From: Macrostomum lignano
Lineage: Eukaryota
Length of the DNA stretch: 64,000 nucleotides
Assembly (NCBI GenBank): GCA_002269645.1
Contig: NIVC01002097.1
Coordinates: 1-64,000, forward strand
Reading direction: 5' to 3'
In this document: in pieces, positions 1 to 64,000 of the stretch
Layout: the number at the start of each line of letters is the position of its first letter
Position numbering within the stretch: position 1 is the stretch's first letter
Translations under genes and position numbers: made by a program
The notes under the pieces: generated by a model
Told to the model about the DNA's origin: nothing
Databases searched by the model: none
The model's input: the letters and a program-made list of their open reading frames with translations, nothing else

Positions 1-124
1 ACCACTCGGTGCATCGGCTAGGCAAGATGTCGTTGCGCAGCACGCCCTCAACTGCGGCAGAGTCGGGATGCCAGGGCTTGGCATTGGACGACGAAGGCCG
101 CATTCCGTACTTGTTGCAGCCGTG

Positions 125-538
125 TCAGAGTTGGTGCAGACAGGGGCGGCTGCGCGATTGCAAAATGCTGCAAAGTGCCACGGGCACCTCGGCCAGGCCC
201 GCGTAGCCGGGCTCAACGTCGCCCAGGGCCGCCAACACCCACCCACAGCGGCGATTGAACCGTTGCGAGAGAGTGGCGGCCCAGGCCACTGTGGCAAACG
301 GCGCATAGAGGAGGGGCGCAGAGGCCGGCGCGGAGGCCGCAAGAATGCCGTCGTGGATGACGAGAGCCTCTTCCCATTCGGCGCCCTCGCTCAGGAAGCC
401 CCAGAGCAGCCCTGGCAGGTCCGCAGGAAGCATGCCCCAGCGGCTGGCCAAGCTGGCCAGGCCAATCAATAGCCGGGCTCTCTGGGTTGGTGTCAGTTGT
501 CTAGTCATCTGAGAGGAGGCTGCGCAGCTGATGATCAC
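125..538 (-). CDS. Hypothetical protein (137 aa), possible accessory ORF of the LTR element
   Basis: ORF track; GC-rich, same strand as gag; no recognisable motif. Confidence 0.3.
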   Translation of the reverse strand: MIISCAASSQMTRQLTPTQRARLLIGLASLASRWGMLPADLPGLLWGFLSEGAEWEEALVIHDGILAASAPASAPLLYAPFATVAWAATLSQRFNRRCGWVLAALGDVEPGYAGLAEVPVALCSILQSRSRPCLHQL

Positions 539-608
539 CTTCTTGTAGACGGCCGATCGCAGGTGCTGAAGATTGCTGTGATGGGGGCACAGGACGGCGG
601 CCGGGCTG

Positions 609-1235
609 TCAGGTGTGATGGTTCCTCATCCACAACCTTGCGGAGAACTTGGCGGCCTGCCGGACTAGGTCGCCGAGGGCGTATTTGTAGGCGCTCTGGG
701 CCGCTGCCTCGATGTACATTAACAGCGTATTGTCAACCAATCCCAGCAGGGCCGCTTTTGACAGGATGAGCAGACAGGGCCGGTCCAGGTTGTCGCGAAG
801 TTGGCGCTCTAGAGTCGCATGCCTGTCCTCGGCCTGGAGTGGGCCATGATAGGACTCAGGCCCGACCCAGTGCACCAGATCCATAGCTGTCGCCGAAGGT
901 TCGCCAGCCACCTGACCCCAATCGACTTCTTCTCTTTGCAGGGCGATGTCCACACTTCGGCGGCTGTTGGGCAGAACATCACGCAGGCGGCGGGCCGCCT
1001 CGCCGAATTCGGCCGCCAGGTCCGAAATGTCCGCGGTGTCGCCCCCAGCATTGGCCGGGTCGATTGTCTCGTCACCTTCTTCGACCCTGGCGGAGGCCGC
1101 CGCTGGCGGCTCGGGGCCGTCCTCCGCCTCTTGGATGGCGTCACGGGGCCGCTTTCGGCTAACTGGGCTGGCAGGACGCTCAGACGGTAAGCTGGAGCAT
1201 AGCTGAATTCGATTGATGGTAGGCTTCGCGTCCAT
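609..1235 (-). CDS. Hypothetical protein (208 aa) with an NLS-like RKRPR and acidic N-half; possible accessory ORF
   Basis: ATG-initiated ORF preceded on the minus strand by a TATA-like TATAAGAA (1327-1334) and CCAAT boxes (~1355, ~1443). Confidence 0.45.
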   Translation of the reverse strand: MDAKPTINRIQLCSSLPSERPASPVSRKRPRDAIQEAEDGPEPPAAASARVEEGDETIDPANAGGDTADISDLAAEFGEAARRLRDVLPNSRRSVDIALQREEVDWGQVAGEPSATAMDLVHWVGPESYHGPLQAEDRHATLERQLRDNLDRPCLLILSKAALLGLVDNTLLMYIEAAAQSAYKYALGDLVRQAAKFSARLWMRNHHT

Positions 1236-1781
1236 GTCAAGCTGGATAGTTCATAGAATGCTTCAGCGATTGAAGGACAGAATGATTTCTCTGATTGATG
1301 ATTTCCAGCTCTGGCAGGCGTGGGTCTTCTTATAGTGCCGGGGCTGGCTTCCCATTGGTTGAGCACATTGGGAGGCACACCTGCTGCGGCCGGGGTCGCC
1401 GTTGGCTTGGGACCGCTCGCTCTAGTCTCCGTGCGCTCTGATTGGCTGGTTCCGCCGCTTCCTGTTTCCTCACCTGTGAGCAGGGGGCAGACCCGAGACC
1501 ACCTCCGGTCGCGCCCGCGGCAGATCCGTACTCCAGCCGACAGAGATCGCACTCCCACCTCACATGCACACATTCAGATCAGGCACACAAATTAATTTGG
1601 TTAATATGAATAGAAGAGGGATTTGGGAGATTAGACTCCGGAGGATAAATGATGATGCGGCCCAACTCCCTTCGATTTCTTCCTTCAACGCCACGCGCAC
1701 GCAGTTCTCATCCATGCCTCCGAGACCCTCATAAACTTAACAGCCGAAAGAATTCGAAAGAGGAATTAATCATTAATTTGA

Positions 1782-2150
1782 CTGCCACCAGTTTGATGTA
1801 CTATTATAAAAGAGAAAGGGGAACCTACCACCATCTTGGCGCATTACCAAAGAAAAGAAAAGGAGGATCAGCCACCATTTTGAGAGAGGTTGCTAGGGAA
1901 AACTGCCACCAATTGTACATTAACAGGGAAGAGAAAGAGGGAACCCGTCACCAATTAGAGTGGATTGCCCGGGGAAACTGCCACTATTTGCCCTTCTACC
2001 AGAGGAGAGGAAGACGAAAAACTGCCATCCTTAGAGGTGTATCATTAAAAGAAGGCGGGGAAGAAGGCTACCACTACTTGATCACCTAGAGCTCAAGGGA
2101 AGGAGAGGGAATGAAGAAAGGAAGAAACCCCCAGGAAGGCCACTACCACA
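1782..2150 (-). repeat. Array of ~8-9 degenerate PBS-like motifs (plus-strand consensus CTRCCACYA) separated by 25-35 nt purine-rich (plus strand) spacers
   Basis: Motifs start at 1782, 1825, 1869, 1903, 1945, 1978, 2022 and 2068; the first matches the LTR/PBS junction at 7537-7555 at 18/19 nt. Confidence 0.7.
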
Positions 2151-3231
2151 CGCCATAAAGTTAAAATCCCCATCTATCTACATCCTAATACCCGGCTAGT
2201 TCCCTACTTCTATTTCATCCCTTAAATTCTCATTTTCAGGATTCCGGCCGCTAGTAGCCGAGCCCATCCTTGAAGAGGAGTCCGACTACGAAGCGCCCGA
2301 AGACAGCCATTCAGAGCCGGACGCCCCCTCTGATTCTGGGCCGGCTGCGCCATCTGGTGACATAGGCGCCGCGGCTCCCGGGCCATGCGACCGCCGGGCC
2401 GCCAGCGAACCAGCGTCCGGGGCCGGTTGGCATCCGGTACCACCGCCGTTGTCAGCCCGAGCGCACGCTCCGCCGCCGGTCGCCGCGGTGACGCCCGTGG
2501 CTGCCGCTCCACAGCCCTTGCCAACCCCTGTGGTGGAGACCGACGGCTCCTGGCATTTGGTCGTGCTGTCGACGGCCCTAATAGCCGGTCTCACAATGCA
2601 CTGGCTACTGCTCTTGGAGCTATTTCTGCGGCTTCCCAACTGCTGATGCTGGTGGTTCTTAATGCTTACTTACTAATTCTGAACTATCTGTCCCCATAAC
2701 TTGACTTTAATTACTTACCTGACTTTACATTGACTAAACCACTGGCCTACTCTAAACTAATTGCTGCCCCATTTGCCTGATAAACTTAATTACATTGAAG
2801 GCCCCCCCCTATTGCCTCATCGAAACCAATTAAAAGTTTCCCAAAATCGGACTTTCACAAAGTGTGAACAAACACACGAAATCAGACCTAAAGGTGCTAA
2901 TTTCCTACGGTCCCAGACTTCCATTGTTCCCAGAAAATCTTAAACAGCGGGGCAGGACCTCCTGTGGAGCAGACCCATAGAAATTTTACTAGTTTCCAAG
3001 TTAATATTTACTGATAGGGAATTAACGCATACTGTACGGGCCTAATTTTCGAGCTAAAATCTTAGATATTTAAACAACACCAACGAGCACGAGGTCACAA
3101 CATAAATTCGAGTAATAGAGGGCATACGTAAATACGCGAAAAGCGGTCTCCAACGGGGCAACACGAGCAAAATTTCGACACGCGAATCGGGGGGGGATTA
3201 AGCAATCACTGGCTAGCTACCGATCTGTTAC

Positions 3232-3756
3232 TCAGCGGGGGTCGAATGGGAGACTCACACCTAGCAAGTAAACCTTTTCTGTTCGATAGTCTATGATAGC
3301 ATGCGTACTGGCTAGAAAAGCACTACCCAGGAGGGAAACTGCTGCTGAATTGCCAACGACCAGAAAGAGGATTCTCACCTCTTCTAGCCCAATAACTGCT
3401 GTGAGGGTGGCCTGGCCTAGCATCTCTAATTCATTGCCCGTGTAGGACACGGCCTTCACACATGGGGGCTCCAGGGCCTCCACACTCTGTCCGGTAATTT
3501 TAGTAAAGTCTTTGACTGTTAGCAAAGACAGCGCACTGCCCCCATCTACCAGGAGGCGGGTGGGAACATTCTCAATTGGCAACTCTACAACAATATCTCT
3601 CCCGCGTTGTCCTCTAGCTGGTCTTGGCTGATAGAAATCGGGTACCTTCTCAAATCTAAACTTCTTGCTGGGCGGACGTGGCAGGTTAAGCTGGGCCCTA
3701 GAGAGGGAACGGGGCTGAGTTCGGGCCGGGCCATTCAGCCCTCCCACGGGTTTCCC
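3232..3756 (-). CDS. Retropepsin-like aspartic protease (pro frame), reached by -1 frameshift from gag
   Basis: LLVDGGSALSLL (D-G-G at the D-[ST]-G position) and a C-terminal LLGSAFL motif; ends in a stop with no pol downstream. Confidence 0.85.
   Translation of the reverse strand, partial: GKPVGGLNGPARTQPRSLSRAQLNLPRPPSKKFRFEKVPDFYQPRPARGQRGRDIVVELPIENVPTRLLVDGGSALSLLTVKDFTKITGQSVEALEPPCVKAVSYTGNELEMLGQATLTAVIGLEEVRILFLVVGNSAAVSLLGSAFLASTHAIIDYRTEKVYLLGVSLPFDPR
3693..3756 (-). promoter_or_regulatory. -1 ribosomal frameshift signal: G GGA AAC slippery heptamer plus H-type pseudoknot
   Basis: Heptamer at 3750-3756; 8-nt spacer; stem 1 GGGCUGA (3735-3741) / UCAGCCC (3712-3718); stem 2 loop GGCCC / downstream GGGCC (3694-3698). 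Confidence 0.7.
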
Positions 3757-5179
3757 GAACCCGGGGCTCTTCAGGCGTGGAAGGAGGAGGCATCAGAGCT
3801 TGCGCGCGCAGCTGGGCGAGCCTCTCCTGCCTCTCCCTGGTAGCCTCGTCTAACATATCTCTGCCCCACTCCTCTAAATCTTGCCTATGGCGATCAGGTG
3901 GCGCACGAAGCTGCAATTGCTGCTGCTGCACACCCGGCGCCGGCGGCGTGGGCGCCTCCTGAATTGCAAGCGGCGGGGGCTGGGGTTGGCGCCAGTTCCT
4001 ACTGCTATTAGAGCCGCCCTGCCCCTGCCTCCAGTTCCTGTTGGGAGTGGCGGGGCGAGGGGGCCTCATCTGCTGGGGCAGCTGGGCAACAGACTCTGCT
4101 GTCGCCTTCATAGTTTCATTGAGCTGCACCAGCTGGTTGCGCAGATCCTTTTGCGTTTGCTCTAGCGCGCCCAACCTCTCTTGCATCTCTGATAGGCCGT
4201 CACCGTCCTCCTCCGTCTCGTCAGCTTCCTGGTTCACCATCCTGACCCACTTGCGAGGGGGCCTGGGTGGCTGCTGAGGTTGCAGACGGACTTCGGTGCG
4301 GGACTCAGACCTGGGCGGGCCACTACTGTCCCATTTCCCGGCTAAGTCTGCGGCTTCTAACAGGGCTTGCTGCTGTTCTAACACCTGCTCAATTGTCTGC
4401 CAGCGACGGCTCAACAGATCTTGTCTGACCTGGCGGGGGAGCTTAGCGTGTTCCAAGTAGGTGTACACGATTTCTTGTTCTCTCTGCTCACCCTGAATCT
4501 GAGGAAACATGGCCGTTATCTGAGATCTTATCATAGCAGCAAAAGCACTATGTGATTGGCCGGGTTTCTGGCTCAGATTCTTCAGCTTATTTCTCTTAGC
4601 CAGATCAGTGTTGGCCTCGCCCAACTGCTCTCCTAATCTAGATACGAACTGCTCAAAGGGCAATTGCCCGTCCAATCCTAAGGCTAAGTTCTGAAATTCA
4701 CCTGGGAGGTGCGAGATGAGCACCTGCTTCCTAGCCTGATCTCCTACAGTTCTCTCCGCGTCCAGCTTGTAGATCATTCTCTCTACCCATTGCACAAAAC
4801 AGTGTTCGCCGGGAGAGAACTTTTCTACGTAGATTTTCGGCCTCTGGGCGTCTTGGCCCATGTTTAGCTGGTTAAACGCATTGGCTATAGCGGCAACTAA
4901 GTCTCCTAGCTGCGGGACTGCCTGAGGAGGATTCTGGGCTGCGTCCGGGGGAGCAGCGGCGGCTGCTGCGCCACCCTGATTGGGAGCGGGAGCTGCTACT
5001 CCTTCATCTGGTTCCTCAACTACTACTGCTTCTGGAGGCTGAGGGACCTGGTTACCAGCGGCTGCGGCCATTGCGGCTGCGGGGGCGGCAACTGCTGGGG
5101 TGTCAGCGGCCGAGGGTGGTTGACCAGGGGCGTCTGCGCACACAGCTTCTACGACCCTATCTCCACGCGCCCGTGACAT
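3698..5179 (-). CDS. gag: Ty3/Gypsy Gag (capsid-like domain); likely ATG at 5179; true end probably near the slippery site
   Basis: Capsid-like segment KIYVEKFSPGEHCFVQWVERM...QVLISHL...FEQFVSRL...LKNLSQKPGQSHSAF, coiled-coil and Pro/Gln-rich tail, directly upstream of the protease. Confidence 0.8.
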   Translation of the reverse strand: MSRARGDRVVEAVCADAPGQPPSAADTPAVAAPAAAMAAAAGNQVPQPPEAVVVEEPDEGVAAPAPNQGGAAAAAAPPDAAQNPPQAVPQLGDLVAAIANAFNQLNMGQDAQRPKIYVEKFSPGEHCFVQWVERMIYKLDAERTVGDQARKQVLISHLPGEFQNLALGLDGQLPFEQFVSRLGEQLGEANTDLAKRNKLKNLSQKPGQSHSAFAAMIRSQITAMFPQIQGEQREQEIVYTYLEHAKLPRQVRQDLLSRRWQTIEQVLEQQQALLEAADLAGKWDSSGPPRSESRTEVRLQPQQPPRPPRKWVRMVNQEADETEEDGDGLSEMQERLGALEQTQKDLRNQLVQLNETMKATAESVAQLPQQMRPPRPATPNRNWRQGQGGSNSSRNWRQPQPPPLAIQEAPTPPAPGVQQQQLQLRAPPDRHRQDLEEWGRDMLDEATRERQERLAQLRAQALMPPPSTPEEPRVRETRGRAEWPGPNSAPFPL

Positions 5180-7527
5180 GTGAATGCCGGATAGCTGGGG
5201 GAGTACCCACCACCGGGAAGGAAAAGAAAAGAAAACCGGGGCAACTACAGGTAAAGACCGAAAAGTTGATCCGAAACACACAAACACACTCACACACACA
5301 CAAACACAGACAAAACCACACACTTGCGGCGTCGAAGAAAACAAATTGAAAAACGGGTGGCTCCACATAATTCCATTTAGGCAGTCCTAACGGCTTCACT
5401 CGGCAAAGCACACTGACTCAAACTGCGGCTACCACTACCAGTTGTCTATGGCACATCCTGACAGGGAAAAATTGGCTATTCAGAGAGACTTGACCTTCAT
5501 TTTGCGGCCATGCTAGGGAACCCAAATGCCGACCGTAAACGGACTTACGGCACCTGTACAAATTCTCCCCTAGGGTTGCGCGCCGGACCCCATTTCCTTA
5601 AGAAAGCTACTACGAAGAAGCGTTGGCGCCTGGACCCAAAAACCCAAGTGGCGGGAGCAATCCCCATGGAGGTCCTCCCACTTTACTGCCCTTGCACAGC
5701 CGGAAAACCGTCGGAGTCCAGTGGGGCTTCCACCTCAGGACTACCAATCTTGTACACGCAGCTTCACAAAAGGCGGGAATCCAGCTCCCCTACGTCTAGC
5801 AGAATCCACAAAAACCAAGACCTCCCCCTTCTGTTCAGAGCGAAGGCGCGCAGCGGGAGTCCAGACTAAACTGTCCCCGAAGTTTTCAGGTTAGGCGGAT
5901 TACAAGCCTGAAACTCTCGCCCGCTTTCCTAGGATAAACAGACCTAAGTGAGTATCTTCCTGAAATGCTTGCCCCTCCGATACTCCACCTTTGCTGCAGC
6001 TCGAAATAGCATACTTGGGACCTTTATCTGATGGCGGAGAAAGTCCTACAGTTGTCAGCCTCTCCACTTTACTGTACTTGAACGCCCGGTTCTACCAGGA
6101 GACAGCGGTACCTCCATCTAGGTTATTCCAAGTTGCCAGAGACGTCAACCCGTCTTATTGACCTTGCGGGGCACTGGGGTGGCACTCTATGTACCGGGGC
6201 TTTACATTAGGGGACTGCATGCAACCCTGCGTCTAAGCGCTTAGTGGGCTGCAGTGGCCAGAGGGGAAAAGAGTTGCGCAATAGCGCCTTCCTGGGCCAG
6301 GCTGACAAGTCGGGCAGGAGCGCCGTTCTACCGGGTCGGGCTGATTGGCACACCCACCTCCCCTATCAGACTGACAGCAGGGGGAGGAATTACTAAAGGA
6401 GGAGAATGCAGCAGGAAACATTACGAGATCACTGGGGGCCACCAGACTTCCAGTACACCATTCCAATACTCACTGAACTCCACTATCAATAGGATACTAT
6501 GGGATCTACTATTTCCAGCCACTGCACCAGCCCAAATGCAACCAAAGCAGTTACTACCGGGTCTGCAATACAGTGGGGAGAGTCAGCAGACACGTTGGGA
6601 TCGAATCCCAGCCATGAAGGCACCAGGGGTTACCGCAGAATTCAGGTCCGGGCTGATCGCAGGTATTCCATAGGAGGTGACACTTTTTTTAGCCCGAGAT
6701 TTTTGAGTCACACTGATACCCTACAGAGATACAATCACACCGCTATTCCCATTCCTGCGAGACTTTGGTATCCCCAATGTTTCCAAGGCCATGACTACTG
6801 CTTCCCTTACTATGCATATATAGCGAGTTCCCCATAGCCCTTGATAGCTGTTCATTCTAATGGACAAACAAAACACGCTCCGGTCTCTACGCATTTCTAG
6901 GATTAACTGAGCGATCAGGGAGAGCGACTGTTACACTCCCCGAGTAAAAGAAAGAGGTAGGACAAAGGAAAGAAATGCTTCGCTTCCAGCTTCCCTGTGC
7001 TTGCGTGATGAGGCTTCCGTACCTGGCTGGCTGTCCACCTCAACACTCACACAGTTCTGCTGTAGGCTAGGCGAGAGAAAGAAAGGGAGGGGAAATAAAG
7101 CATATTACCATGAAATAGAAAGTGAGTCCGGAAAATTCACTTTCGCAGTTCTTCACACACTCCGTTACCAGGTAGCTATTCTGATTGTAATCAAATCCGC
7201 TCGTCTACCACTTCACACTTTCTAGCGCTGAAACTGATCGGCTAAATTAATTTTAAATTGAATCAGGGGCTTTTGGCGAATGAATGAATTTGGAAATTTC
7301 GAATGAATTGAACGAATTCGCAGCCCGAAAAATTTGAAAAGTTACATTAATATTTTTGGATTTTGTTGCCTCACGCCATGGGAGAAGAGAATGACGATTG
7401 GCGATTTTTACGATTGGTAGATTTAGACATGGCACTCTTTGCGCTTCGGCCACCATTCTGAGGGATGCCACAGGTGCGCTTGTCACATCTAAACCACCAG
7501 TCCGAAACTCAGCGCTGTTTGCACCAG

Positions 7528-7545
7528 ATCCCACCGCTGCCACCA
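7528..7545 (-). promoter_or_regulatory. Primer binding site complementary to the tRNA-Leu 3' end
   Basis: Minus-strand TGGTGGCAGCGGTGGGAT is the complement of ATCCCACCGCTGCCA+CCA, the 3' end of eukaryotic tRNA-Leu (AAG/CAG type); 3 nt from the LTR end. Confidence 0.9.
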
Positions 7546-7548
7546 TTT

Positions 7549-9763
7549 TGATGTAACCGCCCTTGTCGCCTGTCCGCTCCGTAGAGAGACGAACGCATGG
7601 CTAGAGGGGCAATGACCGTAGGCTGCCTATGACCGGGCAATGACCTGACGGACCTCCAGCACCAGACTGTCCCGCCCACATGATTAGTAGCTTTGGTAGC
7701 GCTTCGTGACCAGAGGGCCAAGGACCCACATGGACCCCACCTGTAGCCAAGGTGCAATAGTTGGTCACTCGGTCATGGTATGACCGAGTGGCTGCCACCA
7801 CTCTATGTGACCTGGCGCACCTGGATCTTTCTACCAGACCTCTCGAGGCTAGAGCCCCGCCTGGATTGGTTACCAGGGGATTTAGGCTAACAGGGGAGAC
7901 GCATGCAGCCGAGTACAGGGACTCTGCTTGGGGCATGATCGGGAACTCTGGGCTCAATCCTGGAGGATTTCTCAGCAGGGGATCCTTTGTGGCTGTGAGC
8001 GAGGCTGACTTGCGACTTTGATTACTAAGAGTAGTATGAGGCGAACATGTACTGTCTACAGTTTAGATTGCTCAGGGCGAAGGGACGCGTTAGCATGGGG
8101 TTGCAACCTTCCTACTGCCATTCTGTGCCAAGACTCGCTAATCCCTCTACTGCACGCACACGCGGCCCCGCAGCACGCACTCACAGGCGGGCTGTGCACG
8201 GGGAGAGGCCATTAGCTTACCCAAACTTCCTTATGCTTTGCCACCCCGGGGAAAGGCTTAGCAAGCCATGAGTGAAATGATGGTGAAAGATTGAATAATG
8301 ATGAAGTTAGTTAATAGTTAATAAGTAGGCCCTTAGGCAAATAAGCAGGCAATTAGGCGGCTTCACTATTGAGTAAAATACAGCAAAAGATACGGTATCA
8401 CAATTGGCTCAGCTCTCTAATCAGACAATGGAAAATAGGCAAACCCCGGATAAGCAAAGGCAATTAGAGCACAAATTAGTAGCAGGAACTTACCGGCAGC
8501 TGCACAGAGAGAGAGAGAGAGGCGGAGTGACCGAGGGCGGCTGTAGGCTGCAGTCAGGCAGACGGTGAAGCGGCGATGCGCTGGAGCGACGAGGCGCTGA
8601 TGTAGATCAGGCGATGCTGATGATGCTGGGCGGTATCAGACCGCTGGCCGATAGGCGAGCTCACTTGGGGAGCTAAGGATAACTTGGCGGTAACAGACCG
8701 CGGACCGGCAGGGATTCGTCTTATAGACGAATGGGTCAGAACTTAATCTGACAGCAAGTCCAAAGAAGGACGAGGAGAGGAACAGAGATAAACTCAGTTG
8801 AGTATTCTCATGCCGAAATCGCTTCCTTTTATAGACCTCACAGCCGCCTCCTCAAGGTCGTTACCATGGCTCCCTCTCTCTGATTGGCTGCCGGCAGAAT
8901 GACGTCAGAATGAGTCATGATGAGAAGCATGAGACCGGCATAGCAACATGAGAAATCGGGAAATTGCGCAATCCGGAGGTGGGGTGGGGGATAATTGGCG
9001 CAGGGTGGTCGCGAAAGTGTTGCGCAAGCAAACATTGAGAACAATAGGGCTGGGGTTGAGAACAAAGGAATTGGAAATCGGGGATAATTGGGGAAAACTG
9101 AGAACAATGGAAAAGTAAACATTGGAGAAAAGGTGATAATTAGGTGCGAAAACGAGAACAAAAGAAAGAGAAAATCGGAGAAAATGTGATAATTGGTGGG
9201 GTCGAGAGAACAAAAGAAGCAAAAACGAGAACAATAGAAGCGGAGGTGGGGTGGGTGTCACATGAGAAATTTGGGAAGGAGAACAATAGCGTGAGAAAAG
9301 GTTGCGCAAGAGAGGGGGATGAGTCATCGATGAGTCACCGAGGGGGAGAAGGGGTCACACGACTTGCGTCACCGTTTGGGAGTTTGAGAGGGGATGGGGA
9401 GACGGTGAGCACACAAAGTACTGTAAGTAGACACAGGGAAAGAGGGGACAGCGCAGGAAAAGAGTGCAGAGGGAGACAAAAAAAAGGGAGGAGGTAGAGA
9501 AAGTACAGGAAGAATAGGGCGGGAACAGAAGAGATAGGGTAGAGGGGGAGGTACAGAAAGGGGTAGGGGCTCCGGAAAGGCAGGTGTGGCGGCAGGAGAG
9601 ACGGGACCAAGGCAGCAGGAGGGGTGCAGCAGAGCGGGAGTCTCCAGGCCCGGTCGGAGACCTGGCCGAGTCTCGACAGCTCTGTGCAGAGGGTGCACGG
9701 GATAGGAGGCACTTTCGAAAAAGTTCCCATGCCCTATCCCGCGACCAGAGCGTGGTTACATCA
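7549..9763 (-). repeat. 5' LTR (~2215 bp)
   Basis: Termini TGATGTAACC...GGTTACATCA (perfect 10-bp inverted ends, TG...CA); PBS follows; internal promoter motifs. The partner LTR is not in the window. Confidence 0.8.
8827..8917 (-). promoter_or_regulatory. LTR U3 core promoter
   Basis: On the minus strand: AP-1 TGACTCA (8911-8917), CRE TGACGTCA (8900-8907), CCAAT (8883-8887), TATAAAA (8827-8833), in canonical order. Confidence 0.65.
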
Positions 9764-9881
9764 AACTGGCAAATGCGAATTAAGTGGCAGTTCTTCCTAC
9801 ATGTACTTTATATTCGGATATCTTTATCTGAATGAGCTGTGCGCTCGTAGGTGCATTTCTACTTGTGCTGCACCGTTGCGT

Positions 9882-11533
9882 TGGAAGAGTTGTGCTGTTG
9901 TTTTTGGAAGAGTTGTATTTTTTCTTTGAAAGATATATTGTGTTGAAAGAGTTGTGTTGTTGCTTTTGGGAGAGTTGTGTTGTTGCTTTTGGAAGATTTG
10001 TGTTGTTGCTTTTGGAAGATTTGTGTTGTTGCTTTTGGAAGAGTTGTGTTGTTGCTTTTGAGAGAGTTGTGTTGTTGCTTTTGAGAGAGTTGTGTTGTTG
10101 ATTTTGGAAGAGTTGTTGCTTTTGGAAGAGTTGTGTTGTTGCTTTTGGAAGAGTTGTGTTGTTGCTTTTGAGAGAGTTGTTGCTTTTGGAAGAGTTGTTG
10201 CTTTTGGAAGAGTTGTGTTGTTGCTTTTGAAAGAGTTGTGTTGTTGCTTTTAAAGATTTGTGTTGTTGCTTTTGAAGAGTTGTGTTGTTGCTTTTGGAAG
10301 AGTTGTGTTGTTGCTTTTGAGAGAGTTGTGTTGTTGCTTTTGAGAGAGTTGTGTTGTTGCTTTTGTAAGAGTTGTTGCTTTTGGAAGAGTTGTGTTGTTG
10401 CTTTTGAGAGAGTTGTTGCTTTTGGAAGAGTTGTGTTGTTGCTTTTGAAAGAGTTGTGTTGTTGCTTTTGGGAGAGTTGTGTTGTTGCTTTTGGAAGATT
10501 TGTGTTGTTGCTTTTGGAAGAGTTGTGTTGTTGCTTTTAAAGATTCGTGTTGTTGCTTTTGAAGAGTTGTGTTGTTGCTTTTGGAAGATTTGTGTTGTTG
10601 CTTTTGGAAGAGTTGTATTGTTGCTTTTGGAAGATTTGTGTTGTTGCTTTTGAAAGAGTTGTGTTGTTGCTTTTTGGAAGATTTGTGTTGTTGCTTTTGG
10701 AAGATTTGTGTTGTTGCTTTTGGAAGAGTTGTGTTGTTGCTTTTAAAGAGTTGTGTTGTTGCTTTTGGAAGAGTTGTGTTGTTGCTTTTGAGAGAGTTGT
10801 TGCTTTTGGAAGAGTTGTGTTGTTGCTTTTGAAAGAGTTGTGTTGTTGCTTTTGGGAGAGTTGTGTTGTTGCTTTTGGAAGATTTGTGTTGTTGCTTTTG
10901 GAAGAGTTGTGTTGTTGCTTTTAAAGATTCGTGTTGTTGCTTTTGAAGAGTTGTGTTGTTGCTTTTGGAAGATTTGTGTTGTTGCTTTTGGAAGATTTGT
11001 GTTGTTGCTTTTGGAAGAGTTGTGTTGTTGCTTTTGGAAGATTTGTGTTGTTGCTTTTGGAAGATTTGTGTTGTTGCTTTTGGAAGATTTGTGTTGTTGC
11101 TTTTGGAAGAGTTGTATTGTTGCTTTTGGAAGATTTGTGTTGTTGCTTTTGGGAGAGTTGTGTTGTTGCTTTTTGGAAGATTTGTGTTGTTGCTTTTGGA
11201 AGAGTTGTATTGTTGCTTTTGGAAGATTTGTGTTGTTGCTTTTGGGAGAGTTGTGTTGTTGCTTTTTGGAAGATTTGTGTTGTTGCTTTTGGAAGATTTG
11301 TGTTGTTGCTTTTGGAAGAGTTGTGTTGTTGCTTTTGAGAGAGTTGTGTTGTTGCTTTTGGAAGAGTTGTTGCTTTTGGAAGAGTTGTGTTGTTGTTTTG
11401 AGAGAGTTGTTGCTTTTGGAAGAGTTGTGTTGTTGCTTTTGAAAGAGTTGTGTTGTTGCTTTTGGGAGACTTGTGTTGTTGCTTTTAGAAGATTTGTGTT
11501 GTTGCTTTTGGAAGAGTTGTGTTGTTGCTTTTG
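9882..11533. repeat. Minisatellite, 23-bp unit GGAAGAGTTGTGTTGTTGCTTTT, ~70 copies
   Basis: Direct reading; variant units and a 384-bp higher-order duplication. Confidence 0.95.
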
Positions 11534-11860
11534 GAGCAAACTGCTTGTTGATCGCTGTCAATCCCGATCAGCTGATGCTGTTAGCAAACTGCTTGTTGAT
11601 CACTGTCAATCCCGATCAGCTGATGCCGTTAGCAAACTGCTTGTTGATCACTGTCAATCCCGATCAGCTGATGCTGTTAGCAAACTGCTTGTTGATCACT
11701 GTCAATCCCGATCAGCTGATGCTGTTAGCAAACTGCTTGTTGATCACTGTCAATCCCGATCAGCTGATGCTGTTAGCAAACTGCTTGTTGATCACTGTCA
11801 ATCTCGATCAGCTGATGCTGTTAGCAAACTACTTGTTGATCGCTGTCAATCCCGGTCAGC
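11534..11860. repeat. Minisatellite, 48-bp unit, ~6.5 copies
   Basis: AGCAAACTGCTTGTTGATCACTGTCAATCCCGATCAGCTGATGCTGTT repeated. Confidence 0.95.
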
Positions 11861-14262
11861 TTTCCACACTCAAGGTCAGCTGTTCCAATTCAAGTTATTG
11901 CTTACTCAGTAACGCCCGTCTGTCTTAAGACGCGAAGTCTATTTACATAAAAATACTTGGCAGCTTGTTGTTGACAGCCACCGTTCGGTGCGGGGTCATG
12001 CTTGGTGCGGCTGAGCAGCTTGAGCAGCTTGAGCAGCGTCCGGCACGGCCCACCTCAAGGTTGTGCATGCAAATTTTTCATATCCACACTCATTAATGCG
12101 AATGGCGGTCGGGGCAAAGAGAGTCGGCTTGAGGAAAAATGAGATGAGAAGATTAGGCCAGGCTGGAGAGGCGATGCGCGGCCTCTCGCTGTGCTCGGGG
12201 AGAAAAACCCAATAAATCAAGATTTTCACTCGCGCAGCTCCGCCCCCGGCATGTGCCAGCATTGGTAAAGATTGAAGAAGTTGCTCCAATACTTTTCGCT
12301 TCGGCCTTTTATGCCTATGGAGAGTTATACCAATGGTATTGCCTGTAAATTAGGTAAATGTACGATTTTTAAGCTTTGCACATTTTAGCTATACCTTAAC
12401 CCGAATCCGCATCGGCTGCAGTGCTCACAGTCTGGGGCGCCGTTTCTCGAAACTCACTTAGGCTTGGACAGAGACGCAAGTAGGGGGGGCATACTCATGG
12501 CTTGTTGGATGATCCGTCGCAAAATTGCACAGAATTCGTTAAATTACACAGAAAGTTGTTTCTACGGCGCAGAGGGGCTCATAACCCAGCGGTCTAGCGC
12601 CAGCGGCCCAGACTCGATTTCAAGTGCAGTCACACTAATTCGGGATATCGGCTTGGCTCCGCTCGTGCAGTTAACGCCCTTGAGGGCCAACCCCGAAGGC
12701 ACAACTGAAGTGTACATGCCCAACGATAAATAAAGTTAGGGCCGCTGTACACTCCTGTGTGAGTGCCTGTGCCTGCGAGTATGACTGCGTACGTGTCCTT
12801 GCGCTTGTGTGCCTGCTCAGGGGAGTCGGTGAAATGGGCAAGTAACGCCTCTCGCCGGTTGTGTGACAATGTCGCTTAAAGTGCTCCCAGGGTGCACGCA
12901 GCCCTTTTACCTATAAAAAATTCCATCGGCTTAAGATGAATCTTACGACTGGTTCGAGAAACGGCCCCCACAAGCTGCTGCTGCTGACGCTGCAGGGCTC
13001 GAACTCGGCGCTTCGTCGACTGTCTGTTGGAATGCGAGCAGCACGAATTTGCTCCAGTTGCTATGCGGAGTCCAGAACAAGACAGCTATTGCCAACTTAG
13101 GGCTTAACTGCGCTCTCTTAAATCAAGCAAGCGCAGCCTCCTTCTAAGGGTGCACTTTAGCTGTCCATGGTACCATCGTGTGTGCACTACAACTATGAAT
13201 CACCAGGAAAGAATCTCGGCTCAGGGGCGTGCAGCCTCCTGGACTGTCTGCCCCCCCCCATTCGGCCTTCGCCGACTCCCAACCGAACACTTTCTCGCTT
13301 TGTTTCCCGCCTCTTTCGCTGCATCATTCGGAGAATTGTTGTCACGCGAGGCCGCGGAACGGAAGCTCTCCGGCCACACAAAATACGGCCGCTAATTGCG
13401 AGCCCGCAGCGTTGCCCAGCAGCTCATCGCTTGGCACCCCCTGCTGCGCCTAGCTGGCAAATTTTTTCACTGCCGGATCTCAAAACGCTAACGGAATGGA
13501 CGCGACAATAAAAGTACACACTGGACGACTTGCATAACAACTGCGGTTTATCCGTCTGTGCATTTGTTTCCACTGCTTGGCTAATTCATGACCAATTGCT
13601 AGCCAAGCTTCCTGTTTACTTTGCGATAATTCAACCTTTGCTTTTAGGCCGAGATTATTAGTGTATCTTTAGAAGCAAAAATTAGCTTAAAGACGATAAG
13701 CAAAATGCGCACCTTGCTGCTGGCACAGCATCCTGTTGGACTGCCCCATACTGCCTGTGAAATTCGGCTGAGTTACCGAGGCAGACACGGGAGCTAGAAT
13801 TGACATTACCGAATACTTTTAATAGCTTTTTGACTAGCAGACAGCAGCTGCTTGCGAAAGATGCCACTGATCGATAAAGCGATTCGCCTATTTCAGCTTC
13901 TTGCACACCAATGTAGTGCAGCGCATGAAGTGATGGAAGTGAAGGAAGCCGTTTGGAAACAAACGCCTTTCTTAGGAACGCAAAGAGCAAAGCTTTAAGA
14001 GCCCTAGCAGACCAATAGTGTCGTTTCCGGATTATACAAAACGAAATATGAACTTTCACACCGACACGCCAACCTGTGTTTGAGTAGCTCAGCAGTGACG
14101 AGTAGTAGGAGTTGGACTGTTGTGCGCGGTCAGGGTTTCTCCAATTCCACTGAATAATTTACACTAACAGGTGGTGATCAGCTCGTGAGGGGCTTTTGCC
14201 GCCAATGATTTGCAATTCAAATTGTTCCACTGTACGCTATCTGGCTATGTGTCTTTCTTAGT

Positions 14263-14387
<125 letters not shown>

Positions 14388-14915
14388 AACGCAGCAGAGC
14401 CAGAACTAGTTCGGTAAATACTCAGCAAAGCCAGACCTGTTGCAGTTCCATCCTAGCGAAGTCCAGCCTGAGCAGCGGCCGCCAGACTCATAAAACTGGC
14501 ACCGGCCGCTCCAGCCAACGAGCATCCACCCGCGGTTGGGGAATCGTAAAAATTGAATTTCACGCCTTTTCCTGCCTCCCCCAGCAACTGGCCGCAAGCG
14601 GCTCCGCGGGGCGAGTCTGAGACGGTCGCCACATGTCGGGGAGTCGAGGCGCGCTGCTGCTGCATGTTTGCTAATGAAATTTCCTGTAGGAGCCCCTGCT
14701 CAGATCTGTGCCTGCTCGGCGGGGGCCCCGGGCGCCGCTCGATTGCAGACTGGAGCGATGAAGCGACTGTAATTAAATAATTAATAAATTTGAATTCGAA
14801 TCCAGCTCCCACCGGGAGGATAAAAATCTTCACCTGAAATGGAGCAGAGTATAGAGCCCTGATGGTAGCTGTGGGATTTAAAGAACTCCAGCCAGGCGGG
14901 ATAACAGCATTGGCA

Positions 14916-14938
14916 GGACAGACAGACAGACAGACAGA

Positions 14939-14969
<31 letters not shown>

Positions 14970-14996
14970 ACAGACAGACAGACAGACAGACAGACA
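14916..14996. repeat. Compound (GACA)n/(GCCA)n microsatellite
   Basis: Direct reading. Confidence 0.9.
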
Positions 14997-15315
14997 CATT
15001 AACAGAAAGACTGACAGACGCCGCTAAGACCACCAGGCTATGGCCCCCGGCATTTGACCACAAAACTCACGACATTTATCGAAAATATGTCGAAATTGCA
15101 CTTTTGACAATTATCCTGTGTTGCAACATAGTTCTGGGAGTATTCTGAAAAACATTTATAACATTTGATAGCTAGCAATAAACGGCACAAAATATTTTCT
15201 TTCGCTACAAGCAGCTTTTTTAAATAACCGCGAAATATGAAATCCAACGGTTCGAAAATTTACTATTCTTTAATAATTAATACAAATCGGAACTGGTAAG
15301 AAATGGTAGGTTTAA

Positions 15316-15625
<310 letters not shown>

Positions 15626-15975
15626 CAATGATTGATGAGATTTAAAGCGATCCCTTCAGCTTTTGCAAATACTTCTTGATCGCGTGATGGCTGGTTCAGT
15701 CAGTTCAAACGGTTATAAGTATAAAAGAATTTATTGTGCGGATAGCAATTTCTTAGAAATTTCGCTCGACAATTTGTGAGCTTCCTTGCAACTTGTGACT
15801 GACGAATGTTTCGAAACAATTTCTAGCTCGTACTGAATAATGCACGGGTTCAGCAAAAGCAGCAAGTCCGGTCAGTGTGGGTCAGTGTGGGTCAGTGTGG
15901 GTCAGAATTGGTCGACTAGCAATAATGCGCAGGACAGTGCGGTTTTGCGGAACCGCGCAGCGTCACTTCCGAGTG

Positions 15976-17616
15976 TCACCGCTGGCCGTCGCTGCAGGAC
16001 TCGTCACGCGAATGCTGACCCGCTCTGACTTCGGCTGGGATCGTCGCCGATGACACCGCCACAGCCGCCCCGGTCTCCACGGTTGCCGTGGACTGTCGCT
16101 GTCGCTGCGGGCTGGCGCCGGTCCTCAGCTCGCGCATCAGCAGCGCCTGCGTCTCCTGCACCCGCTCCGGCGTGGCCGGCCACAGACGGCGAAGTGGCGT
16201 CTGCGGCGGAGACGCGAGCGACAGCGCCGGGGATCGGCTCGGCCCGTAGCCGAACTCGCCGTAGCGACCGAAGCTGGCGGGCGAAGTCGGCGCCTGCATT
16301 GGCGAATGCGGCGGCTGTCGTCTTCGACCGCCGTTCATCTGGTTGCCGCTATTGCTGCCGCAGGCTCCGCCTCGGCCGCCGCGGCGCCGCCGGCAGCTAA
16401 GCAGGCTGATGAATGCGCGGCGGAAGTCGCGCATCGAGTGCGCGTAGATTGCCGGGTTCACCGAGCTGTTCACGTAGCCGAGCCACGTGACCACCGCGAA
16501 TATCTGCGCCTCGCTGGCGCCGAGGCCGCCGTCGCTGAGGGCGGAGATCACGTTGCAGACAAAGAAGGGCATCCAGCAGGCGATGAAGACGCCCATCACA
16601 ATGCCCAGGGTCTTGGCGGCGCGCTGCTCACGAGAGAACCTTAGCAACTTCTTGCGCACGCCGAAGCTGCTGCGGAGTCGGCGGGCGAAGCCCCGGGCGC
16701 CGCCTCCGGCGTTGTGCTCGTCATCGTCATCGCTGCCGGCCGTGATTTCGTCTATTGCCACGCCACCCCCGTCGCAGAAGCAGCTTTGATCGTCCTCCCG
16801 TCGACTACTAACGCCGACGGCACCCGCACCGGCCGCGCCGCAACTGGTTCCGCCGCGATGGATTCGAAGCACCACGGACGTTTGCAGGCCTCTGCCGCGC
16901 AGTACCTTGGCGCCGGATTGCCAGCCTCTGACGAGGTGCACCGCAGTGCGGTAGATCTTCCAGTACACGAACAGCATCACGAGCAGAGGCGCGTAGAAAG
17001 AGACGATGGAGGAGCAGATTAAGTAAGCTGGATCGCTCGTAAATTTACATCTCGCTGACGTCGGATGCGAGGCCGCCACCTTCATTGACGGCTCGGCGGC
17101 GTGCCACCAGGCGATGGCGGGGAAGCTGATGAGGCTGGCGCAGACCCAGACCACGCCGATCATCACCAAGCAGCGGCGCTTTGTCACCTTGGACGGGTAG
17201 CTCATGGGGTTCTCGATGGCCCAGTACCTCTCGATGGCGATCATGCACAGGTTGAGGATGCTTGCCGTCGAGCTCAGCACGTCGAACGCGTGCCACAGGT
17301 CGCACCAGGTGGCGCCAAACGGCCAGCGATCGTTGGTGACGTGACTCGCCACGGCGAACGGCATGACGACGGCGCCCATGAGCAGGTCGGCGGTGGCCAG
17401 CGACACGATGAAATAGTTGGTGATGGAGCGGAGATAGTGCTCCCGTAGCACGGCCACAATGACCAGCGAGTTGCCGAACACGGTGACGCAGACGAAGACG
17501 GACAGCAGGCAGCCGAGCGCCGCGTCCTGCACTCTGATGGTCGGGTTCGTGGCGTTGGCGAGGACTTCCGCAGCGCTGGAGTTCGCCATGGCCTTGCAGG
17601 GAAAATCGGAAAGCAT
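15976..17616 (-). CDS. Dop1R2: Intronless class A aminergic GPCR, invertebrate-type dopamine receptor (INDR/DOP2/Dop1R2-like), 546 aa (alternative start MANSS at 17589)
   Basis: 7 TM; TM1-2 AVLREHYLRSITNYFIVSLATAD, TM3 Asp (DVLSSTASILNLC..ERYWAI), TM4 ISFPAIAWW, TM5 serines SSIVS, TM6 AAKTLGIVMGVFIACWMPFF, TM7 NPAIY..RDFRRAF; motifs match the Dop1R2 family as I recall it. Confidence 0.85.
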   Translation of the reverse strand: MLSDFPCKAMANSSAAEVLANATNPTIRVQDAALGCLLSVFVCVTVFGNSLVIVAVLREHYLRSITNYFIVSLATADLLMGAVVMPFAVASHVTNDRWPFGATWCDLWHAFDVLSSTASILNLCMIAIERYWAIENPMSYPSKVTKRRCLVMIGVVWVCASLISFPAIAWWHAAEPSMKVAASHPTSARCKFTSDPAYLICSSIVSFYAPLLVMLFVYWKIYRTAVHLVRGWQSGAKVLRGRGLQTSVVLRIHRGGTSCGAAGAGAVGVSSRREDDQSCFCDGGGVAIDEITAGSDDDDEHNAGGGARGFARRLRSSFGVRKKLLRFSREQRAAKTLGIVMGVFIACWMPFFVCNVISALSDGGLGASEAQIFAVVTWLGYVNSSVNPAIYAHSMRDFRRAFISLLSCRRRRGGRGGACGSNSGNQMNGGRRRQPPHSPMQAPTSPASFGRYGEFGYGPSRSPALSLASPPQTPLRRLWPATPERVQETQALLMRELRTGASPQRQRQSTATVETGAAVAVSSATIPAEVRAGQHSRDESCSDGQR

Positions 17617-19895
17617 CGAAGCAATCGAAAACTTTTTGAATTTTAAGGGCGAGCGCGCTCCGGACGGGCGGCACTCTGGCTGGGCGGATGTGCCAGCTGC
17701 GAGTGGGCGTCAGTCGGGAGCCAATGGGGATCTCGGCTTGTGACCAGCTTCCCGTTTCTGCTCAACCGGCAGTGTTCTTCATTGCTCCAGACACAGCAGG
17801 TAGGGCGCTGCTTATCTTGCCCTGAGAAAGAACCCATAGAAAGAGGATGTAAAACGCTTTTGTCTGAGCTTTTACCAACCTCAGTTTAAAAATCATTAAG
17901 CTTCAAGTTTGTAAAAAAGGTCGCGGACTACTCAAGCAGAAAGGCGCAACACGTGTGAATTGTGCAAGAGCACGTAGTAAAATTTGTTGCACAATATACA
18001 CGAAATTCTGTCCTTTTTGAAGGCCCAAATCGCTTCGTAGCGTATCGTAGCGTAGATGAGAGAGGCGCTCCTGGCTGGGTTGCGGTGGGCCGAGGTTTAT
18101 GCCATAGACGTCTCTGAGTTGCCCACATTCCAGCCTCCAAAAATCCCTTGATTGCGACGCGAAGCGTCTGGAGAATTTGCGAAATGAAATTCTTACTGCA
18201 TCCGGCTTTGCTCTGGAGTTTAGTCTCGAATATATCCAGAGAAAAATAGAGATTAACGGTCCCCTTCGTGTGCCAACTGCAAGACTGTAGACGAATGTTC
18301 AATCAATACACTGGCCTGACAGTACCTGGAATTGGACACATTCTTGCGTTTCACAATGTCCTTTTGGATGGCCTTGCATCCGATCTGGCCGCCGAAGCGA
18401 AGTGAAACGACATAATGATGCCTCGGATTTCTACAAGGGCGAATCCATCACGCAAGTGCACAAATAATTGCATCCGGGTCTGCTGTCGTCCCGACTCTAT
18501 CAAACAAAGGTATTGCAATCGGCGACATCCAGTGTGTTACTGGTCACAATCGACCCGATTCAGTCCTGATGTACATAAAGCGTATTTCACCAGCAAAGAA
18601 CCGGCATTGTCATTCTTTCTGTGCGGTTCTGTGCTGAAATTCGAAAACTGCATATTATCCTGCATGTTTGTCGGACATATTGCAAGGATTATTGTATGTA
18701 TCTAAATAAGCGAGCTTCTCTCTTTTTTTCCTTCGTGAGTCGAGAAATTTCTTAATGAAATTTTGTCTATGGTGAGAATGTGGGGGCTTCGCCTCCACAC
18801 CCCCAGCAGGGGCTTCGCCCCAACACCCCATCCCCAACTTCAACCATAGACATACAGGTATGGCTCCGGGATTTATCTGAATACATCCCGCAAAATTAAA
18901 GTAGTTTAAATAAGATATTCTATGGGTTTTTCGGTCGGTATTTCACGGTAATCACATACCGACCTCAAACCCATATAATATCTTATACGCAAAATGCTTA
19001 TTACCAGTTACTTTTTTCGATTCACAAAATTAGGAGCTAGTTTTGGCCATAGACAATTCTTATATTTTATTCTTTCTTTCTTTCTCTAGAGCTGGTGTGC
19101 AAGTGTGGGGGCGGAGCGCCCACTTGACCCCTGTCTTCTGACTTTGCCATAGACATTTGCAGCGGGCCGTGAAACCGACTGAATGCATGTGAGTAAATGG
19201 AATTTTACCATAGACAGTCTCAGCGGGCAGTGAAATGCGGTTTCTCGCCCGCTAACTAAAACACTAATATGGATGGGCTGCAGAGTGCAGAAACGAGCTA
19301 TATTAGTATATTTCAATAATGATTCAAGTATTTTCTATTGTCTATGTCCCAGCAAGACAGCGGGCAGAGGATGGGCCGCTCCTAAAGCAGTCCTAACCAA
19401 GTCCCAAATTAGCTCGTAAAAAGGTCACCGGAATCGAAGCAGGGGTCGTGGTAGTCTGGCATACAATTCGGTTCAATTCATGCATTCGTAAAGGCAATGC
19501 CTTCGCCATGTGGGAGTTAATTAGCTTTAGCAGAAAATAAGCTTTGTTTATACGAGCTCCAAAATAAATTTTGCGCTCAGTGCTAAATATATATTTATTA
19601 TGGCCAATTAAGTATTTGATTCGCCGGTGTTGCCGACAGTCCACACGAAAATGCCACCCTCGAAAAAATAAGATTTGAGAGATAAGAAAAAATTGCTAAT
19701 GATGCCGTTGCCTTGGCTCAGGGACTCTTGCAGCCCTGTGTCTGGAGAGAGGGAGAAAGAGAGGAAGAGATGAGGGAGTCTGGGCAACCCGCAAAGAAGA
19801 GCTATATGGTCATCTTCCAGGCGGAAGCGCGCCGAGCAACGTCTGCCACCCAAACTGCTGAGGTCATCGCTCTGACACTTAACGATGCCAATTAG

Positions 19896-21822
19896 CGTGC
19901 TGTGCAGAGGTGTGTTTACGCTGTCTGCAGCGGAGAGGTGTGTTCACGCTGTCTGCAGCGGAGAGGTGTGTTTATGCTGTCTGCAGCGGAGAGGTGTGTT
20001 CACGCTGTCTGCAGCGGAGAGGTGTGTTTATGCTGTCTGCAGCGGAGAGGTGTGTTTATGCTGTTTGCAGCGGAGAGGTGTGTTTATGCTGTCTGCAGCG
20101 GAGAGGTGTGTTTATGCTGTCTGCAGCGGAGAGGTGTGTTTATGCTGTTTGCAGCGGAGAGGTGTGTTCATACTGTCTGCAGCGGAGAGGTGTGTTTATC
20201 CTGTTTGCAGCGGAGAGGTGTGTTTATGCTGTCTGCAGCGGAGAGGTGTGTTTATGCTGTTTGCAGCGGAGAGGTGTGTTTACGCTGTCTGCAGCGGAGA
20301 GGTGTGTTTATGCTGTTTGCAGCGGAGAGGTGTGTTTATACTGTCTGCAGCGGAGAGGTGTGTTTATCCTGTTTGCAGCGGAGAGGTGTGTTTATCCTGT
20401 TTGCAGCGGAGAGGTGTGTTTACGCTGTCTGCAGCGGAGAGGTGTGTTTACGCTGTCTGCAGCGGAGAGGTGTGTTTACGCTGTCTGCAGCGGAGAGGTG
20501 TGTTTATGCTGTCTGCAGCGGAGAGGTGTGTTTACGCTGTTTGCAGCGGAGAGGTGTGTTTATCCTGTTTGCAGCGGAGAGGTGTGTTTACGCTGTCTGC
20601 AGCGGAGAGGTGTGTTTATGCTGTCTGCAGCGGAGAGGTGTTTTTATGCTGTCTGCAGCGGAGAGGTGTGTTTACGCTGTCTGCAGCGGAGAGGTGTGTT
20701 TACGCTGTTTGCAGCGGAGAGGTGTGTTTATACTGTCTGCAGCGGAGAGGTGTGTTTATCCTGTTTGCAGCGGAGAGGTGTGTTTATGCTGTCTGCAGCG
20801 GAGAGGTGTGTTTATGCTGTCTGCAGCGGAGAGGTGTGTTTACGCTGTCTGCAGCGGAGAGGTGTGTTTATGCTGTTTGCAGCGGAGAGGTGTGTTTATA
20901 CTGTTTGCAGCGGAGAGGTGTGTTTATCCTGTTTGCAGCGGAGAGGTGTGTTTACGCTGTCTGCAGCGGAGATGTGTGTTTATCCTGTTTGCAGCGGAGA
21001 GGTGTGTTTATCCTGTTTGCAGCGGAGAGGTGTGTTTATGCTGTCTGCAGCGGAGAGGTGTGTTTATGCTGTCTGCAGCGGAGAGGTGTGTTTACGCTGT
21101 CTGCAGCGGAGAGGTGTGTTTATGCTGTTTGCAGCGGAGAGGTGTGTTTATACTGTCTGCAGCGGAGAGGTGTGTTTATCCTGTTTGCAGCGGAGAGGTG
21201 TGTTTACGCTGTCTGCAGCGGAGAGGTGTGTTTATCCTGTTTGCAGCGGAGAGGTGTGTTTATCCTGTTTGCAGCGGAGAGGTGTGTTTACGCTGTCTGC
21301 AGCGGAGAGGTGTGTTTATCCTGTTTGCAGCGGAAAGGTGTGTTTATGCTATCTGCAGCGGAGAGGTGTGTTTATGCTGTTTGCAGCGGAGATGTGTGTT
21401 TATGCTGTCTGCAGCGGAGAGGTGTGTTTACGCTGTCTGCAGCGGAGAGGTGTGTTTATGCTGTTTGCAGCGGAGAGGTGTGTTTATACTGTCTGCAGCG
21501 GAGAGGTGTGTTTATCCTGTTTGCAGCGGAGAGGTGTGTTTACGCTGTCTGCAGCGGAGAGGTGTGTTTACGCTGTCTGCAGCGGAGAGGTGTGTTTATG
21601 CTGTCTGCAGCGGAGAGGTGTGTTTACGCTGTCTGCAGCGGAGAGGTGTGTTTATACTGTCTGCAGCGGAGAGGTGTGTTTATGCTGTTTGCAGCGGAGA
21701 GGTGTGTTTATGCTGTTTGCAGCGGAGAGGTGTGTTTATGCTGTCTGCAGCGGAGAGGTGTGTTTATGCTGTTTGCAGCGGAGAGGTGTGTTTATGCTGT
21801 CTGCAGCGGAGAGGTGTGTTTA
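19896..21822. repeat. Minisatellite, 28-bp unit GCAGCGGAGAGGTGTGTTTATGCTGTCT, ~68 copies
   Basis: Direct reading; stop-free in three plus frames, producing spurious long ORFs. Confidence 0.97.
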
Positions 21823-22243
21823 CGAGTATGCTGTGTAAGGTCCCTCTACCATTAAACTACCGGGTACTACGCTCAGGCAGGGAGGAGCTGTGTTTGTGTG
21901 TGCTCACTGTCTCTTGTCTGTCTGCAGCTTAAGGAAATTTTTAGCTAAAAAGGTGACGAAAGTAAAACTGTCTGCCTGCAGAATGAACTCAAAATTTGCA
22001 GACTGCTCTGAAAAAAACCCAGCCGGGTAATTTATTGCCGTTGTTGGCATGGCAACCATCCAAAGTTTTCGATGCGTCGGGCTCAAAAGAATATTAACCT
22101 TCTATTGGGATTTTGGCTTGAAAATTCTGATGCACAGCTTTAAGGCAAGGAAATTTTAAGGTCGCTTGGTTTTGATGAGGTGAGCACTAACCTGGGGGAC
22201 TGCAAGGCGGCTCTAAGCACTATGGGTATAAGTGGCCTCGGAA

Positions 22244-22648
22244 ATCGCCCCTAATGCATTGAAAGTCGCCCCTAATGCATCGGAAACCGCCCCTAATGCA
22301 TCGAAAACCGCCCCTAATGCATCGGAAACCGCCCCCAATGCATCGGAAACCGCCCCTAATGCATCGGAAACCGCCCCTAATGCATCGGAAAACGCCCCTA
22401 ATACATCGGAAACCGCCCCTAATGCAACGAAAATCGCCCCTAATGCATCGGAAACCGCCCCCAATGCATCGGAAACCGCCCCTAATGCATCGGAAACCGC
22501 CCCTAATGCATCGGAAAACGCCCCTAATACATCGGAAACCGCCCCTAATGCAACGAAAATCGCCCCTAATGCATCGGAAAACGCCCCTAATGCATCGGAA
22601 ACCGCCCCTAATGCATCGGAAACCGCCCCTAATGCATCGGAAATCGCT
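22244..22648. repeat. Minisatellite, 21-bp unit AATGCATCGGAAACCGCCCCT, ~19 copies
   Basis: Direct reading. Confidence 0.95.
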
Positions 22649-25600
22649 CCTGACCTACTTTCCGAATTCCCGGCAGTGCAAGTGTGGCTGCCCTGGCGCA
22701 CCAGTCTGAGCTGCATGACTTTTCATGCCGCCCAAACCTCGCAGATGCGCGAGCGAATCAATCAACTTCGGCCAAATTCCCTGGCAGCGGGAGTTCCGCG
22801 ATCTGCCTGCTAATTATAAGGCTGGCGACGGACTCTGGGTGGACTCAGAGTCCTCATTCCAAGACAGATAAGGAGGATAGTCACTGGAAAATGTGTCAGA
22901 TGCTGTGACAGATACATGCGCGATTGTGAAGGCTGCTTCATCTATCAGAGCTGAATTAACTGCCGAGACCAGCGCCCACCTGCAGTACCGATGCTCAGTG
23001 CACCCTAGTGACAGCCGTAGACTAGTTTTACTCATGAACTCAGGTTCGTTACTAATTTATGACACCGTCTCGCACTGACAGTCCGCCTTAGGGTGGCCAA
23101 CCCGTATAGCAAACTGATGACGACTGGTTAAATGATTTTTTTAATTACAAAGTACAATTTCCATACTTTCATCCTTTTCCTGTATTTCCTTTGTTTGGCC
23201 TTCATAGACCGGCTTGTACCAGCGGTCAAACGACAGTCTTAGCTGAGCAAATTTCCTCTTAGCTCAACCTCTCTAGCATCGTATCGAACGAACTTCTCGG
23301 TTGAGTTGCATTTTGGGCCAATGTTTCATCAAGCATGTATCTGCGACAGAGCCAGAAAAGGGAGAGAGGGAGCCGCTCCCGACTCAAGCATTTATTGCCA
23401 CTGGATCCGAGCTGGAAGTGGGAGGCTGCCTGTCGAATTTCGTGCCCACTGAGGCGAGCTGGCGGTGCACTCGATATCCGTGCTGCTTGACTAGAAATTC
23501 TACTGCAGTTGCATTGCAGGAATTTGAGAGACACGCGGAGTGACATGGAAGAACCCTGATGGACACACCCTCGCGCAACCCCCCGAGAGAAGCGAAGTTG
23601 ATTGTCGGAGCCACGGAAATTGCGCGCCCAGGCGTGAAAATACGCTGGCCGAATTTCTGCAACAAAGTAAGAGACACGAGCGACCTCTCTGACCCCAACA
23701 AGTATTCTCCAGTTTCAGCACATCAAGATTACATGCTGCATGCTGATGATTTGATGCTCAGCACCGCTTGGCTCAGTTTTATGCCGAAGACTGGGGAAAC
23801 CTATCATCATATTCGGAGCTTGACCGCGAGCACGCTGTTCCAAATAACAGGCCTTCAGTTTTCCTTTTCCCAGTTTCAGAGAACTTTCTTGCTGGAGTAT
23901 GGAGGTGACGAAGTCGGCTGCAAAGACTTTAAATCTCGAACTGTAGAAAATGTATCCAATTAAAACACGAGAAACTATTAAGACTCAGCAAGAAGATGCA
24001 GTTAGCAAAAGAGTTCAACTAGCAGACTTCAATACAGTCGGTCCTTGTCTACTGGTTCACACTCGCAAGCGCCAAGTTGCATCAAAGGATGTTCCAATTC
24101 TGTCTGTTACTCTTCTGTATCCGTGGCAATACAGTAAGCAAACAACTTGGAAAGCCAGAAGCAGTTGTAGCGCGGTTGTCAAGTTCTCGTATCCTTGCAG
24201 CGATTGAAGTTCGGACAGTCGGTTTTTCATCCCACCTGGATGGATCGATCCGTGTTGTACTGTTAATCTTGTCAGCACGGTTGAAGGTACTGGGAAACTG
24301 TGACAAGCGAACAATGCGATGCAAAGAGGCAGCACCTTCGATTAGAAAGTTGCTTTCACATTTCAGAGAAACCCGATCGATCGCATAGTAGCTGTTTGTG
24401 GATTTTTGAAATCCACAAGTTCTGAGGTCGAGGTGGTCAAGAGGTAAAAGTGCATCGCGGCTTCTACTGAAGCTAGTTATACGGTAGGCGCCATCATCAG
24501 AGTCACTCATTGTGGGGGAAAATCGGGAAAATCTCAGAGTAGAGCAGGGGTAAATGAACACGAACTGACTCAAGCGGACAAGACCTGGCAAATGAGTCTC
24601 GTGCTCGTCATTCTCAGCCTATTACCGTTTGGCAAAAGCAGCATGACGTACTTTCTGGACGTATTGCGTTCGTACAAATTCCCAACTATCTGATGACGCG
24701 CGTATAGCAGCAGAAAGTCCACCGCGGAGTTGCTACCCACACCGAAATGACATGCTCGAGAACCTACGGCAAGCCTTCAGTCTGTTGATCTCAACTGACA
24801 GTCCGCAATTTCACTACTCTTAATAGCAAACAGTTGGCTCTCAGGATCCGCTAGGAAGCCCTCCTGTGGGCCTTCTCTCCAACTTTCCAATTCAGGGGAG
24901 CCTCGAGCCTCGCTGAAGTGTTAATTACTGCCGCGCCGTGGAATGAATTCGTCGCAGGAGCTGGCGGCGCCTCATTTGCATTCAGAGGAAGCCGCGCTGT
25001 CCCCGGGGCTGGAGGGGGGCGATAAGGAGCGGAGAGAGGCGAGAGAGGAGGGAAATACAGGCCCAATAGCGTCTTTGATCATTGCAGCTCGAGTCCAAAT
25101 AGACGGTATGCGAGGCTCGACCAGTTGGAGCACTCTCACGACTCACAGTCTGATTTGAGAGAAGGACAAACAAATGAGTTGCGACAGATTGTCACTTCTT
25201 ATAGGGAGAAGGATTACTTTATATCTTACTGCTCACCCACATTGAAACGTCGTGGAAAATTGAAATGTCATTGAATTTTGCCGAGACTTCAATAGCTGTT
25301 GGAAACGACTGCAGCTTTTAAGACTTTGGAATAAGTCTGAGCGTATGGACAACCATGGACAACCATGGACAACCATGGACAACCATGAAATGCCTGTCAG
25401 GGCAGGTTGGAAAACGGAATTTTCAAAGTCGGAAAAATTACCAAGCAAGGAATTCGAAGCCGCTCCACCCTTGTGAAGGCCCCTCTCAGACGATGGCCCC
25501 ATGATTCAAGCTCAGCAAAAAGTACGAAACCAAAAACTCGACCCCACAAAATTGAACTTCGGTGTTCCCACTGCTCAGACAAGAATTCAGTCGAAGAATG

Positions 25601-25747
25601 CACTTAACTTCACTTAAGAGGCTTTTGAGTTTTTCTGAGTTTTGCTCAGAAATGATCGATTTTAGATTTGAAAAATTTTTATGGAATGGTACTGAGTGAC
25701 CTAAAAGTTAAATTATCCTTATCCGGTTGAATTCACTGCTTGAAGAT

Positions 25748-25785
25748 TGTCTGTCTGTCTGTCTGTCTGTTTGTCTATCTGTCTA

Positions 25786-25872
<87 letters not shown>

Positions 25873-25873
25873 A

Positions 25874-25949
<76 letters not shown>

Positions 25950-25958
25950 GTCTGTCTC

Positions 25959-25990
<32 letters not shown>

Positions 25991-25995
25991 TTGTA

Positions 25996-26084
<89 letters not shown>

Positions 26085-26088
26085 GTCG

Positions 26089-26140
<52 letters not shown>

Positions 26141-26186
26141 GGTCTGTCAGTCTGTCTGTCGGTCTGTCTGTCTGTCTGTCTGCTTG
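25748..26186. repeat. Degenerate (TCTG)n microsatellite
   Basis: Direct reading. Confidence 0.95.
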
Positions 26187-27766
26187 TCTATCTGTGCACA
26201 GAGAACAGCGGTAGAGGCCGGATTGCAGGGCTCGCCGCAGAGTGCATTAAACTGAGGTTACTGCAAAGCGATTCTGTTGAGAAAATAAAATAATTGGAAC
26301 TCATCCTTCAGCGCTGCAACGGGCTGCACGGTGGCTGACCGCCCCGCCAGACGGATTTCGCAGTTGCCACGCACTCGACCTGGCATTGGGCCATCAGCTC
26401 GGCTCCGTGTTCTCATTAGCTGGCGAGTTCTGCAGGCCGGCAGGTTCCAGGTGAGTCGCGTCAGTCCCGGCACTCGAGCCGGGCAGGAGAGGTGGAGGGG
26501 GGGGGGGTTCGGCCGCGCCAATTAGGCCAGCGGCACCGGAGCCTGTTCTGGGCGGGCTCCTCTGTCTCTGCTCCGGTAAGTTCTGGGAAATCTCGCTGGC
26601 AAGATGAGCCGCCGCGCCACTGCTGGCTGCGACTTTCCTGTGTGAGAGTTTCTGCTAATGATCTTGTTAACCGGGTGCAGACTCAGTGCTGCGGTATTGC
26701 GTAAACCAGTACAGGATTTGCCTGATCCAGTCGTTCAGGCTCTGCCAAACCTGTCACTTGCTACTGACAGTAGAGCAAAGCGACGCAGACTATCATCATC
26801 TATCTAAAAAGTGGGTGTCAAGTGAAGCGCTGAAGCGGAGCCCGAAGTTGAAGCCGCTCTCGAGTTTTGAGTTGTAAAAAATTCCCTGTTAGAGCCCAGA
26901 GGACGGCTCAAAGGACGGGTCAAAGTTAAATGCGGGCTGAAAACTTCTTTCTCAGTTTTACGTTCCCAATTCATATATTAAGGAAAGCTAGCTCGTATGC
27001 CTTGATAGCATCGGGGCGAAATGATTGACAGGAATTCAAAATCAAATCGAGATTAAAGCCATGAAAAGCTCCGACCGAGGGCAGACTTTGGATTGGATTG
27101 CTAGTCTATCTCAAGTATTGTGCAAATAACTGTAGGTCATAAAGTCTACAGAAGCTTTGCTGACTTCATTGCGACAGGCCATGCAGTAGTACCTTAGAGA
27201 ATTCCAAGCCTATAGGACTGAAAAAGTGCATCCTGGAAAGCTGCAGAAGAGTTATGGCCACATTGGAACCCCATCGACCGAATTTATGACCAATGAAGAG
27301 CAGCAGGCGGTCGGGCAGGACTGAGGGTGACTGGCAGTGCGTAAGCTGCGTGTTGGGCGGCACAGAACTAATTGGAAAGCAGGTCGGGGCAACCAGCAGC
27401 TTGCCGGCCAACAAAGTGGACTTCGTGGCCCCGGTGCGATGCAGCTAGGAGGCTGGGAGGCCAATTTAGTCAACTCGCGGATCCTGCGTCCCCTGATCCC
27501 CTCTCCGATCGGCGCGTTTATCTCCCACTGGATCCCGCGCGCGCTTTCACTCCACCACCATGTCTATCTGTTATCTGCGGCGATCCGCTCTGACATACCG
27601 GAGCCTGGCTTCTGGGGGACCGTGGTGTGGGGCCTGGATGCCACTACAATGCGGCAGAGTCTCGCGTTCTCTGCCAGAGGTGGCTGAGGCAAGGAGAAAC
27701 CCTGAAGAAGTCAGTTCTATAGCCGCACCTTTGATTCTCCGGTCTTAAAAAGACACAAAAAAGGCT

Positions 27767-28050
27767 GAGGTTGGATGTCCTTTGACAATGAGGTTGGATG
27801 TCCTTTGACAATGAGGTTGGATGTCCTTTGACAATGAGGTTGGATGTCGCTTGACAATGAGGCTGGATGTCCTTTGACAATGAGGTTGGATGTCCATTGA
27901 CAATGAGGTTGGATGTCGCTTGACAATGAGGTTGGATACTCCTTGACAATGAGGTTGGATCTCCTTTGACAATGAGGTTGGATACTCCTTGACAATGAGG
28001 TTGGATCTCCTTTGACAATGAGGTTGGATGTCCCTTTGACAATGAGGTTG
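27767..28050. repeat. Minisatellite, 23-bp unit GAGGTTGGATGTCCTTTGACAAT, ~12 copies
   Basis: Direct reading. Confidence 0.95.
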
Positions 28051-28069
28051 CATTTTCCTTGCCTGGCTG

Positions 28070-28988
28070 GCCAGTGCATCGCTCTCGGGCACCCAATCCA
28101 GGCTCTAGCTCAAGATCTCCTTGGCGCAAGCCAGTGCATCGCTCTCGGGCACCCAATCCAGGCTCTAGCTCAAGATCTCCTTGGCGCAAGCCAGTGCATC
28201 GGTCTCAGGCACCCAATCCAGGCTCTAGCTCAAGATCTCCTTGGCGCAGGCCAGTGCATCGGTCTCAGGCACCCAATCCAGGCTCTAGCTCAAGATCTCC
28301 TTGGCGCAGGCCAGTGCATCGGTCTCAGGCACCCAATCCAGGCTCTAGCTCAAGATCTCATTGGCGCAGGCCAGTGCATCGGTCTCAGGCACCCAATCCA
28401 GGCTCTAGCTCAAGATCTCCTTGGGGCAAGCCAGTGCATCGGTCTCAGGCACCCAATCCAGGCTCTAGCTCAAGATCTCCTTGGCGCAAGCCAGTGCATC
28501 GGTCTCAGGCACCCAATCCAGGCTCTAGCTCAAGATCTCCTTGGCGCAGGCCAGTGCATCGGTCTCAGGCACCCAATCCAGGCTCTAGCTCAAGATCTCC
28601 TTGGGGCAAGCCAGTGCATCGCTCTCGGGCACCCAATCCAGGCTCTAGCTCAAGATCTCCTTGGCGCAGGCCAGTGCATCGGTCTCAGGCACCCAATCCA
28701 GGCTCTAGCTCAAGATCTCCTTGGCGCAGGCCAGTGCATCGGTTTCAGGCACCCAATCCAGGCTCTAGCTCAAGATCTCCTTGGCGCAGGCCAGTGCATC
28801 GGTCTCAGGCACCCAATCCAGGCTCTAGCTCAAGATCTCCTTGGGGCAAGCCAGTGCATCGCTCTCAGGCACCCAATCCAGGCTCTAGCTCAAGATCTCC
28901 TTGGCGCAGGCCAGTGCATCGGTCTCAGGCACCCAATCCAGGCTCTAGCTCAAGATCTCCTTGGCGCAGGCCGGTGCATCGGTCTCGG
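28070..28988. repeat. Minisatellite, 60-bp unit, ~15 copies
   Basis: Lines 28081-28921 repeat with an exact 60-bp period. Confidence 0.97.
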
Positions 28989-30126
28989 GCGTTCACATTG
29001 ACGCGCCTTCTGCTACTGCAAGGTGGTGCTGCTTCAACCCAAAGAATTGAGTGCAGAGTCCGACCGTCTCCGCGGCCCTGGGAGCGCCAGAAAGGCATTG
29101 GGAGAATATTAACTGTCGGCCAGCAAAACTCATTAAGACTGCCGGATGCTCGTGTCGCCCGGCCGGTGATAGCTGATGAGAGGCTGGACCGGGGCCGCCT
29201 CATCAGCTGAGCTGAGCTTCCAATACCCGGGACTGGATATCCATCTTAATGAGCAGTCTCTGAAGTCTAAATTGATGTGGCAGTCAAAGATCCCAACTCT
29301 CAGCCTTTGAGGCGAAACTCAGGAGACATAATTGACCTCTCAATCTCAGTGGAGGTGATGCCGATTTTGGCACTTTAATTACTCCATTGAAATGCCGCCC
29401 ATATTGGCTGGCCCAGATCAGCCTTCAGTTCTAGATAGTCCATTGTGCCAGTTTGTTTACTGACAGGATATAATAATAATAATATTAATATTAATATTCT
29501 TAATAATCACAGGAAGGTGGTTTACAGAGGCCCTGACTTTCCAGTCGTTAGACATGTACTAATAGAACTGATAGAAAGAACATACAAAGTTTTGGTGGTC
29601 GCCAATTTCGAGTGAGTTTCATAAAGCACGAACACTACGGACGATTTAATGTGCCGCCCTGCAAAAAAGTTTTTACAATTTAATAAAGTTGCAAACAAGG
29701 AAAATTAGACTGGTACAAAAAGCACGTGGGCTACATGTAAACTGCAAGAGGCTGCTTCAGCATGACCGCAGGCGATGTGGCAAGTCCTCCGCGACCTTCA
29801 AATGATATGCAACCCACGGACTAGACAAGCCAAAATATGTGCCGCTGCAGGCTTGACAACAACAAAGACCGAGACTCAATTGAAACAAAGACTTATCTAA
29901 CAAAATATCATAGACGCAGATTTCTTAGAAAGCCGCACAAACTCTCAACTGACAAGATTTGGCAGCGGCCTGCTGTGCTGCTATAGATTTATAAACAAAG
30001 CATTCAACCAGTCGGCTGGTCAAGTGAAAGTATGAGCTCAGATTTAGTTGACTAAAAAGTACATTGAATAACGCCCACATAGCAGCAGTGCCACAAATCC
30101 CAGATAGATGATACCGGAGTCCCAGA

Positions 30127-30473
30127 CTACACCATCTGTTCATTGTTGTTCTCAGCCGCCTTCTGGTGCCGGCTGCGCCGCAGGCTCGCGTCCGAGGCCC
30201 GTCGGACGCTTCGGCCGGCTCGTCCGGAGGCGCCAGGCGCGGCGCTGTTTGCGGCGGCGGCGCCAGCATTGGCGCCAGTAGGTCCCGCGCCAAGCCGGCG
30301 CTTGCTGGTGCCGCGGCCGCTGCTGGGGAGGCCGTACTGCTCCGAGTACTGCTGCGATCGGAGCCTCTCGTTGATGCTGCGACAGTGGCAGAGCAGCAGG
30401 TGCTTGAATGGCGTCCGGAAGTCTCGGTTGAACTTGGCGTAGATGATGGGGTTCATGAAGGAGTTCACGTAGC
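30127..30473 (-). CDS. HTR7: 5-HT7-like serotonin receptor, exon 3 (TM7 and C-tail)
   Basis: Acceptor cag|GC TAC (phase 1); GYVNSFMNPIIYAKFNRDFRTPF...YSEQYG, resembling the invertebrate 5-HT7 C-tail; stop TAG at 30127-30129. Confidence 0.85.
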
Positions 30474-30760
30474 CTGCGGGTTCAGGGGGGGGGGTTGTTC
30501 TTCTTATGATGGTGTTCATGAAGGAGTTCACGTAGCCTGCAGGTTCAGGGGGGTTGTTCTTCTTATGATGGGGTTCATGAAGGAGTTCACGTAGCCTGTG
30601 GGTTCATGGGGGGGTTGTTGGGTTCATGAAGGAGTTCACGTAGCCTGCGGGTTCATGGGGGGTTGTTGGGTTCATGAAGGAGTTCACGTAGCCTGCGGGT
30701 TCATGGGGGGGGGGTTGTTGGGTTCATGAAGGAGTTCACGTAGCCTGCGGGTTCAGGGGG
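30449..30760 (-). repeat. Six tandem copies of the exon-3 splice acceptor plus the first ~25 nt of the exon
   Basis: GTTCATGAAGGAGTTCACGTAGCCTG occurs at about 30451, 30515, 30573, 30622, 30670 and 30722. Confidence 0.9.
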
Positions 30761-30989
30761 GGGTGTTCTTCCTTCAGTTTCCAGGAAATCGTCATTCTCG
30801 CAACTGTCATTATCAGAGTGGGTGTCCGAATGCAAATGAAGAACGGATTTCTGGGCTGCAATTTCCTGCCGGGGATTTTCATTTCAGCATCGATCGGAAA
30901 ACCCCTGGCCTGGCGCGGGCAAGCCGGCAACTTTTGCACTCAGATTGAGGACCCAATAACGCCACAAAGTTTTGCTACCTGCGTGTTGG

Positions 30990-31620
30990 CGCCACCTGAA
31001 ATACTGTGGCGCCACCTGTATTATTGTAGCGCCACCTGTATTATTGTGGCGCCACCTGTATTATTGTAGCGCTACCTGTATTATTGTGGCGCCACCTGTA
31101 TTATTGTGGCGCCACCTGTATTATTGTGGCGCCACCTGTATTATTGTAGCGCTACCTGTATTATTGTGGCGCCACCTGTATTATTGTGGCGCCACCTGTA
31201 TTATTGTGGCGCCACCTGTATTATTGTGGCGCCACCTGTATTATTGTAGCGCTACCTGCATTATTGTAGCGCTACCTGTATTATTGTAGCGCTACCTGTA
31301 TTATTGTGGCGCTACCTGTATTATTGTGGCGCTACCTGTATTATTGTGGCGCCACCTGTATTATTGTGGCGCTACCTGTATTATTGTGGCGCTACCTGTA
31401 TTATTGTGGCGCCACCTGTATTATTGTGGCGCCACCTGTATTATTGTGGCGCCACCTGTATTATTGTGGCGCCACCTGTATTATTGTAGTGCTACCTGTA
31501 TTATTGTGGCGCCACCTGTATTATTGTGGCGCCACCTGTATTATTGTGGCGCCACCTGTATTACTGTGGCGCCACCTGTATTATTGTGGCACCACCTGTA
31601 TTATTGTGGCGCTACCTGTT
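30990..31620. repeat. Minisatellite, 20-bp unit GCCACCTGTATTATTGTGGC, ~31 copies (intron 2 of the 5-HT7-like gene)
   Basis: Direct reading. Confidence 0.95.
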
Positions 31621-32659
31621 TATGCAGCGGCCTCCCCGCTGAGACAAAAACAGAATTTTTAATGTGCACCTTAAAAGCAGCGGTGACGAAGCAAAGACCA
31701 GGCAGAACCCATCCCTACCGTGTGGGATGCAGCGCATTCAATTTGTTAGATTGGAATTCATGAAATCGCCAGTTTATATTCATAGTTGTTTTTTGCCTTC
31801 AAATGGATTTATTGCCCCGTCGGCAGCCGTGTGATCTCTGCTCAAGCAGCTGAAACTGCTTGCGCTGCTCCAGCGGGGGGCTGCCTGATGCAGTGGCGAT
31901 GCAGCGGGCCCGCAGCCAAGAGCGTTTGCAGGTAAAAACCTGGACGGGAAGCTGAGTCTCTGTCTAGAAAATTTTAGTTTCCAATCCGGTCGAAAGAACT
32001 GAACCTAGCATAAAGCTGAAACCATTGAAAGCCGGCAAAGAACAAAATCTTTCCGCCTCCAAGGACTCATAGTACTCACCCAGACTGGAAGCCCAAATAT
32101 CATGATAGAGCTGCAGTTTCCAATACAGACGTCTTAACTAGAGACGTCCATGACCGCAGCAAACTTTGTTCTGCGTGCACTGCTAGGGGGCCTCCCCCTT
32201 CTCCCCTCCCCCCCTCTTGTTCCCTAATCCTGCCAGAGCCAAAGCCCCGTGCGCTGTCCGGCCCGGCCACGCTGTGGAAGCGGACGGCTCAAAAGAACGA
32301 TTGAGAGATTAAAAATGAATTATTTTGGGATTAAGCCTGCCTGTTCGTGCATCCGCTGCCCTCAACTCCCTCCCTCCCTCCCAATCTCCAATCCATAGCA
32401 AACCTTGCCAAGAATCTCCCAGTAAAAACGATTATCGATACATATTGGAAATCGACTCAGTCCAGGGCCCTTTTGTGCTCCAATTTGTGAGGTAATTGAG
32501 GTCTCAAGTGACGCCAATTTCTTCCAATCGCTGTCGCTGTACGACCCGCAAATTCATTCTCCGTAAAACTCCGTAATTCTCCGTTGCCCTGACGAAGGAA
32601 TATAATAATTTCGAAATATCGGCAATTCAATTAAACTGACTTTGTTCAGTCCTTTCTAC

Positions 32660-33180
32660 CGTTACCGTGTCAGTGCCTGAGATTGGAGGTGCCTTCCTCT
32701 CTCCCTCTCTCCCTCTCTCAGTCTCCTCTCTCTCTCTCTCAGTCTCCCTCTCTCAGTCTCCCTCGTTTGTCTCCTTCTCTGTTCCTCATATCCCCCTCTC
32801 TCCCTCTCTCCCTAATATCGGCAACATTAACTCTATTGACTTATCAGTCCTTTTTTCACCGTGTCAGCGCCTGAGATTGGAGGTGCCCTCCTCTCTCCCT
32901 CTCAGTCTTCCTCTCTCAGCCTCCCTCTCTTCCTCTCTCAGTCTCCCTCTCTCAGTCTTCCTCTCTCTCCCTCTCTCCCTCTCTCAGTCTTCCTCTCTCT
33001 CCCTCTGTCTCCCTCTCTTCCTTTCTCAGTCTTCCTTTCTCTCAGTCTCCCTCTCTCTCCCTCTCTCCCTCTCTCAGTCTCCCTCTCTCAGTCTCCCTCT
33101 CTCAGTCTCCCTCTCTCTCTCAGTCTCCCTCTCTCTCTCTCTCAGTCTCCCCCTCCCTCTTATCTTTTTCTTCCCTCTCT
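32660..33180. repeat. CT-rich low-complexity repeat with a duplicated ACCGTGTCAG(T/C)GCCTGAGATTGGAGGTGCC block
   Basis: Direct reading. Confidence 0.85.
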
Positions 33181-34750
33181 CATCTCTGAATATTCAGCCG
33201 CTCTGCCGGTTGCAGCTCTGTACAAGACAAAAAATTCCTGAGAACTGCTCCAGAGACGGCTCGGACTGCCAGCAGTTTGCCTGTCCAAGTCCAAACTTTT
33301 CGGTCAAGGCAGGCTCGGTCGCCATGGAGACAGGCGAGGCCCCTGAGGGAAGATCGGGCAGAAGGAGAGGGAGCGGCTCTGTGTGACGAGAGCCTGACAG
33401 CCGCGGCGACCTCCCCGCTGCCCTCCGTCTCCCCGCTGCGACTTTATTATCCCCAGCAGCGGAGGCCGCCGATTCATCACTGCTGCTGATGAGACCCGAA
33501 TTCCGGTGAAGGAGGCGGCCAGAGAGGCCACCCAGTATAGCAACTATAAATCTATGCATCCATATCTATAATAATTATGAAAACTAGTGCTAAGCCCCCC
33601 CCCCCACCGCCACCGCAGCCCGGCGTTCTCGACTGTCTCCGAGTTTTCAACCGTAAGGTCTTTAAAGAAACAAATTTCCAAATTCATATGAAGCGTTGAA
33701 GAGTTGCCACTCACCCCAACTGCGGATCGCTTCGAGCCCGGCCTCTCAATCCACTCGATGCGCCATGCCAGGCCACAGAAATAAAATTAAAGTTGCGAGC
33801 TGAAGTTCTTGCCGAGCCCCGATTGAGTTCTCTAGCTGTGGCAGGCAGCGCCCAGAGATGCCAGCGCGGCCGCTAAACAGGGGAGAATCTCCCTTGGGGA
33901 TATAGAAAATGGCTGGCAGGGCCGGTCTTAGAGGCCCGCCTAATTAAATTCCTCCCAGCTACGCCCTGGCCTTTCCTCCCCTGGGTCGGAGCGGAGGTGG
34001 CTTGTGAGAAAATCAAGTTTTGCCGCTAGCGGCCCGGGACGCCCACCCCCGCGATCCTCTGCCGCAGGAAGCAGCCCCGCCGTGCCGTGCTTTCACTCTC
34101 TGCACTCAGCTTTGCAAAGGGCCGATGGGGAAGGGGGGGGGCAGCGGAGGAAGACAGCAGATCCGTTCGCTTCTGTGAGCAAAGCTGCGGTTTGATGCTG
34201 ATGAATGAGGCTGACTGGGTGGCTTGATGAAGGACAGTAGCGGCTCAAGGTGGAAAGTTCAGTCAAAAACAAGTTCAAGATTTTCTGGCAAGGTAGCAGA
34301 AAGGGGAACAAAGAGATTCGAACAGTGACGGAACACTAACTCCCCACTCACACTCAATTAGACTTGTTCGCAGGTGAAACTGTTTTCAAGATTTAGCAAC
34401 GCAGACAAAATAAAATACCTGCATTAGAATTTTGGGCGGCTTGCTTCATTCCTGATTTCCCACTTACAAGAAAAATGATTTCAATTATTCTTCAACATCA
34501 TACGCGGAGCCGGGCATTCTGCCACAAGGTGAATTAATTGATCACGAATCTAAAAACATCATTCACTCCAACAGCTGATTAAAACGCGTTGTTTCCCAGG
34601 GACGGTCCCCAGCCAGTGCCCGAGGTGTGCAGCTAATTAACCCATCAGCAAAAATGTTTCTTATCGCTCTGCTCTGCCAAAAGACGCCAGGACTCCGGCC
34701 TCAGGATGCAGGCGGGCGTCAAATGAAAGCAAAATATTGCAATGACTCAC

Positions 34751-34832
34751 CGAGCCACAAGAAGGTGTCAAACACGTTCTTCTCAATGTCGAACTTGCTG
34801 CCCGTCACCTTCTTCCAGATTGCCAGGCTAAT
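34751..34832 (-). CDS. HTR7: 5-HT7-like receptor, exon 2 (end of TM6, ECL3, start of TM7: ISLAIWKKVTGSKFDIEKNVFDTFLWL-G)
   Basis: ttgcag|ATT acceptor (phase 0) and G|gtgagt donor (phase 1); phases join exon 1 and exon 3 exactly to give LWLGYVNS. Confidence 0.9.
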
Positions 34833-35172
34833 CTGCAAGGTGAGTTGAAAAACAGCTGCCAATCACGCAGTTCACACCGAGCCATCTGCTTCAAAGTACG
34901 ACTGTTTTGTTGAGCACTCAACCCGCTGAATCAGCAGCCCCAAGTTGCTGACTGCTTCAAACCAATGCGGCAGCCTACCCGTAGCTAACGGGGAGGCAAG
35001 AGTCGCATGTACATCTCTGTGCCTCGCCTTGGATGCTGGCCCTCGTGGGTGCTGTGTACACCTTGTGTGAGCGTGTGTATGAGTGCGTGCATGAGTACAG
35101 TGTTGGTGCGCTTGTGTGCTCAGGAGTCTGCAGAGTGAACAGGATGTTCGACCCGTGGACACGCAGGCGCAC

Positions 35173-36102
35173 CTGCATGATGAAGAACGGCAGCCAGCAG
35201 AAGGTGAAGCAGCCCATGATGGCGCCCAGCGTCTTGATGGCCTTCGTATCGCTGTTGCTCCTGCCTGCTGGCCGCCCCCTGCCGTTGTTGTTGCGTCGTC
35301 TCAGCGACTTCAAGGCCGAACCGACAGAGGCGGCAGCTCCGGCCTCCGCCTCGAGGACCTCGCCAGTCGCAGCCGCCTGCGGCTCCTCGGCCAGGCCGCC
35401 GCCCAGCTTCTGCTGCTCGTCCGCCTTGGCCATCCGCCTGGCCAGCTTGAAGATGTTGCCGTACAGCACCAGCATGACGCTGAGCGGGATGTAGAAGGCG
35501 CCGATGGTGGCGTAGATCTGGTAGCCGAAGGTCTCCGAGTAGCCGCAGTTGCCGGGCACGAACGGCTCCTTGGCGCCGAGCATGGGCGGGATGCTGATGC
35601 AGGCGCTCAGCAGCCACACGCAGCTGATCATGGCGGCCATGCGGCTGGGGGTTCGCTTCACTGCGTATTCGAACGGCTTCGTGATGACCAGGTAGCGGTC
35701 GATGGAGATGGCGCACAGGTTCAGGATGCTGCTGGTGCACAGCAGCACGTCGCAGGAGGTCCAGAAGTCGCAGGCGGTGTCCGGGAATGGAAAATAGCCC
35801 AGCAGCTGGTAGGCGATGGCGGTGGGAAGGACCAGCAGGCCAACCAGAAGGTCGCTGCTGGCCAGACTCACAATGAGGAAGTTCGACGGGCTGCTCTGAA
35901 GCTTCTTGACGAGGCCGACGGACATGATGACCAGCAAGTTGCCGAGGCAGATGCCGGACGTCAGCACTGAGAGGGCGATGCCGACAGCGGCCCTGGCGGC
36001 GGGGCTGTACCGGTTGAGGCTGGGCAGGCACTCCGAGCTCACGTTGTCAAGGCTGAAGTCGGCGCGGTCGCGGAACAGACGGACCTGCTCCGAGCAGTTC
36101 AT
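35173..36102 (-). CDS. HTR7: 5-HT7-like receptor, exon 1 (N-terminus to TM6)
   Basis: gccgccATG at 36102; SNFLIVSLASSDLLVG, TM3 CDVLLCTSSILNLCAISIDRY, TM5 YQIYATIGAFYIPL, TM6 CWLPFFIMQ followed by donor cag|gtgcgc. Confidence 0.88.
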
Positions 36103-37424
36103 GGCGGCGGCGACGGCGGCAACTTCAGCTGAAGGCGACTGGGTGCCGGGTGAGGACTCTGCCTCCAACAGCTGCAGGCCCCGGTAGCTAAAAAGGCCGG
36201 ACACGCCGGGGCGAGAGGGCGAGAAAGAGAGGGGCAGAAGAGAGGCGATAGGCTGGGCCGGCAGGGGTTGTGAGCGTGCGGAGGGAGCGGAGAATCTAGA
36301 GGGGGGGGGTAGAAGAAATGGGAAAAGCCGACAGATAGCGGGAAATATGAACGGGAAGACAAAGCCGGGCGGATTTTCCGCGCGCATTGAGAAAACGGAG
36401 GCCGGGGCAGAATGGAGGGACAGAGAAACAGGAAGGCAGACATGCTGCTGAAACTGGCGCGGAGCTTAGAGAATTTAAGGATTTTGAAAAGCACTTTTTT
36501 ATACCTCTGAGCATGCAATTTGGCTTCCTAAAATATCCCGTGCAGCTTTAGCGCCAATTTGGCGGCTGGCTGGAGCTGAACAGGCCCGTAGATAAGCGGG
36601 ACCGACAGAGCTGCGCTTCGGCAATCCGTACATGCGGGCTGTGCACAAAGCGAGCCCAACCGCCGCTGGCCGCTAAGCCATCGGAATGCCGATGAGGAAC
36701 AGCGGAGGCTGGGCGGAGAGGCCCCGGGCTGCTAGCTGCGGCGGGAAGAGTTTGGAAAGTTTGTAAGCGGAGGCTGCGGCGGCATCAGGGAGCTGCGGCC
36801 AGCCTGATAGTGGAGTGGCCGGGGGGGGGGGCTTTGCGCGGATAAAGGATGAAGCTGCGAGGCTGGGAGCGATGGGACTGAAATCCCCAGGACCACAGAG
36901 GGACCATGCGGGGATTTCAGTTGCCGGGCATCTGCAGTTCGGCCAGTCAGTCAGTCATTCTGTGCAGCAAGTTCTGCTGCTGCTTCTAGGAGCAAGCAAG
37001 CAAGCAACCTTGAGGGCGGTGCGTACCCGAGCCAGGGGAAAGGGGGGCGCACGCAGGAAGAGGGGCGAACAGGGGAGCCGCTGCCCGGCATGCGGGCGCC
37101 GCCTGCAGACAGACGGGGGCGGCCACTTCACTTTGTTTGCTCTCGAACTGTACCAAAATCATTTCTCACCTTTGCCGCTTGTCAGCATCTGCAGCCTGGC
37201 TGTATGGAACTGGGAATTCAGTGCAAATTATTTCCTGCGGGGCGGGGATTTCATTTGCCGAGCTGCAGCCTCTGAGCAGGCGGGCTCGAATTTGATTCCA
37301 GATGAGGGAATTGCCGGCCTGCGCTGCGGGATTTGGGCGAATTTGATTCTGATAATGGAAGGAACTCGACCCGAGGGGGTTGAAGACTGGTTGAGTCCTC
37401 GGCTTTGGTGCATTGCTCTGGATC

Positions 37425-38328
37425 TACAGGTCCGGGGTGGCGGAGTGCAGAGCCTCTGATCCACATCTACGGGTCTTAGAGTGGCGGTGTGCAGAGCCTC
37501 TGATCCACATCTACAGGTCATCTACAGGTCCGGGGGTGGCGGAGTGCAGAGCCTCTAGACCCACATCTACAGGCCAGAGAGTGGCGGAATGCAGAGCCTC
37601 TAGACCCTCATCTACAGGCCTGAGAGTGGCGGAATGTAGAGCCTCTAGACCCTCATCTACAGGCCTGAGAGTGGCGGAATGCAGAGCCTCTAGACCCTCA
37701 TCTACAGGTAAGTCTGAGAGTTGCGGAATGCAGAGCCTCTAGACCCTCATCTACAGGTAAGTCTGAGAGTGGCGGAATGCAGAGCCTCTAGACCCTCATC
37801 TACAGGTAAGTCTGAGAGTGGCGGAATGCAGAGCCTCTAGACCCTCATCTACAGGTAAGTCTGAGAGTGGCGGAATGCAGAGCCTCTAGACCCTCATCTA
37901 CAGGTAAGTCTGAGAGTGGCGGAATGCAGAGCCTCTAGACCCTCATCTACAGGTAAGTCTGAGAGTGGCGGAATGCAGAGCCTCTAGACCCTCATCTACA
38001 GGTAAGTCTGAGAGTGGCGGAATGCAGAGCCTCTAGACCCTCATCTACAGGTAAGTCTGAGAGTGGCGGAATGCAGAGCCTCTAGACCCTCATCTACAGG
38101 TAAGTCTGAGAGTTGCGGAATGCAGAGCCTCTAGACCCTCATCTACAGGTAAGTCTGAGAGTGGCGGAATGCAGAGCCTCTAGACCCTCATCTACAGGTA
38201 AGTCTGAGAGTGGCGGAATGCAGAGCCTCTAGACCCTCATCTACAGGTAAGTCTGAGAGTGGCGGAATGCAGAGCCTCTAGACCCTCATCTACAGGTAAG
38301 TCTGAGAGTGGCGGAATGCAGAGCTTCT
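37425..38328. repeat. Minisatellite, 49-bp unit containing CAGGTAAGT; degenerate copies at the left end
   Basis: GAGAGTGGCGGAATGCAGAGCCTCTAGACCCTCATCTACAGGTAAGTCT repeated. Confidence 0.95.
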
Positions 38329-39784
38329 AAAGGCCTCCATTTAGATTCACCTCTAGATTTCGCCTCTAGATTTGCATCCGGCCTGACGTACTGTAAATGA
38401 CTAGGAGTCTAGGCAGGGGGGTTCTGAAATCTTTGTTTAGAATTCACTGTAAAATTCACTATTTAGAGAGAACATCGAATCTCCTCAGACGGAAATAACT
38501 GAAAAATTGATAGTTGCTTTTTTATTGCAAAATCGCCTATGAATGGATGGTCTTATAGGAGGCTTAGGATTTTGTAATACGACTATAAAATGAAAGCGCA
38601 TGTAATAAAGTCGTTTTTTAATTAAATATCTGGAGGAGTACGAGTATAGAGAATGTGAAAGTGATTTAGAATTTGTGTCAGCACCAGGACTGGGCGAGTA
38701 TATTGGTCCAGTCTTGAGACTTAACTACTTTAGTTCAAGTAGTCCCTGCATAATATCTGCAGGGAATGCAGCGTCGCACCTACCTACCGACAGACAATTT
38801 TTAGTATATGGATTCTGAAAGGCAAAATAAAATTCAGTTGCGGGACTGCATCGCTCCAACTTCCTCTCGGATGGCCCCGTACGATCTGCATGGCCCGCGG
38901 CCTCCCCAGCTTACATGTACGAGCTACTATTAAATTTTAGCGAATCTGCAGTATTTTAATACGGCCCGTAATACAATAACAAGTCCAAACTGGTTCACAA
39001 AATAAAATAATGCTTTGAAACGATTTAGCTATATATTCGCTTGAAGCGCTACTAAAAGTATAGTTAGCTGTGAAATCCGGTGGAATATTCAATCGAATCG
39101 AAATTTCCAAAACTTGACTGCACATCCATCGATTCTGAGTCGAATTTCCCACTGGATTTGTATTTCAATATTTACGTACGCGCATTAACTTCAAGCACAT
39201 CTATTGCTGCTATTGCAGTACATGAACACATTAGCTCGTATTATTCAAATATTTCTTTTGTGCAAGGTGCTTGCGGCTACAACAGTATTGCAATATAGTT
39301 GCACCACATGAACCTGGCACTGGAACCTGTGGAATTTCTAACTTAGGCGCATAATTTGTTTCAAAATAGCTCATTGCCGCACAACACCAATGAGGAACCA
39401 AACATGACTCATTAATAAGAACGAGGTACTACCTTGTCAGAAATAAAATGCATGAGATTCGGAACCAACTGTAAGGCACTTATTTAGAACAATATAATGT
39501 TATAAATAAGGAACCCAGCTGGCGTGTGACTCATGTAGTTAAAGTGACACGGAACCAAATTAACTACCGAAAGTTCTGCATGTTCCTTGTTATATTAAGC
39601 TTTCTACGATGTGAAATTTCGCTTTTCTGAAGGACCATGCAGTCGTTTTCGGCGTTGTAAAATTGGTCTTATAAGCTAGAAATTTCATGGTTAATATGAG
39701 TGTTTTGTGGGCCATTTTCATGGATTTCTATTTAGAACAGATGGTTAGGGCTCGGCCTGGAGACATGGAAGTGACACCCCCGGT

Positions 39785-40305
39785 CCATAGTAGCCAAAGT
39801 GTACATGTTCATAGTAGCCATAGTGTACATTTTCATAGTAGCTAAAGTGTATGTTCATAGTAGCCATAGTGTACATGTTCATAGTAGCCATGGTGTACAT
39901 TTTCATAGTAGCCATAGTGTACATGTTCATAGTAGCCATGGTGTACATGTTCATAGTAGCCATAGTGTACATTTTCATAGTAGCTAAAGTGTATGTTCAT
40001 AGTAGCCATAGTGTACATGTTCATAGTAGCCATGGTGTACATTTTCATAGTAGCCATAGTGTACATGTTCATAGTAGCCATGGTGTACATGTTCATAGTA
40101 GCCATGGTGTACATGTTCATAGTAGCCATGGTGTACATGTTCATAGTAGCCATGGTGTACATGTTCATAGTAGCCATGGTGTACATGTTCATAGTAGCCA
40201 TGGTGTACATGTTCATAGTAGCCATGGTGTACATGTTCATAGTAGCCATGGTGTACATGTTCATAGTAGCCATGGTGTACATGTTCATAGTAGCCATGGT
40301 GTACA
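39785..40305. repeat. Minisatellite, 24-bp unit CATAGTAGCCATGGTGTACATGTT, ~21 copies
   Basis: Direct reading. Confidence 0.95.
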
Positions 40306-40439
40306 GAGTACTCAGCTTTATTGCTGAACCACATGGAATTTTGATCGCAAATAAACGCCTAACAACAACAACAAAATACACCTCGCGCTGGCCACGAGTG
40401 GCCACAGAGTGGGGAGGTTTCAGGACACACGCCTTTGGG

Positions 40440-41170
40440 TCGCACTTCTCTCGGGCAGCACACGCCGAACGCAGAGCGCAGAATCGCAGAGTGCGCGGCG
40501 TCCAGCTGCTTTTCCGGGGCATCCGTCGGTGCCCAGGTCTCAGCGTTGTAGAGCAGAACAGTCTCGACGACTGCCCGAAACAGCTGTGCCCTGGTCCCGT
40601 CATCCAGAGCCTCAGATCACAGCACTGGGTGCACTGAGCGTAAGGCGGCCCAAGCCAGCCCGCGTCTTCTTCTCATGTCGCTGGCGATGTGCGGCACGAG
40701 TCCGCAGAGGTACACAAAATGCTGGCAGCGTGGAAGTGGGGTCTCATTTCCCGCAGCATCTCGGTAGGTATAGGTCCAGCGGCATAGTGAGTGCTTCAGC
40801 GTGAGGCCGACCCTTGTTGCCGCTTTCGTCAAGCCATCCAGAAGCTGTTGGGCGCCTTCGACTGTTGAAGACATCAACGAAAGGTCGTCCGCGTACGTGC
40901 TCGTAGCCGAGCACACAGAGACGCTTCTCCGGAGGCTGACTCATGCGGCGTCTAAGCATGAAGCCATTGCCGGTCCTCAGTACCCAGTCCAGTACCAGCA
41001 CAAATAGAAAAGGCGCCAGCGTGTCAACTTGAAGCAGGCCCGAAGACGTGCCAAACTCGTCTGACAAAACCGTCTGGCGTGACTACCGCAGCGGTGGTGT
41101 CCTGTTACGCTCGCACATCGACGCCATACGGCGGAAATCAACTGCTGCGGTACGTTATACGCTAGAAGCA
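40440..41170 (-). pseudogene. Decayed non-LTR retrotransposon reverse transcriptase (RTE-like)
   Basis: Fragments across frames: LLAYNVPQQLISAV; GLLQVDTLAPFLFVLVLDWVLR (RT motif GVLQGDTLAP); YADDL; FVYL; LFRAVVETVLLYNAETW. Confidence 0.85.
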
Positions 41171-41656
41171 CAAGAGGCAGCGCAGTCTTTATCTTCTCCC
41201 ATATCAGACAGAAGCAAAAGCAACTTGAAGAGCAGCAAACTACTTATTTAGAGTTTCCAAGAGTATCGAACAGGCAGAAATTGAATGGCCAGAATCAATG
41301 CAATTTAACTATAGTTTTACTGCCAGATATCAGGCCACTGCTGGATAGCCAGTCACTTATATTTGAAGATTAGAAATAATTCAACAAGTCCATCAGGAGT
41401 CGCACAACTCAGAATAATCATTATAGACTAGACTATATGAAAATCCTCTTCTATATCCGCTTCTATCCAAGCTCGGCTCGATTAAGCAGGCTTTTTAATT
41501 ACTGCAGCCATTATTGCAGAACGCTCCGGTTAAAACCGCTACACGCAACTACTAAGGTGCGGCACCGTTTTCTAAAGAAACTATTTCTGACCTAATTTTG
41601 TTTTCCTCAACCACACAAAGGGCAGCTATGAATCACTCCTGGGAAAGGCTTGTCTT

Positions 41657-41880
41657 CAACTGACACTTATCTGACACTGCTCTACACTGAACTGACACTT
41701 ATCTGACACTGCTCTACACTCAACTGACACTTATCTGACACTGCTCTACACTCAACTGACACTTATCCGACACTGCTCTACACTCAACTGACACTTATCC
41801 GACACTGCTCTACACTTAACTGACACTTATCCGACACTGCTCTACACTCAACTGACACTTATCCGACACTGCTCTACACT
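41657..41880. repeat. Minisatellite, 32-bp unit TCAACTGACACTTATC(C/T)GACACTGCTCTACAC, ~7 copies
   Basis: Direct reading. Confidence 0.9.
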
Positions 41881-41953
41881 GATGCGACACAAGCTGACAC
41901 TTATGATTGCAGTGTCAGATGAGTGTCGGGCAGTGTCAGACAAGTCTCAGTTA

Positions 41954-42173
41954 AGTGTCTCGAGAGCGCGAGATTTTCCCGGAGCGAGTATTTTCCGCAA
42001 GGAGGATTTCCCGCAGCGAAGATTTCAGGCCCTGATACTTTAATAAGCCCTAGAATTTCGAATCTCTAGTGACCAAATACTGACTGCAAAACCATGGCGG
42101 AAAGACCTCGCTACTGGAAATCCTCGTTGCGGGAAATGCTGCCTGCAGGAAAATCTCGTGCTCCCGAGACACT
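41954..42173. mobile_element. Small foldback/MITE-like element with ~75-bp imperfect inverted arms
   Basis: AGTGTCTCGAGAGCGCGAGATTTTCC (41954-41979) versus the reverse complement of 42148-42173: 24/26 identical; arms extend inward. No TSD identified. Confidence 0.55.
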
Positions 42174-42244
42174 CAGACACTTATAGATCGAAGTGTCACG
42201 ACAGTGTCAGATGAGTACCAGCAGGCAGTGTCAGGTGTGCAAGG

Positions 42245-43380
42245 GCATTAATGACCCCCTTTTGGAAAAACATTAATGACCCCCCCCCTAGCGAAAGGAC
42301 ATTAATGACACTCGTAGCGAAAGGAATTTAATGACCCCCTAGGGAAAGGAAATTAATGACCCCCCCCTAGGGAAAATATATTAATGACCCCCCCCCTAGG
42401 GAAAGGACAATAATGACACTCATAGCGAAAGGAAATTAATGACTCCTTAGGGAAAGGGCATTAATGACCCCCTAGGGAAAGGAAATTAATGACCCCCCCT
42501 AGGGAAAGGACATTAATGACACCTTAGGGAAAGGGCATTAATGACCCCCTAGGGAAAGGACATTAATGACCCCCCTAGGGAAAGGACATTAATGACCCCC
42601 TCCCTAGGGAAAGGACATTAATGACCCCCCTCCTAGGGAAAGGACATTAATGACCCCCCCCCTAGGGAAAGGACATTAATGACCCCCCTAGGGAAAGGAC
42701 ATTAATGACCCCCCTAGGGAAAGGACATTAATGACCCCCCTAGGGAAAGGACATTAATGACCCCCCCCCTAGGGAAAGGACATTAATGACTCCCCCCTAG
42801 GGAAAGGACTTTAATGACCCCCCTAGGGAAAGGACATTAATGACCCCCCTAGGGAAAGGACATTAATGACCCCCCTAGGGAAAGGACATTAATGACCCCC
42901 CCTAGGGAAAGAACATTAATGACCCCCCTAGGGAAAGGACATTAATGACCCCCCCCCTAGGGAAAGGACATTAATGACTCCCCCCTAGGGAAAGGACATT
43001 AATGACTCCCCCCTAGGGAAAGGACATTAATGACCCCCCCAGGGAAAGGACATTAATGACCCCCCTAGGGAAAGGACATTAATGACCCCCCCTAGGGAAA
43101 GGACATTAATGACCCCCCTAGGGAAAGGATATTAATGACCCCCTCCCTAGGGAAAGGACATTAATGACCCCCCCTAGGGAAAGGACATTAATGACCCCCC
43201 TAGGGAAAGGACATTAATGACCCCCCCCTAGGGAAAGGACATTAATGACCCCCCTAGGGAAAGGACATTAATGACCCCCCCTAGGGAAAGGACATTAATG
43301 ACCCCCCTAGGGAAAGGACATTAATGACCCCCTCCCTAGGGAAAGGACATTAATGACCCCCCCCCCCTCTAGCGAAAGGA
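42245..43380. repeat. Minisatellite, ~26-30-bp unit CATTAATGAC(C)nTAGGGAAAGGA, ~40 copies
   Basis: Direct reading; variable poly-C length. Confidence 0.95.
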
Positions 43381-43513
43381 AAACGCACTTATTTCAAGCC
43401 GGCTACGATCTAAGAATTTTATTGAGTTGATGTTCACACCAGGCCAACAGAGGCGATTTCACTAGCGATGCCGAAATCTCTGGCTTCAGTGCAGACGAAT
43501 AGCGCAGTTGCCA

Positions 43514-43636
43514 TTAGGAAACGAAGGCGCGCACGAAGTTGTCCGCGTTCTGGCCGCAGTTGATAGCCGGGCAGGTGCGAGCGGTGCGGCTGCACTGCAT
43601 GCAGAGGCTGAGATGGCCGCAGGGCAGGCACACAAT
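43514..43636 (-). CDS. IAP (inhibitor of apoptosis) last exon: C-terminal half of the RING finger
   Basis: ccccttag|ATT; translates IVCLPCGHLSLCMQCSRTARTCPAINCGQNADNFVRAFVS* (IAP-type RING); not shown in the ORF track. Confidence 0.88.
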   Translation of the reverse strand: MVCLPCGHLSLCMQCSRTARTCPAINCGQNADNFVRAFVS

Positions 43637-43756
43637 CTAAGGGGATCGGAGGCAATAAATATGAATGGCTCGTCTGTTCATTGCTGCTCAGCACCTGGAG
43701 AGCAGCCCGTAGAGGCGGTTGCAAGCAGTTCAAAACTGGCTGAAACGCACTGAATT

Positions 43757-44022
43757 ATATCTCAGTCCATCCTACATTCTATCTCAGTCCATCCTACATT
43801 CTATCTCAGTCCATCCTACATTCTATCTCAGTCTATCCTACATTCTATCTCAGTCTATCCTACATTCTATCTCAGTCTATCCTACATTCTATCTCAGTCT
43901 ATCCTACATTCTATCTCAGTCCATCCTACATTCTATCTCAGTCTATCCTACATTCTATCTCAGTCTATCCTACATTCTATCTCAGTCCATCCTACATTCT
44001 ATCTCAGTCCATCCTACATTCT
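43757..44022. repeat. Minisatellite, 22-bp unit TATCTCAGT(C/T)(C/T)ATCCTACATTC; continues at 45049-45155 after the Harbinger insertion
   Basis: Direct reading. Confidence 0.92.
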
Positions 44023-45048
44023 GGGCCGTATGAATAAAACGTGAGAAAATCTTTAAAGATTATCTTTCGAGCCAAGAATTTCTTTAAAGAAATTCTTTTC
44101 CGGCAAGAAAATCTGTTGGAGAAAATCTTACGAGTCAAGATATTCTAGAAAAGACATGAATAAAAGTTTCTCGGCTCGTGAGATTTTCTCGGCGACTGCC
44201 ACTTGGCTGAAAGTTGTCTAGGGCCCTAACCAAGATGTCGGTGACGTGGAATCGACGGCCGTCTCCTCAGGCTTGGGCGCAGCCCATGCTGTGTCTATGG
44301 CTAAAACCACGTGAACACCGAAAATCCGTCCAGAAAAATCCTACTAGAAAGTGGCAAAATCCATGTGGAGTTTACCTGAACATCAGGTGACAGGAAAGTC
44401 ACTTTGCTTTGAAATTTTACCCTGAGATTGAGCGTCCTGGCATCGAATGGTTGCCAATTTTTTACATGTATATCGTGATTACTCTTTGCAGGAGCCCAGA
44501 AACAATGCCCAGAAACACCTGTCTCCTTGGCAACACCGGATTGAAAGCCAGGGTTGCTCAGGTACCGCAGCGTGATCTCCATCTTCTGTTTCGGTGTCAG
44601 CGCACCGCCCCTTGTCTCGGAAGTATGTCCTAGGAAGCGCGTTGTCAGAAAGGTCACGTGATCCTCAGTGAATCGATGAAGCTGTCTATTTGTCTCCACT
44701 GGAGTGGCCTGTCGGGGCAGGTACTCCTTGGTCTTTCTGATCTGAAGGAACATCTCGTGTCTCGTGTTATGGGCGCTGAAGATTCGCTTGAGCCAGAGAA
44801 AGAGTTGCTCGCATAAAACTCAAGTGTCGGCTCTCTCGGCGAGAAAATCACGTCTTTTATTCATCAGAAAGCAAGAAAATCTTTTCCTCGTGAGATTTTC
44901 TTGCCGAGCAAATCTTTTCTTGTGAAAGCTCGAGATTTTCTTGGCGAGAAAATCTTGCAAGAAACTCGCAGTTTTTTATTCTTATAAACGCAAGAAATTC
45001 TTGGATTTCTTGCAAGAAAAAAATTTCTTTTTTTTATTCATACGGCCC
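44023..45048 (-). mobile_element. Non-autonomous PIF/Harbinger DNA transposon (1026 bp) with a truncated transposase fragment
   Basis: TIRs GGGCCGTATGAATAAAA / TTTTATTCATACGGCCC; 3-bp TSD TCT; ORF 44301-44753 contains RFTEDHVTFL...RGGALTPKQKMEITLRYLSNPGFQSGVAKETGVS (Harbinger transposase N-terminal HTH), no DDE core. Confidence 0.9.
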
Positions 45049-45223
45049 TCTATCTCAGTCTATCCTACATTCTATCTCAGTCCATCCTACATTCTATCTC
45101 AGTCTATCCTACATCTAATCCCAGTCTATCCTACATCTAATCCCAGTCTATCCTACTATTTACACTCATCAGTGCAATCCAGTTTAATATTCCACTCATA
45201 TCGGATCATTCTCATTCGCTCAC

Positions 45224-45766
45224 CTCCACATCGCGGGTGTTGCACTGTCGGCAGCGGCTGCCGGTGCCTCTGCCAGTCTGATTGCCCTGCTGCTGCTGCT
45301 GCTGCTGCTGCTGTTGTTGATTGCTCTCGAAGTGGTCGGGCGGCCGGCCGCCCAGGTGCCGATAGAACTCGCGCAACACGGCGGCCAGATCGTGCTTGTC
45401 GTTGAAGTGCGGCGGATCCGCCGGGTTGTCGGCCATCTCCCTGTCCCACTCCTTCTGCATCTCCACAACCAGCTCCTGGCGGGTGTACTTCTGCCTGAAC
45501 CGGATGAACTTGCGGGCGATGCACAGCAGCACTTTCGTATTGCTGAAGCCAAGCCGGCAGACCAGGTCAATCTGCGGGCTGGTGAGCTCGTCACCGAGGA
45601 TCTTCATGAGCTGGTTGTGGTCCTGGCGGGTGTATGATGTCGGGTAATTGGGCGGTCGCTCCGACATTGCCCGCAGCCGCTCCATGCCGCGGGAGCTCTT
45701 CAGAAAGAAGCAGAGCGGGCTGAATTTCACGTGCTCTTGCTCGGGATGGTCGCCCTGGTCCCAGTC
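45224..45766 (-). CDS. IAP middle exon: end of BIR, UBA-like domain, poly-Q, first RING CxxC
   Basis: cccgcag|GAC acceptor, GAG|gtgagc donor, 543 nt phase 0-0; DWDQGDHPEQEHVKFSPLC; SPQIDLVCRLGFS (UBA-like); CRQC. Confidence 0.88.
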
Positions 45767-46562
45767 CTGCGGGAGGAGCGCAGTTGGATTCAGCCAGATT
45801 TGAACGCAACGCACAGAACAATAGTCCAATAGAAAACTGCCAGTTTAGAGCAGGTAAACTGCTTGTTTAAAAGTTCAGCACTTTATACTCTTGCTTAACG
45901 ACATCCAAATTTATCGCGGGACATTTATTTCTAGGAAAATTGAAGGCTTAAGCTTATCCGAAAAGTGACACGACTAAGACATGGTTTCGTATTCTGTTAC
46001 ATTGGTTTCTTGAGTATACAGAATGAACCCCAGATCGAAAATTTTATGCTCGCAGTATCTAGCTGGGCCAGACATGTACACTCTATTTTGTCTATGGCAA
46101 AAGCCCATCTGCAGGCCGATGCTATTGCTGAGCAATCCAGCTTTGTTTGATGTCAAAAATGAAATTTCTGTTTGTCTGCTTCTGGGGTGATATTTCCTTC
46201 TGAGGGGGCAGACTGTTCTTAGTTAACCTGCTGAGGAAAAAGAGCTCTAGAGAAGAGGTCAGAAAACTCCGGCCCGCGAAGCCTCTCTATCCGGCCCTCG
46301 GGTCCATTGAAACTTCACAATAGCAATCCAGACCGCTTAATGTTTGTCTCTTCTCTCCTCTCTCCCCTATCTCCTCTCCCCCCTCTCCCCTCTTGTTTTT
46401 TATTTCGTCTATTCCCTCCTCTTTCCTCTCTCATCTGGCCCGTAGCCATGAGCTGGATTCTTCATCGGGCCCTTGAGGTAAAAAAAAGTTAGCCGACCCC
46501 TGCTCTAGATAAAGAAAGGAGAGCTGACTAATAGCGGATGTTTATTTATACTTGACGCTTAC

Positions 46563-46898
46563 CTTCAGGCCAAGGTCGCAGAAAAAGCACTTCACATGGT
46601 CCTCTTCCATGAGATAGAAGAAGCCGCTCTCAACCATGTCTTCTTTAGTCTGGCTCTTGCCCAAGTAGTCCCAGTTCCCAATCACGAAGGAGTCCATGCG
46701 AGCTTTCCTGGTCACAAAGCGCAGGGTGCTGGGGCTGGATGTCAGGTACACCACGGCTGTCAGGGCTTCGTACACATCCAGCAGCCTTGTGGAGTCAGCC
46801 AAGGGTCGCATCCTATCGGCCAGTTTAGTAGATATCTCAGTAGCCGAGTCCTTGAGGATCTGGCGCAGACTCAGATCTAAGCTAATGTCGCCACTCAT
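46563..46898 (-). CDS. IAP BIR-domain exon (5' boundary uncertain)
   Basis: ARMDSF..W...EDMVESGFFY...DHVKCFFCDLGLK|gtaagc; spliced spacing C-x2-C-x16-H-x6-C is the exact BIR zinc signature. Confidence 0.85.
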
Positions 46899-47987
46899 TG
46901 CATGCACAGTTTGAGATGCTGCACTGTTATGGCAAACTTGAATTGGTCTGCAAAGTTGGAGGCCAATGCTTGCACAGCTTGGGCTTTTGTATTTTGGCAT
47001 TCCAGATCCCATTAAATTTAAGTTCAATATTGTTTGTAGTTTTATTTTTTTAAATATATGTATAAGTTTATATTTATTGGGATTATGGGAAATTCAATCA
47101 ATACTTCTATTACTATTACTATTAATTAAAATTCAAGTATTATTCACAGGTGTGCTGGCTATTAATGCTGTTTTTAATCCATAGGAAAACTGCCATGCAG
47201 AAATATCCATTTATAGATAATGATGACTTGAATGATAAGCTAAAATTCTATATTTGCATAGAGATCTAAGCAGTATTAGTGCAATACCTAAGGTTTAAGC
47301 ATCCCAAAAGTCCTTTTAGTAATTGTAACAAATAACTAGAATTTAAAGAATACTATAGTCTTTGGAAATAACATCCTTTGGCTATAATCATATATAGCTA
47401 GCATACTATTTGAATTTTTTACTCTGTCAATAGTGCTGGAATCATACAAATATTAGAGAACTTGGATGATTATGCCAAAAAGCTCATCTATATAATAGTA
47501 GTAGTGATAGTCTCACTTTTTTTACAAATTTGTTACATAACATATATTATAATTAGCTATTTATTTATATATATATGCTAGGCCTAATCTAACTAGGTCT
47601 AGCATATTTGAATTGTTCATTTCTACATGTTTTATAGGAATTATAGGCCCTTAGGCCCTGTATTAGGTGCTTAGCCTAGGTAAGCCCTAGGCCCTAGTGT
47701 ATAGTTTTATAGGCCCTAATTAGGCCTTAAAGTAGATTATAGATTTTTATATATAGGAAATAGAAACAGTGCAAAAATGCTATTGCCATTGCCACTATGT
47801 CATAGACTGTCTTTCAAAAAATTATTCTGGGATACATTGTGCAATATGTCTATGATTATGGCTTCTTGATAGTCAACTATTGCATTGGGTATAGGGCTAT
47901 AGGGTTACTATTACTAATACTAATAGATACCTACTATGCAATAGGCAAAACAGGCAATGTTTGCATATTAAATAGGCCTATATTTAT

Positions 47988-48496
47988 ATGGCAATGTCCT
48001 AGTTTCCCACTGTATTAAATTATTTAAACCCAAAATTTGAAACAAACAAACAAAAGCAAACTTATTAAAGATTTAAAATGAGTCTTAAGTCTTAAAAAGA
48101 GTACTACATGGCATAGTAATGTGTCAGTCAGTATAAAAAGTTGCCAAAGCTCTTTTTTGGGTAGAGTTAGCACCAGAGAAACTCACTGAGGTGGGAGTCA
48201 AAAAGGTTCGTCACTGGTGCCATGCTGACTACAAAACTTTGCCTTCACATGGGCCTAGTTGCCTTCAATGGTATGCAATTCAGAAACCCTGTATATATAT
48301 AGAATAGGCCTATAGGCTATATATACAGAAAAAAAGAAATAAAAAATAGCATCCAGATAGCATTTAATAGGGCCTAGAATTTTCAAATAGAAAACATTAT
48401 ATTATATATATACATATATAATAATATATGTATAACTTGATAACAAAAACCAGGTCAAAATAATTTAATGCAGGAAACTAACTAGGACATTGCCAT
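47988..48496. mobile_element. MITE-like element (509 bp), 17-bp TIRs, TTAT direct flanks
   Basis: ATGGCAATGTCCTAGTT at 47988 and AACTAGGACATTGCCAT at 48480-48496; TTAT on both outer sides. Confidence 0.6.
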
Positions 48497-49138
48497 TTAT
48501 ATCAGGGGCATAGGGAGGGGGGATAGGGGGGATGCATCCCCCCAAAGAGCCTGACCAAAACTTTTTGTTGCCCTTTGTTGCTATACATGCTACCATGTGA
48601 ATACAGGACAGTTCAGTAACAGACAATTCGGTAACAGACAGTTCGGTAACAGCAAGGACAGTTCGGTAACATATTCAAGACAGTTCGGTAACATTTTCCA
48701 GGACAGTTCCGTAACGCCAGAAGACGACCATGTATGTACTGCCAAGTTTTTATAATGATGCATTTTATTTATTAGTGCATAAATTTTTTACAATAATTAT
48801 GATAGACGTGTAATATATTTTAAGAGACATAAACACTGTTATAATTCATGCAACCATAACAATGCGGAGTTAGTTTATTTCGGAAGTTGGTAACTTTTGT
48901 TTGGATTTTTGTGATACACGCATATAAGATACTGTAGCTACACTAAAATACAAGTATCGCTTGTAAAATATGTATAATAATTGTTTTTTTAAGAACTAAG
49001 TATTGAAGCAAATACGACTCATACATGTACATAAAAGTTACAGCTCGTTCAAATACAAACAATTACACTGTAGCACAATGTAAAAAATGTAAATATTCAT
49101 GCATTGTTCAGTTACGCAACGCTCACGAAAGCAATTGG

Positions 49139-50871
49139 TCACTTGGCGACTACATACTTGGCCACAGCACTTAGCAATTGAGCTGCCGTTTTGGTGCCTG
49201 CCTGGTACTCGGACCAATAACGCATCAGCTTGGCCTCCTTGGTGCGCTGGGCAAGCCTCTGGTAGCGGCTAAGCTGCTCCTGAGACACCAGCTTAGCGTG
49301 AAGAGTGGCTACCCTCGCTTCATCGTAAAGGAGCGAGGCAAGCTTGTAGAAGCCCAGGTTGCCACTCCGTGCCCTTTGGTTGAGGCGATGATGGTAGCCT
49401 TCAGGCCCATTGTTCGTTCTGATGTTCCTGCGGAAGATGCTGATCTCGTCCAGCTGCCAGACTGTGCTGTTGAGCCATGTGTTAGCAACGTAATCGCACA
49501 GCTCTTGCAGCTGTTGGTTCTGGATCGTCTGCTGCAGCTCAGTGAATGCAGCATGCATACAATTGCCTGGCAGAAACGGCAGTGCCATCAATTTGTGGCA
49601 GAAGGCCCGTACAGTCTCGTCGTTCGCGTAGGCTGGCTGCAGGCCCATTGACTGGATGTGTCGCCAAATTGCCTGGGAATAGTGAAAACTGCACCCATGC
49701 AGTTTCACACCTGCCAGAAAGACAGACTTAGCAGCTCTCCACATTCCAGCTTCGTAATCGAGCACGATGCTTGTCAGTCGGCACTCGGAAGCATATCCTT
49801 GAGAGCCCGCAGCGTACGTCGGTAGTCTCGCTTGCTCTTTCCGGACATCAGAATGTAGACCAGCGGTATCTGTTTGACTGACTCATTCTTGCGCACATTG
49901 CCGTGGAAGATGTAGAGCTGTAGAAAGGGCTCCTTCACGACGAAGAAGGTTCCGTCGCCGAACCACTCCTTGCAACGTCCCAGCAGCTGCAGTTGACGTT
50001 GGCTTGCGAAAATGAAGTGGCGCCTGCCATTCTCTTCGATGTAGACATCTCTTTGAAGGAAGTCATCCGGCAGTGCTTCTTCTTGAACTTGAAATTCCAG
50101 ATCTCTTGGTTCCTGTGGGCGTTGTGCTGCTCGTGCTCGATTTGCAGCTTTTGCCAGCTGGTCCACTGTTGGCAACTGAGGCAGACCTCTTAAGCTGCCT
50201 TCATTCTGCAGCAGAAGTTGTTCGGCGATTTCAGCGGCGGGCCTGAAGAGCTCCTGCCGAGCTTGATCGCAGGCTTCCCGAACAATCAGTCGCCGTATCG
50301 ATGGTTGCCCGACTTGGCGACATGTGTGCTCGTTCTTGCCGCTGATAAATGCGCCACTTGACTCGATAGCTGAAGCTGTGCATTTGGTGTGTGCGTTTCG
50401 GATTGTGCATCTCCAGTACGTTCTGTCTCCTCGGCTGAATTGTCGACTGTAGCTGAAGCCGTCAGAGCGGATCAAAATGTCCTTCTCCTTCTCAGATGCA
50501 CGTGGGATTAGGGTAAAGACGATAGGCTCGACCTGTTGTGGTATGTGCTGTGGTGGAGCATCCTCTTCCATAGAGCTCTCCATCGGCTCGTCTTGGTGCT
50601 GGTGGTGGTGCTGTTGATGCTGTTGCTGCTGCTGTGGATGCTGAGGCTGCTGCTGGTGCTGTTGATGCTGGTGCTGGTGCTGTTGATGCTGATGCTGCTG
50701 TTGGCATGCTTCACATGACCAATTAAAGTCTGTTCCTTGAAACTCTCGGTATTGCTGCAGGGAGATTCCAGTGTTACACAAACGATGATGCCATCGATTG
50801 CAAACGTCACACTGCAGAGCTTGCTGCCTGGCTCTTACAGCTGACTGACAGCGTATGCAATTATCGTCCAT
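49139..50871 (-). CDS. MULE transposase with N-terminal PHD finger, poly-Q/H linker, FLYWCH zinc finger and DDE core; split by one frameshift near 49775
   Basis: PHD CIRC..CDVC..H..C..CEAC; FLYWCH FSY..YWRC..C..H; WFGDGTF, LDYE, GCSFHY, RTNNGPEGYH. The alternative frame across the junction reads LTSIVLDYEAGMW. Confidence 0.9.
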
Positions 50872-51575
50872 AGCAAAATGTTTAAAATAGTTTGAGTTAG
50901 TTTTATTTCGAAATTTCTAAAAAATGTGGCAGCTATTTACAGCAGTATTTTACGCATTTCAAAATAGTGCCACCGATTTTCATTGGAGGAGCAATCCCGC
51001 AAGCCACCGTTTCCATGACATCACAGCCACACCCCCATTCTTCTTCAGGGTCGCCTCGTGGTGGAGGAATTCTAGTTGAATAACATACATTTTATACATT
51101 TCACACATTAGGCTAGGCAATTGACGGTTACTTGCTAATATGAGACTTAGATTCTGGAGTAAAGTTTAACGTGTCATACAAATATAGTGTATTTATTTAC
51201 ATGTAGCTACTACGTGCACAGGATAAAGCATAGATGTAGATACTCAGTATGGTTTGTATCAACAAAAGACTGCTAAGCTTAGGCTCAGTCTTTGCACAAT
51301 GTGGTTTAGGTTAGCTTTAGCTTTGTACAATTCAGCTTTGCAGAGCAAAATTGTAACAATAGAGGCTTAGCAAGTTCGTGTTGGGTATATTATTAAGACA
51401 GGGTTTATTTTTGAGGGCGATTTGGTGAGTTGGCTCACTTGGGAAAGAACTTGCGAAAAATCCACGGGGAGTCAAAAAGCACCTTTAGTATGGCTAGCTA
51501 CCATGACGCATTCTGTGTATTGCTTATTCACCATCCTCTATCAGTCCCTCTCCTACTCTGTCTCTGTCTCAGCTT

Positions 51576-51580
<5 letters not shown>

Positions 51581-51660
<80 letters not shown>
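51581..51660. repeat. (CT)n microsatellite inside the MULE
   Basis: Direct reading. Confidence 0.95.
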
Positions 51661-51661
<1 letters not shown>

Positions 51662-53334
51662 ATATGCGCAACTTCGCTACTTCCTAGACTAGAGCTACAT
51701 TGGTCATTCATTAGCCCATTAAATTTTTGCTAATATTTACGTAAGCTACACGCTATACAATGCCATAGGTATAGCTAGGCTAGGGCAGGCAGGCTTTTAG
51801 TAGCTAAGCTAGAATGAAATTTGAATTATAGTTTACCTAGCATAGCCTAGCATGGGGGCCTATACATCTAGACTATTCTCAATTTTTAATTTATTAATAG
51901 GCCTGCCAGCAAATTAAGCGTTAACCTAATTGTAGAGATTGCCATCATGCAGAGCCTGCATTGCCAGCATGCTGTTAGCAGCATTTTGCTGCGTTGTTTT
52001 GTGCTTGGAAGTAGCAAAATATTGTGACACGGCTGCCAGCCAGCAGCTGCAGCGTGCGCATGGCATTGGTGAGTTCAAAAACTTTGTTAGTTGCATTCAA
52101 TATAACAAATTTAACCATGCGAATAATACCTGTTAATGTGTAAATCGATAGTATCTAATTGACTTACTGTAATACAGTATATCTATGCTACTTACTCTCA
52201 GTAAGCTTGTTACCGATTTGTCCACAACTTGTTACCGAACTGTTCTTGGTGTTACCGAACTGTCTGTTACCAAACTGTCTGTTACCGAATTGTCCTGTCC
52301 CCTACCATGTGACTGTCATAGCACTTTTACCTTGGTGTATCCCCCCCCTAGGAAATTCCTGGGTACGCTCCTGATTTATATTATATTATAGCTCACTATG
52401 CACAGTATGCAGACTATATTTAGGCCTAGGCCTTGATCGGCTCTTGATTATTTATCACAACGTGCTACGGTTTTCAAATGCTAAATTGATTGATCTGCGT
52501 CCAAGGCTGCGCCACACGCTTACAGTGTGGAGACTAGACTAGAAAAAGACTAGAACTTACATGTTTAATGAGTCGCATTTGTTGGAAACAGAAACCAATT
52601 TAAAAAAACCCGGCCTATTTACTAGCTAACCCTAGAAAAAGTTGGGTCTCCCTAAAACACGCCCCGCACCGCCCCGACCGCTACACATTATAACATTTTT
52701 TGTCAATGCAGTATTTGATTGCAGAGAAAAGTAATATTTGTTGTAAGAGTAATGGAATAAATAAATTAAACTATAATTCTAAATAACAGCATTATTTTTT
52801 ATTTTCTCGTTTCTATTATAAAATTGATGGGTTTCGACCTTTCAGGCCCCTTGTGAGGAAGCCTTCGGGCCTCAGGCCTCAGAAATAAATCAATTAGAGT
52901 CCTGGCCCCCACTCCTGTCAGATGGTCAGCCCCATGGTAGCTTGATCGTTTGGCGAGCAGTCTAGGTCCTATAGCTAAGAGAGAGACAGCGAGAGACAAG
53001 CAGGGAGAATTTTGAAGGTAGAAATTAGCTAATCCGCAGACTAAGCTAACTCGCTGCCACCAGCCCGTGCGTCCTGGCTCACCACACCGGGACTCTCGAA
53101 ATCGGGCTTCCGACTAGAAGGGGCTTTGCACTTACCTGCCAACTAGTGTCTTTTTGCTGTCAACCTCGAAGTCATAGCCGATGATAAGGGACACTGCTGG
53201 GACTAGATCGCATTGGCCATGCAGGTACAGAGGGGACTTGTGCAGGGGATTCTTGCAGTGGCGAGACTATGGGGTAGCTGCATGTACTATTACATTGCTA
53301 AATACGAAGGTATGTACTTTTGGCCTTCAACGCG

Positions 53335-53601
53335 AGTAGTAGGCAAAACGACGAGTCTAGCCGGTCAGCACTTTTTAAACAACCGTTTTAAGGGTCTAGA
53401 GGGGGGACACGAGGGGAAATTAAAAAAACACATCTAAACACCCTCCAACACAAAAACACATCTAAACACCCCCTAATAACAAAAATCAATAAAAATCATC
53501 CCCAACACTTCTTATCATCCCCCTCGTGTCCCCCTCTTAAGACCTTACAAACGGCCATTATAAATAGGGTCTGATCTGTACTCGTCGTTTTGCCTACTAC
53601 T
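53335..53601. repeat. Terminal foldback: perfect 22-bp inverted repeat with AGTAGT ends plus imperfect inner arms
   Basis: AGTAGTAGGCAAAACGACGAGT (53335-53356) / ACTCGTCGTTTTGCCTACTACT (53580-53601); inner GAGGGGGGACACGAGGGG / CCCCTCGTGTCCCCCTC. Confidence 0.85.
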
Positions 53602-53660
53602 ACATTCTATAACCCCTCGCACGCGCCGCAGGCGCGAAGGGTCTTTTTCTGTTACTAAAA

Positions 53661-53975
53661 ATGACCCGAGTTTACACCTTTTCTGTTAGTGATACTTTTG
53701 AGACTGTTGCTAAAAATGCAGAGATAATAAAACAACATATTTTGAATGGAATAATTGATGAAGTTTATTTAAAATATGACGACAAGCACGACCTAAAACT
53801 TTATCCATTAGAGTTAGATGAGATGTATAATTTAGAACAAGAGGGTGAGTTAATATTTCAACTTGGAGATTATTTAAATTCGGATGATTGGGAGGTTAGA
53901 TCAACAGATTCCGAAACAACAAATAGCTCATATGAAACTAGTGATTCTGAGAATGAAATTGAAATTTTTATGTAA
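53661..53975 (+). CDS. Polinton hypothetical acidic protein (104 aa)
   Basis: TAAAAATG start context shared with other element genes. Confidence 0.65.
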   Translation: MTRVYTFSVSDTFETVAKNAEIIKQHILNGIIDEVYLKYDDKHDLKLYPLELDEMYNLEQEGELIFQLGDYLNSDDWEVRSTDSETTNSSYETSDSENEIEIFM

Positions 53976-53990
53976 AAAAATATTTAAAAA

Positions 53991-54215
53991 ATGAATTTTT
54001 ATTCTATAACAGAAACGACGTTTATTATGAAAAATATATATAAAAAAATGAAGGTAAACTACTCCTATATCGGAAATGTACCGATTAATGAACTTAATGA
54101 AAATTTAAGTCTTGTTACAGTTGAACAAATGTCAATAATAATATTAGTAACAATAATAGTAATAATATTGTTTTTGTTTGTTATAAAAAATTTACTACCC
54201 TGTTGCCTTAAGTAA
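53991..54215 (+). CDS. Polinton small single-pass membrane protein (74 aa)
   Basis: Hydrophobic IIILVTIIVIILFLFVI followed by KNLLPCCLK; AAAAATG context. Confidence 0.6.
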   Translation: MNFYSITETTFIMKNIYKKMKVNYSYIGNVPINELNENLSLVTVEQMSIIILVTIIVIILFLFVIKNLLPCCLK

Positions 54216-54225
54216 TTGTTCGAAC

Positions 54226-55377
54226 TTAGTTCGCAGATATTATCTGGTTCTCATAAAAAGAACCCAATATTTCTTCCCCATCCTTATCAGCAATTATATA
54301 GGTTGTAGGAGTTGTATTTAAAACTTTACTGATAGTAAATTTCTCACTTATCTTCCAATATCCTTTTCTTCCCTTTTCAAACTTATCTTTCCATTTATAG
54401 ATATAAACAGAATCACCAACCTTAAAACCTTTAGTTTTCTTTTTTTCAAATTCTCCAAAAGTAACTTTAACTTTTTCAGGATTGTTATAAGCTTGTTGAG
54501 GAGTCATCTTTATAGCCGAATGATATGAATTGTTATAATCTTTCACGACGTCTGGTAATATTTTTACCCACTTTTGATTTCCATTAAGACTAAACTGAAA
54601 CCACAATTTCCTACCTAAAGTTCGATTAAATCTTTCTATTAATGCGTTTTTACTTTCGCCATAAATAGAATAAATTTTATTAATATACTCCCCATTCGCG
54701 TCCTTTTTCCTTTCTTGTCCTTTTTCAAAATGATACAATTTATATATATGAGGATTGTAAAATTCTTTTCCTTCATCAACACACAACCTTTCACTTTTTT
54801 CTCCAAGACTTCTAAAAGCACCAGCAACCTCCTCTCCTTTTTTGGATTTTAAAGGAACTGCCCACGCATATCGAGTAAAACCATCTAATATGGTTAAGAT
54901 ATATTTATATCCTTTATCGATTGGCATTGACATTAAATCAGCATACCAAATTTCATTCTTTTTAAAGTTCATGATTTTTCTATAAAATTTCGGTTTTCGG
55001 TATTCTTTGTGAAGAATCTTTGCCTCATCAGAACTTAACCCACCACCACTTAATAGCAAACACTCAACACAATTATTTCCATGTTGATTGTAATTAATTC
55101 CCAAACCAAATTTAACTTTAGACTGCAAAATCTTTTTAACCATCCACCTAGTTAATCTTTGGCTTACCGATAATCCTTGCAAATTATCTAATCCTTGAAT
55201 CATTTTTCTATCGGCTTCATGTTTTAATCTTAATGCTTCCTCAGGAGAATTCTTATCAGCATCTCTGTATGCTAAGTCATGATAATATGCTAACCAATCA
55301 ATACCGTTAATGGGAATTGAATCAGCTTTTGGAGTGTCATCAGGATTTAACCGGAGATCGAGTCGAGTCAACCCGGC
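54226..55377 (-). CDS. PLA2-like (parvovirus VP1-type) domain fused to a retroviral-like (rve) integrase; 3' exon after the group I intron
   Basis: PINGIDWLAYYHDLAY (PLA2 HD motif), SKVKFGLG; integrase IWYADL / LTILDGFTRY / CVDEGKEF / IERFNRTL. Confidence 0.9.
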   Translation of the reverse strand, partial: AGLTRLDLRLNPDDTPKADSIPINGIDWLAYYHDLAYRDADKNSPEEALRLKHEADRKMIQGLDNLQGLSVSQRLTRWMVKKILQSKVKFGLGINYNQHGNNCVECLLLSGGGLSSDEAKILHKEYRKPKFYRKIMNFKKNEIWYADLMSMPIDKGYKYILTILDGFTRYAWAVPLKSKKGEEVAGAFRSLGEKSERLCVDEGKEFYNPHIYKLYHFEKGQERKKDANGEYINKIYSIYGESKNALIERFNRTLGRKLWFQFSLNGNQKWVKILPDVVKDYNNSYHSAIKMTPQQAYNNPEKVKVTFGEFEKKKTKGFKVGDSVYIYKWKDKFEKGRKGYWKISEKFTISKVLNTTPTTYIIADKDGEEILGSFYENQIISAN

Positions 55378-55702
55378 CTTTATACCTTTGTTTTCACAAA
55401 GGAGTAGACTGTGTCTTAAGCTATCATAAGGATTGACTAAGTCCTTCAAGCCCACCAGCGTACAGTCGTTGCATCTCAACCATACTCAAGTCATACGAGG
55501 TTAGGTTTTCGATTCACTCTTGCCCATATATTTATCTTCAAGCTTGTTACCGTTGGGAAGAGGAGTTACCTCTGTTCCTTTGTAATCTTTCGAAAACAAA
55601 GTGGTACTTGAAGCTTTAGGGGATTGAGTGAGCGGCTGGTGTTGCCACTAATAGTGACTAGCAGTAGCTTTGCATCTACCACTCGGGCACAGCTCGAGCT
55701 CC
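55378..55702 (-). ncRNA. Group I self-splicing intron (325 nt, IC1-like with P5abc)
   Basis: Manual fold: P1 CGGGU/GCCCG with U.G at the 5' splice site; P2 with GCAA loop; P3 CACCAGC/GCUGGUG; P4 UCACUC/GAGUGA; P5a CUUCAAG/CUUGAAG; P7 A(C)GACUGU/ACAGUCU; J8/7 UAAGAC; P9 CCUUUGU-GAAA-ACAAAGG; terminal G. Removal restores the frame. The exact 3' splice site is less certain. Confidence 0.85.
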
Positions 55703-55831
55703 ACCCGTGAAATTATGCGATGGAATGTGTAACTCACCTGTATACCTTCCAGTAGTAAAGATTGGTGGTAAGCTTGTTAATCCTTTTTGAACATCTAATA
55801 ATCCTCCTTCAAACACTAATTGATTGCTCAT
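55703..55831 (-). CDS. 5' exon of the PLA2-integrase gene (MSNQ...GELHIPSHNFTG)
   Basis: TAAAATG context at 55831; GELHIPSHNFTG matches the PLA2 N-terminal Ca-loop motif (GELHLPGxNxxGPG type); in frame with the 3' exon after splicing. Confidence 0.8.
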
Positions 55832-56380
55832 TTTAATAGCCTTAAAAATACAAGTTAACACTAATTGTTTTGCAAATTCTTCGATAGTTGGTTGTTTAAC
55901 TTTTTTATAGCGATTATCTACGCTAGTTAGGTATCTTTTATTTGTCCAATGTTCAGACTTTTTCATCTGATCGGCATCTTTGTAACTAAATGAAGAAGCG
56001 GGGATTAAATGATCAATATGTAACATTCCAGTATAATCTTTTGATACATAATAATTTCTTGTGAAATTTAACCAATCAAAAAATAATTCTTTTGTGCAAC
56101 CAAGATATGAGATATAGTCCTTGTCCTTAAAATTTTTCAACGCCCAATTTATTCTATTTCTAATTAGAGTAATATTTTTGTAATTTTCATCGGTGTGATA
56201 TTTATTTTTTCTATATTCTTTCCATTTATCTTTATTGTTTTTCATCCACATTGTAGCCGAAGCAGTATGACACAAGCGACAATCATTTCTAAATTTTTTT
56301 GAATCGTTTCTCCAATAAAAAAATTCTTTAGTTATAGGCTTTTCTTGTTTACACTTAGCACAAATCTTTGTTTCATCCAT
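55832..56380 (-). CDS. HNH (His-Me finger) endonuclease with N-terminal zinc ribbon, in frame with the PLA2 5' exon
   Basis: CAKC...CRLC; YLGCTKELF; LHIDHLIPASSF...HWTN...DN, a giant-virus-type HNH pattern; no stop before MSNQ. Confidence 0.8.
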
Positions 56381-56396
56381 TTTATAAAAAATAAAT

Positions 56397-57068
56397 TTAA
56401 TTAATTCCTGTATGTCCAGCAGCTTTCGCGGCAGCTAAAACAAGTTTTCTAGGAGTTTTAAAACCTTCTCCAACAGCCGCTTTGTTATTTATAGAATTAA
56501 CAATCCTTTTATACAAGCTGGTATTTTTAACACCTCCACCTCCTAACTCATCGTAAAAAAATTTAGCACTTACTAATTCATCCCTAGTATATAAATCGGG
56601 GTTAAATTTTACCCTAGGGTTCGTAATAATATTAAATGCTCCACCCAATTCTCTATATAGTTCATTCCGATTTTTATCAACTCCACCAATTCGATAATTA
56701 TTATTACCTAAATCTGTCGCAGCAATACTAGCTGGTACTCTTGGAAATTGTTGCCGATCAACTCTTTCTTCAACCCTAATCTCTGCAACTCTCAATTGTG
56801 CTTGATTAACACCATAAGTAGGCGGATCATCCAAAATTTCATCCTCTTTTGGCTCCGTATTCTTAGCAATTTTTTCCAGAATGTCTTTATCTGTTTTTTC
56901 TAGTTCACTAATTTTCCCAGTAATAGGATTAACAAAAGGAGCAGCAAATCTATCACCAGCTAATTCTATTCCTAACTTTCTTTTTTGCAAATTTCTAACA
57001 AAATCGGAATATCTTTGCTTCTCTTTATAAATCGCTAACTCTCCATCAACGTCCATAAATTGACTCAT
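56397..57068 (-). CDS. Polinton hypothetical protein (223 aa)
   Basis: Full ORF with AAAAAATG context, divergent from the MCP gene; no assignable motif. Confidence 0.7.
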   Translation of the reverse strand: MSQFMDVDGELAIYKEKQRYSDFVRNLQKRKLGIELAGDRFAAPFVNPITGKISELEKTDKDILEKIAKNTEPKEDEILDDPPTYGVNQAQLRVAEIRVEERVDRQQFPRVPASIAATDLGNNNYRIGGVDKNRNELYRELGGAFNIITNPRVKFNPDLYTRDELVSAKFFYDELGGGGVKNTSLYKRIVNSINNKAAVGEGFKTPRKLVLAAAKAAGHTGIN

Positions 57069-57102
57069 TTTTTAATATAAAAAACTTTTTTAACTTAAAA
57101 AA

Positions 57103-58575
57103 ATGGCTGAAACAAAAACTATTTGGAGTGATAAATTTCATTTCAAAAAGCACCGTCAGTATATTAATGAGGTCAGGGCAAGAGATTTAAATTATACCCT
57201 ACCAACAAGTGATAATACAAATAACTTTACTAGCGGAACGGTAACTTTTGACATCGGCGCAACCAACACCATATTAGATATGAAAAATGCATTCTTCCGC
57301 GTTAGATGGTTGTATACTAGAAATGATGGAACTGCTCTTGCAGCCGGCGATATCGCAGATCGTTCTGGAATAATAATAGAAAATGATTGGTTTTATAAAT
57401 GTTTTTCTCAAGCTCAACTAACTGTTAATGGAGCCGAGGTTGAGACATCATCAAACCCCGCAGAGATTAATGGAGTTTTGAAACATTTAAATTATACTTA
57501 TTTATCAAAACAAGTTGGTGATAATGTTGGGTGGATGGCTGATAAGGGTAATGGACAAGCAGTAGTTTTCCCTAATGTACAAAACGCAGCTGGTGCAGAT
57601 ACTGCAGCTCTTATAGCTTATCTTAATACCAATATAGTTCCAGTTGTAACCACTATGACTAACACAAAAGATATTAACACCGGGTTTATAGATCGTCAGA
57701 ATAAATTCCCAGTAGCGGTTTTAACCACAGCAAACGCATATGAGCAAGACTTTTCAATCTTTCCACTATTTGGGTTCTTCTCACCAAATCGGGTATGGAA
57801 AGGATTAAAATTTGGGGTACAGTTGCAAATATCTGGTGGATATCAGCCTAGGATACTATATGGAACCTCGATTTCAACCGATATAGCAGTTCGCATAGCA
57901 TCAATACAATTAGTCGTGCCAACTATTGAGGTAACAGCCCCACTTTTAAAACACATCGATAATCAGTTAACGCATGATCAGGAAATATTTTATTTGAATC
58001 GTCGACATTTTATGCGAACCATTAATAACAATCAGGACCCATTCCAGTGGCAAATACTGACATCAAAACGTCGGGTGAGATATATTTTTGTTTGGTTTAA
58101 GATAACAAACAGAAGGAGTAAAAGAGCAAATGGGGATTTATATTGGCTTCAATCAGGAGATGTAGCAGCACAAGCAGCCACAGCAACAGACAATGAGGTT
58201 GCAGCTATTAACGAGTTTAATGTTCAGAATATCCGCCTGCAGGTTGATGACCAATACTATCCGGTTAAAGATCCTCTTAATCTAAATATAGCAAATAATA
58301 ATGTTAATGATTTTCTAAAATATTATCAAGATTATGTCAAAAATGAAGCGTATGCCATCCCTCAGTACATACCCACAGAGTTTCTAAACATTCATCCAGT
58401 GGTTGTTTATGATCTAACGGCACAGAAAGAAAACGTAGCCAATATTGGACTTAATTATATGTTAGAGATTAATAAAACCGGTAATCAGGCAATAGACGCA
58501 CACGTATTGTTTCTAGAGGAATATATGTCAATTGCTAAAGCTGATGGCACGATTGTTCGGGACGCGCCATTGTAA
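57103..58575 (+). CDS. Major capsid protein (double jelly-roll, Polinton PY-type), 490 aa
   Basis: Size and beta-rich blocks: FSQAQLTVNGAEVE, IFPLFGFF, RYIFVWF, NIRLQVDDQYYP, HPVVVYDLTAQ; adjacent to the ATPase and penton. Confidence 0.88.
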   Translation: MAETKTIWSDKFHFKKHRQYINEVRARDLNYTLPTSDNTNNFTSGTVTFDIGATNTILDMKNAFFRVRWLYTRNDGTALAAGDIADRSGIIIENDWFYKCFSQAQLTVNGAEVETSSNPAEINGVLKHLNYTYLSKQVGDNVGWMADKGNGQAVVFPNVQNAAGADTAALIAYLNTNIVPVVTTMTNTKDINTGFIDRQNKFPVAVLTTANAYEQDFSIFPLFGFFSPNRVWKGLKFGVQLQISGGYQPRILYGTSISTDIAVRIASIQLVVPTIEVTAPLLKHIDNQLTHDQEIFYLNRRHFMRTINNNQDPFQWQILTSKRRVRYIFVWFKITNRRSKRANGDLYWLQSGDVAAQAATATDNEVAAINEFNVQNIRLQVDDQYYPVKDPLNLNIANNNVNDFLKYYQDYVKNEAYAIPQYIPTEFLNIHPVVVYDLTAQKENVANIGLNYMLEINKTGNQAIDAHVLFLEEYMSIAKADGTIVRDAPL

Positions 58576-58576
58576 A

Positions 58577-58669
58577 ATTTTATCTATAAGTTTTATCTTT
58601 AAATTTTATCTTTAAGTTTTATCTTTAAGTTTTATCTTAAGTTTTATCTTTAAAATTTTATCTTTAAAA
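58577..58669 (+). promoter_or_regulatory. Intergenic array of ~7 TTTTATC-core repeats upstream of the ATPase; putative viral promoter
   Basis: (A/G)TTTTATCTTTAA-type units in tandem; a single TTTTATC also lies before the penton ATG (~59436). Confidence 0.45.
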
Positions 58670-59434
58670 ATGGTAAAAGCAAAACACAATATTATATTTC
58701 CAAATGATCCTTTTCTTTGTTTAGTAATTGGTGGGTCGGGTAAAGGAAAAACACACTTTGTTTATGACCTGTTTACAACTGATGGAATGCTAGACTATAA
58801 TAATTTATTAATTTACACTAACAAACCTAGAATAAAATATTATGAATTTCTTAAACATGGATTAAAAAACAAATTAAAAAAAGATGTGTTGTTTAGAATG
58901 TTAAGAGCATATGAGCAATATGAGGATGATGATGAACCACGATTTACACTCGATGACATTGAGGATTTATGTAAAACAACGGCACAAATATCAGAAAACA
59001 CCACCGAGAGATCCCCAACTGTTAGAGTATCAACCCGATTAGCCTATGATCAAATTCCAAAAAACGATAAAACACTAATTATTTTTGACGATTGTATTAA
59101 CGATGGCGATCAAGAATTGCAAAAGGAAATTTTTGTTAGTGGTAGAGGTGATGGAATTGGAGCTTTTTATCTAACACAGTCCTTTAGAGAATTAGAATCG
59201 ATTATAAAAAAGAATGCTAGTTGTTGTGTAATGTTTGATTTAGATAACTATGATTTACAAAATATACACGCTAGATTTAATCCTGGGTTGGATACAAAAC
59301 CATTTAAAAGTATGTGTAAAAAAATTTGGGATGATAATCATTATAGACACATATATATCAACCCTAGGTTACCCAGAAAAGATCGAATCTTACCAAATTT
59401 GATAAAAGAAGATAATGAGGAAGAAGAGACTTAG
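58670..59434 (+). CDS. A32/FtsK-like genome-packaging ATPase
   Basis: Walker A GGSGKGKT, Walker B LIIFDD, GRGDGIGAFYLTQS arginine-finger/sensor region. Confidence 0.93.
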   Translation: MVKAKHNIIFPNDPFLCLVIGGSGKGKTHFVYDLFTTDGMLDYNNLLIYTNKPRIKYYEFLKHGLKNKLKKDVLFRMLRAYEQYEDDDEPRFTLDDIEDLCKTTAQISENTTERSPTVRVSTRLAYDQIPKNDKTLIIFDDCINDGDQELQKEIFVSGRGDGIGAFYLTQSFRELESIIKKNASCCVMFDLDNYDLQNIHARFNPGLDTKPFKSMCKKIWDDNHYRHIYINPRLPRKDRILPNLIKEDNEEEET

Positions 59435-59451
59435 TTTTATCCACTATAAAA

Positions 59452-60237
59452 ATGACTACAAATTTAAATACTATAAAACAATTGGTAGATCGAACTAATT
59501 CAAAATTTAGTACAACCTTACAGTTTATAATGACAACCAGCGAGCAACGGATTCAATTGCGCGATCCGTTACAACTTGATCAAAGCCTAAGTTATCAAAT
59601 AGGTTTGATATTATTTTCTGTTTTTAACATGCCTCAATTAATTAATGCAACAAATAATCAATTTAGATATTCTAAAGATTCAGGAGCCAATTGGACAACA
59701 TTTAGTGTTAGCCCGGGTGCGTATTCCTATACCGATTTGAATGCTTATATAGAAGGAGAATTAACAGCTAACGGCGATTGGGTAGCAGGTGCGATTGTTA
59801 TAGGTGTTGATTTACCATCTGGCAGATTCACACTATCATTACAATCCGGATATCAGGTTGATTTCACAATTGCAAATTCACTCCGAACCATACTAGGATT
59901 TAATTCCCGAATAGTTACCACATCAAGCACCGGCGATACAGTTGGAAATATTGAGGGTGGAGTCAATACAATTAATATAACAACCGACATATCAAACGGC
60001 GGTTATATAACAGACGATAACGGAGTTTTGGTTCAACGTGGAATTATTTATTCAATCCCATTTCTTGCTGTTCCAATTGGAGAGAAAATGATTGTTTCAC
60101 CCCAAACCCCAATATATTATCCTTTAAATCAATATAACGTTCAATCAATTTATATTAGGATTGTAGATGAAACCGATAGGTTAATAAGTTTTGGTGGGCA
60201 GTCAATAACAGTGATTTTACGTATAAAACAGGTTTAA
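59452..60237 (+). CDS. Minor capsid (penton) protein, 261 aa
   Basis: Polinton PX-like pattern: PLQLD..YQIGL, INATNNQFRY, SPGAYSYTDLN, SLRTILGF, IYYPL..IYIRIVDETDRLISFGGQ. Confidence 0.85.
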   Translation: MTTNLNTIKQLVDRTNSKFSTTLQFIMTTSEQRIQLRDPLQLDQSLSYQIGLILFSVFNMPQLINATNNQFRYSKDSGANWTTFSVSPGAYSYTDLNAYIEGELTANGDWVAGAIVIGVDLPSGRFTLSLQSGYQVDFTIANSLRTILGFNSRIVTTSSTGDTVGNIEGGVNTINITTDISNGGYITDDNGVLVQRGIIYSIPFLAVPIGEKMIVSPQTPIYYPLNQYNVQSIYIRIVDETDRLISFGGQSITVILRIKQV

Positions 60238-60280
60238 CCGAACCTTTGGTTCGAGGACTTCGTCCGTTTCCCATAGTAAA

Positions 60281-60485
60281 AATGGGTAACAACAATGTTT
60301 TCGTGCAAAGCACGCGAACCGAAGGTGCGATAAAAAAACAATCAAATAAAGTTCAAAATGCAAAGGATAATTATGAAATCGAATTAACAAAATTGAAACA
60401 ATTACAGGCAGAAAAAATCCGAAAGGAACTGTTAAAATCCAAACCTACGAAACTAACCAAAACCAAGAGTTTTTCAGGAACATAA
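60281..60485 (+). CDS. Small basic hypothetical protein (MGNNNV...)
   Basis: TAAAAATG at 60281; Lys-rich, coiled-coil-like. Confidence 0.55.
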
Positions 60486-60486
60486 A

Positions 60487-60926
60487 ATGACTATGACGTG
60501 GAGCGATTTTAAACAAAGATATGGAACAGACACAACAAGCAATATCGAATTAACAAATTGGGCGCGGCAATTAAAAATAAAACCATTCAGATGTGTTATG
60601 CGGGATGAGATAAAAGACTTACCAATATATGGATGTTACATTGTTAATATTGAAACTACAAAAGAAAATGGTGTTCATTGGTCAGCAGTTTATTCAAAAC
60701 CTAAACTTGTTTATTTTTTTGATTCATATGCACTTCCTCCGTTACAGGAAATAAAAGACAAATTTAATCATACTAAAAATCGTTTATGTGGAGATCACCA
60801 CAACAGTTTCAAACATTTGATAAAAGTTATTGCGGACAAGCGGCGTTGTATTTTTTATATAGAATTAACAACTCTAAGGAAAGACCCGAAGACTTTAAAT
60901 ATATCATACAAAGTATGCGAACCTAA
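60487..60926 (+). CDS. Adenain-like cysteine protease, frameshifted near 60795
   Basis: GVHWSAVY (His) and FFDSY (Asp) in the annotated frame; the catalytic half RSPQQFQTFDKSYCGQAALYFL...MRT* lies in a different frame ending at 60926. Confidence 0.85.
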
Positions 60927-60993
60927 GGTTCGATCGGACGGAGTCCGCGTGCCATAGGCACGATTTTAGATTCTATAAAATAGACAGTAAAAA

Positions 60994-63045
60994 ATGTTAT
61001 TTTCTGGAACACCCTCATGGAACGGAACATCAAGTACTGGTGGTGGTACAAGTGGTGGAATAAGTGTTACATTCGGAGATAATCGATATATTAATGAAGA
61101 TGAAGGTTATAAAAAAAGTGAAATTGATACTACGAGTAAACTAAATTTAAAAAGAAATGTTGCAGATTCCTATACCAAAACTCAAATAGATGATTCATTA
61201 AATTTAAAACGGAATGTTGCAGATTCCTATACCAAAACAGAGGTTGACACTGGGTTAAATTTAAAAAGAGATATAACTGATTCTTATTCTCGAACTCAAA
61301 TAGATGATTCATTAAATTTAAAACGCAATACTGCCGATTCTTATACCAAAACTGAAGTTGATAATTCATTAAATTTAAAAAGAGATATATCTGATTCCTA
61401 TACCAAAACCGAAGTTGATAATTCCCTAAATTTAAAAAGAGATATAGCTGATTCTTATACCAAAACCGAAGTTGATAATTCCCTAAATTTAAAAAGAGAT
61501 ATAGCTGATTCCTATACCAAAACCGAAGTTGATAATTCCCTAAATTTAAAAAGAGATATAGCTGATTCTTATACCAAAACGGAGGTTGATAATTTAGTTG
61601 GAGGTGGAGCCCCAAAACAAGATCGATTCCAAACGGTTGAAACCGGCCACATACCTACCATGGCAGATTGGAGTGGAAATGGTTTTGCAATAACCACAAG
61701 TAGTGAATTTAATACAACCGATTTTGCAAGTTGGAAAGCTTTTGATGGTGACGATTCAACAGATTGGGCAACAAGTAATACTCAAACCGATTATTGGATT
61801 CAAGTCCAATGTCCTTCCGCGATAATGTGTTATAAAATTGATTTACGTGGGAGACCGTCACCTTCAACCGAACACCCAGCATCGTGGCGATTTGAGGGCA
61901 GTAATGACAATACGAGTTGGGATGTTTTAATACCTGCGGATAGTTCTGTAGAAATAAATAACTCAACTCAAACAATTAATGTCACACAAAATTTTGATAA
62001 AACATATTCATATTTCAGATTGTTCTGTCTTACATCAACATCAGGTTCAACCAACCCAGGTCTGTCAACCTTTCAGATTTATAGACAGACGTTTACAATT
62101 CTTGATTTAAATTTAGGAGTAGTTAATCAATCAATTGATATGGGTGGTAATACAATTACTAATATCTCTACTATAAACAATAACAGTTCTGTTGTTACTA
62201 AAGGTTATGTTGATACGCGAGTAACCCAAACGGCAGATGGCCGAATGTCTTTTAACGATAAAATAAAATTGGATGGAATACCTGCAATCGATGCCGCTTT
62301 GTACGAACCCGTAATTTGCAATTGGACTGGATATCAAAACCCAACCACAGCCGGTGATATTTTTCCAACTGGAAGTTTTGTTGGAGATGCTTCTTATATT
62401 GATTATCAAAATGGAGCTAGAATTACTGATGAAGCATCTGGTCGGTCTGGAGCGTTACAATTTAATTTCACCCATTTTCGTAATATCTCCGCCTCCTTCT
62501 ATTTCCGAGTTGCGAATTCTACAGGAACAGGAGCTGATGCGGTTTGGTTTTATGCATATTGTCATGAACGACCAACAACCGAATTTGGATCCGGGTTAAC
62601 AACCAACGCCGGCTTGATAGTGTTTGCTAGTGAATGGCACGACCGAGTTGGAGTTCTTTGGAGCAATATAAAATCAGACGGTGCAACAGTTCGTAATGAT
62701 GTTCTTAATGACGCAGATCAAACTATAACCTATGCTAATATTGATAATGGTGATTGGCATCTTTTTGAAATTAATATTTTAAATCAAAGAATTTGGTATC
62801 AAATAAGCACATACAATGTTTCAGCTGAAACATATACGCTAATTGGGCAAAACTTTTTTACATATGATAGTGGCACTTGGGGAGAGTTAGATAAAACGGG
62901 AACTCTTATGGGTTTTGGTGCTCGAACCGGAGGGGCGGATGCTGCACATTTTATTCGTGGCGCTGCCGTTTGTGGTAGCACATCAGCCGGCTATGATTTT
63001 GCTGCGACCGCATATTTGGAACGGCCACAAACTCAGATAACCTAA
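60994..63045 (+). CDS. Fibre/spike-like protein: 19-aa tandem repeats, F5/8C discoidin domain, fibre motif, C-terminal L-type-lectin-like domain
   Basis: ~8-9 x SYTKTEVDNSLNLKRDIAD; WKAFDGDDSTDWAT..YWIQVQ..WRFEGSND (discoidin); IDMGGNTITNI..VVTKGYVD; GALQF..ADAVWF..WHLFEI..FGARTGG (ConA-like). Confidence 0.7.
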   Translation: MLFSGTPSWNGTSSTGGGTSGGISVTFGDNRYINEDEGYKKSEIDTTSKLNLKRNVADSYTKTQIDDSLNLKRNVADSYTKTEVDTGLNLKRDITDSYSRTQIDDSLNLKRNTADSYTKTEVDNSLNLKRDISDSYTKTEVDNSLNLKRDIADSYTKTEVDNSLNLKRDIADSYTKTEVDNSLNLKRDIADSYTKTEVDNLVGGGAPKQDRFQTVETGHIPTMADWSGNGFAITTSSEFNTTDFASWKAFDGDDSTDWATSNTQTDYWIQVQCPSAIMCYKIDLRGRPSPSTEHPASWRFEGSNDNTSWDVLIPADSSVEINNSTQTINVTQNFDKTYSYFRLFCLTSTSGSTNPGLSTFQIYRQTFTILDLNLGVVNQSIDMGGNTITNISTINNNSSVVTKGYVDTRVTQTADGRMSFNDKIKLDGIPAIDAALYEPVICNWTGYQNPTTAGDIFPTGSFVGDASYIDYQNGARITDEASGRSGALQFNFTHFRNISASFYFRVANSTGTGADAVWFYAYCHERPTTEFGSGLTTNAGLIVFASEWHDRVGVLWSNIKSDGATVRNDVLNDADQTITYANIDNGDWHLFEINILNQRIWYQISTYNVSAETYTLIGQNFFTYDSGTWGELDKTGTLMGFGARTGGADAAHFIRGAAVCGSTSAGYDFAATAYLERPQTQIT

Positions 63046-63125
63046 ATAACTTAAATAACTTAAATAACCTAAATCAGCTAATGCTGCGACCCTACGGGGC
63101 GATAACCTAAATATTTCTATATAAA

Positions 63126-63729
63126 ATGGCTTTTAGTAGAACTCCATCGATGAGACAAAATAACAATGTTATCATTCCTATTCCTAAACAAGAATCAAAT
63201 ATAAAAACTTTTAAATCTCATACCAAATATTTATTTAGCAATGTGAATGTTCAGGATAATAAGAAACTTCAAGAATTAATTAAATTATTAAAAAACCATA
63301 TTATCCTTCAAGAGTTTTGGAAAATTGGATTTAAATGGGAGAAAAAAGAAAGAATCACTCCGATACAATACCTATTGAGCTCGGGACAAATCCCCAAAGA
63401 GCCCTATTGCAGCCAAGGTCTGAACCGCGCCGGACGCCCCCCTTTCCCGCGCCAGACATCTACCCGTACCGCGCCAGGGCCAGTCCCCAGGATCAGTGAT
63501 TTGGTTCAATTTTCCCATGCCCCGCGCCACGCCACCGCGCGCCGCCGCCACACGACACGCCACCGCGCGCCGCCGCCACGCGCCGCGCCGCTGCCGCGCG
63601 CCGCGCCGCCGCCAGGCCAATCCGCGCCGGACGCCGTCCACGAAAATGGCCATTGGCTGCAATAGGGCCAAAGAGCGTGGGGAATTCATTTTAGTGCTAT
63701 TAAAAATAGACGAAAATGTCGGTATCTGA
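63126..63729 (+). pseudogene. Polinton ORF (109 aa when restored) interrupted by a MITE
   Basis: Removing 63402-63675 (element plus one TSD) gives 330 nt in frame: ...SSGQIPKE|RGEFILVLLKIDENVGI*. Confidence 0.8.
63402..63667. mobile_element. GC-rich MITE (266 bp), 15-bp TIRs, 8-bp TSD
   Basis: CCCTATTGCAGCCAA / TTGGCTGCAATAGGG; TSD CCAAAGAG at 63394-63401 and 63668-63675. Confidence 0.92.
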
Positions 63730-64000
63730 AGCAGATAAAAGGGAACGTGACCATTTTAATCAACGTAAGGGTCACATGTTAAGTAATGTTGATCGTATTA
63801 ACTATGATTATGATTTATATGCTAAAAAAGTAAGAAGGATTTCAAACCATATCAGAAATATGGATTTTTTCAATATTGGATTTGGAAGCTTATCAATGTT
63901 ATGTGTAATCGTTTTAGGTATTTTACAATCTGTTCCAACTCTTAATTTATCTCAATTATTTTTAGGTATTTCAATTGGTTCAATATCAGGATTTGAATTA
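63716..64000 (+). CDS. Partial membrane-protein ORF open to the window edge
   Basis: AAAATG at 63716; 95 codons without a stop; hydrophobic IGFGSLSMLCVIVLGILQSV and LFLGISIGSISG segments. Confidence 0.6.
   Translation, partial: MSVSEADKRERDHFNQRKGHMLSNVDRINYDYDLYAKKVRRISNHIRNMDFFNIGFGSLSMLCVIVLGILQSVPTLNLSQLFLGISIGSISGFEL

Follow-up and report, generated by a model that had tools for sequence, protein, structure and literature searches.

The HNH nuclease gene that runs without a stop into the intron-bearing PLA2-integrase gene of a Polinton-like element in Macrostomum lignano appears in this fused form through a one-base loss private to the assembled copy, and we put at roughly two in three the overall reading in which the fusion is private and the HNH is a free-standing rival of an Eco47II-like restriction nuclease, the likely partner of the intron, for one swappable gene slot. 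The stretch analysed (the window) comprises 64,000 nucleotides of contig NIVC01002097.1, and further copies were gathered from the 764-Mb genome. A sequence-only reading of the window had proposed that the HNH is the homing partner of the intron and is joined in frame to the exon. This observation was partly confirmed, in that the open 234-aa frame is there in the window but the fusion does not hold as a feature of the family. Seen directly are the copy census, the swapping of genes in the slot, a restriction-like gene inside the intron in a sister family, and the loss of GGNCC from the DNA and of Gly-Pro from the proteins. Judged by its sequences, the nuclease-intron system is real and unusual.

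Table 1. Features of the HNH/PLA2 locus and its host element in the window
Feature	Position	Strand	Remarks
Polinton-like host element, part in window	53335..64000	.	continues to G000:C2097:71361; GGNCC-depleted
PLA2-integrase 3' exon (PLA2 core, rve integrase)	54226..55377	-	open frame; Pfam rve E 4e-7; Phospholip_A2_4 weak
Group I-type intron, type A, ORF-less, atypical core	55378..55702	-	3' end 55378, 55377 or 55369
PLA2-integrase 5' exon, 43 codons from own ATG	55703..55831	-	matches ATG of intron-less L031
Candidate HNH target codons	55712..55720	-	10-18 nt upstream of intron site; P-S-x-N here, P-G-Y-S elsewhere
A run at HNH/PLA2 overlap	55831..55834	-	one base short of sister copies; joins both frames here
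Zinc-finger + HNH gene (Endo VII-type, D-H...N...N), 183 codons to PLA2 ATG	55832..56380	-	variable-slot occupant
Conserved 223-aa gene	56397..57068	-	upstream border of nuclease slot

The host of the HNH/PLA2 locus is an element of ~18 kb, and the features that mark Polinton or adintovirus-like elements (rve integrase, A32 ATPase, PLA2 and terminal inverted repeats) are all present (Table 1). The terminal repeat beginning AGTAGTAG starts at 53335 and recurs in a second locus, L152, at 7066-7361, where a 1309-aa ORF (L152:1600-5529), whose sole family match in Pfam and PDB searches is an internal Endonuclease_7, is probably the putative DNA polymerase of the element. Pfam and PHROG gave no clear family for a 490-aa element ORF and no match for the 223-aa border gene, which is 82-93% identical in 27 other loci among the 30 best DNA matches. 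A second one-base loss private to this copy is found near 60801, against all five of the five aligned copies, within a putative protease gene (60487-60957); we take it to be a protease, a label for which no family match was found. Host DNA to the left of the element holds a tandem repeat array and ORF motifs (39842-40637, 46542-47012 and 49139-50871), presumably a BIR-like motif and PHD/FLYWCH/MULE-like ORFs. One rearranged family-2 copy (L131) shows a PLA2 5' exon and the start of an intron, then unrelated DNA, and then a second, intron-less PLA2 gene. Palindromic inserts of ~30 nt, mostly frame-preserving, recur at the PLA2 start in L009, L016, L057, L065, L097 and L106 and inside the intron in L025, L130 and L143; these are possibly a small mobile element.

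The slot occupant of the window is a predicted HNH (beta-beta-alpha-Me) nuclease of the Endo VII type, and the earlier assignment to the HNH nucleases stands. Its D-H...N motif consists of D123, H124, N147 and N156, giving a catalytic D-H pair and a downstream Asn metal ligand, and the counterpart residues in Endo VII are D40, H41 and N62 in the available text of PMC6083498. D123, H124 and K159 were invariant among 100 relatives, while C7, C34, C37, N147 and N156 were nearly so (N147 and N156 in at least 90%), and a Cys4 finger is present. PHROG endonuclease VII matched residues 2-163 with E 7e-9; no Pfam or NCBIfam family was found for the protein itself, and PF01844 was matched by 2 of the 100 relatives (E 0.006). 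A full HMMER search returned 5603 public relatives. A word-indexed homologue search with the HNH gave no match, and PDB sequence searches with the ORF and its alignment gave nothing useful beyond the Hpy99I zinc finger (E 0.03). The predicted model reached a pLDDT of 96 and its fold similarities were weak: the top Foldseek rows were Cas9 HNH and BrxU domains (E at least 0.02), and fold comparison (VIA) gave a best Z of 5.3 for the Hpy99I zinc finger (rmsd 2.1, 41 aligned) and 5.1 for Cap5 (rmsd 4.5, 87 aligned). The genome holds 117 HNH matches, of which those in the 84 slot loci described below were read in context; the full motif is kept in 64 of these 84, and variants are combined mosaic-fashion in the N-terminal part, a common trait of mobile nucleases.

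To relate slot and intron, we compared 122 family-1 loci, made up of 30 best DNA matches, one pattern match and 94 protein matches minus three; left out of the counts were L034 and L090 (5' exon not found), L029 (the same place as L024) and the family-2 loci. The slot between the 223-aa gene and PLA2 is filled by an HNH gene in 84 loci, by a PD-(D/E)XK restriction-like gene in 36 and by an acidic ORF in two. The last of these, a third slot occupant of 153-155 aa (L016:1020-1481 and L041), matched nothing in Pfam or NCBIfam. Introns at the PLA2 site are of type A in 24 loci, of type B in 95 and missing from three, and type A versus type B was independent of the slot gene (Fisher p = 1.0). The proposed co-occurrence of HNH and intron did not survive this comparison, the two varying independently: each of the three intron-less copies (L031, L040 and L073) carries the HNH, and 38 of the 119 intron-bearing copies have another gene in the slot. 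The HNH as a dedicated intron partner is thus not supported, given its presence in every intron-less copy.

That the HNH instead serves the virus, in DNA packaging, replication or the nicking of host DNA, the slot being a recombination hot spot at which nothing is targeted, is improbable. The retention of the full motif in most copies and the abundance of public relatives, which marks a common viral family, would suit such a service, as would the packaging role proposed for an HNH beside the ATPase in one PLV in the accessible portion of PMC12220804. However, the gene is missing from 38 of 122 copies and was not found in the sister-family loci examined, and is therefore dispensable, and its N-terminal mosaic also speaks against this explanation. 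Less probable still is a role as second collaborative-homing partner, with the HNH cutting at intron-less junctions in the manner of F-CphI in cyanophage psbA. An Endo VII-type free-standing gene beside an ORF-less intron has the layout of F-CphI (in the part of PMC6083498 that is available), and the intron is present in 81 of the 84 HNH copies. Against this, the intron-less copies all carry the HNH, two of them at full length, and would cut themselves, all 36 copies with the restriction nuclease in the slot have the intron too, and none of the examined HNH genes lies inside an intron, as the other nuclease does.

This other nuclease is the one that fits the intron site. The restriction-like gene matches Pfam RE_Eco47II (PF09553) with 27.0 bits against a cut-off of 25.9, its free-standing form in L019 scoring 23.8 bits, below the cut-off, and its best fold match is EcoO109I (Z 9.7, rmsd 3.6, 157 aligned; Foldseek E 3e-4). 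EcoO109I recognises RGGNCCY. In L130 and in 17 of 20 further loci, making 18 sister-family loci, a group I intron at the same codon of PLA2 contains the restriction-like gene, and the remaining three of the 20 comprise two partial loci and one slot copy. The intron-internal sister-family gene is 57-66% identical to full-length slot forms. In a metagenome contig (L203) the gene is likewise inside the intron, and several public homologues carry tails resembling read-through into the same intron core. The gene was in none of three family-1 and none of four family-2 intron-less loci, which are small numbers; with only three intron-less family-1 copies its lack there has a chance of about 1 in 3 and is non-significant alone. 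Across the loci, the restriction-like gene is found inside the intron (18 loci and L203) or beside it (36 loci) and never with an intron-less allele. Homologues of Eco47II are described as GGNCC cutters in the text available from PMC10305163, and every intron-less junction reads GGNCC (at -3), from Gly-Pro codons. The intron thus interrupts the predicted site, with GGNCC assigned to this nuclease by its family only. L142 and L147 have a stop in the restriction-like gene and also a GGNCC just after the intron. No methylase was found among the scanned element ORFs, which are part of those listed. Taken together, these sequence comparisons make the Eco47II-like nuclease the likely partner of the intron. 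In its general form, the earlier view of a free-standing neighbour as promoter of the intron is supported, but the evidence favours the Eco47II-like nuclease, alternating with the HNH, as that neighbour.

Loss of the predicted site extends over the whole element. Family-1 element DNA has 2 GGNCC where 76 are expected (0.03) and family 2 has none where 41 are expected (0.00); these word counts are not independent because the copies are related, and each family amounts to about one observation. The element part of the window has 3 GGNCC against 14.5 expected. At the protein level, Gly-Pro is absent from 2626 aa of window element ORFs; four intron-bearing element sets have none in their long ORFs, and in two intron-less sets it occurs in the PLA2 loop only, with 3-6 expected per set in either case. 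Another cause of the GGNCC loss (a host nuclease, methylation or codon bias), with a coincidental match to the intron site, is very unlikely. Flanking DNA is also poor in GGNCC (104 seen against 178 expected, 0.58, the lowest of 16 words there), CCNGG and CTNAG are low too in family 1 (0.45 and 0.46), and viral-contig searches for PLA2 and integrase relatives gave no outside Polinton control for the word. However, the loss is near-total in two families, reaches the protein level, and matches both the described site of the nuclease family and the exact position of the intron. Distant relatives of the restriction-like nuclease (29-39% identity) occur in 31 viral-contig loci (L172-L202), many of them labelled giant viruses. 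Some of the 31 (L186, L189, L196 and L200-L202) are strongly GGNCC-poor and others are not, and giant-virus loci with 30-39% relatives have mixed GGNCC levels.

The earlier reading of the intron itself, as of group I type and located in the Ca-loop codons of PLA2, is supported. Type A, the type of the window, occurs at 24 places in the genome. Its P1 contains a U-G pair at 55703/55688, and the core comprises P3 (55641-35/55459-53), P4 (55631-26/55519-14) and P7 (55467-63/55411-07), with P6 and P9 also pairing; together with a G-binding pair and a terminal G these are the features expected of group I, and the fold z is -2.8. At E <= 1, neither the window nor L002 was matched by RF00028 (Rfam), which scored 62-85 bits for B- and C-type introns at the same site and for L203. 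Types A (in the window) and B (in L026-L028 and L030) share the insertion point and near-identical P2, P2.1 and P5, with a wholly different P3, P4, P6 and P7 core, as if the core had been swapped beneath common peripheral domains. A 15-base pattern of the type-A core matched 18 times in viral sequence, and the S element came after it in no case. The type-A intron of L024/L029 contains an 833-nt insert, probably a host repeat, with several GGNCC sites and no evident nuclease gene. Most type-B introns (64 of 95, e.g. L030 and L056) end in A instead of the canonical G with an unchanged G-binding pair; the mitochondrial ND5-717 intron of hexacorals also ends in A, according to the accessible text of PMC6545197.

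Three candidates for the type-A 3' end were considered, and their P10 energies (-9.8, -9.8 and -10.8 kcal/mol) do not separate them. The P9.0 pattern, CU/AG in 23 A copies and AG/CU in most B copies, favours 55377 as the final intron base, and exon 2 would then be out of frame. Ending one base earlier (55378|55377), as the sequence-only reading had it, keeps the frame and gives a G-x-G loop with one extra residue, and ending at 55369 keeps the frame and loses Pro-Gly. We regard 55378|55377 as the splice site at even odds; a frameshifted exon 2, either dead or recoded, is a weaker possibility, and 55369 is unlikely. Lower again we place a route in which the intron, after splicing at the homologous site, excises two more bases with the same guide; such a second excision is known for engineered ribozymes (available sections of PMC2532722), and, if true here, it would be a natural case of trans-excision-splicing, a reaction described until now as non-native. 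Placing the 5' splice site 6 nt deeper in the intron was rejected on inspection, since that site lacks a U-G pair and leaves a 2-nt loop. No spliced joint was found in contigs of runs X1, X2, X5 and X6 at the window or of X2, X5, X6 and X19 at the intron-less locus L031; these runs are only guessed to be RNA and may be DNA, and in depth profile the guessed-RNA runs track X19, which is unlabelled. A possible splicing branch, suggested by a contig that ends at the B-type 5' splice site, was set aside because X19 shows the same end.

The fused frame was then compared across copies. The 234-aa open frame is confirmed on the minus strand (56380-55676), and it consists of 183 codons of zinc finger and HNH, the ATG at 55831 (MSNQ) opening the 43-codon PLA2 5' exon, and a TAG 8 codons into the intron. 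The arithmetic of the 609-aa product proposed for spliced RNA (226 + 383) holds for 55378|55377, one of the three candidate 3' splice sites. The A run at the overlap, counted with the A of the PLA2 ATG, is four long here only, five in 102, six in 13 and a different junction in six of the 122 family-1 loci. In unfused copies the HNH frame stops on its own, mostly 106 nt before the intron; the check for a stop before MSNQ finds literally none, but a stop ~20 nt after the ATG in the other frame has the same effect, that of two overlapping genes. An open frame from HNH into PLA2 is not kept across copies: it occurs in four of 84 by four different lesions, the other three (L065, L097 and L106) being joined at different places, and this is the chance level, with 1.8-3.5 fusions expected from the breakage rate (20 of the 84 HNH genes are broken somewhere). 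Contigs of four public runs (X1, X2, X5 and X6) hold longer-run or otherwise unfused alleles at the window site, and these make up the whole listed depth in three runs (15.1/15.1, 38.5/38.5 and 102.5/102.6) and ~68 of 74-84 in the fourth. The intron-less copy L031 has a 424-aa PLA2-integrase (Pfam Phospholip_A2_4 and rve) that begins at an ATG matching the internal one, which indicates that separate initiation, raised earlier as an option, is the norm.

These comparisons of copies indicate that the in-frame fusion is a one-base loss private to this assembled copy, whether a mutation or an assembly error, and that the HNH usually stands as a gene of its own, which overlaps the start of PLA2. 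Neither the HNH-PLA2-integrase fusion nor splicing as a switch between products is upheld, the joining frame resting on that private loss. A fusion by design, in which splicing toggles between a 234-aa nuclease and a 609-aa protein, is hardly credible with 80 of 84 HNH copies unjoined, a different lesion behind each of a chance-level number of joins and unfused alleles in public contigs, for all that the frame is open here, three further copies are joined and HNH fusions exist in other Polinton-like elements, which, in the parts of PMC12220804 and 10.1101/2023.08.22.554363 at hand, concern polymerases and helicases.

The HNH as a selfish, free-standing rival of the Eco47II-like nuclease would fit the following scheme, in which every step of cleavage, splicing and homing is what we infer. 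The restriction-like enzyme would cut GGNCC, its predicted site, and the elements have shed that word except at the Gly-Pro codons of the PLA2 Ca-loop, which presumably could not be recoded. By splitting the remaining GGNCC, the intron would render intron-bearing genomes immune, and co-resident intron-less genomes would be cut and then converted or lost. A copy with the HNH would keep the protection of the intron without making the restriction-like enzyme, and the HNH would spread by nicking or cutting nearby slot rivals, possibly at a P-G-Y-S allele lying 10-18 nt ahead of the intron site. P-G-Y-S, which is what family 2 has, was found in 2 of the 64 motif-complete HNH copies, 4 of the 20 broken HNH copies and 14 of the 36 restriction-nuclease copies, a bias with p 6e-6 by copy and 2e-3 by haplotype among ~120 sites. 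In both flanks the P-G-Y-S sites show the strongest linkage, exceeding that of sites closer to the slot, and are non-significant after correction for ~120 sites. Two HNH copies, L040 and L073, carry P-G-Y-S, the latter without its first Cys pair. The proposal that the HNH cuts near the Ca-loop codons finds weak support in altered form, with a cut that would fall upstream of the junction whether or not the intron is present, and we hold cutting near the Ca-loop but away from the junction as a tentative reading only. More doubtful, though possible, is a fuller contest in which two unrelated selfish nucleases dispute ~20 bases of the PLA2 Ca-loop, with the intron as armour and the HNH cutting at the neighbouring P-G-Y-S codons, which would evict its rival from the slot and drive amino-acid escape variants. 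A methylase-free restriction enzyme acting at an unrecodable Gly-Pro GGNCC would in that case drive a ribozyme intron, and its free-standing state in one family and intron-internal state in the next would be two stages of becoming a mobile intron.

With the same restriction relative beside and inside an intron at one codon, the locus offers a testable case of a group I intron gaining a nuclease, in elements that have erased the predicted site at the DNA and protein level. If the scheme is true, a short-site restriction enzyme would join the nucleases able to drive introns, immunity would be gained through an intron instead of methylation, the HNH would be a cheat of the nuclease-intron system, and an animal nucleus would house functional group I introns as well as virus-like elements whose nucleases compete. 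A search found no published account of this arrangement of nuclease and intron, subscription journals and supplements lying outside its scope; in the accessible text of PMC11296320, collaborative homing is raised for other PLV genes.

Group I introns of ~300-380 nt recognised by RF00028 are also present in Polinton-like viruses of protists (PMC12220804), where they are reported only for Paulinella, Desmodesmus and Rhodomonas, interrupt a short unannotated gene and have no known endonuclease partner; unlike them, the type-A intron escapes RF00028. F-CphI and the ORF-less psbA intron of cyanophage S-PM2 resemble the present locus in that a free-standing nuclease stands beside an ORF-less group I intron, which there interrupts the target of the nuclease, and F-CphI shares the Endo VII-type D-H...N pattern with our HNH (both in the available text of PMC6083498). 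As far as that text allows the comparison, the HNH differs in being present in intron-less alleles too and in belonging to an integrated element in an animal-type genome, and the nuclease fitting the intron site here is related to type II restriction enzymes, has a predicted site of 5 bp and is also found inside the intron. This second slot occupant shares its PD-(D/E)XK motif, Pfam match and best fold with Eco47II (PF09553) and EcoO109I (PDB 1wtd/1wte), but it is a protein of ~160 aa in a eukaryotic virus-like element, is intron-borne in the sister family and apparently relies for protection on site loss and the intron. The likely best model for the HNH, by analogy, is a free-standing nuclease like MobE of phage T4, which in the accessible portion of PMC2790892 is an optional HNH gene between conserved genes, as here, that nicks the adjacent gene in rival alleles and carries with it a nearby intron whose junction it does not target. 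Compared with MobE as described there, the slot alternates with an unrelated nuclease, and nicking and its target are putative for the HNH.

What the first reader, a model, noticed from the sequence alone, without database searches (positions are those of the whole stretch)
55378..55702. Group I self-splicing intron inside a Polinton gene in an animal nuclear genome
Seen (minus strand): the PLA2 motif is split between two ORFs (GELHIPSHNFTG / AGLTRLDLRLNPD...YYHDLAY) by 325 nt that fold into every core helix. P1: exon CGGGU with IGS GCCCG (55684-55688), U.G at the junction. P2: GCAA tetraloop (55664-55679). P3: 55635-55641 / 55453-55459. P4: 55626-55631 / 55514-55519. P5abc: P5a 55607-55613 / 55536-55542 with the A-rich bulge GGUAACAAG. 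P7: 55462-55469 / 55406-55412 with a bulged C beside the G-binding pair. P8 and J8/7 UAAGAC. P9: GAAA hairpin (55385-55402). Excision at 55703/55377 is in frame and gives a 426-aa PLA2-integrase. Established: group I introns occur in protist/fungal rDNA, organelles, bacteria, phages and some giant viruses; in animals I know them only from mitochondria of early-branching lineages. Inference: a ribozyme that gates integrase expression and entered the animal nucleus on a virus, apparently undescribed.
Basis: partly seen in the sequence, partly recalled or inferred. Interest (0 to 1): 0.96.

Follow-up and report, generated by a model that had tools for sequence, protein, structure and literature searches.

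The report
Group I intron in flatworm provirus
A 325-base stretch that splits an integrase gene of a virus-like element sitting in flatworm (Macrostomum) DNA has all the hallmarks of a self-splicing group I intron; such introns were recently reported in similar elements of protists, so the animal host is the new part.

Summary
On the minus strand, 55378-55702 matches Rfam's group I model end to end (33.5 bits, E 8e-07 for the 601 bases searched). That is below the curated 50-bit cut-off, and the hit is lost in whole-window scans. All 86 base pairs of a P1-P9 model with P5abc are standard pairs. They include the U.G at the 5' splice site, the P3/P7 pseudoknot, three GNRA loops and a terminal G. 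The stretch is non-coding and richer in G+C than the exons.

Searched separately, the two exons land on adjacent residues of 20 uninterrupted relatives, inside the most conserved part of a parvovirus-type PLA2 domain fused to an rve integrase.

Other relatives lose homology at exactly this codon boundary, which suggests a recurrent, possibly mobile, intron. A free-standing HNH nuclease gene lies next to it.

The host flank is Macrostomum lignano (96% identical receptor). The element carries capsid, ATPase and integrase genes, shows no polymerase, and runs off the window, so "Polinton" is not established.

Group I introns in integrated polinton-like viruses of protists were published in 2025. 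This is a new member of that kind in an animal genome. Splicing itself is untested.

The parts
55378..55702 (-). Candidate group I intron, 325 nt, no internal ORF. P1-P9 with P2.1 and P5abc; GNRA loops in P2, P5b and P9; ends in G.
   Evidence: RF00028 33.5 bits, E 8e-07, full model; 86 of 86 standard pairs; z -2.5; stops in all frames, G+C 0.44.
55703..55831 (-). Exon 1 of the PLA2-integrase gene, 43 codons. Its ATG carries the element's start motif. The unspliced frame closes 8 codons into the intron (51 codons in all).
   Evidence: Aligns to N-termini of relatives up to ...NF[TA]G; start motif.
54226..55377 (-). Exon 2, 383 codons plus stop: the rest of the PLA2-like domain (HD..Y motif), the rve integrase core and a C-terminal part. 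No stops or frameshifts.
   Evidence: PF00665 5e-07; PF08398 profile positions 21-69 at 17.8 bits on the first 100 residues; foamy-virus integrase chains in PDB, E 2e-06; 125 relatives.
55676..56380 (-). HNH / endonuclease VII-like ORF, 234 codons as it stands. It has its own start motif and no stop of its own: it reads through exon 1 and ends at the stop inside the intron.
   Evidence: phrog_1035 endonuclease VII 2.3e-08, phrog_2255 HNH 5.8e-05; tblastn to 29 phage records annotated HNH endonuclease or endonuclease VII, 23-35% identity; no Pfam, NCBIfam or PDB hit.
57103..58575 (+). Major capsid protein gene (double jelly-roll type), 490 codons.
   Evidence: Only 2 relatives in 5.8 billion proteins. 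AlphaFold model of low confidence (pLDDT 46.5), yet Foldseek top hits are consistently major capsid proteins of giant viruses, virophages, adomaviruses and MELD viruses, plus one adintovirus entry annotated as a penton capsid protein (E to 7.5e-13, TM 0.40-0.45).
58670..59434 (+). A32-type DNA-packaging ATPase gene.
   Evidence: PF04665 1.4e-07; phrog_2666 terminase large subunit 2.2e-06.
60994..63045 (+). Fibre-like protein gene with a discoidin (F5/8 type C) domain and 57-nt internal repeats.
   Evidence: PF00754 7.4e-12; phage tail and fibre PHROGs to 2.9e-20; tandem repeat at 61142-61594.
63126..63715 (+). Element ORF of unknown function, broken once by a small nested insertion that has terminal inverted repeats and a target-site duplication.
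   Evidence: Sequence reading; no family hit.
53650..64000 (.). Visible part of the low-G+C virus-like element. The left edge is approximate, and the right end lies beyond the window. Further ORFs with the start motif: 53661-53975, 53991-54215, 56397-57068(-), 59452-60237, 60487-60957, and one from 63716 onward.
   Evidence: G+C step from about 0.5 to about 0.3 near 53.65-53.7 kb; start motif at ORF starts; no N in the window.
15976..17616 (-). Host gene: intronless aminergic (dopamine-receptor-like) GPCR. A second paralogue lies at 34975-36387(-).
   Evidence: PF00001 2.9e-75 and 1.9e-60; 96% identity over 97% of its length to a Macrostomum lignano UniRef protein; lineage Metazoa, Platyhelminthes; only a partial match to human receptors in PDB.

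Best explanation
The 325 nt at 55378-55702 (minus strand) are a bona fide group I intron. It has Tetrahymena-like peripheral helices (P2, P2.1, P5abc) and is carried by a young, largely intact polinton-like virus-type element integrated in the nuclear genome of the flatworm Macrostomum lignano or a very close relative. The intron sits in the most conserved stretch of a parvovirus-type PLA2 domain fused to the element's rve integrase. Inferred mechanism: RNA started at the element's own start motif folds into the ribozyme. A free guanosine bound in P7 attacks after U55703, which is held by the U.G pair of P1. The freed exon end then attacks after the terminal G, most likely 55378, giving an mRNA for a PLA2-integrase of about 426 residues. 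Unspliced RNA yields only a 51-residue peptide. Because splicing needs no spliceosome, such an intron is tolerated in an element whose genes may be transcribed outside the nucleus by a helper virus; this is an inference from the shared A-rich start motif. The neighbouring free-standing HNH nuclease gene, together with the presence or absence of an interruption at exactly this codon boundary among relatives, suggests the intron is or was mobile by homing. Shown here: the structure, the model match, the exon-junction conservation, the host flank and the element's gene content. Inferred: catalysis, the exact 3' site, expression in the worm, and homing.
For: RF00028 full-length match, E 8e-07. 86 of 86 standard pairs in P1-P9 plus P5abc, U.G at the 5' site, terminal G, P3/P7 pseudoknot, J8/7 and P7 matching the model consensus. 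Fold z-score -2.5. Non-coding and richer in G+C than the exons. Exon 1 and exon 2, searched apart, map to adjacent residues in 20 uninterrupted relatives, where the site is G 20/20, then P or A 20/20, and T 20/20 two residues later. PF08398 spans the site in relatives. Interruption at the same boundary in other lineages, from proteins only: P0003 and P0027 lack the N-terminus while P0249, in the same 90% cluster as P0003, reads through. Short proteins P0264 (43 aa) and P0267 (55 aa) follow exon 1 and then stop within 4-5 residues. HNH nuclease gene adjacent. Start motif at the exon-1 ATG and at nearly all element ORFs. Host identity. Capsid, ATPase and integrase genes. Precedent in protist PLVs, with introns of 309-376 bp in genes called as short proteins of about 50 aa (PMC12220804).
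Against: The bit score (33.5) is below Rfam's gathering score (50), and the hit vanishes in whole-window scans. No covariation evidence, because I did not fetch relatives' DNA. Three in-frame 3' sites exist, and P10 pairing (2, 0 and 2 pairs) does not choose among them. No expression or splicing data. Only the left junction with host DNA is in the window, and no second copy or shared repeat ties the element to the flank. The interruptions in relatives are inferred from protein ends and could have other causes.
Confidence: 0.8

Rival explanations
1. It is a group I intron by descent, but this copy is a silent fossil. The provirus is not transcribed in the worm, or the ribozyme no longer splices, so the intron has no activity in an animal nucleus.
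For: No expression data. One element ORF is already broken by a nested insertion. The extra residue at the junction relative to 20 relatives could reflect drift. The score is below the Rfam threshold.
Against: All 86 pairs are intact and the core junctions are conserved. All other visible ORFs are open. The strong composition contrast with the host suggests recent arrival.
Confidence: 0.25
2. The element is not part of the flatworm genome. The contig is an assembly chimera, or the element belongs to a protist (food alga, commensal) or a free virus in the culture.
For: Only one junction is visible. The element's composition is foreign (G+C 0.33 against about 0.5). Its relatives are all environmental and unnamed. 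No repeat is shared between element and flank. Comparable intron-bearing elements are known from protists (PMC12220804).
Against: There are no gaps in the window and the sequence is continuous from the flatworm genes to the element. The element carries a nested transposon-like insertion with a target duplication, so it has resided in a cellular genome. rve integrases do integrate such elements into animal genomes (PMC11296320).
Confidence: 0.12
3. The 325 nt are a spliceosomal intron or an unrelated insertion that merely disrupts the gene. The group I resemblance is chance.
For: The score is below Rfam's cut-off. A GU lies at the exon-1 border and AG dinucleotides lie near the 3' end, and one GU...AG combination keeps the frame (my reading).
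Against: A full-length model match with E 8e-07 and a complete, uninterrupted helix set with pseudoknot and GNRA loops is not expected by chance. The in-frame GU...AG option adds still more residues than relatives have. The element's other genes have no introns.
Confidence: 0.04

Closest known systems
Group I introns (RF00028) in polinton-like viruses integrated in protist genomes: Paulinella micropora, Desmodesmus armatus, Rhodomonas lacustris cluster C3 / Gossevirus-type (PMC12220804)
   Same: The same RNA family sits inside genes of integrated polinton-like elements. Intron size falls in their 309-376 bp range. Their introns lie in genes called as short proteins of about 50 aa near the capsid gene, as exon 1 plus read-in is here (51 codons). 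Their cluster also has rve integrases and a capsid module.
   Different: The host here is an animal. The interrupted gene is identified here as a PLA2-integrase. This intron scores below the gathering cut-off their scan used, so a scan of that kind would miss it. Whether their introns sit at the same site is not known, and I could not compare the DNA.
Collaborative homing: an ORF-less group I intron with a free-standing homing endonuclease gene next to it, as in cyanophage psbA and T-even phages (Zeng et al. 2009; Bonocora and Shub 2009, as cited in PMC11296320)
   Same: The intron has no ORF of its own. An HNH-family nuclease gene lies immediately beside the interrupted gene. Relatives exist with and without an interruption at the site.
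   Different: Cleavage of intron-less alleles is untested. Here the nuclease ORF has no stop of its own and runs through exon 1 into the intron. The setting is a eukaryotic virus-like element.
Tetrahymena-type nuclear rDNA group I introns (subgroup IC1; from my own knowledge, subgroup not tested here)
   Same: P2 and P2.1, a P5abc extension with an A-rich bulge and a GAAA loop on P5b, and a bulged nucleotide in P7.
   Different: It lies in a protein-coding gene of a virus-like element, not in rDNA. There are no P9.1/P9.2 extensions. Subgroup models were not available.
Mitochondrial introns of animals: group I introns in cnidarian and sponge mitochondria (PMC1618405); mitochondrial introns also in bryozoans (PMC9240083; abstract only read, intron type not checked)
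   Same: A self-splicing intron class found in animal DNA.
   Different: Those are in organelle genomes and often carry their own endonuclease ORFs. This one is in nuclear DNA, brought in by an integrated element.
Parvovirus VP1-type phospholipase A2 domain (Pfam PF08398), also reported in polinton-like viruses and virophages (PMC11296320)
   Same: Relatives of the split gene match PF08398 above threshold. The window's exon 2 carries the HD..Y part of the domain.
   Different: Here the domain is fused to an rve integrase and is split by the intron in its glycine-rich loop. In the window it is below the Pfam threshold because it is split.

Membership tests
Group I intron (Rfam RF00028) | Reaches the curated gathering score of the family model | tested here: not met
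   33.5 bits against 50. The match is nevertheless full length, with E 8e-07 for the 601 bases searched.
Group I intron (Rfam RF00028) | Core helices P3-P8, with P3 and P7 forming a pseudoknot | tested here: met
   P3 7 bp, P4 6, P5 3, P6 4+4, P7 7 with one bulge, P8 4+5. All are standard pairs, and P3 and P7 cross.
Group I intron (Rfam RF00028) | P1 formed by the 5' exon end and an internal guide sequence, with U.G at the splice site | tested here: met
   Exon 55707-55703 pairs with 55688-55684. The last exon base U pairs with G.
Group I intron (Rfam RF00028) | Terminal G at the 3' end and a defined 3' splice site (P10) | tested here: inconclusive
   The intron ends in G at 55378, but two further in-frame G sites (55372, 55369) exist. 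P10 has 2, 0 and 2 pairs. Relatives favour 55378, with one extra residue.
Group I intron (Rfam RF00028) | Conserved junction and P7 sequences of the catalytic core (J6/7, P7, J8/7) | tested here: met
   These segments align to the model consensus with high posterior probability (alignment).
Group I intron (Rfam RF00028) | Helices supported by compensatory changes among relatives | not tested
Group I intron (Rfam RF00028) | Guanosine-dependent self-splicing | not testable with these tools
   No expression or biochemical data are available here.
Group I intron (Rfam RF00028) | Removal restores a conserved coding sequence | tested here: met
   The exons, searched apart, abut in 20 uninterrupted relatives, with a one-residue length difference.
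Polinton / Maverick in the strict sense | [quoted passage not shown] | tested here: inconclusive
   None among the visible ORFs, but the element continues beyond the window.
Polinton / Maverick in the strict sense | Retrovirus-type (rve) integrase | tested here: met
   PF00665 5e-07, just under the Pfam cut-off in the window and above it in relatives; PDB foamy-virus integrase matches.
Polinton / Maverick in the strict sense | Capsid module: double-jelly-roll major capsid protein, penton protein, A32-type ATPase and adenovirus-type protease | tested here: inconclusive
   Major capsid protein by fold from a low-confidence model and ATPase were found. Penton and protease were not recognised among the unassigned ORFs.
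Polinton / Maverick in the strict sense | Terminal inverted repeats and a 6-bp target-site duplication | not testable with these tools
   The right end lies outside the window.
Collaborative homing pair (free-standing endonuclease plus ORF-less intron) | Nuclease gene adjacent to the interrupted gene, and an intron without an ORF | tested here: met
   HNH-like ORF at 55676-56380; the intron has stops in all frames.
Collaborative homing pair (free-standing endonuclease plus ORF-less intron) | The nuclease cuts intron-less alleles at the insertion site | not testable with these tools
   No data.

The most novel reading that the evidence does not exclude
This is the first group I intron that is transcribed and self-splices in the nucleus (or in cytoplasmic virus factories) of an animal. 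It would belong to a still active polinton-like virus of flatworms, and it would spread among related elements by homing with help from the neighbouring HNH nuclease.
Probability: 0.2. Interest if true: 0.85.

Novelty: new member of a known kind. Interest (0 to 1): 0.6.

Why it matters
Group I introns are known in animals only from mitochondria. A structurally intact one in nuclear DNA of a bilaterian, carried in by an integrated virus-like element, extends their known distribution and shows a route by which such ribozymes reach animal genomes.

It also suggests two points for the field. First, scans at Rfam's gathering score miss introns of this kind. Second, the "short ~50-aa proteins" reported next to introns in protist elements may be first exons of split genes such as this PLA2-integrase.

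The shared start motif together with a spliceosome-independent intron hints that the element is expressed by a helper virus's machinery. That would imply a virophage-like lifestyle in an animal.

Tried and rejected
- The whole-window Rfam scan at gathering score found nothing.
- The whole-window permissive scan lost the intron to the speed filters. It returned only microRNA and snoRNA look-alikes on one 26-bp tandem array at 42.3-43.4 kb, which I take as artefacts.
- The intron has no blastn match in the phage collection.
- The HNH-like ORF has no Pfam, NCBIfam or PDB match. Only PHROGs and tblastn to phages name it.
- The capsid ORF has no PDB, Pfam or PHROG match by sequence. Only the fold search identifies it.
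- Exact look-ups of three host ORFs found nothing on record.
- The cluster listing gave no organism names for the integrase relatives.
- No inverted repeat could be taken as element termini, because the right end is missing.
- No copy of the element or of the two small blocks near its ends occurs in the flank.
- The nested-energy evaluation of the full model fails because of the pseudoknot. Without P7 the model is -76.6 kcal/mol, against an unconstrained optimum of -91.4.
- A GU...AG spliceosomal reading was considered and rejected: it is either out of frame or adds more residues.
- I tried to source the GAAA-tetraloop receptor motif from a paper to test P6, but the paper prints no letters. 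I dropped this line and use no receptor claim.
- Literature searches found no paper linking Macrostomum to polinton-like elements or to group I introns.

Full report
**1. The observation**

On the minus strand, exon 1 ends ...AAU UUC ACG GGU at 55703 and exon 2 starts GCC GGG UUG at 55377. The ORF list shows a 234-codon ORF (55676-56380) that ends inside the intervening stretch. It also shows a 417-codon ORF (54226-55479) that begins inside it.

Rfam at gathering score finds nothing in the window. A permissive scan of 55250-55850 gives RF00028 (group I catalytic intron) at 55385-55675(-). The match covers model positions 1-253 of 253, at 33.5 bits against a 50-bit cut-off, with E 8e-07 for the bases searched. 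Scaled to 64 kb that is about 1e-4. The same hit is lost to the speed filters when the whole window is scanned permissively, so sequence similarity to the family is weak and the score rests largely on structure.

- All 86 pairs are standard pairs.
- There is a U.G at the 5' splice site and a G at the 3' end.
- P3 and P7 cross, as in the group I pseudoknot.
- P5b and P9 carry GAAA loops, the P2 loop contains GCAA, and J8/7 reads UAAGAC.

58 of the 86 pairs also appear in the unconstrained minimum-energy fold. The fold is better than all 100 shuffles (z -2.5). The stretch has 10, 3 and 7 stops in its three frames and G+C 0.44, against 0.36 and 0.32 in the exons.

**2. The split gene**

I neither built nor searched the joined product.

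Exon 2 (383 codons) carries an rve integrase core and has 125 relatives. Many of them combine PF08398 (parvovirus-type PLA2-like domain) with PF00665. None carries an organism name.

Exon 1 and exon 2, compared separately with these relatives, land on adjacent residues in 20 uninterrupted proteins. The site is the most conserved stretch of the domain: G in 20 of 20, then P or A in 20 of 20, then T in 20 of 20 two residues later. PF08398 spans the site in relatives. In the window, exon 2 alone gives a partial, sub-threshold match to profile positions 21-69.

One discrepancy remains. Three in-frame G-terminated 3' sites exist:
- 55378 gives one residue more than the family.
- 55372 gives one residue fewer.
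- 55369 gives two residues fewer.

P10 pairing (2, 0 and 2 pairs) does not decide among them. Site 55378 keeps the A-G seen in one relative (P0044), so it is the best guess.

**3. Recurrence of the interruption (from proteins only)**

Several relatives lose N-terminal homology exactly at this boundary: P0003, P0027, P0009, P0023 and P0045. Within one 90%-identity cluster, P0249 reads through while P0003 does not.

A search with the window's own 51-codon ORF (exon 1 plus read-in) found two short proteins, P0264 (43 aa) and P0267 (55 aa). Both follow exon 1 up to ...NF[AT]G, then diverge and stop within 4-5 residues, as the window does.

This pattern fits a recurrent, possibly mobile, intron at one conserved site. 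It is not proof.

**4. Neighbourhood**

The visible element has low G+C (about 0.33, against about 0.5 in the flank). It holds:
- the split PLA2-integrase gene;
- an HNH / endonuclease VII-like ORF directly upstream;
- a major capsid gene, identified only by fold from a low-confidence model but with consistent capsid matches;
- an A32-type ATPase gene;
- a discoidin-domain fibre-like gene;
- several unassigned ORFs.

No polymerase or protease is recognised. The element continues past position 64000, so its class and its ends cannot be settled.

Breaks in element genes: one ORF near the right end is interrupted once by a small nested insertion with inverted ends and a target duplication. The integrase gene has one intervening sequence (the intron) and no stops or frameshifts. 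The other visible ORFs are open.

Nearly every ORF start, including the exon-1 ATG at 55831 and the HNH ATG at 56380, is preceded by T and a run of A's ending in the ATG. There are 26 such sites in 10.4 kb, of which 10 open at least 70 codons. The 53.3 kb flank also has 26 sites, but only 1 opens at least 70 codons. The HNH ORF nevertheless has no stop of its own and runs through exon 1 into the intron. From memory, the motif resembles late-gene starts of poxviruses and some giant viruses. That is a lead and was not tested.

**5. Host**

The flank is dense in mini- and microsatellites. It carries two intronless aminergic GPCR genes. One is 96% identical over 97% of its length to a Macrostomum lignano protein, a free-living flatworm. 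The contig is not human, since the best human-derived chains match only partly.

There are no gaps in the window. Only the left junction is visible, and nothing in the flank repeats element sequence. Integration is therefore well supported but not proven.

**6. Mechanism**

The best-supported reading is an ordinary two-step group I splicing reaction that restores the glycine-rich loop of the PLA2-like domain and so the full PLA2-integrase. Unspliced RNA ends after 51 codons.

Independence from the spliceosome fits an element that may be transcribed by a helper virus. The adjacent HNH gene and the presence/absence pattern among relatives fit homing of the "collaborative" kind described for phages (as cited in PMC11296320). 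All of this paragraph is inference.

**7. Comparison and novelty**

RF00028 introns in polinton-like viruses integrated in protist genomes were reported in 2025. They are 309-376 bp long and lie in genes called as short proteins of about 50 aa. That scan used the gathering cut-off (PMC12220804). PLA2-like domains are known in such viruses and in virophages (PMC11296320).

In animals, group I introns are documented in mitochondria of cnidarians and sponges, and mitochondrial introns are also reported in bryozoans (abstracts only). I found no report for an animal nuclear genome or for Macrostomum.

The finding is therefore a new member of a known kind, with a notable new host range.

Noticed in passing
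window 53600-64000: Nearly all element ORFs start with T plus a run of 3 or more A's ending in the ATG. There are 26 such sites in 10.4 kb, 10 of them opening at least 70 codons, against 26 sites with 1 such ORF in the 53.3 kb flank. This is a candidate start or promoter signal. From memory it resembles late-gene starts of poxviruses and giant viruses.
   Followed up: partly
window 55676-56380 (-): The HNH-like ORF has no stop of its own. It is in frame with exon 1 and ends at the stop inside the intron, so its C-terminal 51 codons are exon 1 plus intron read-in. This may be chance or a coupling of nuclease production to unspliced RNA.
   Followed up: partly
window 63126-63715: One element ORF is interrupted once by a small nested insertion with inverted ends and a target-site duplication. 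This suggests the element has resided in a cellular genome with active DNA transposons. No other copy of the insertion is in the window.
   Followed up: partly
window 53335-53601: A palindromic block sits right at the left edge of the element: perfect 22-nt arms at 53335-53356 and 53580-53601, and inner 31-nt arms at 77%. It could be a small host transposon or part of the element's terminus. There is no other copy in the window.
   Followed up: partly
window 48603-48693 and 52208-52298: A 91-nt inverted repeat (86% identity) brackets about 3.7 kb that holds an ORF with PHD and FLYWCH zinc-finger domains (49774-50871, minus strand). It is probably a host DNA transposon.
   Followed up: no
window 42241-43364: A 26-bp tandem array (about 42 copies) produces sub-threshold Rfam hits to microRNA and snoRNA families. 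These are taken as artefacts of the repeat.
   Followed up: partly
window 15976-17616 (-) and 34975-36387 (-): Two intronless dopamine-receptor-like GPCR genes lie about 19 kb apart in a flank unusually rich in mini- and microsatellite arrays, for example 9943-11535, 19906-21822 and 28069-28990.
   Followed up: no
window 58578-58667 and 61142-61594: A 13-nt tandem repeat (about 7 copies) lies directly upstream of the ATPase gene. A 57-nt in-frame repeat (about 8 copies) lies inside the fibre-like gene.
   Followed up: no
relatives P0001-P0052: A sizeable, unnamed environmental family fuses a parvovirus-type PLA2-like domain to an rve integrase. The fusion itself may be worth describing.
   Followed up: partly
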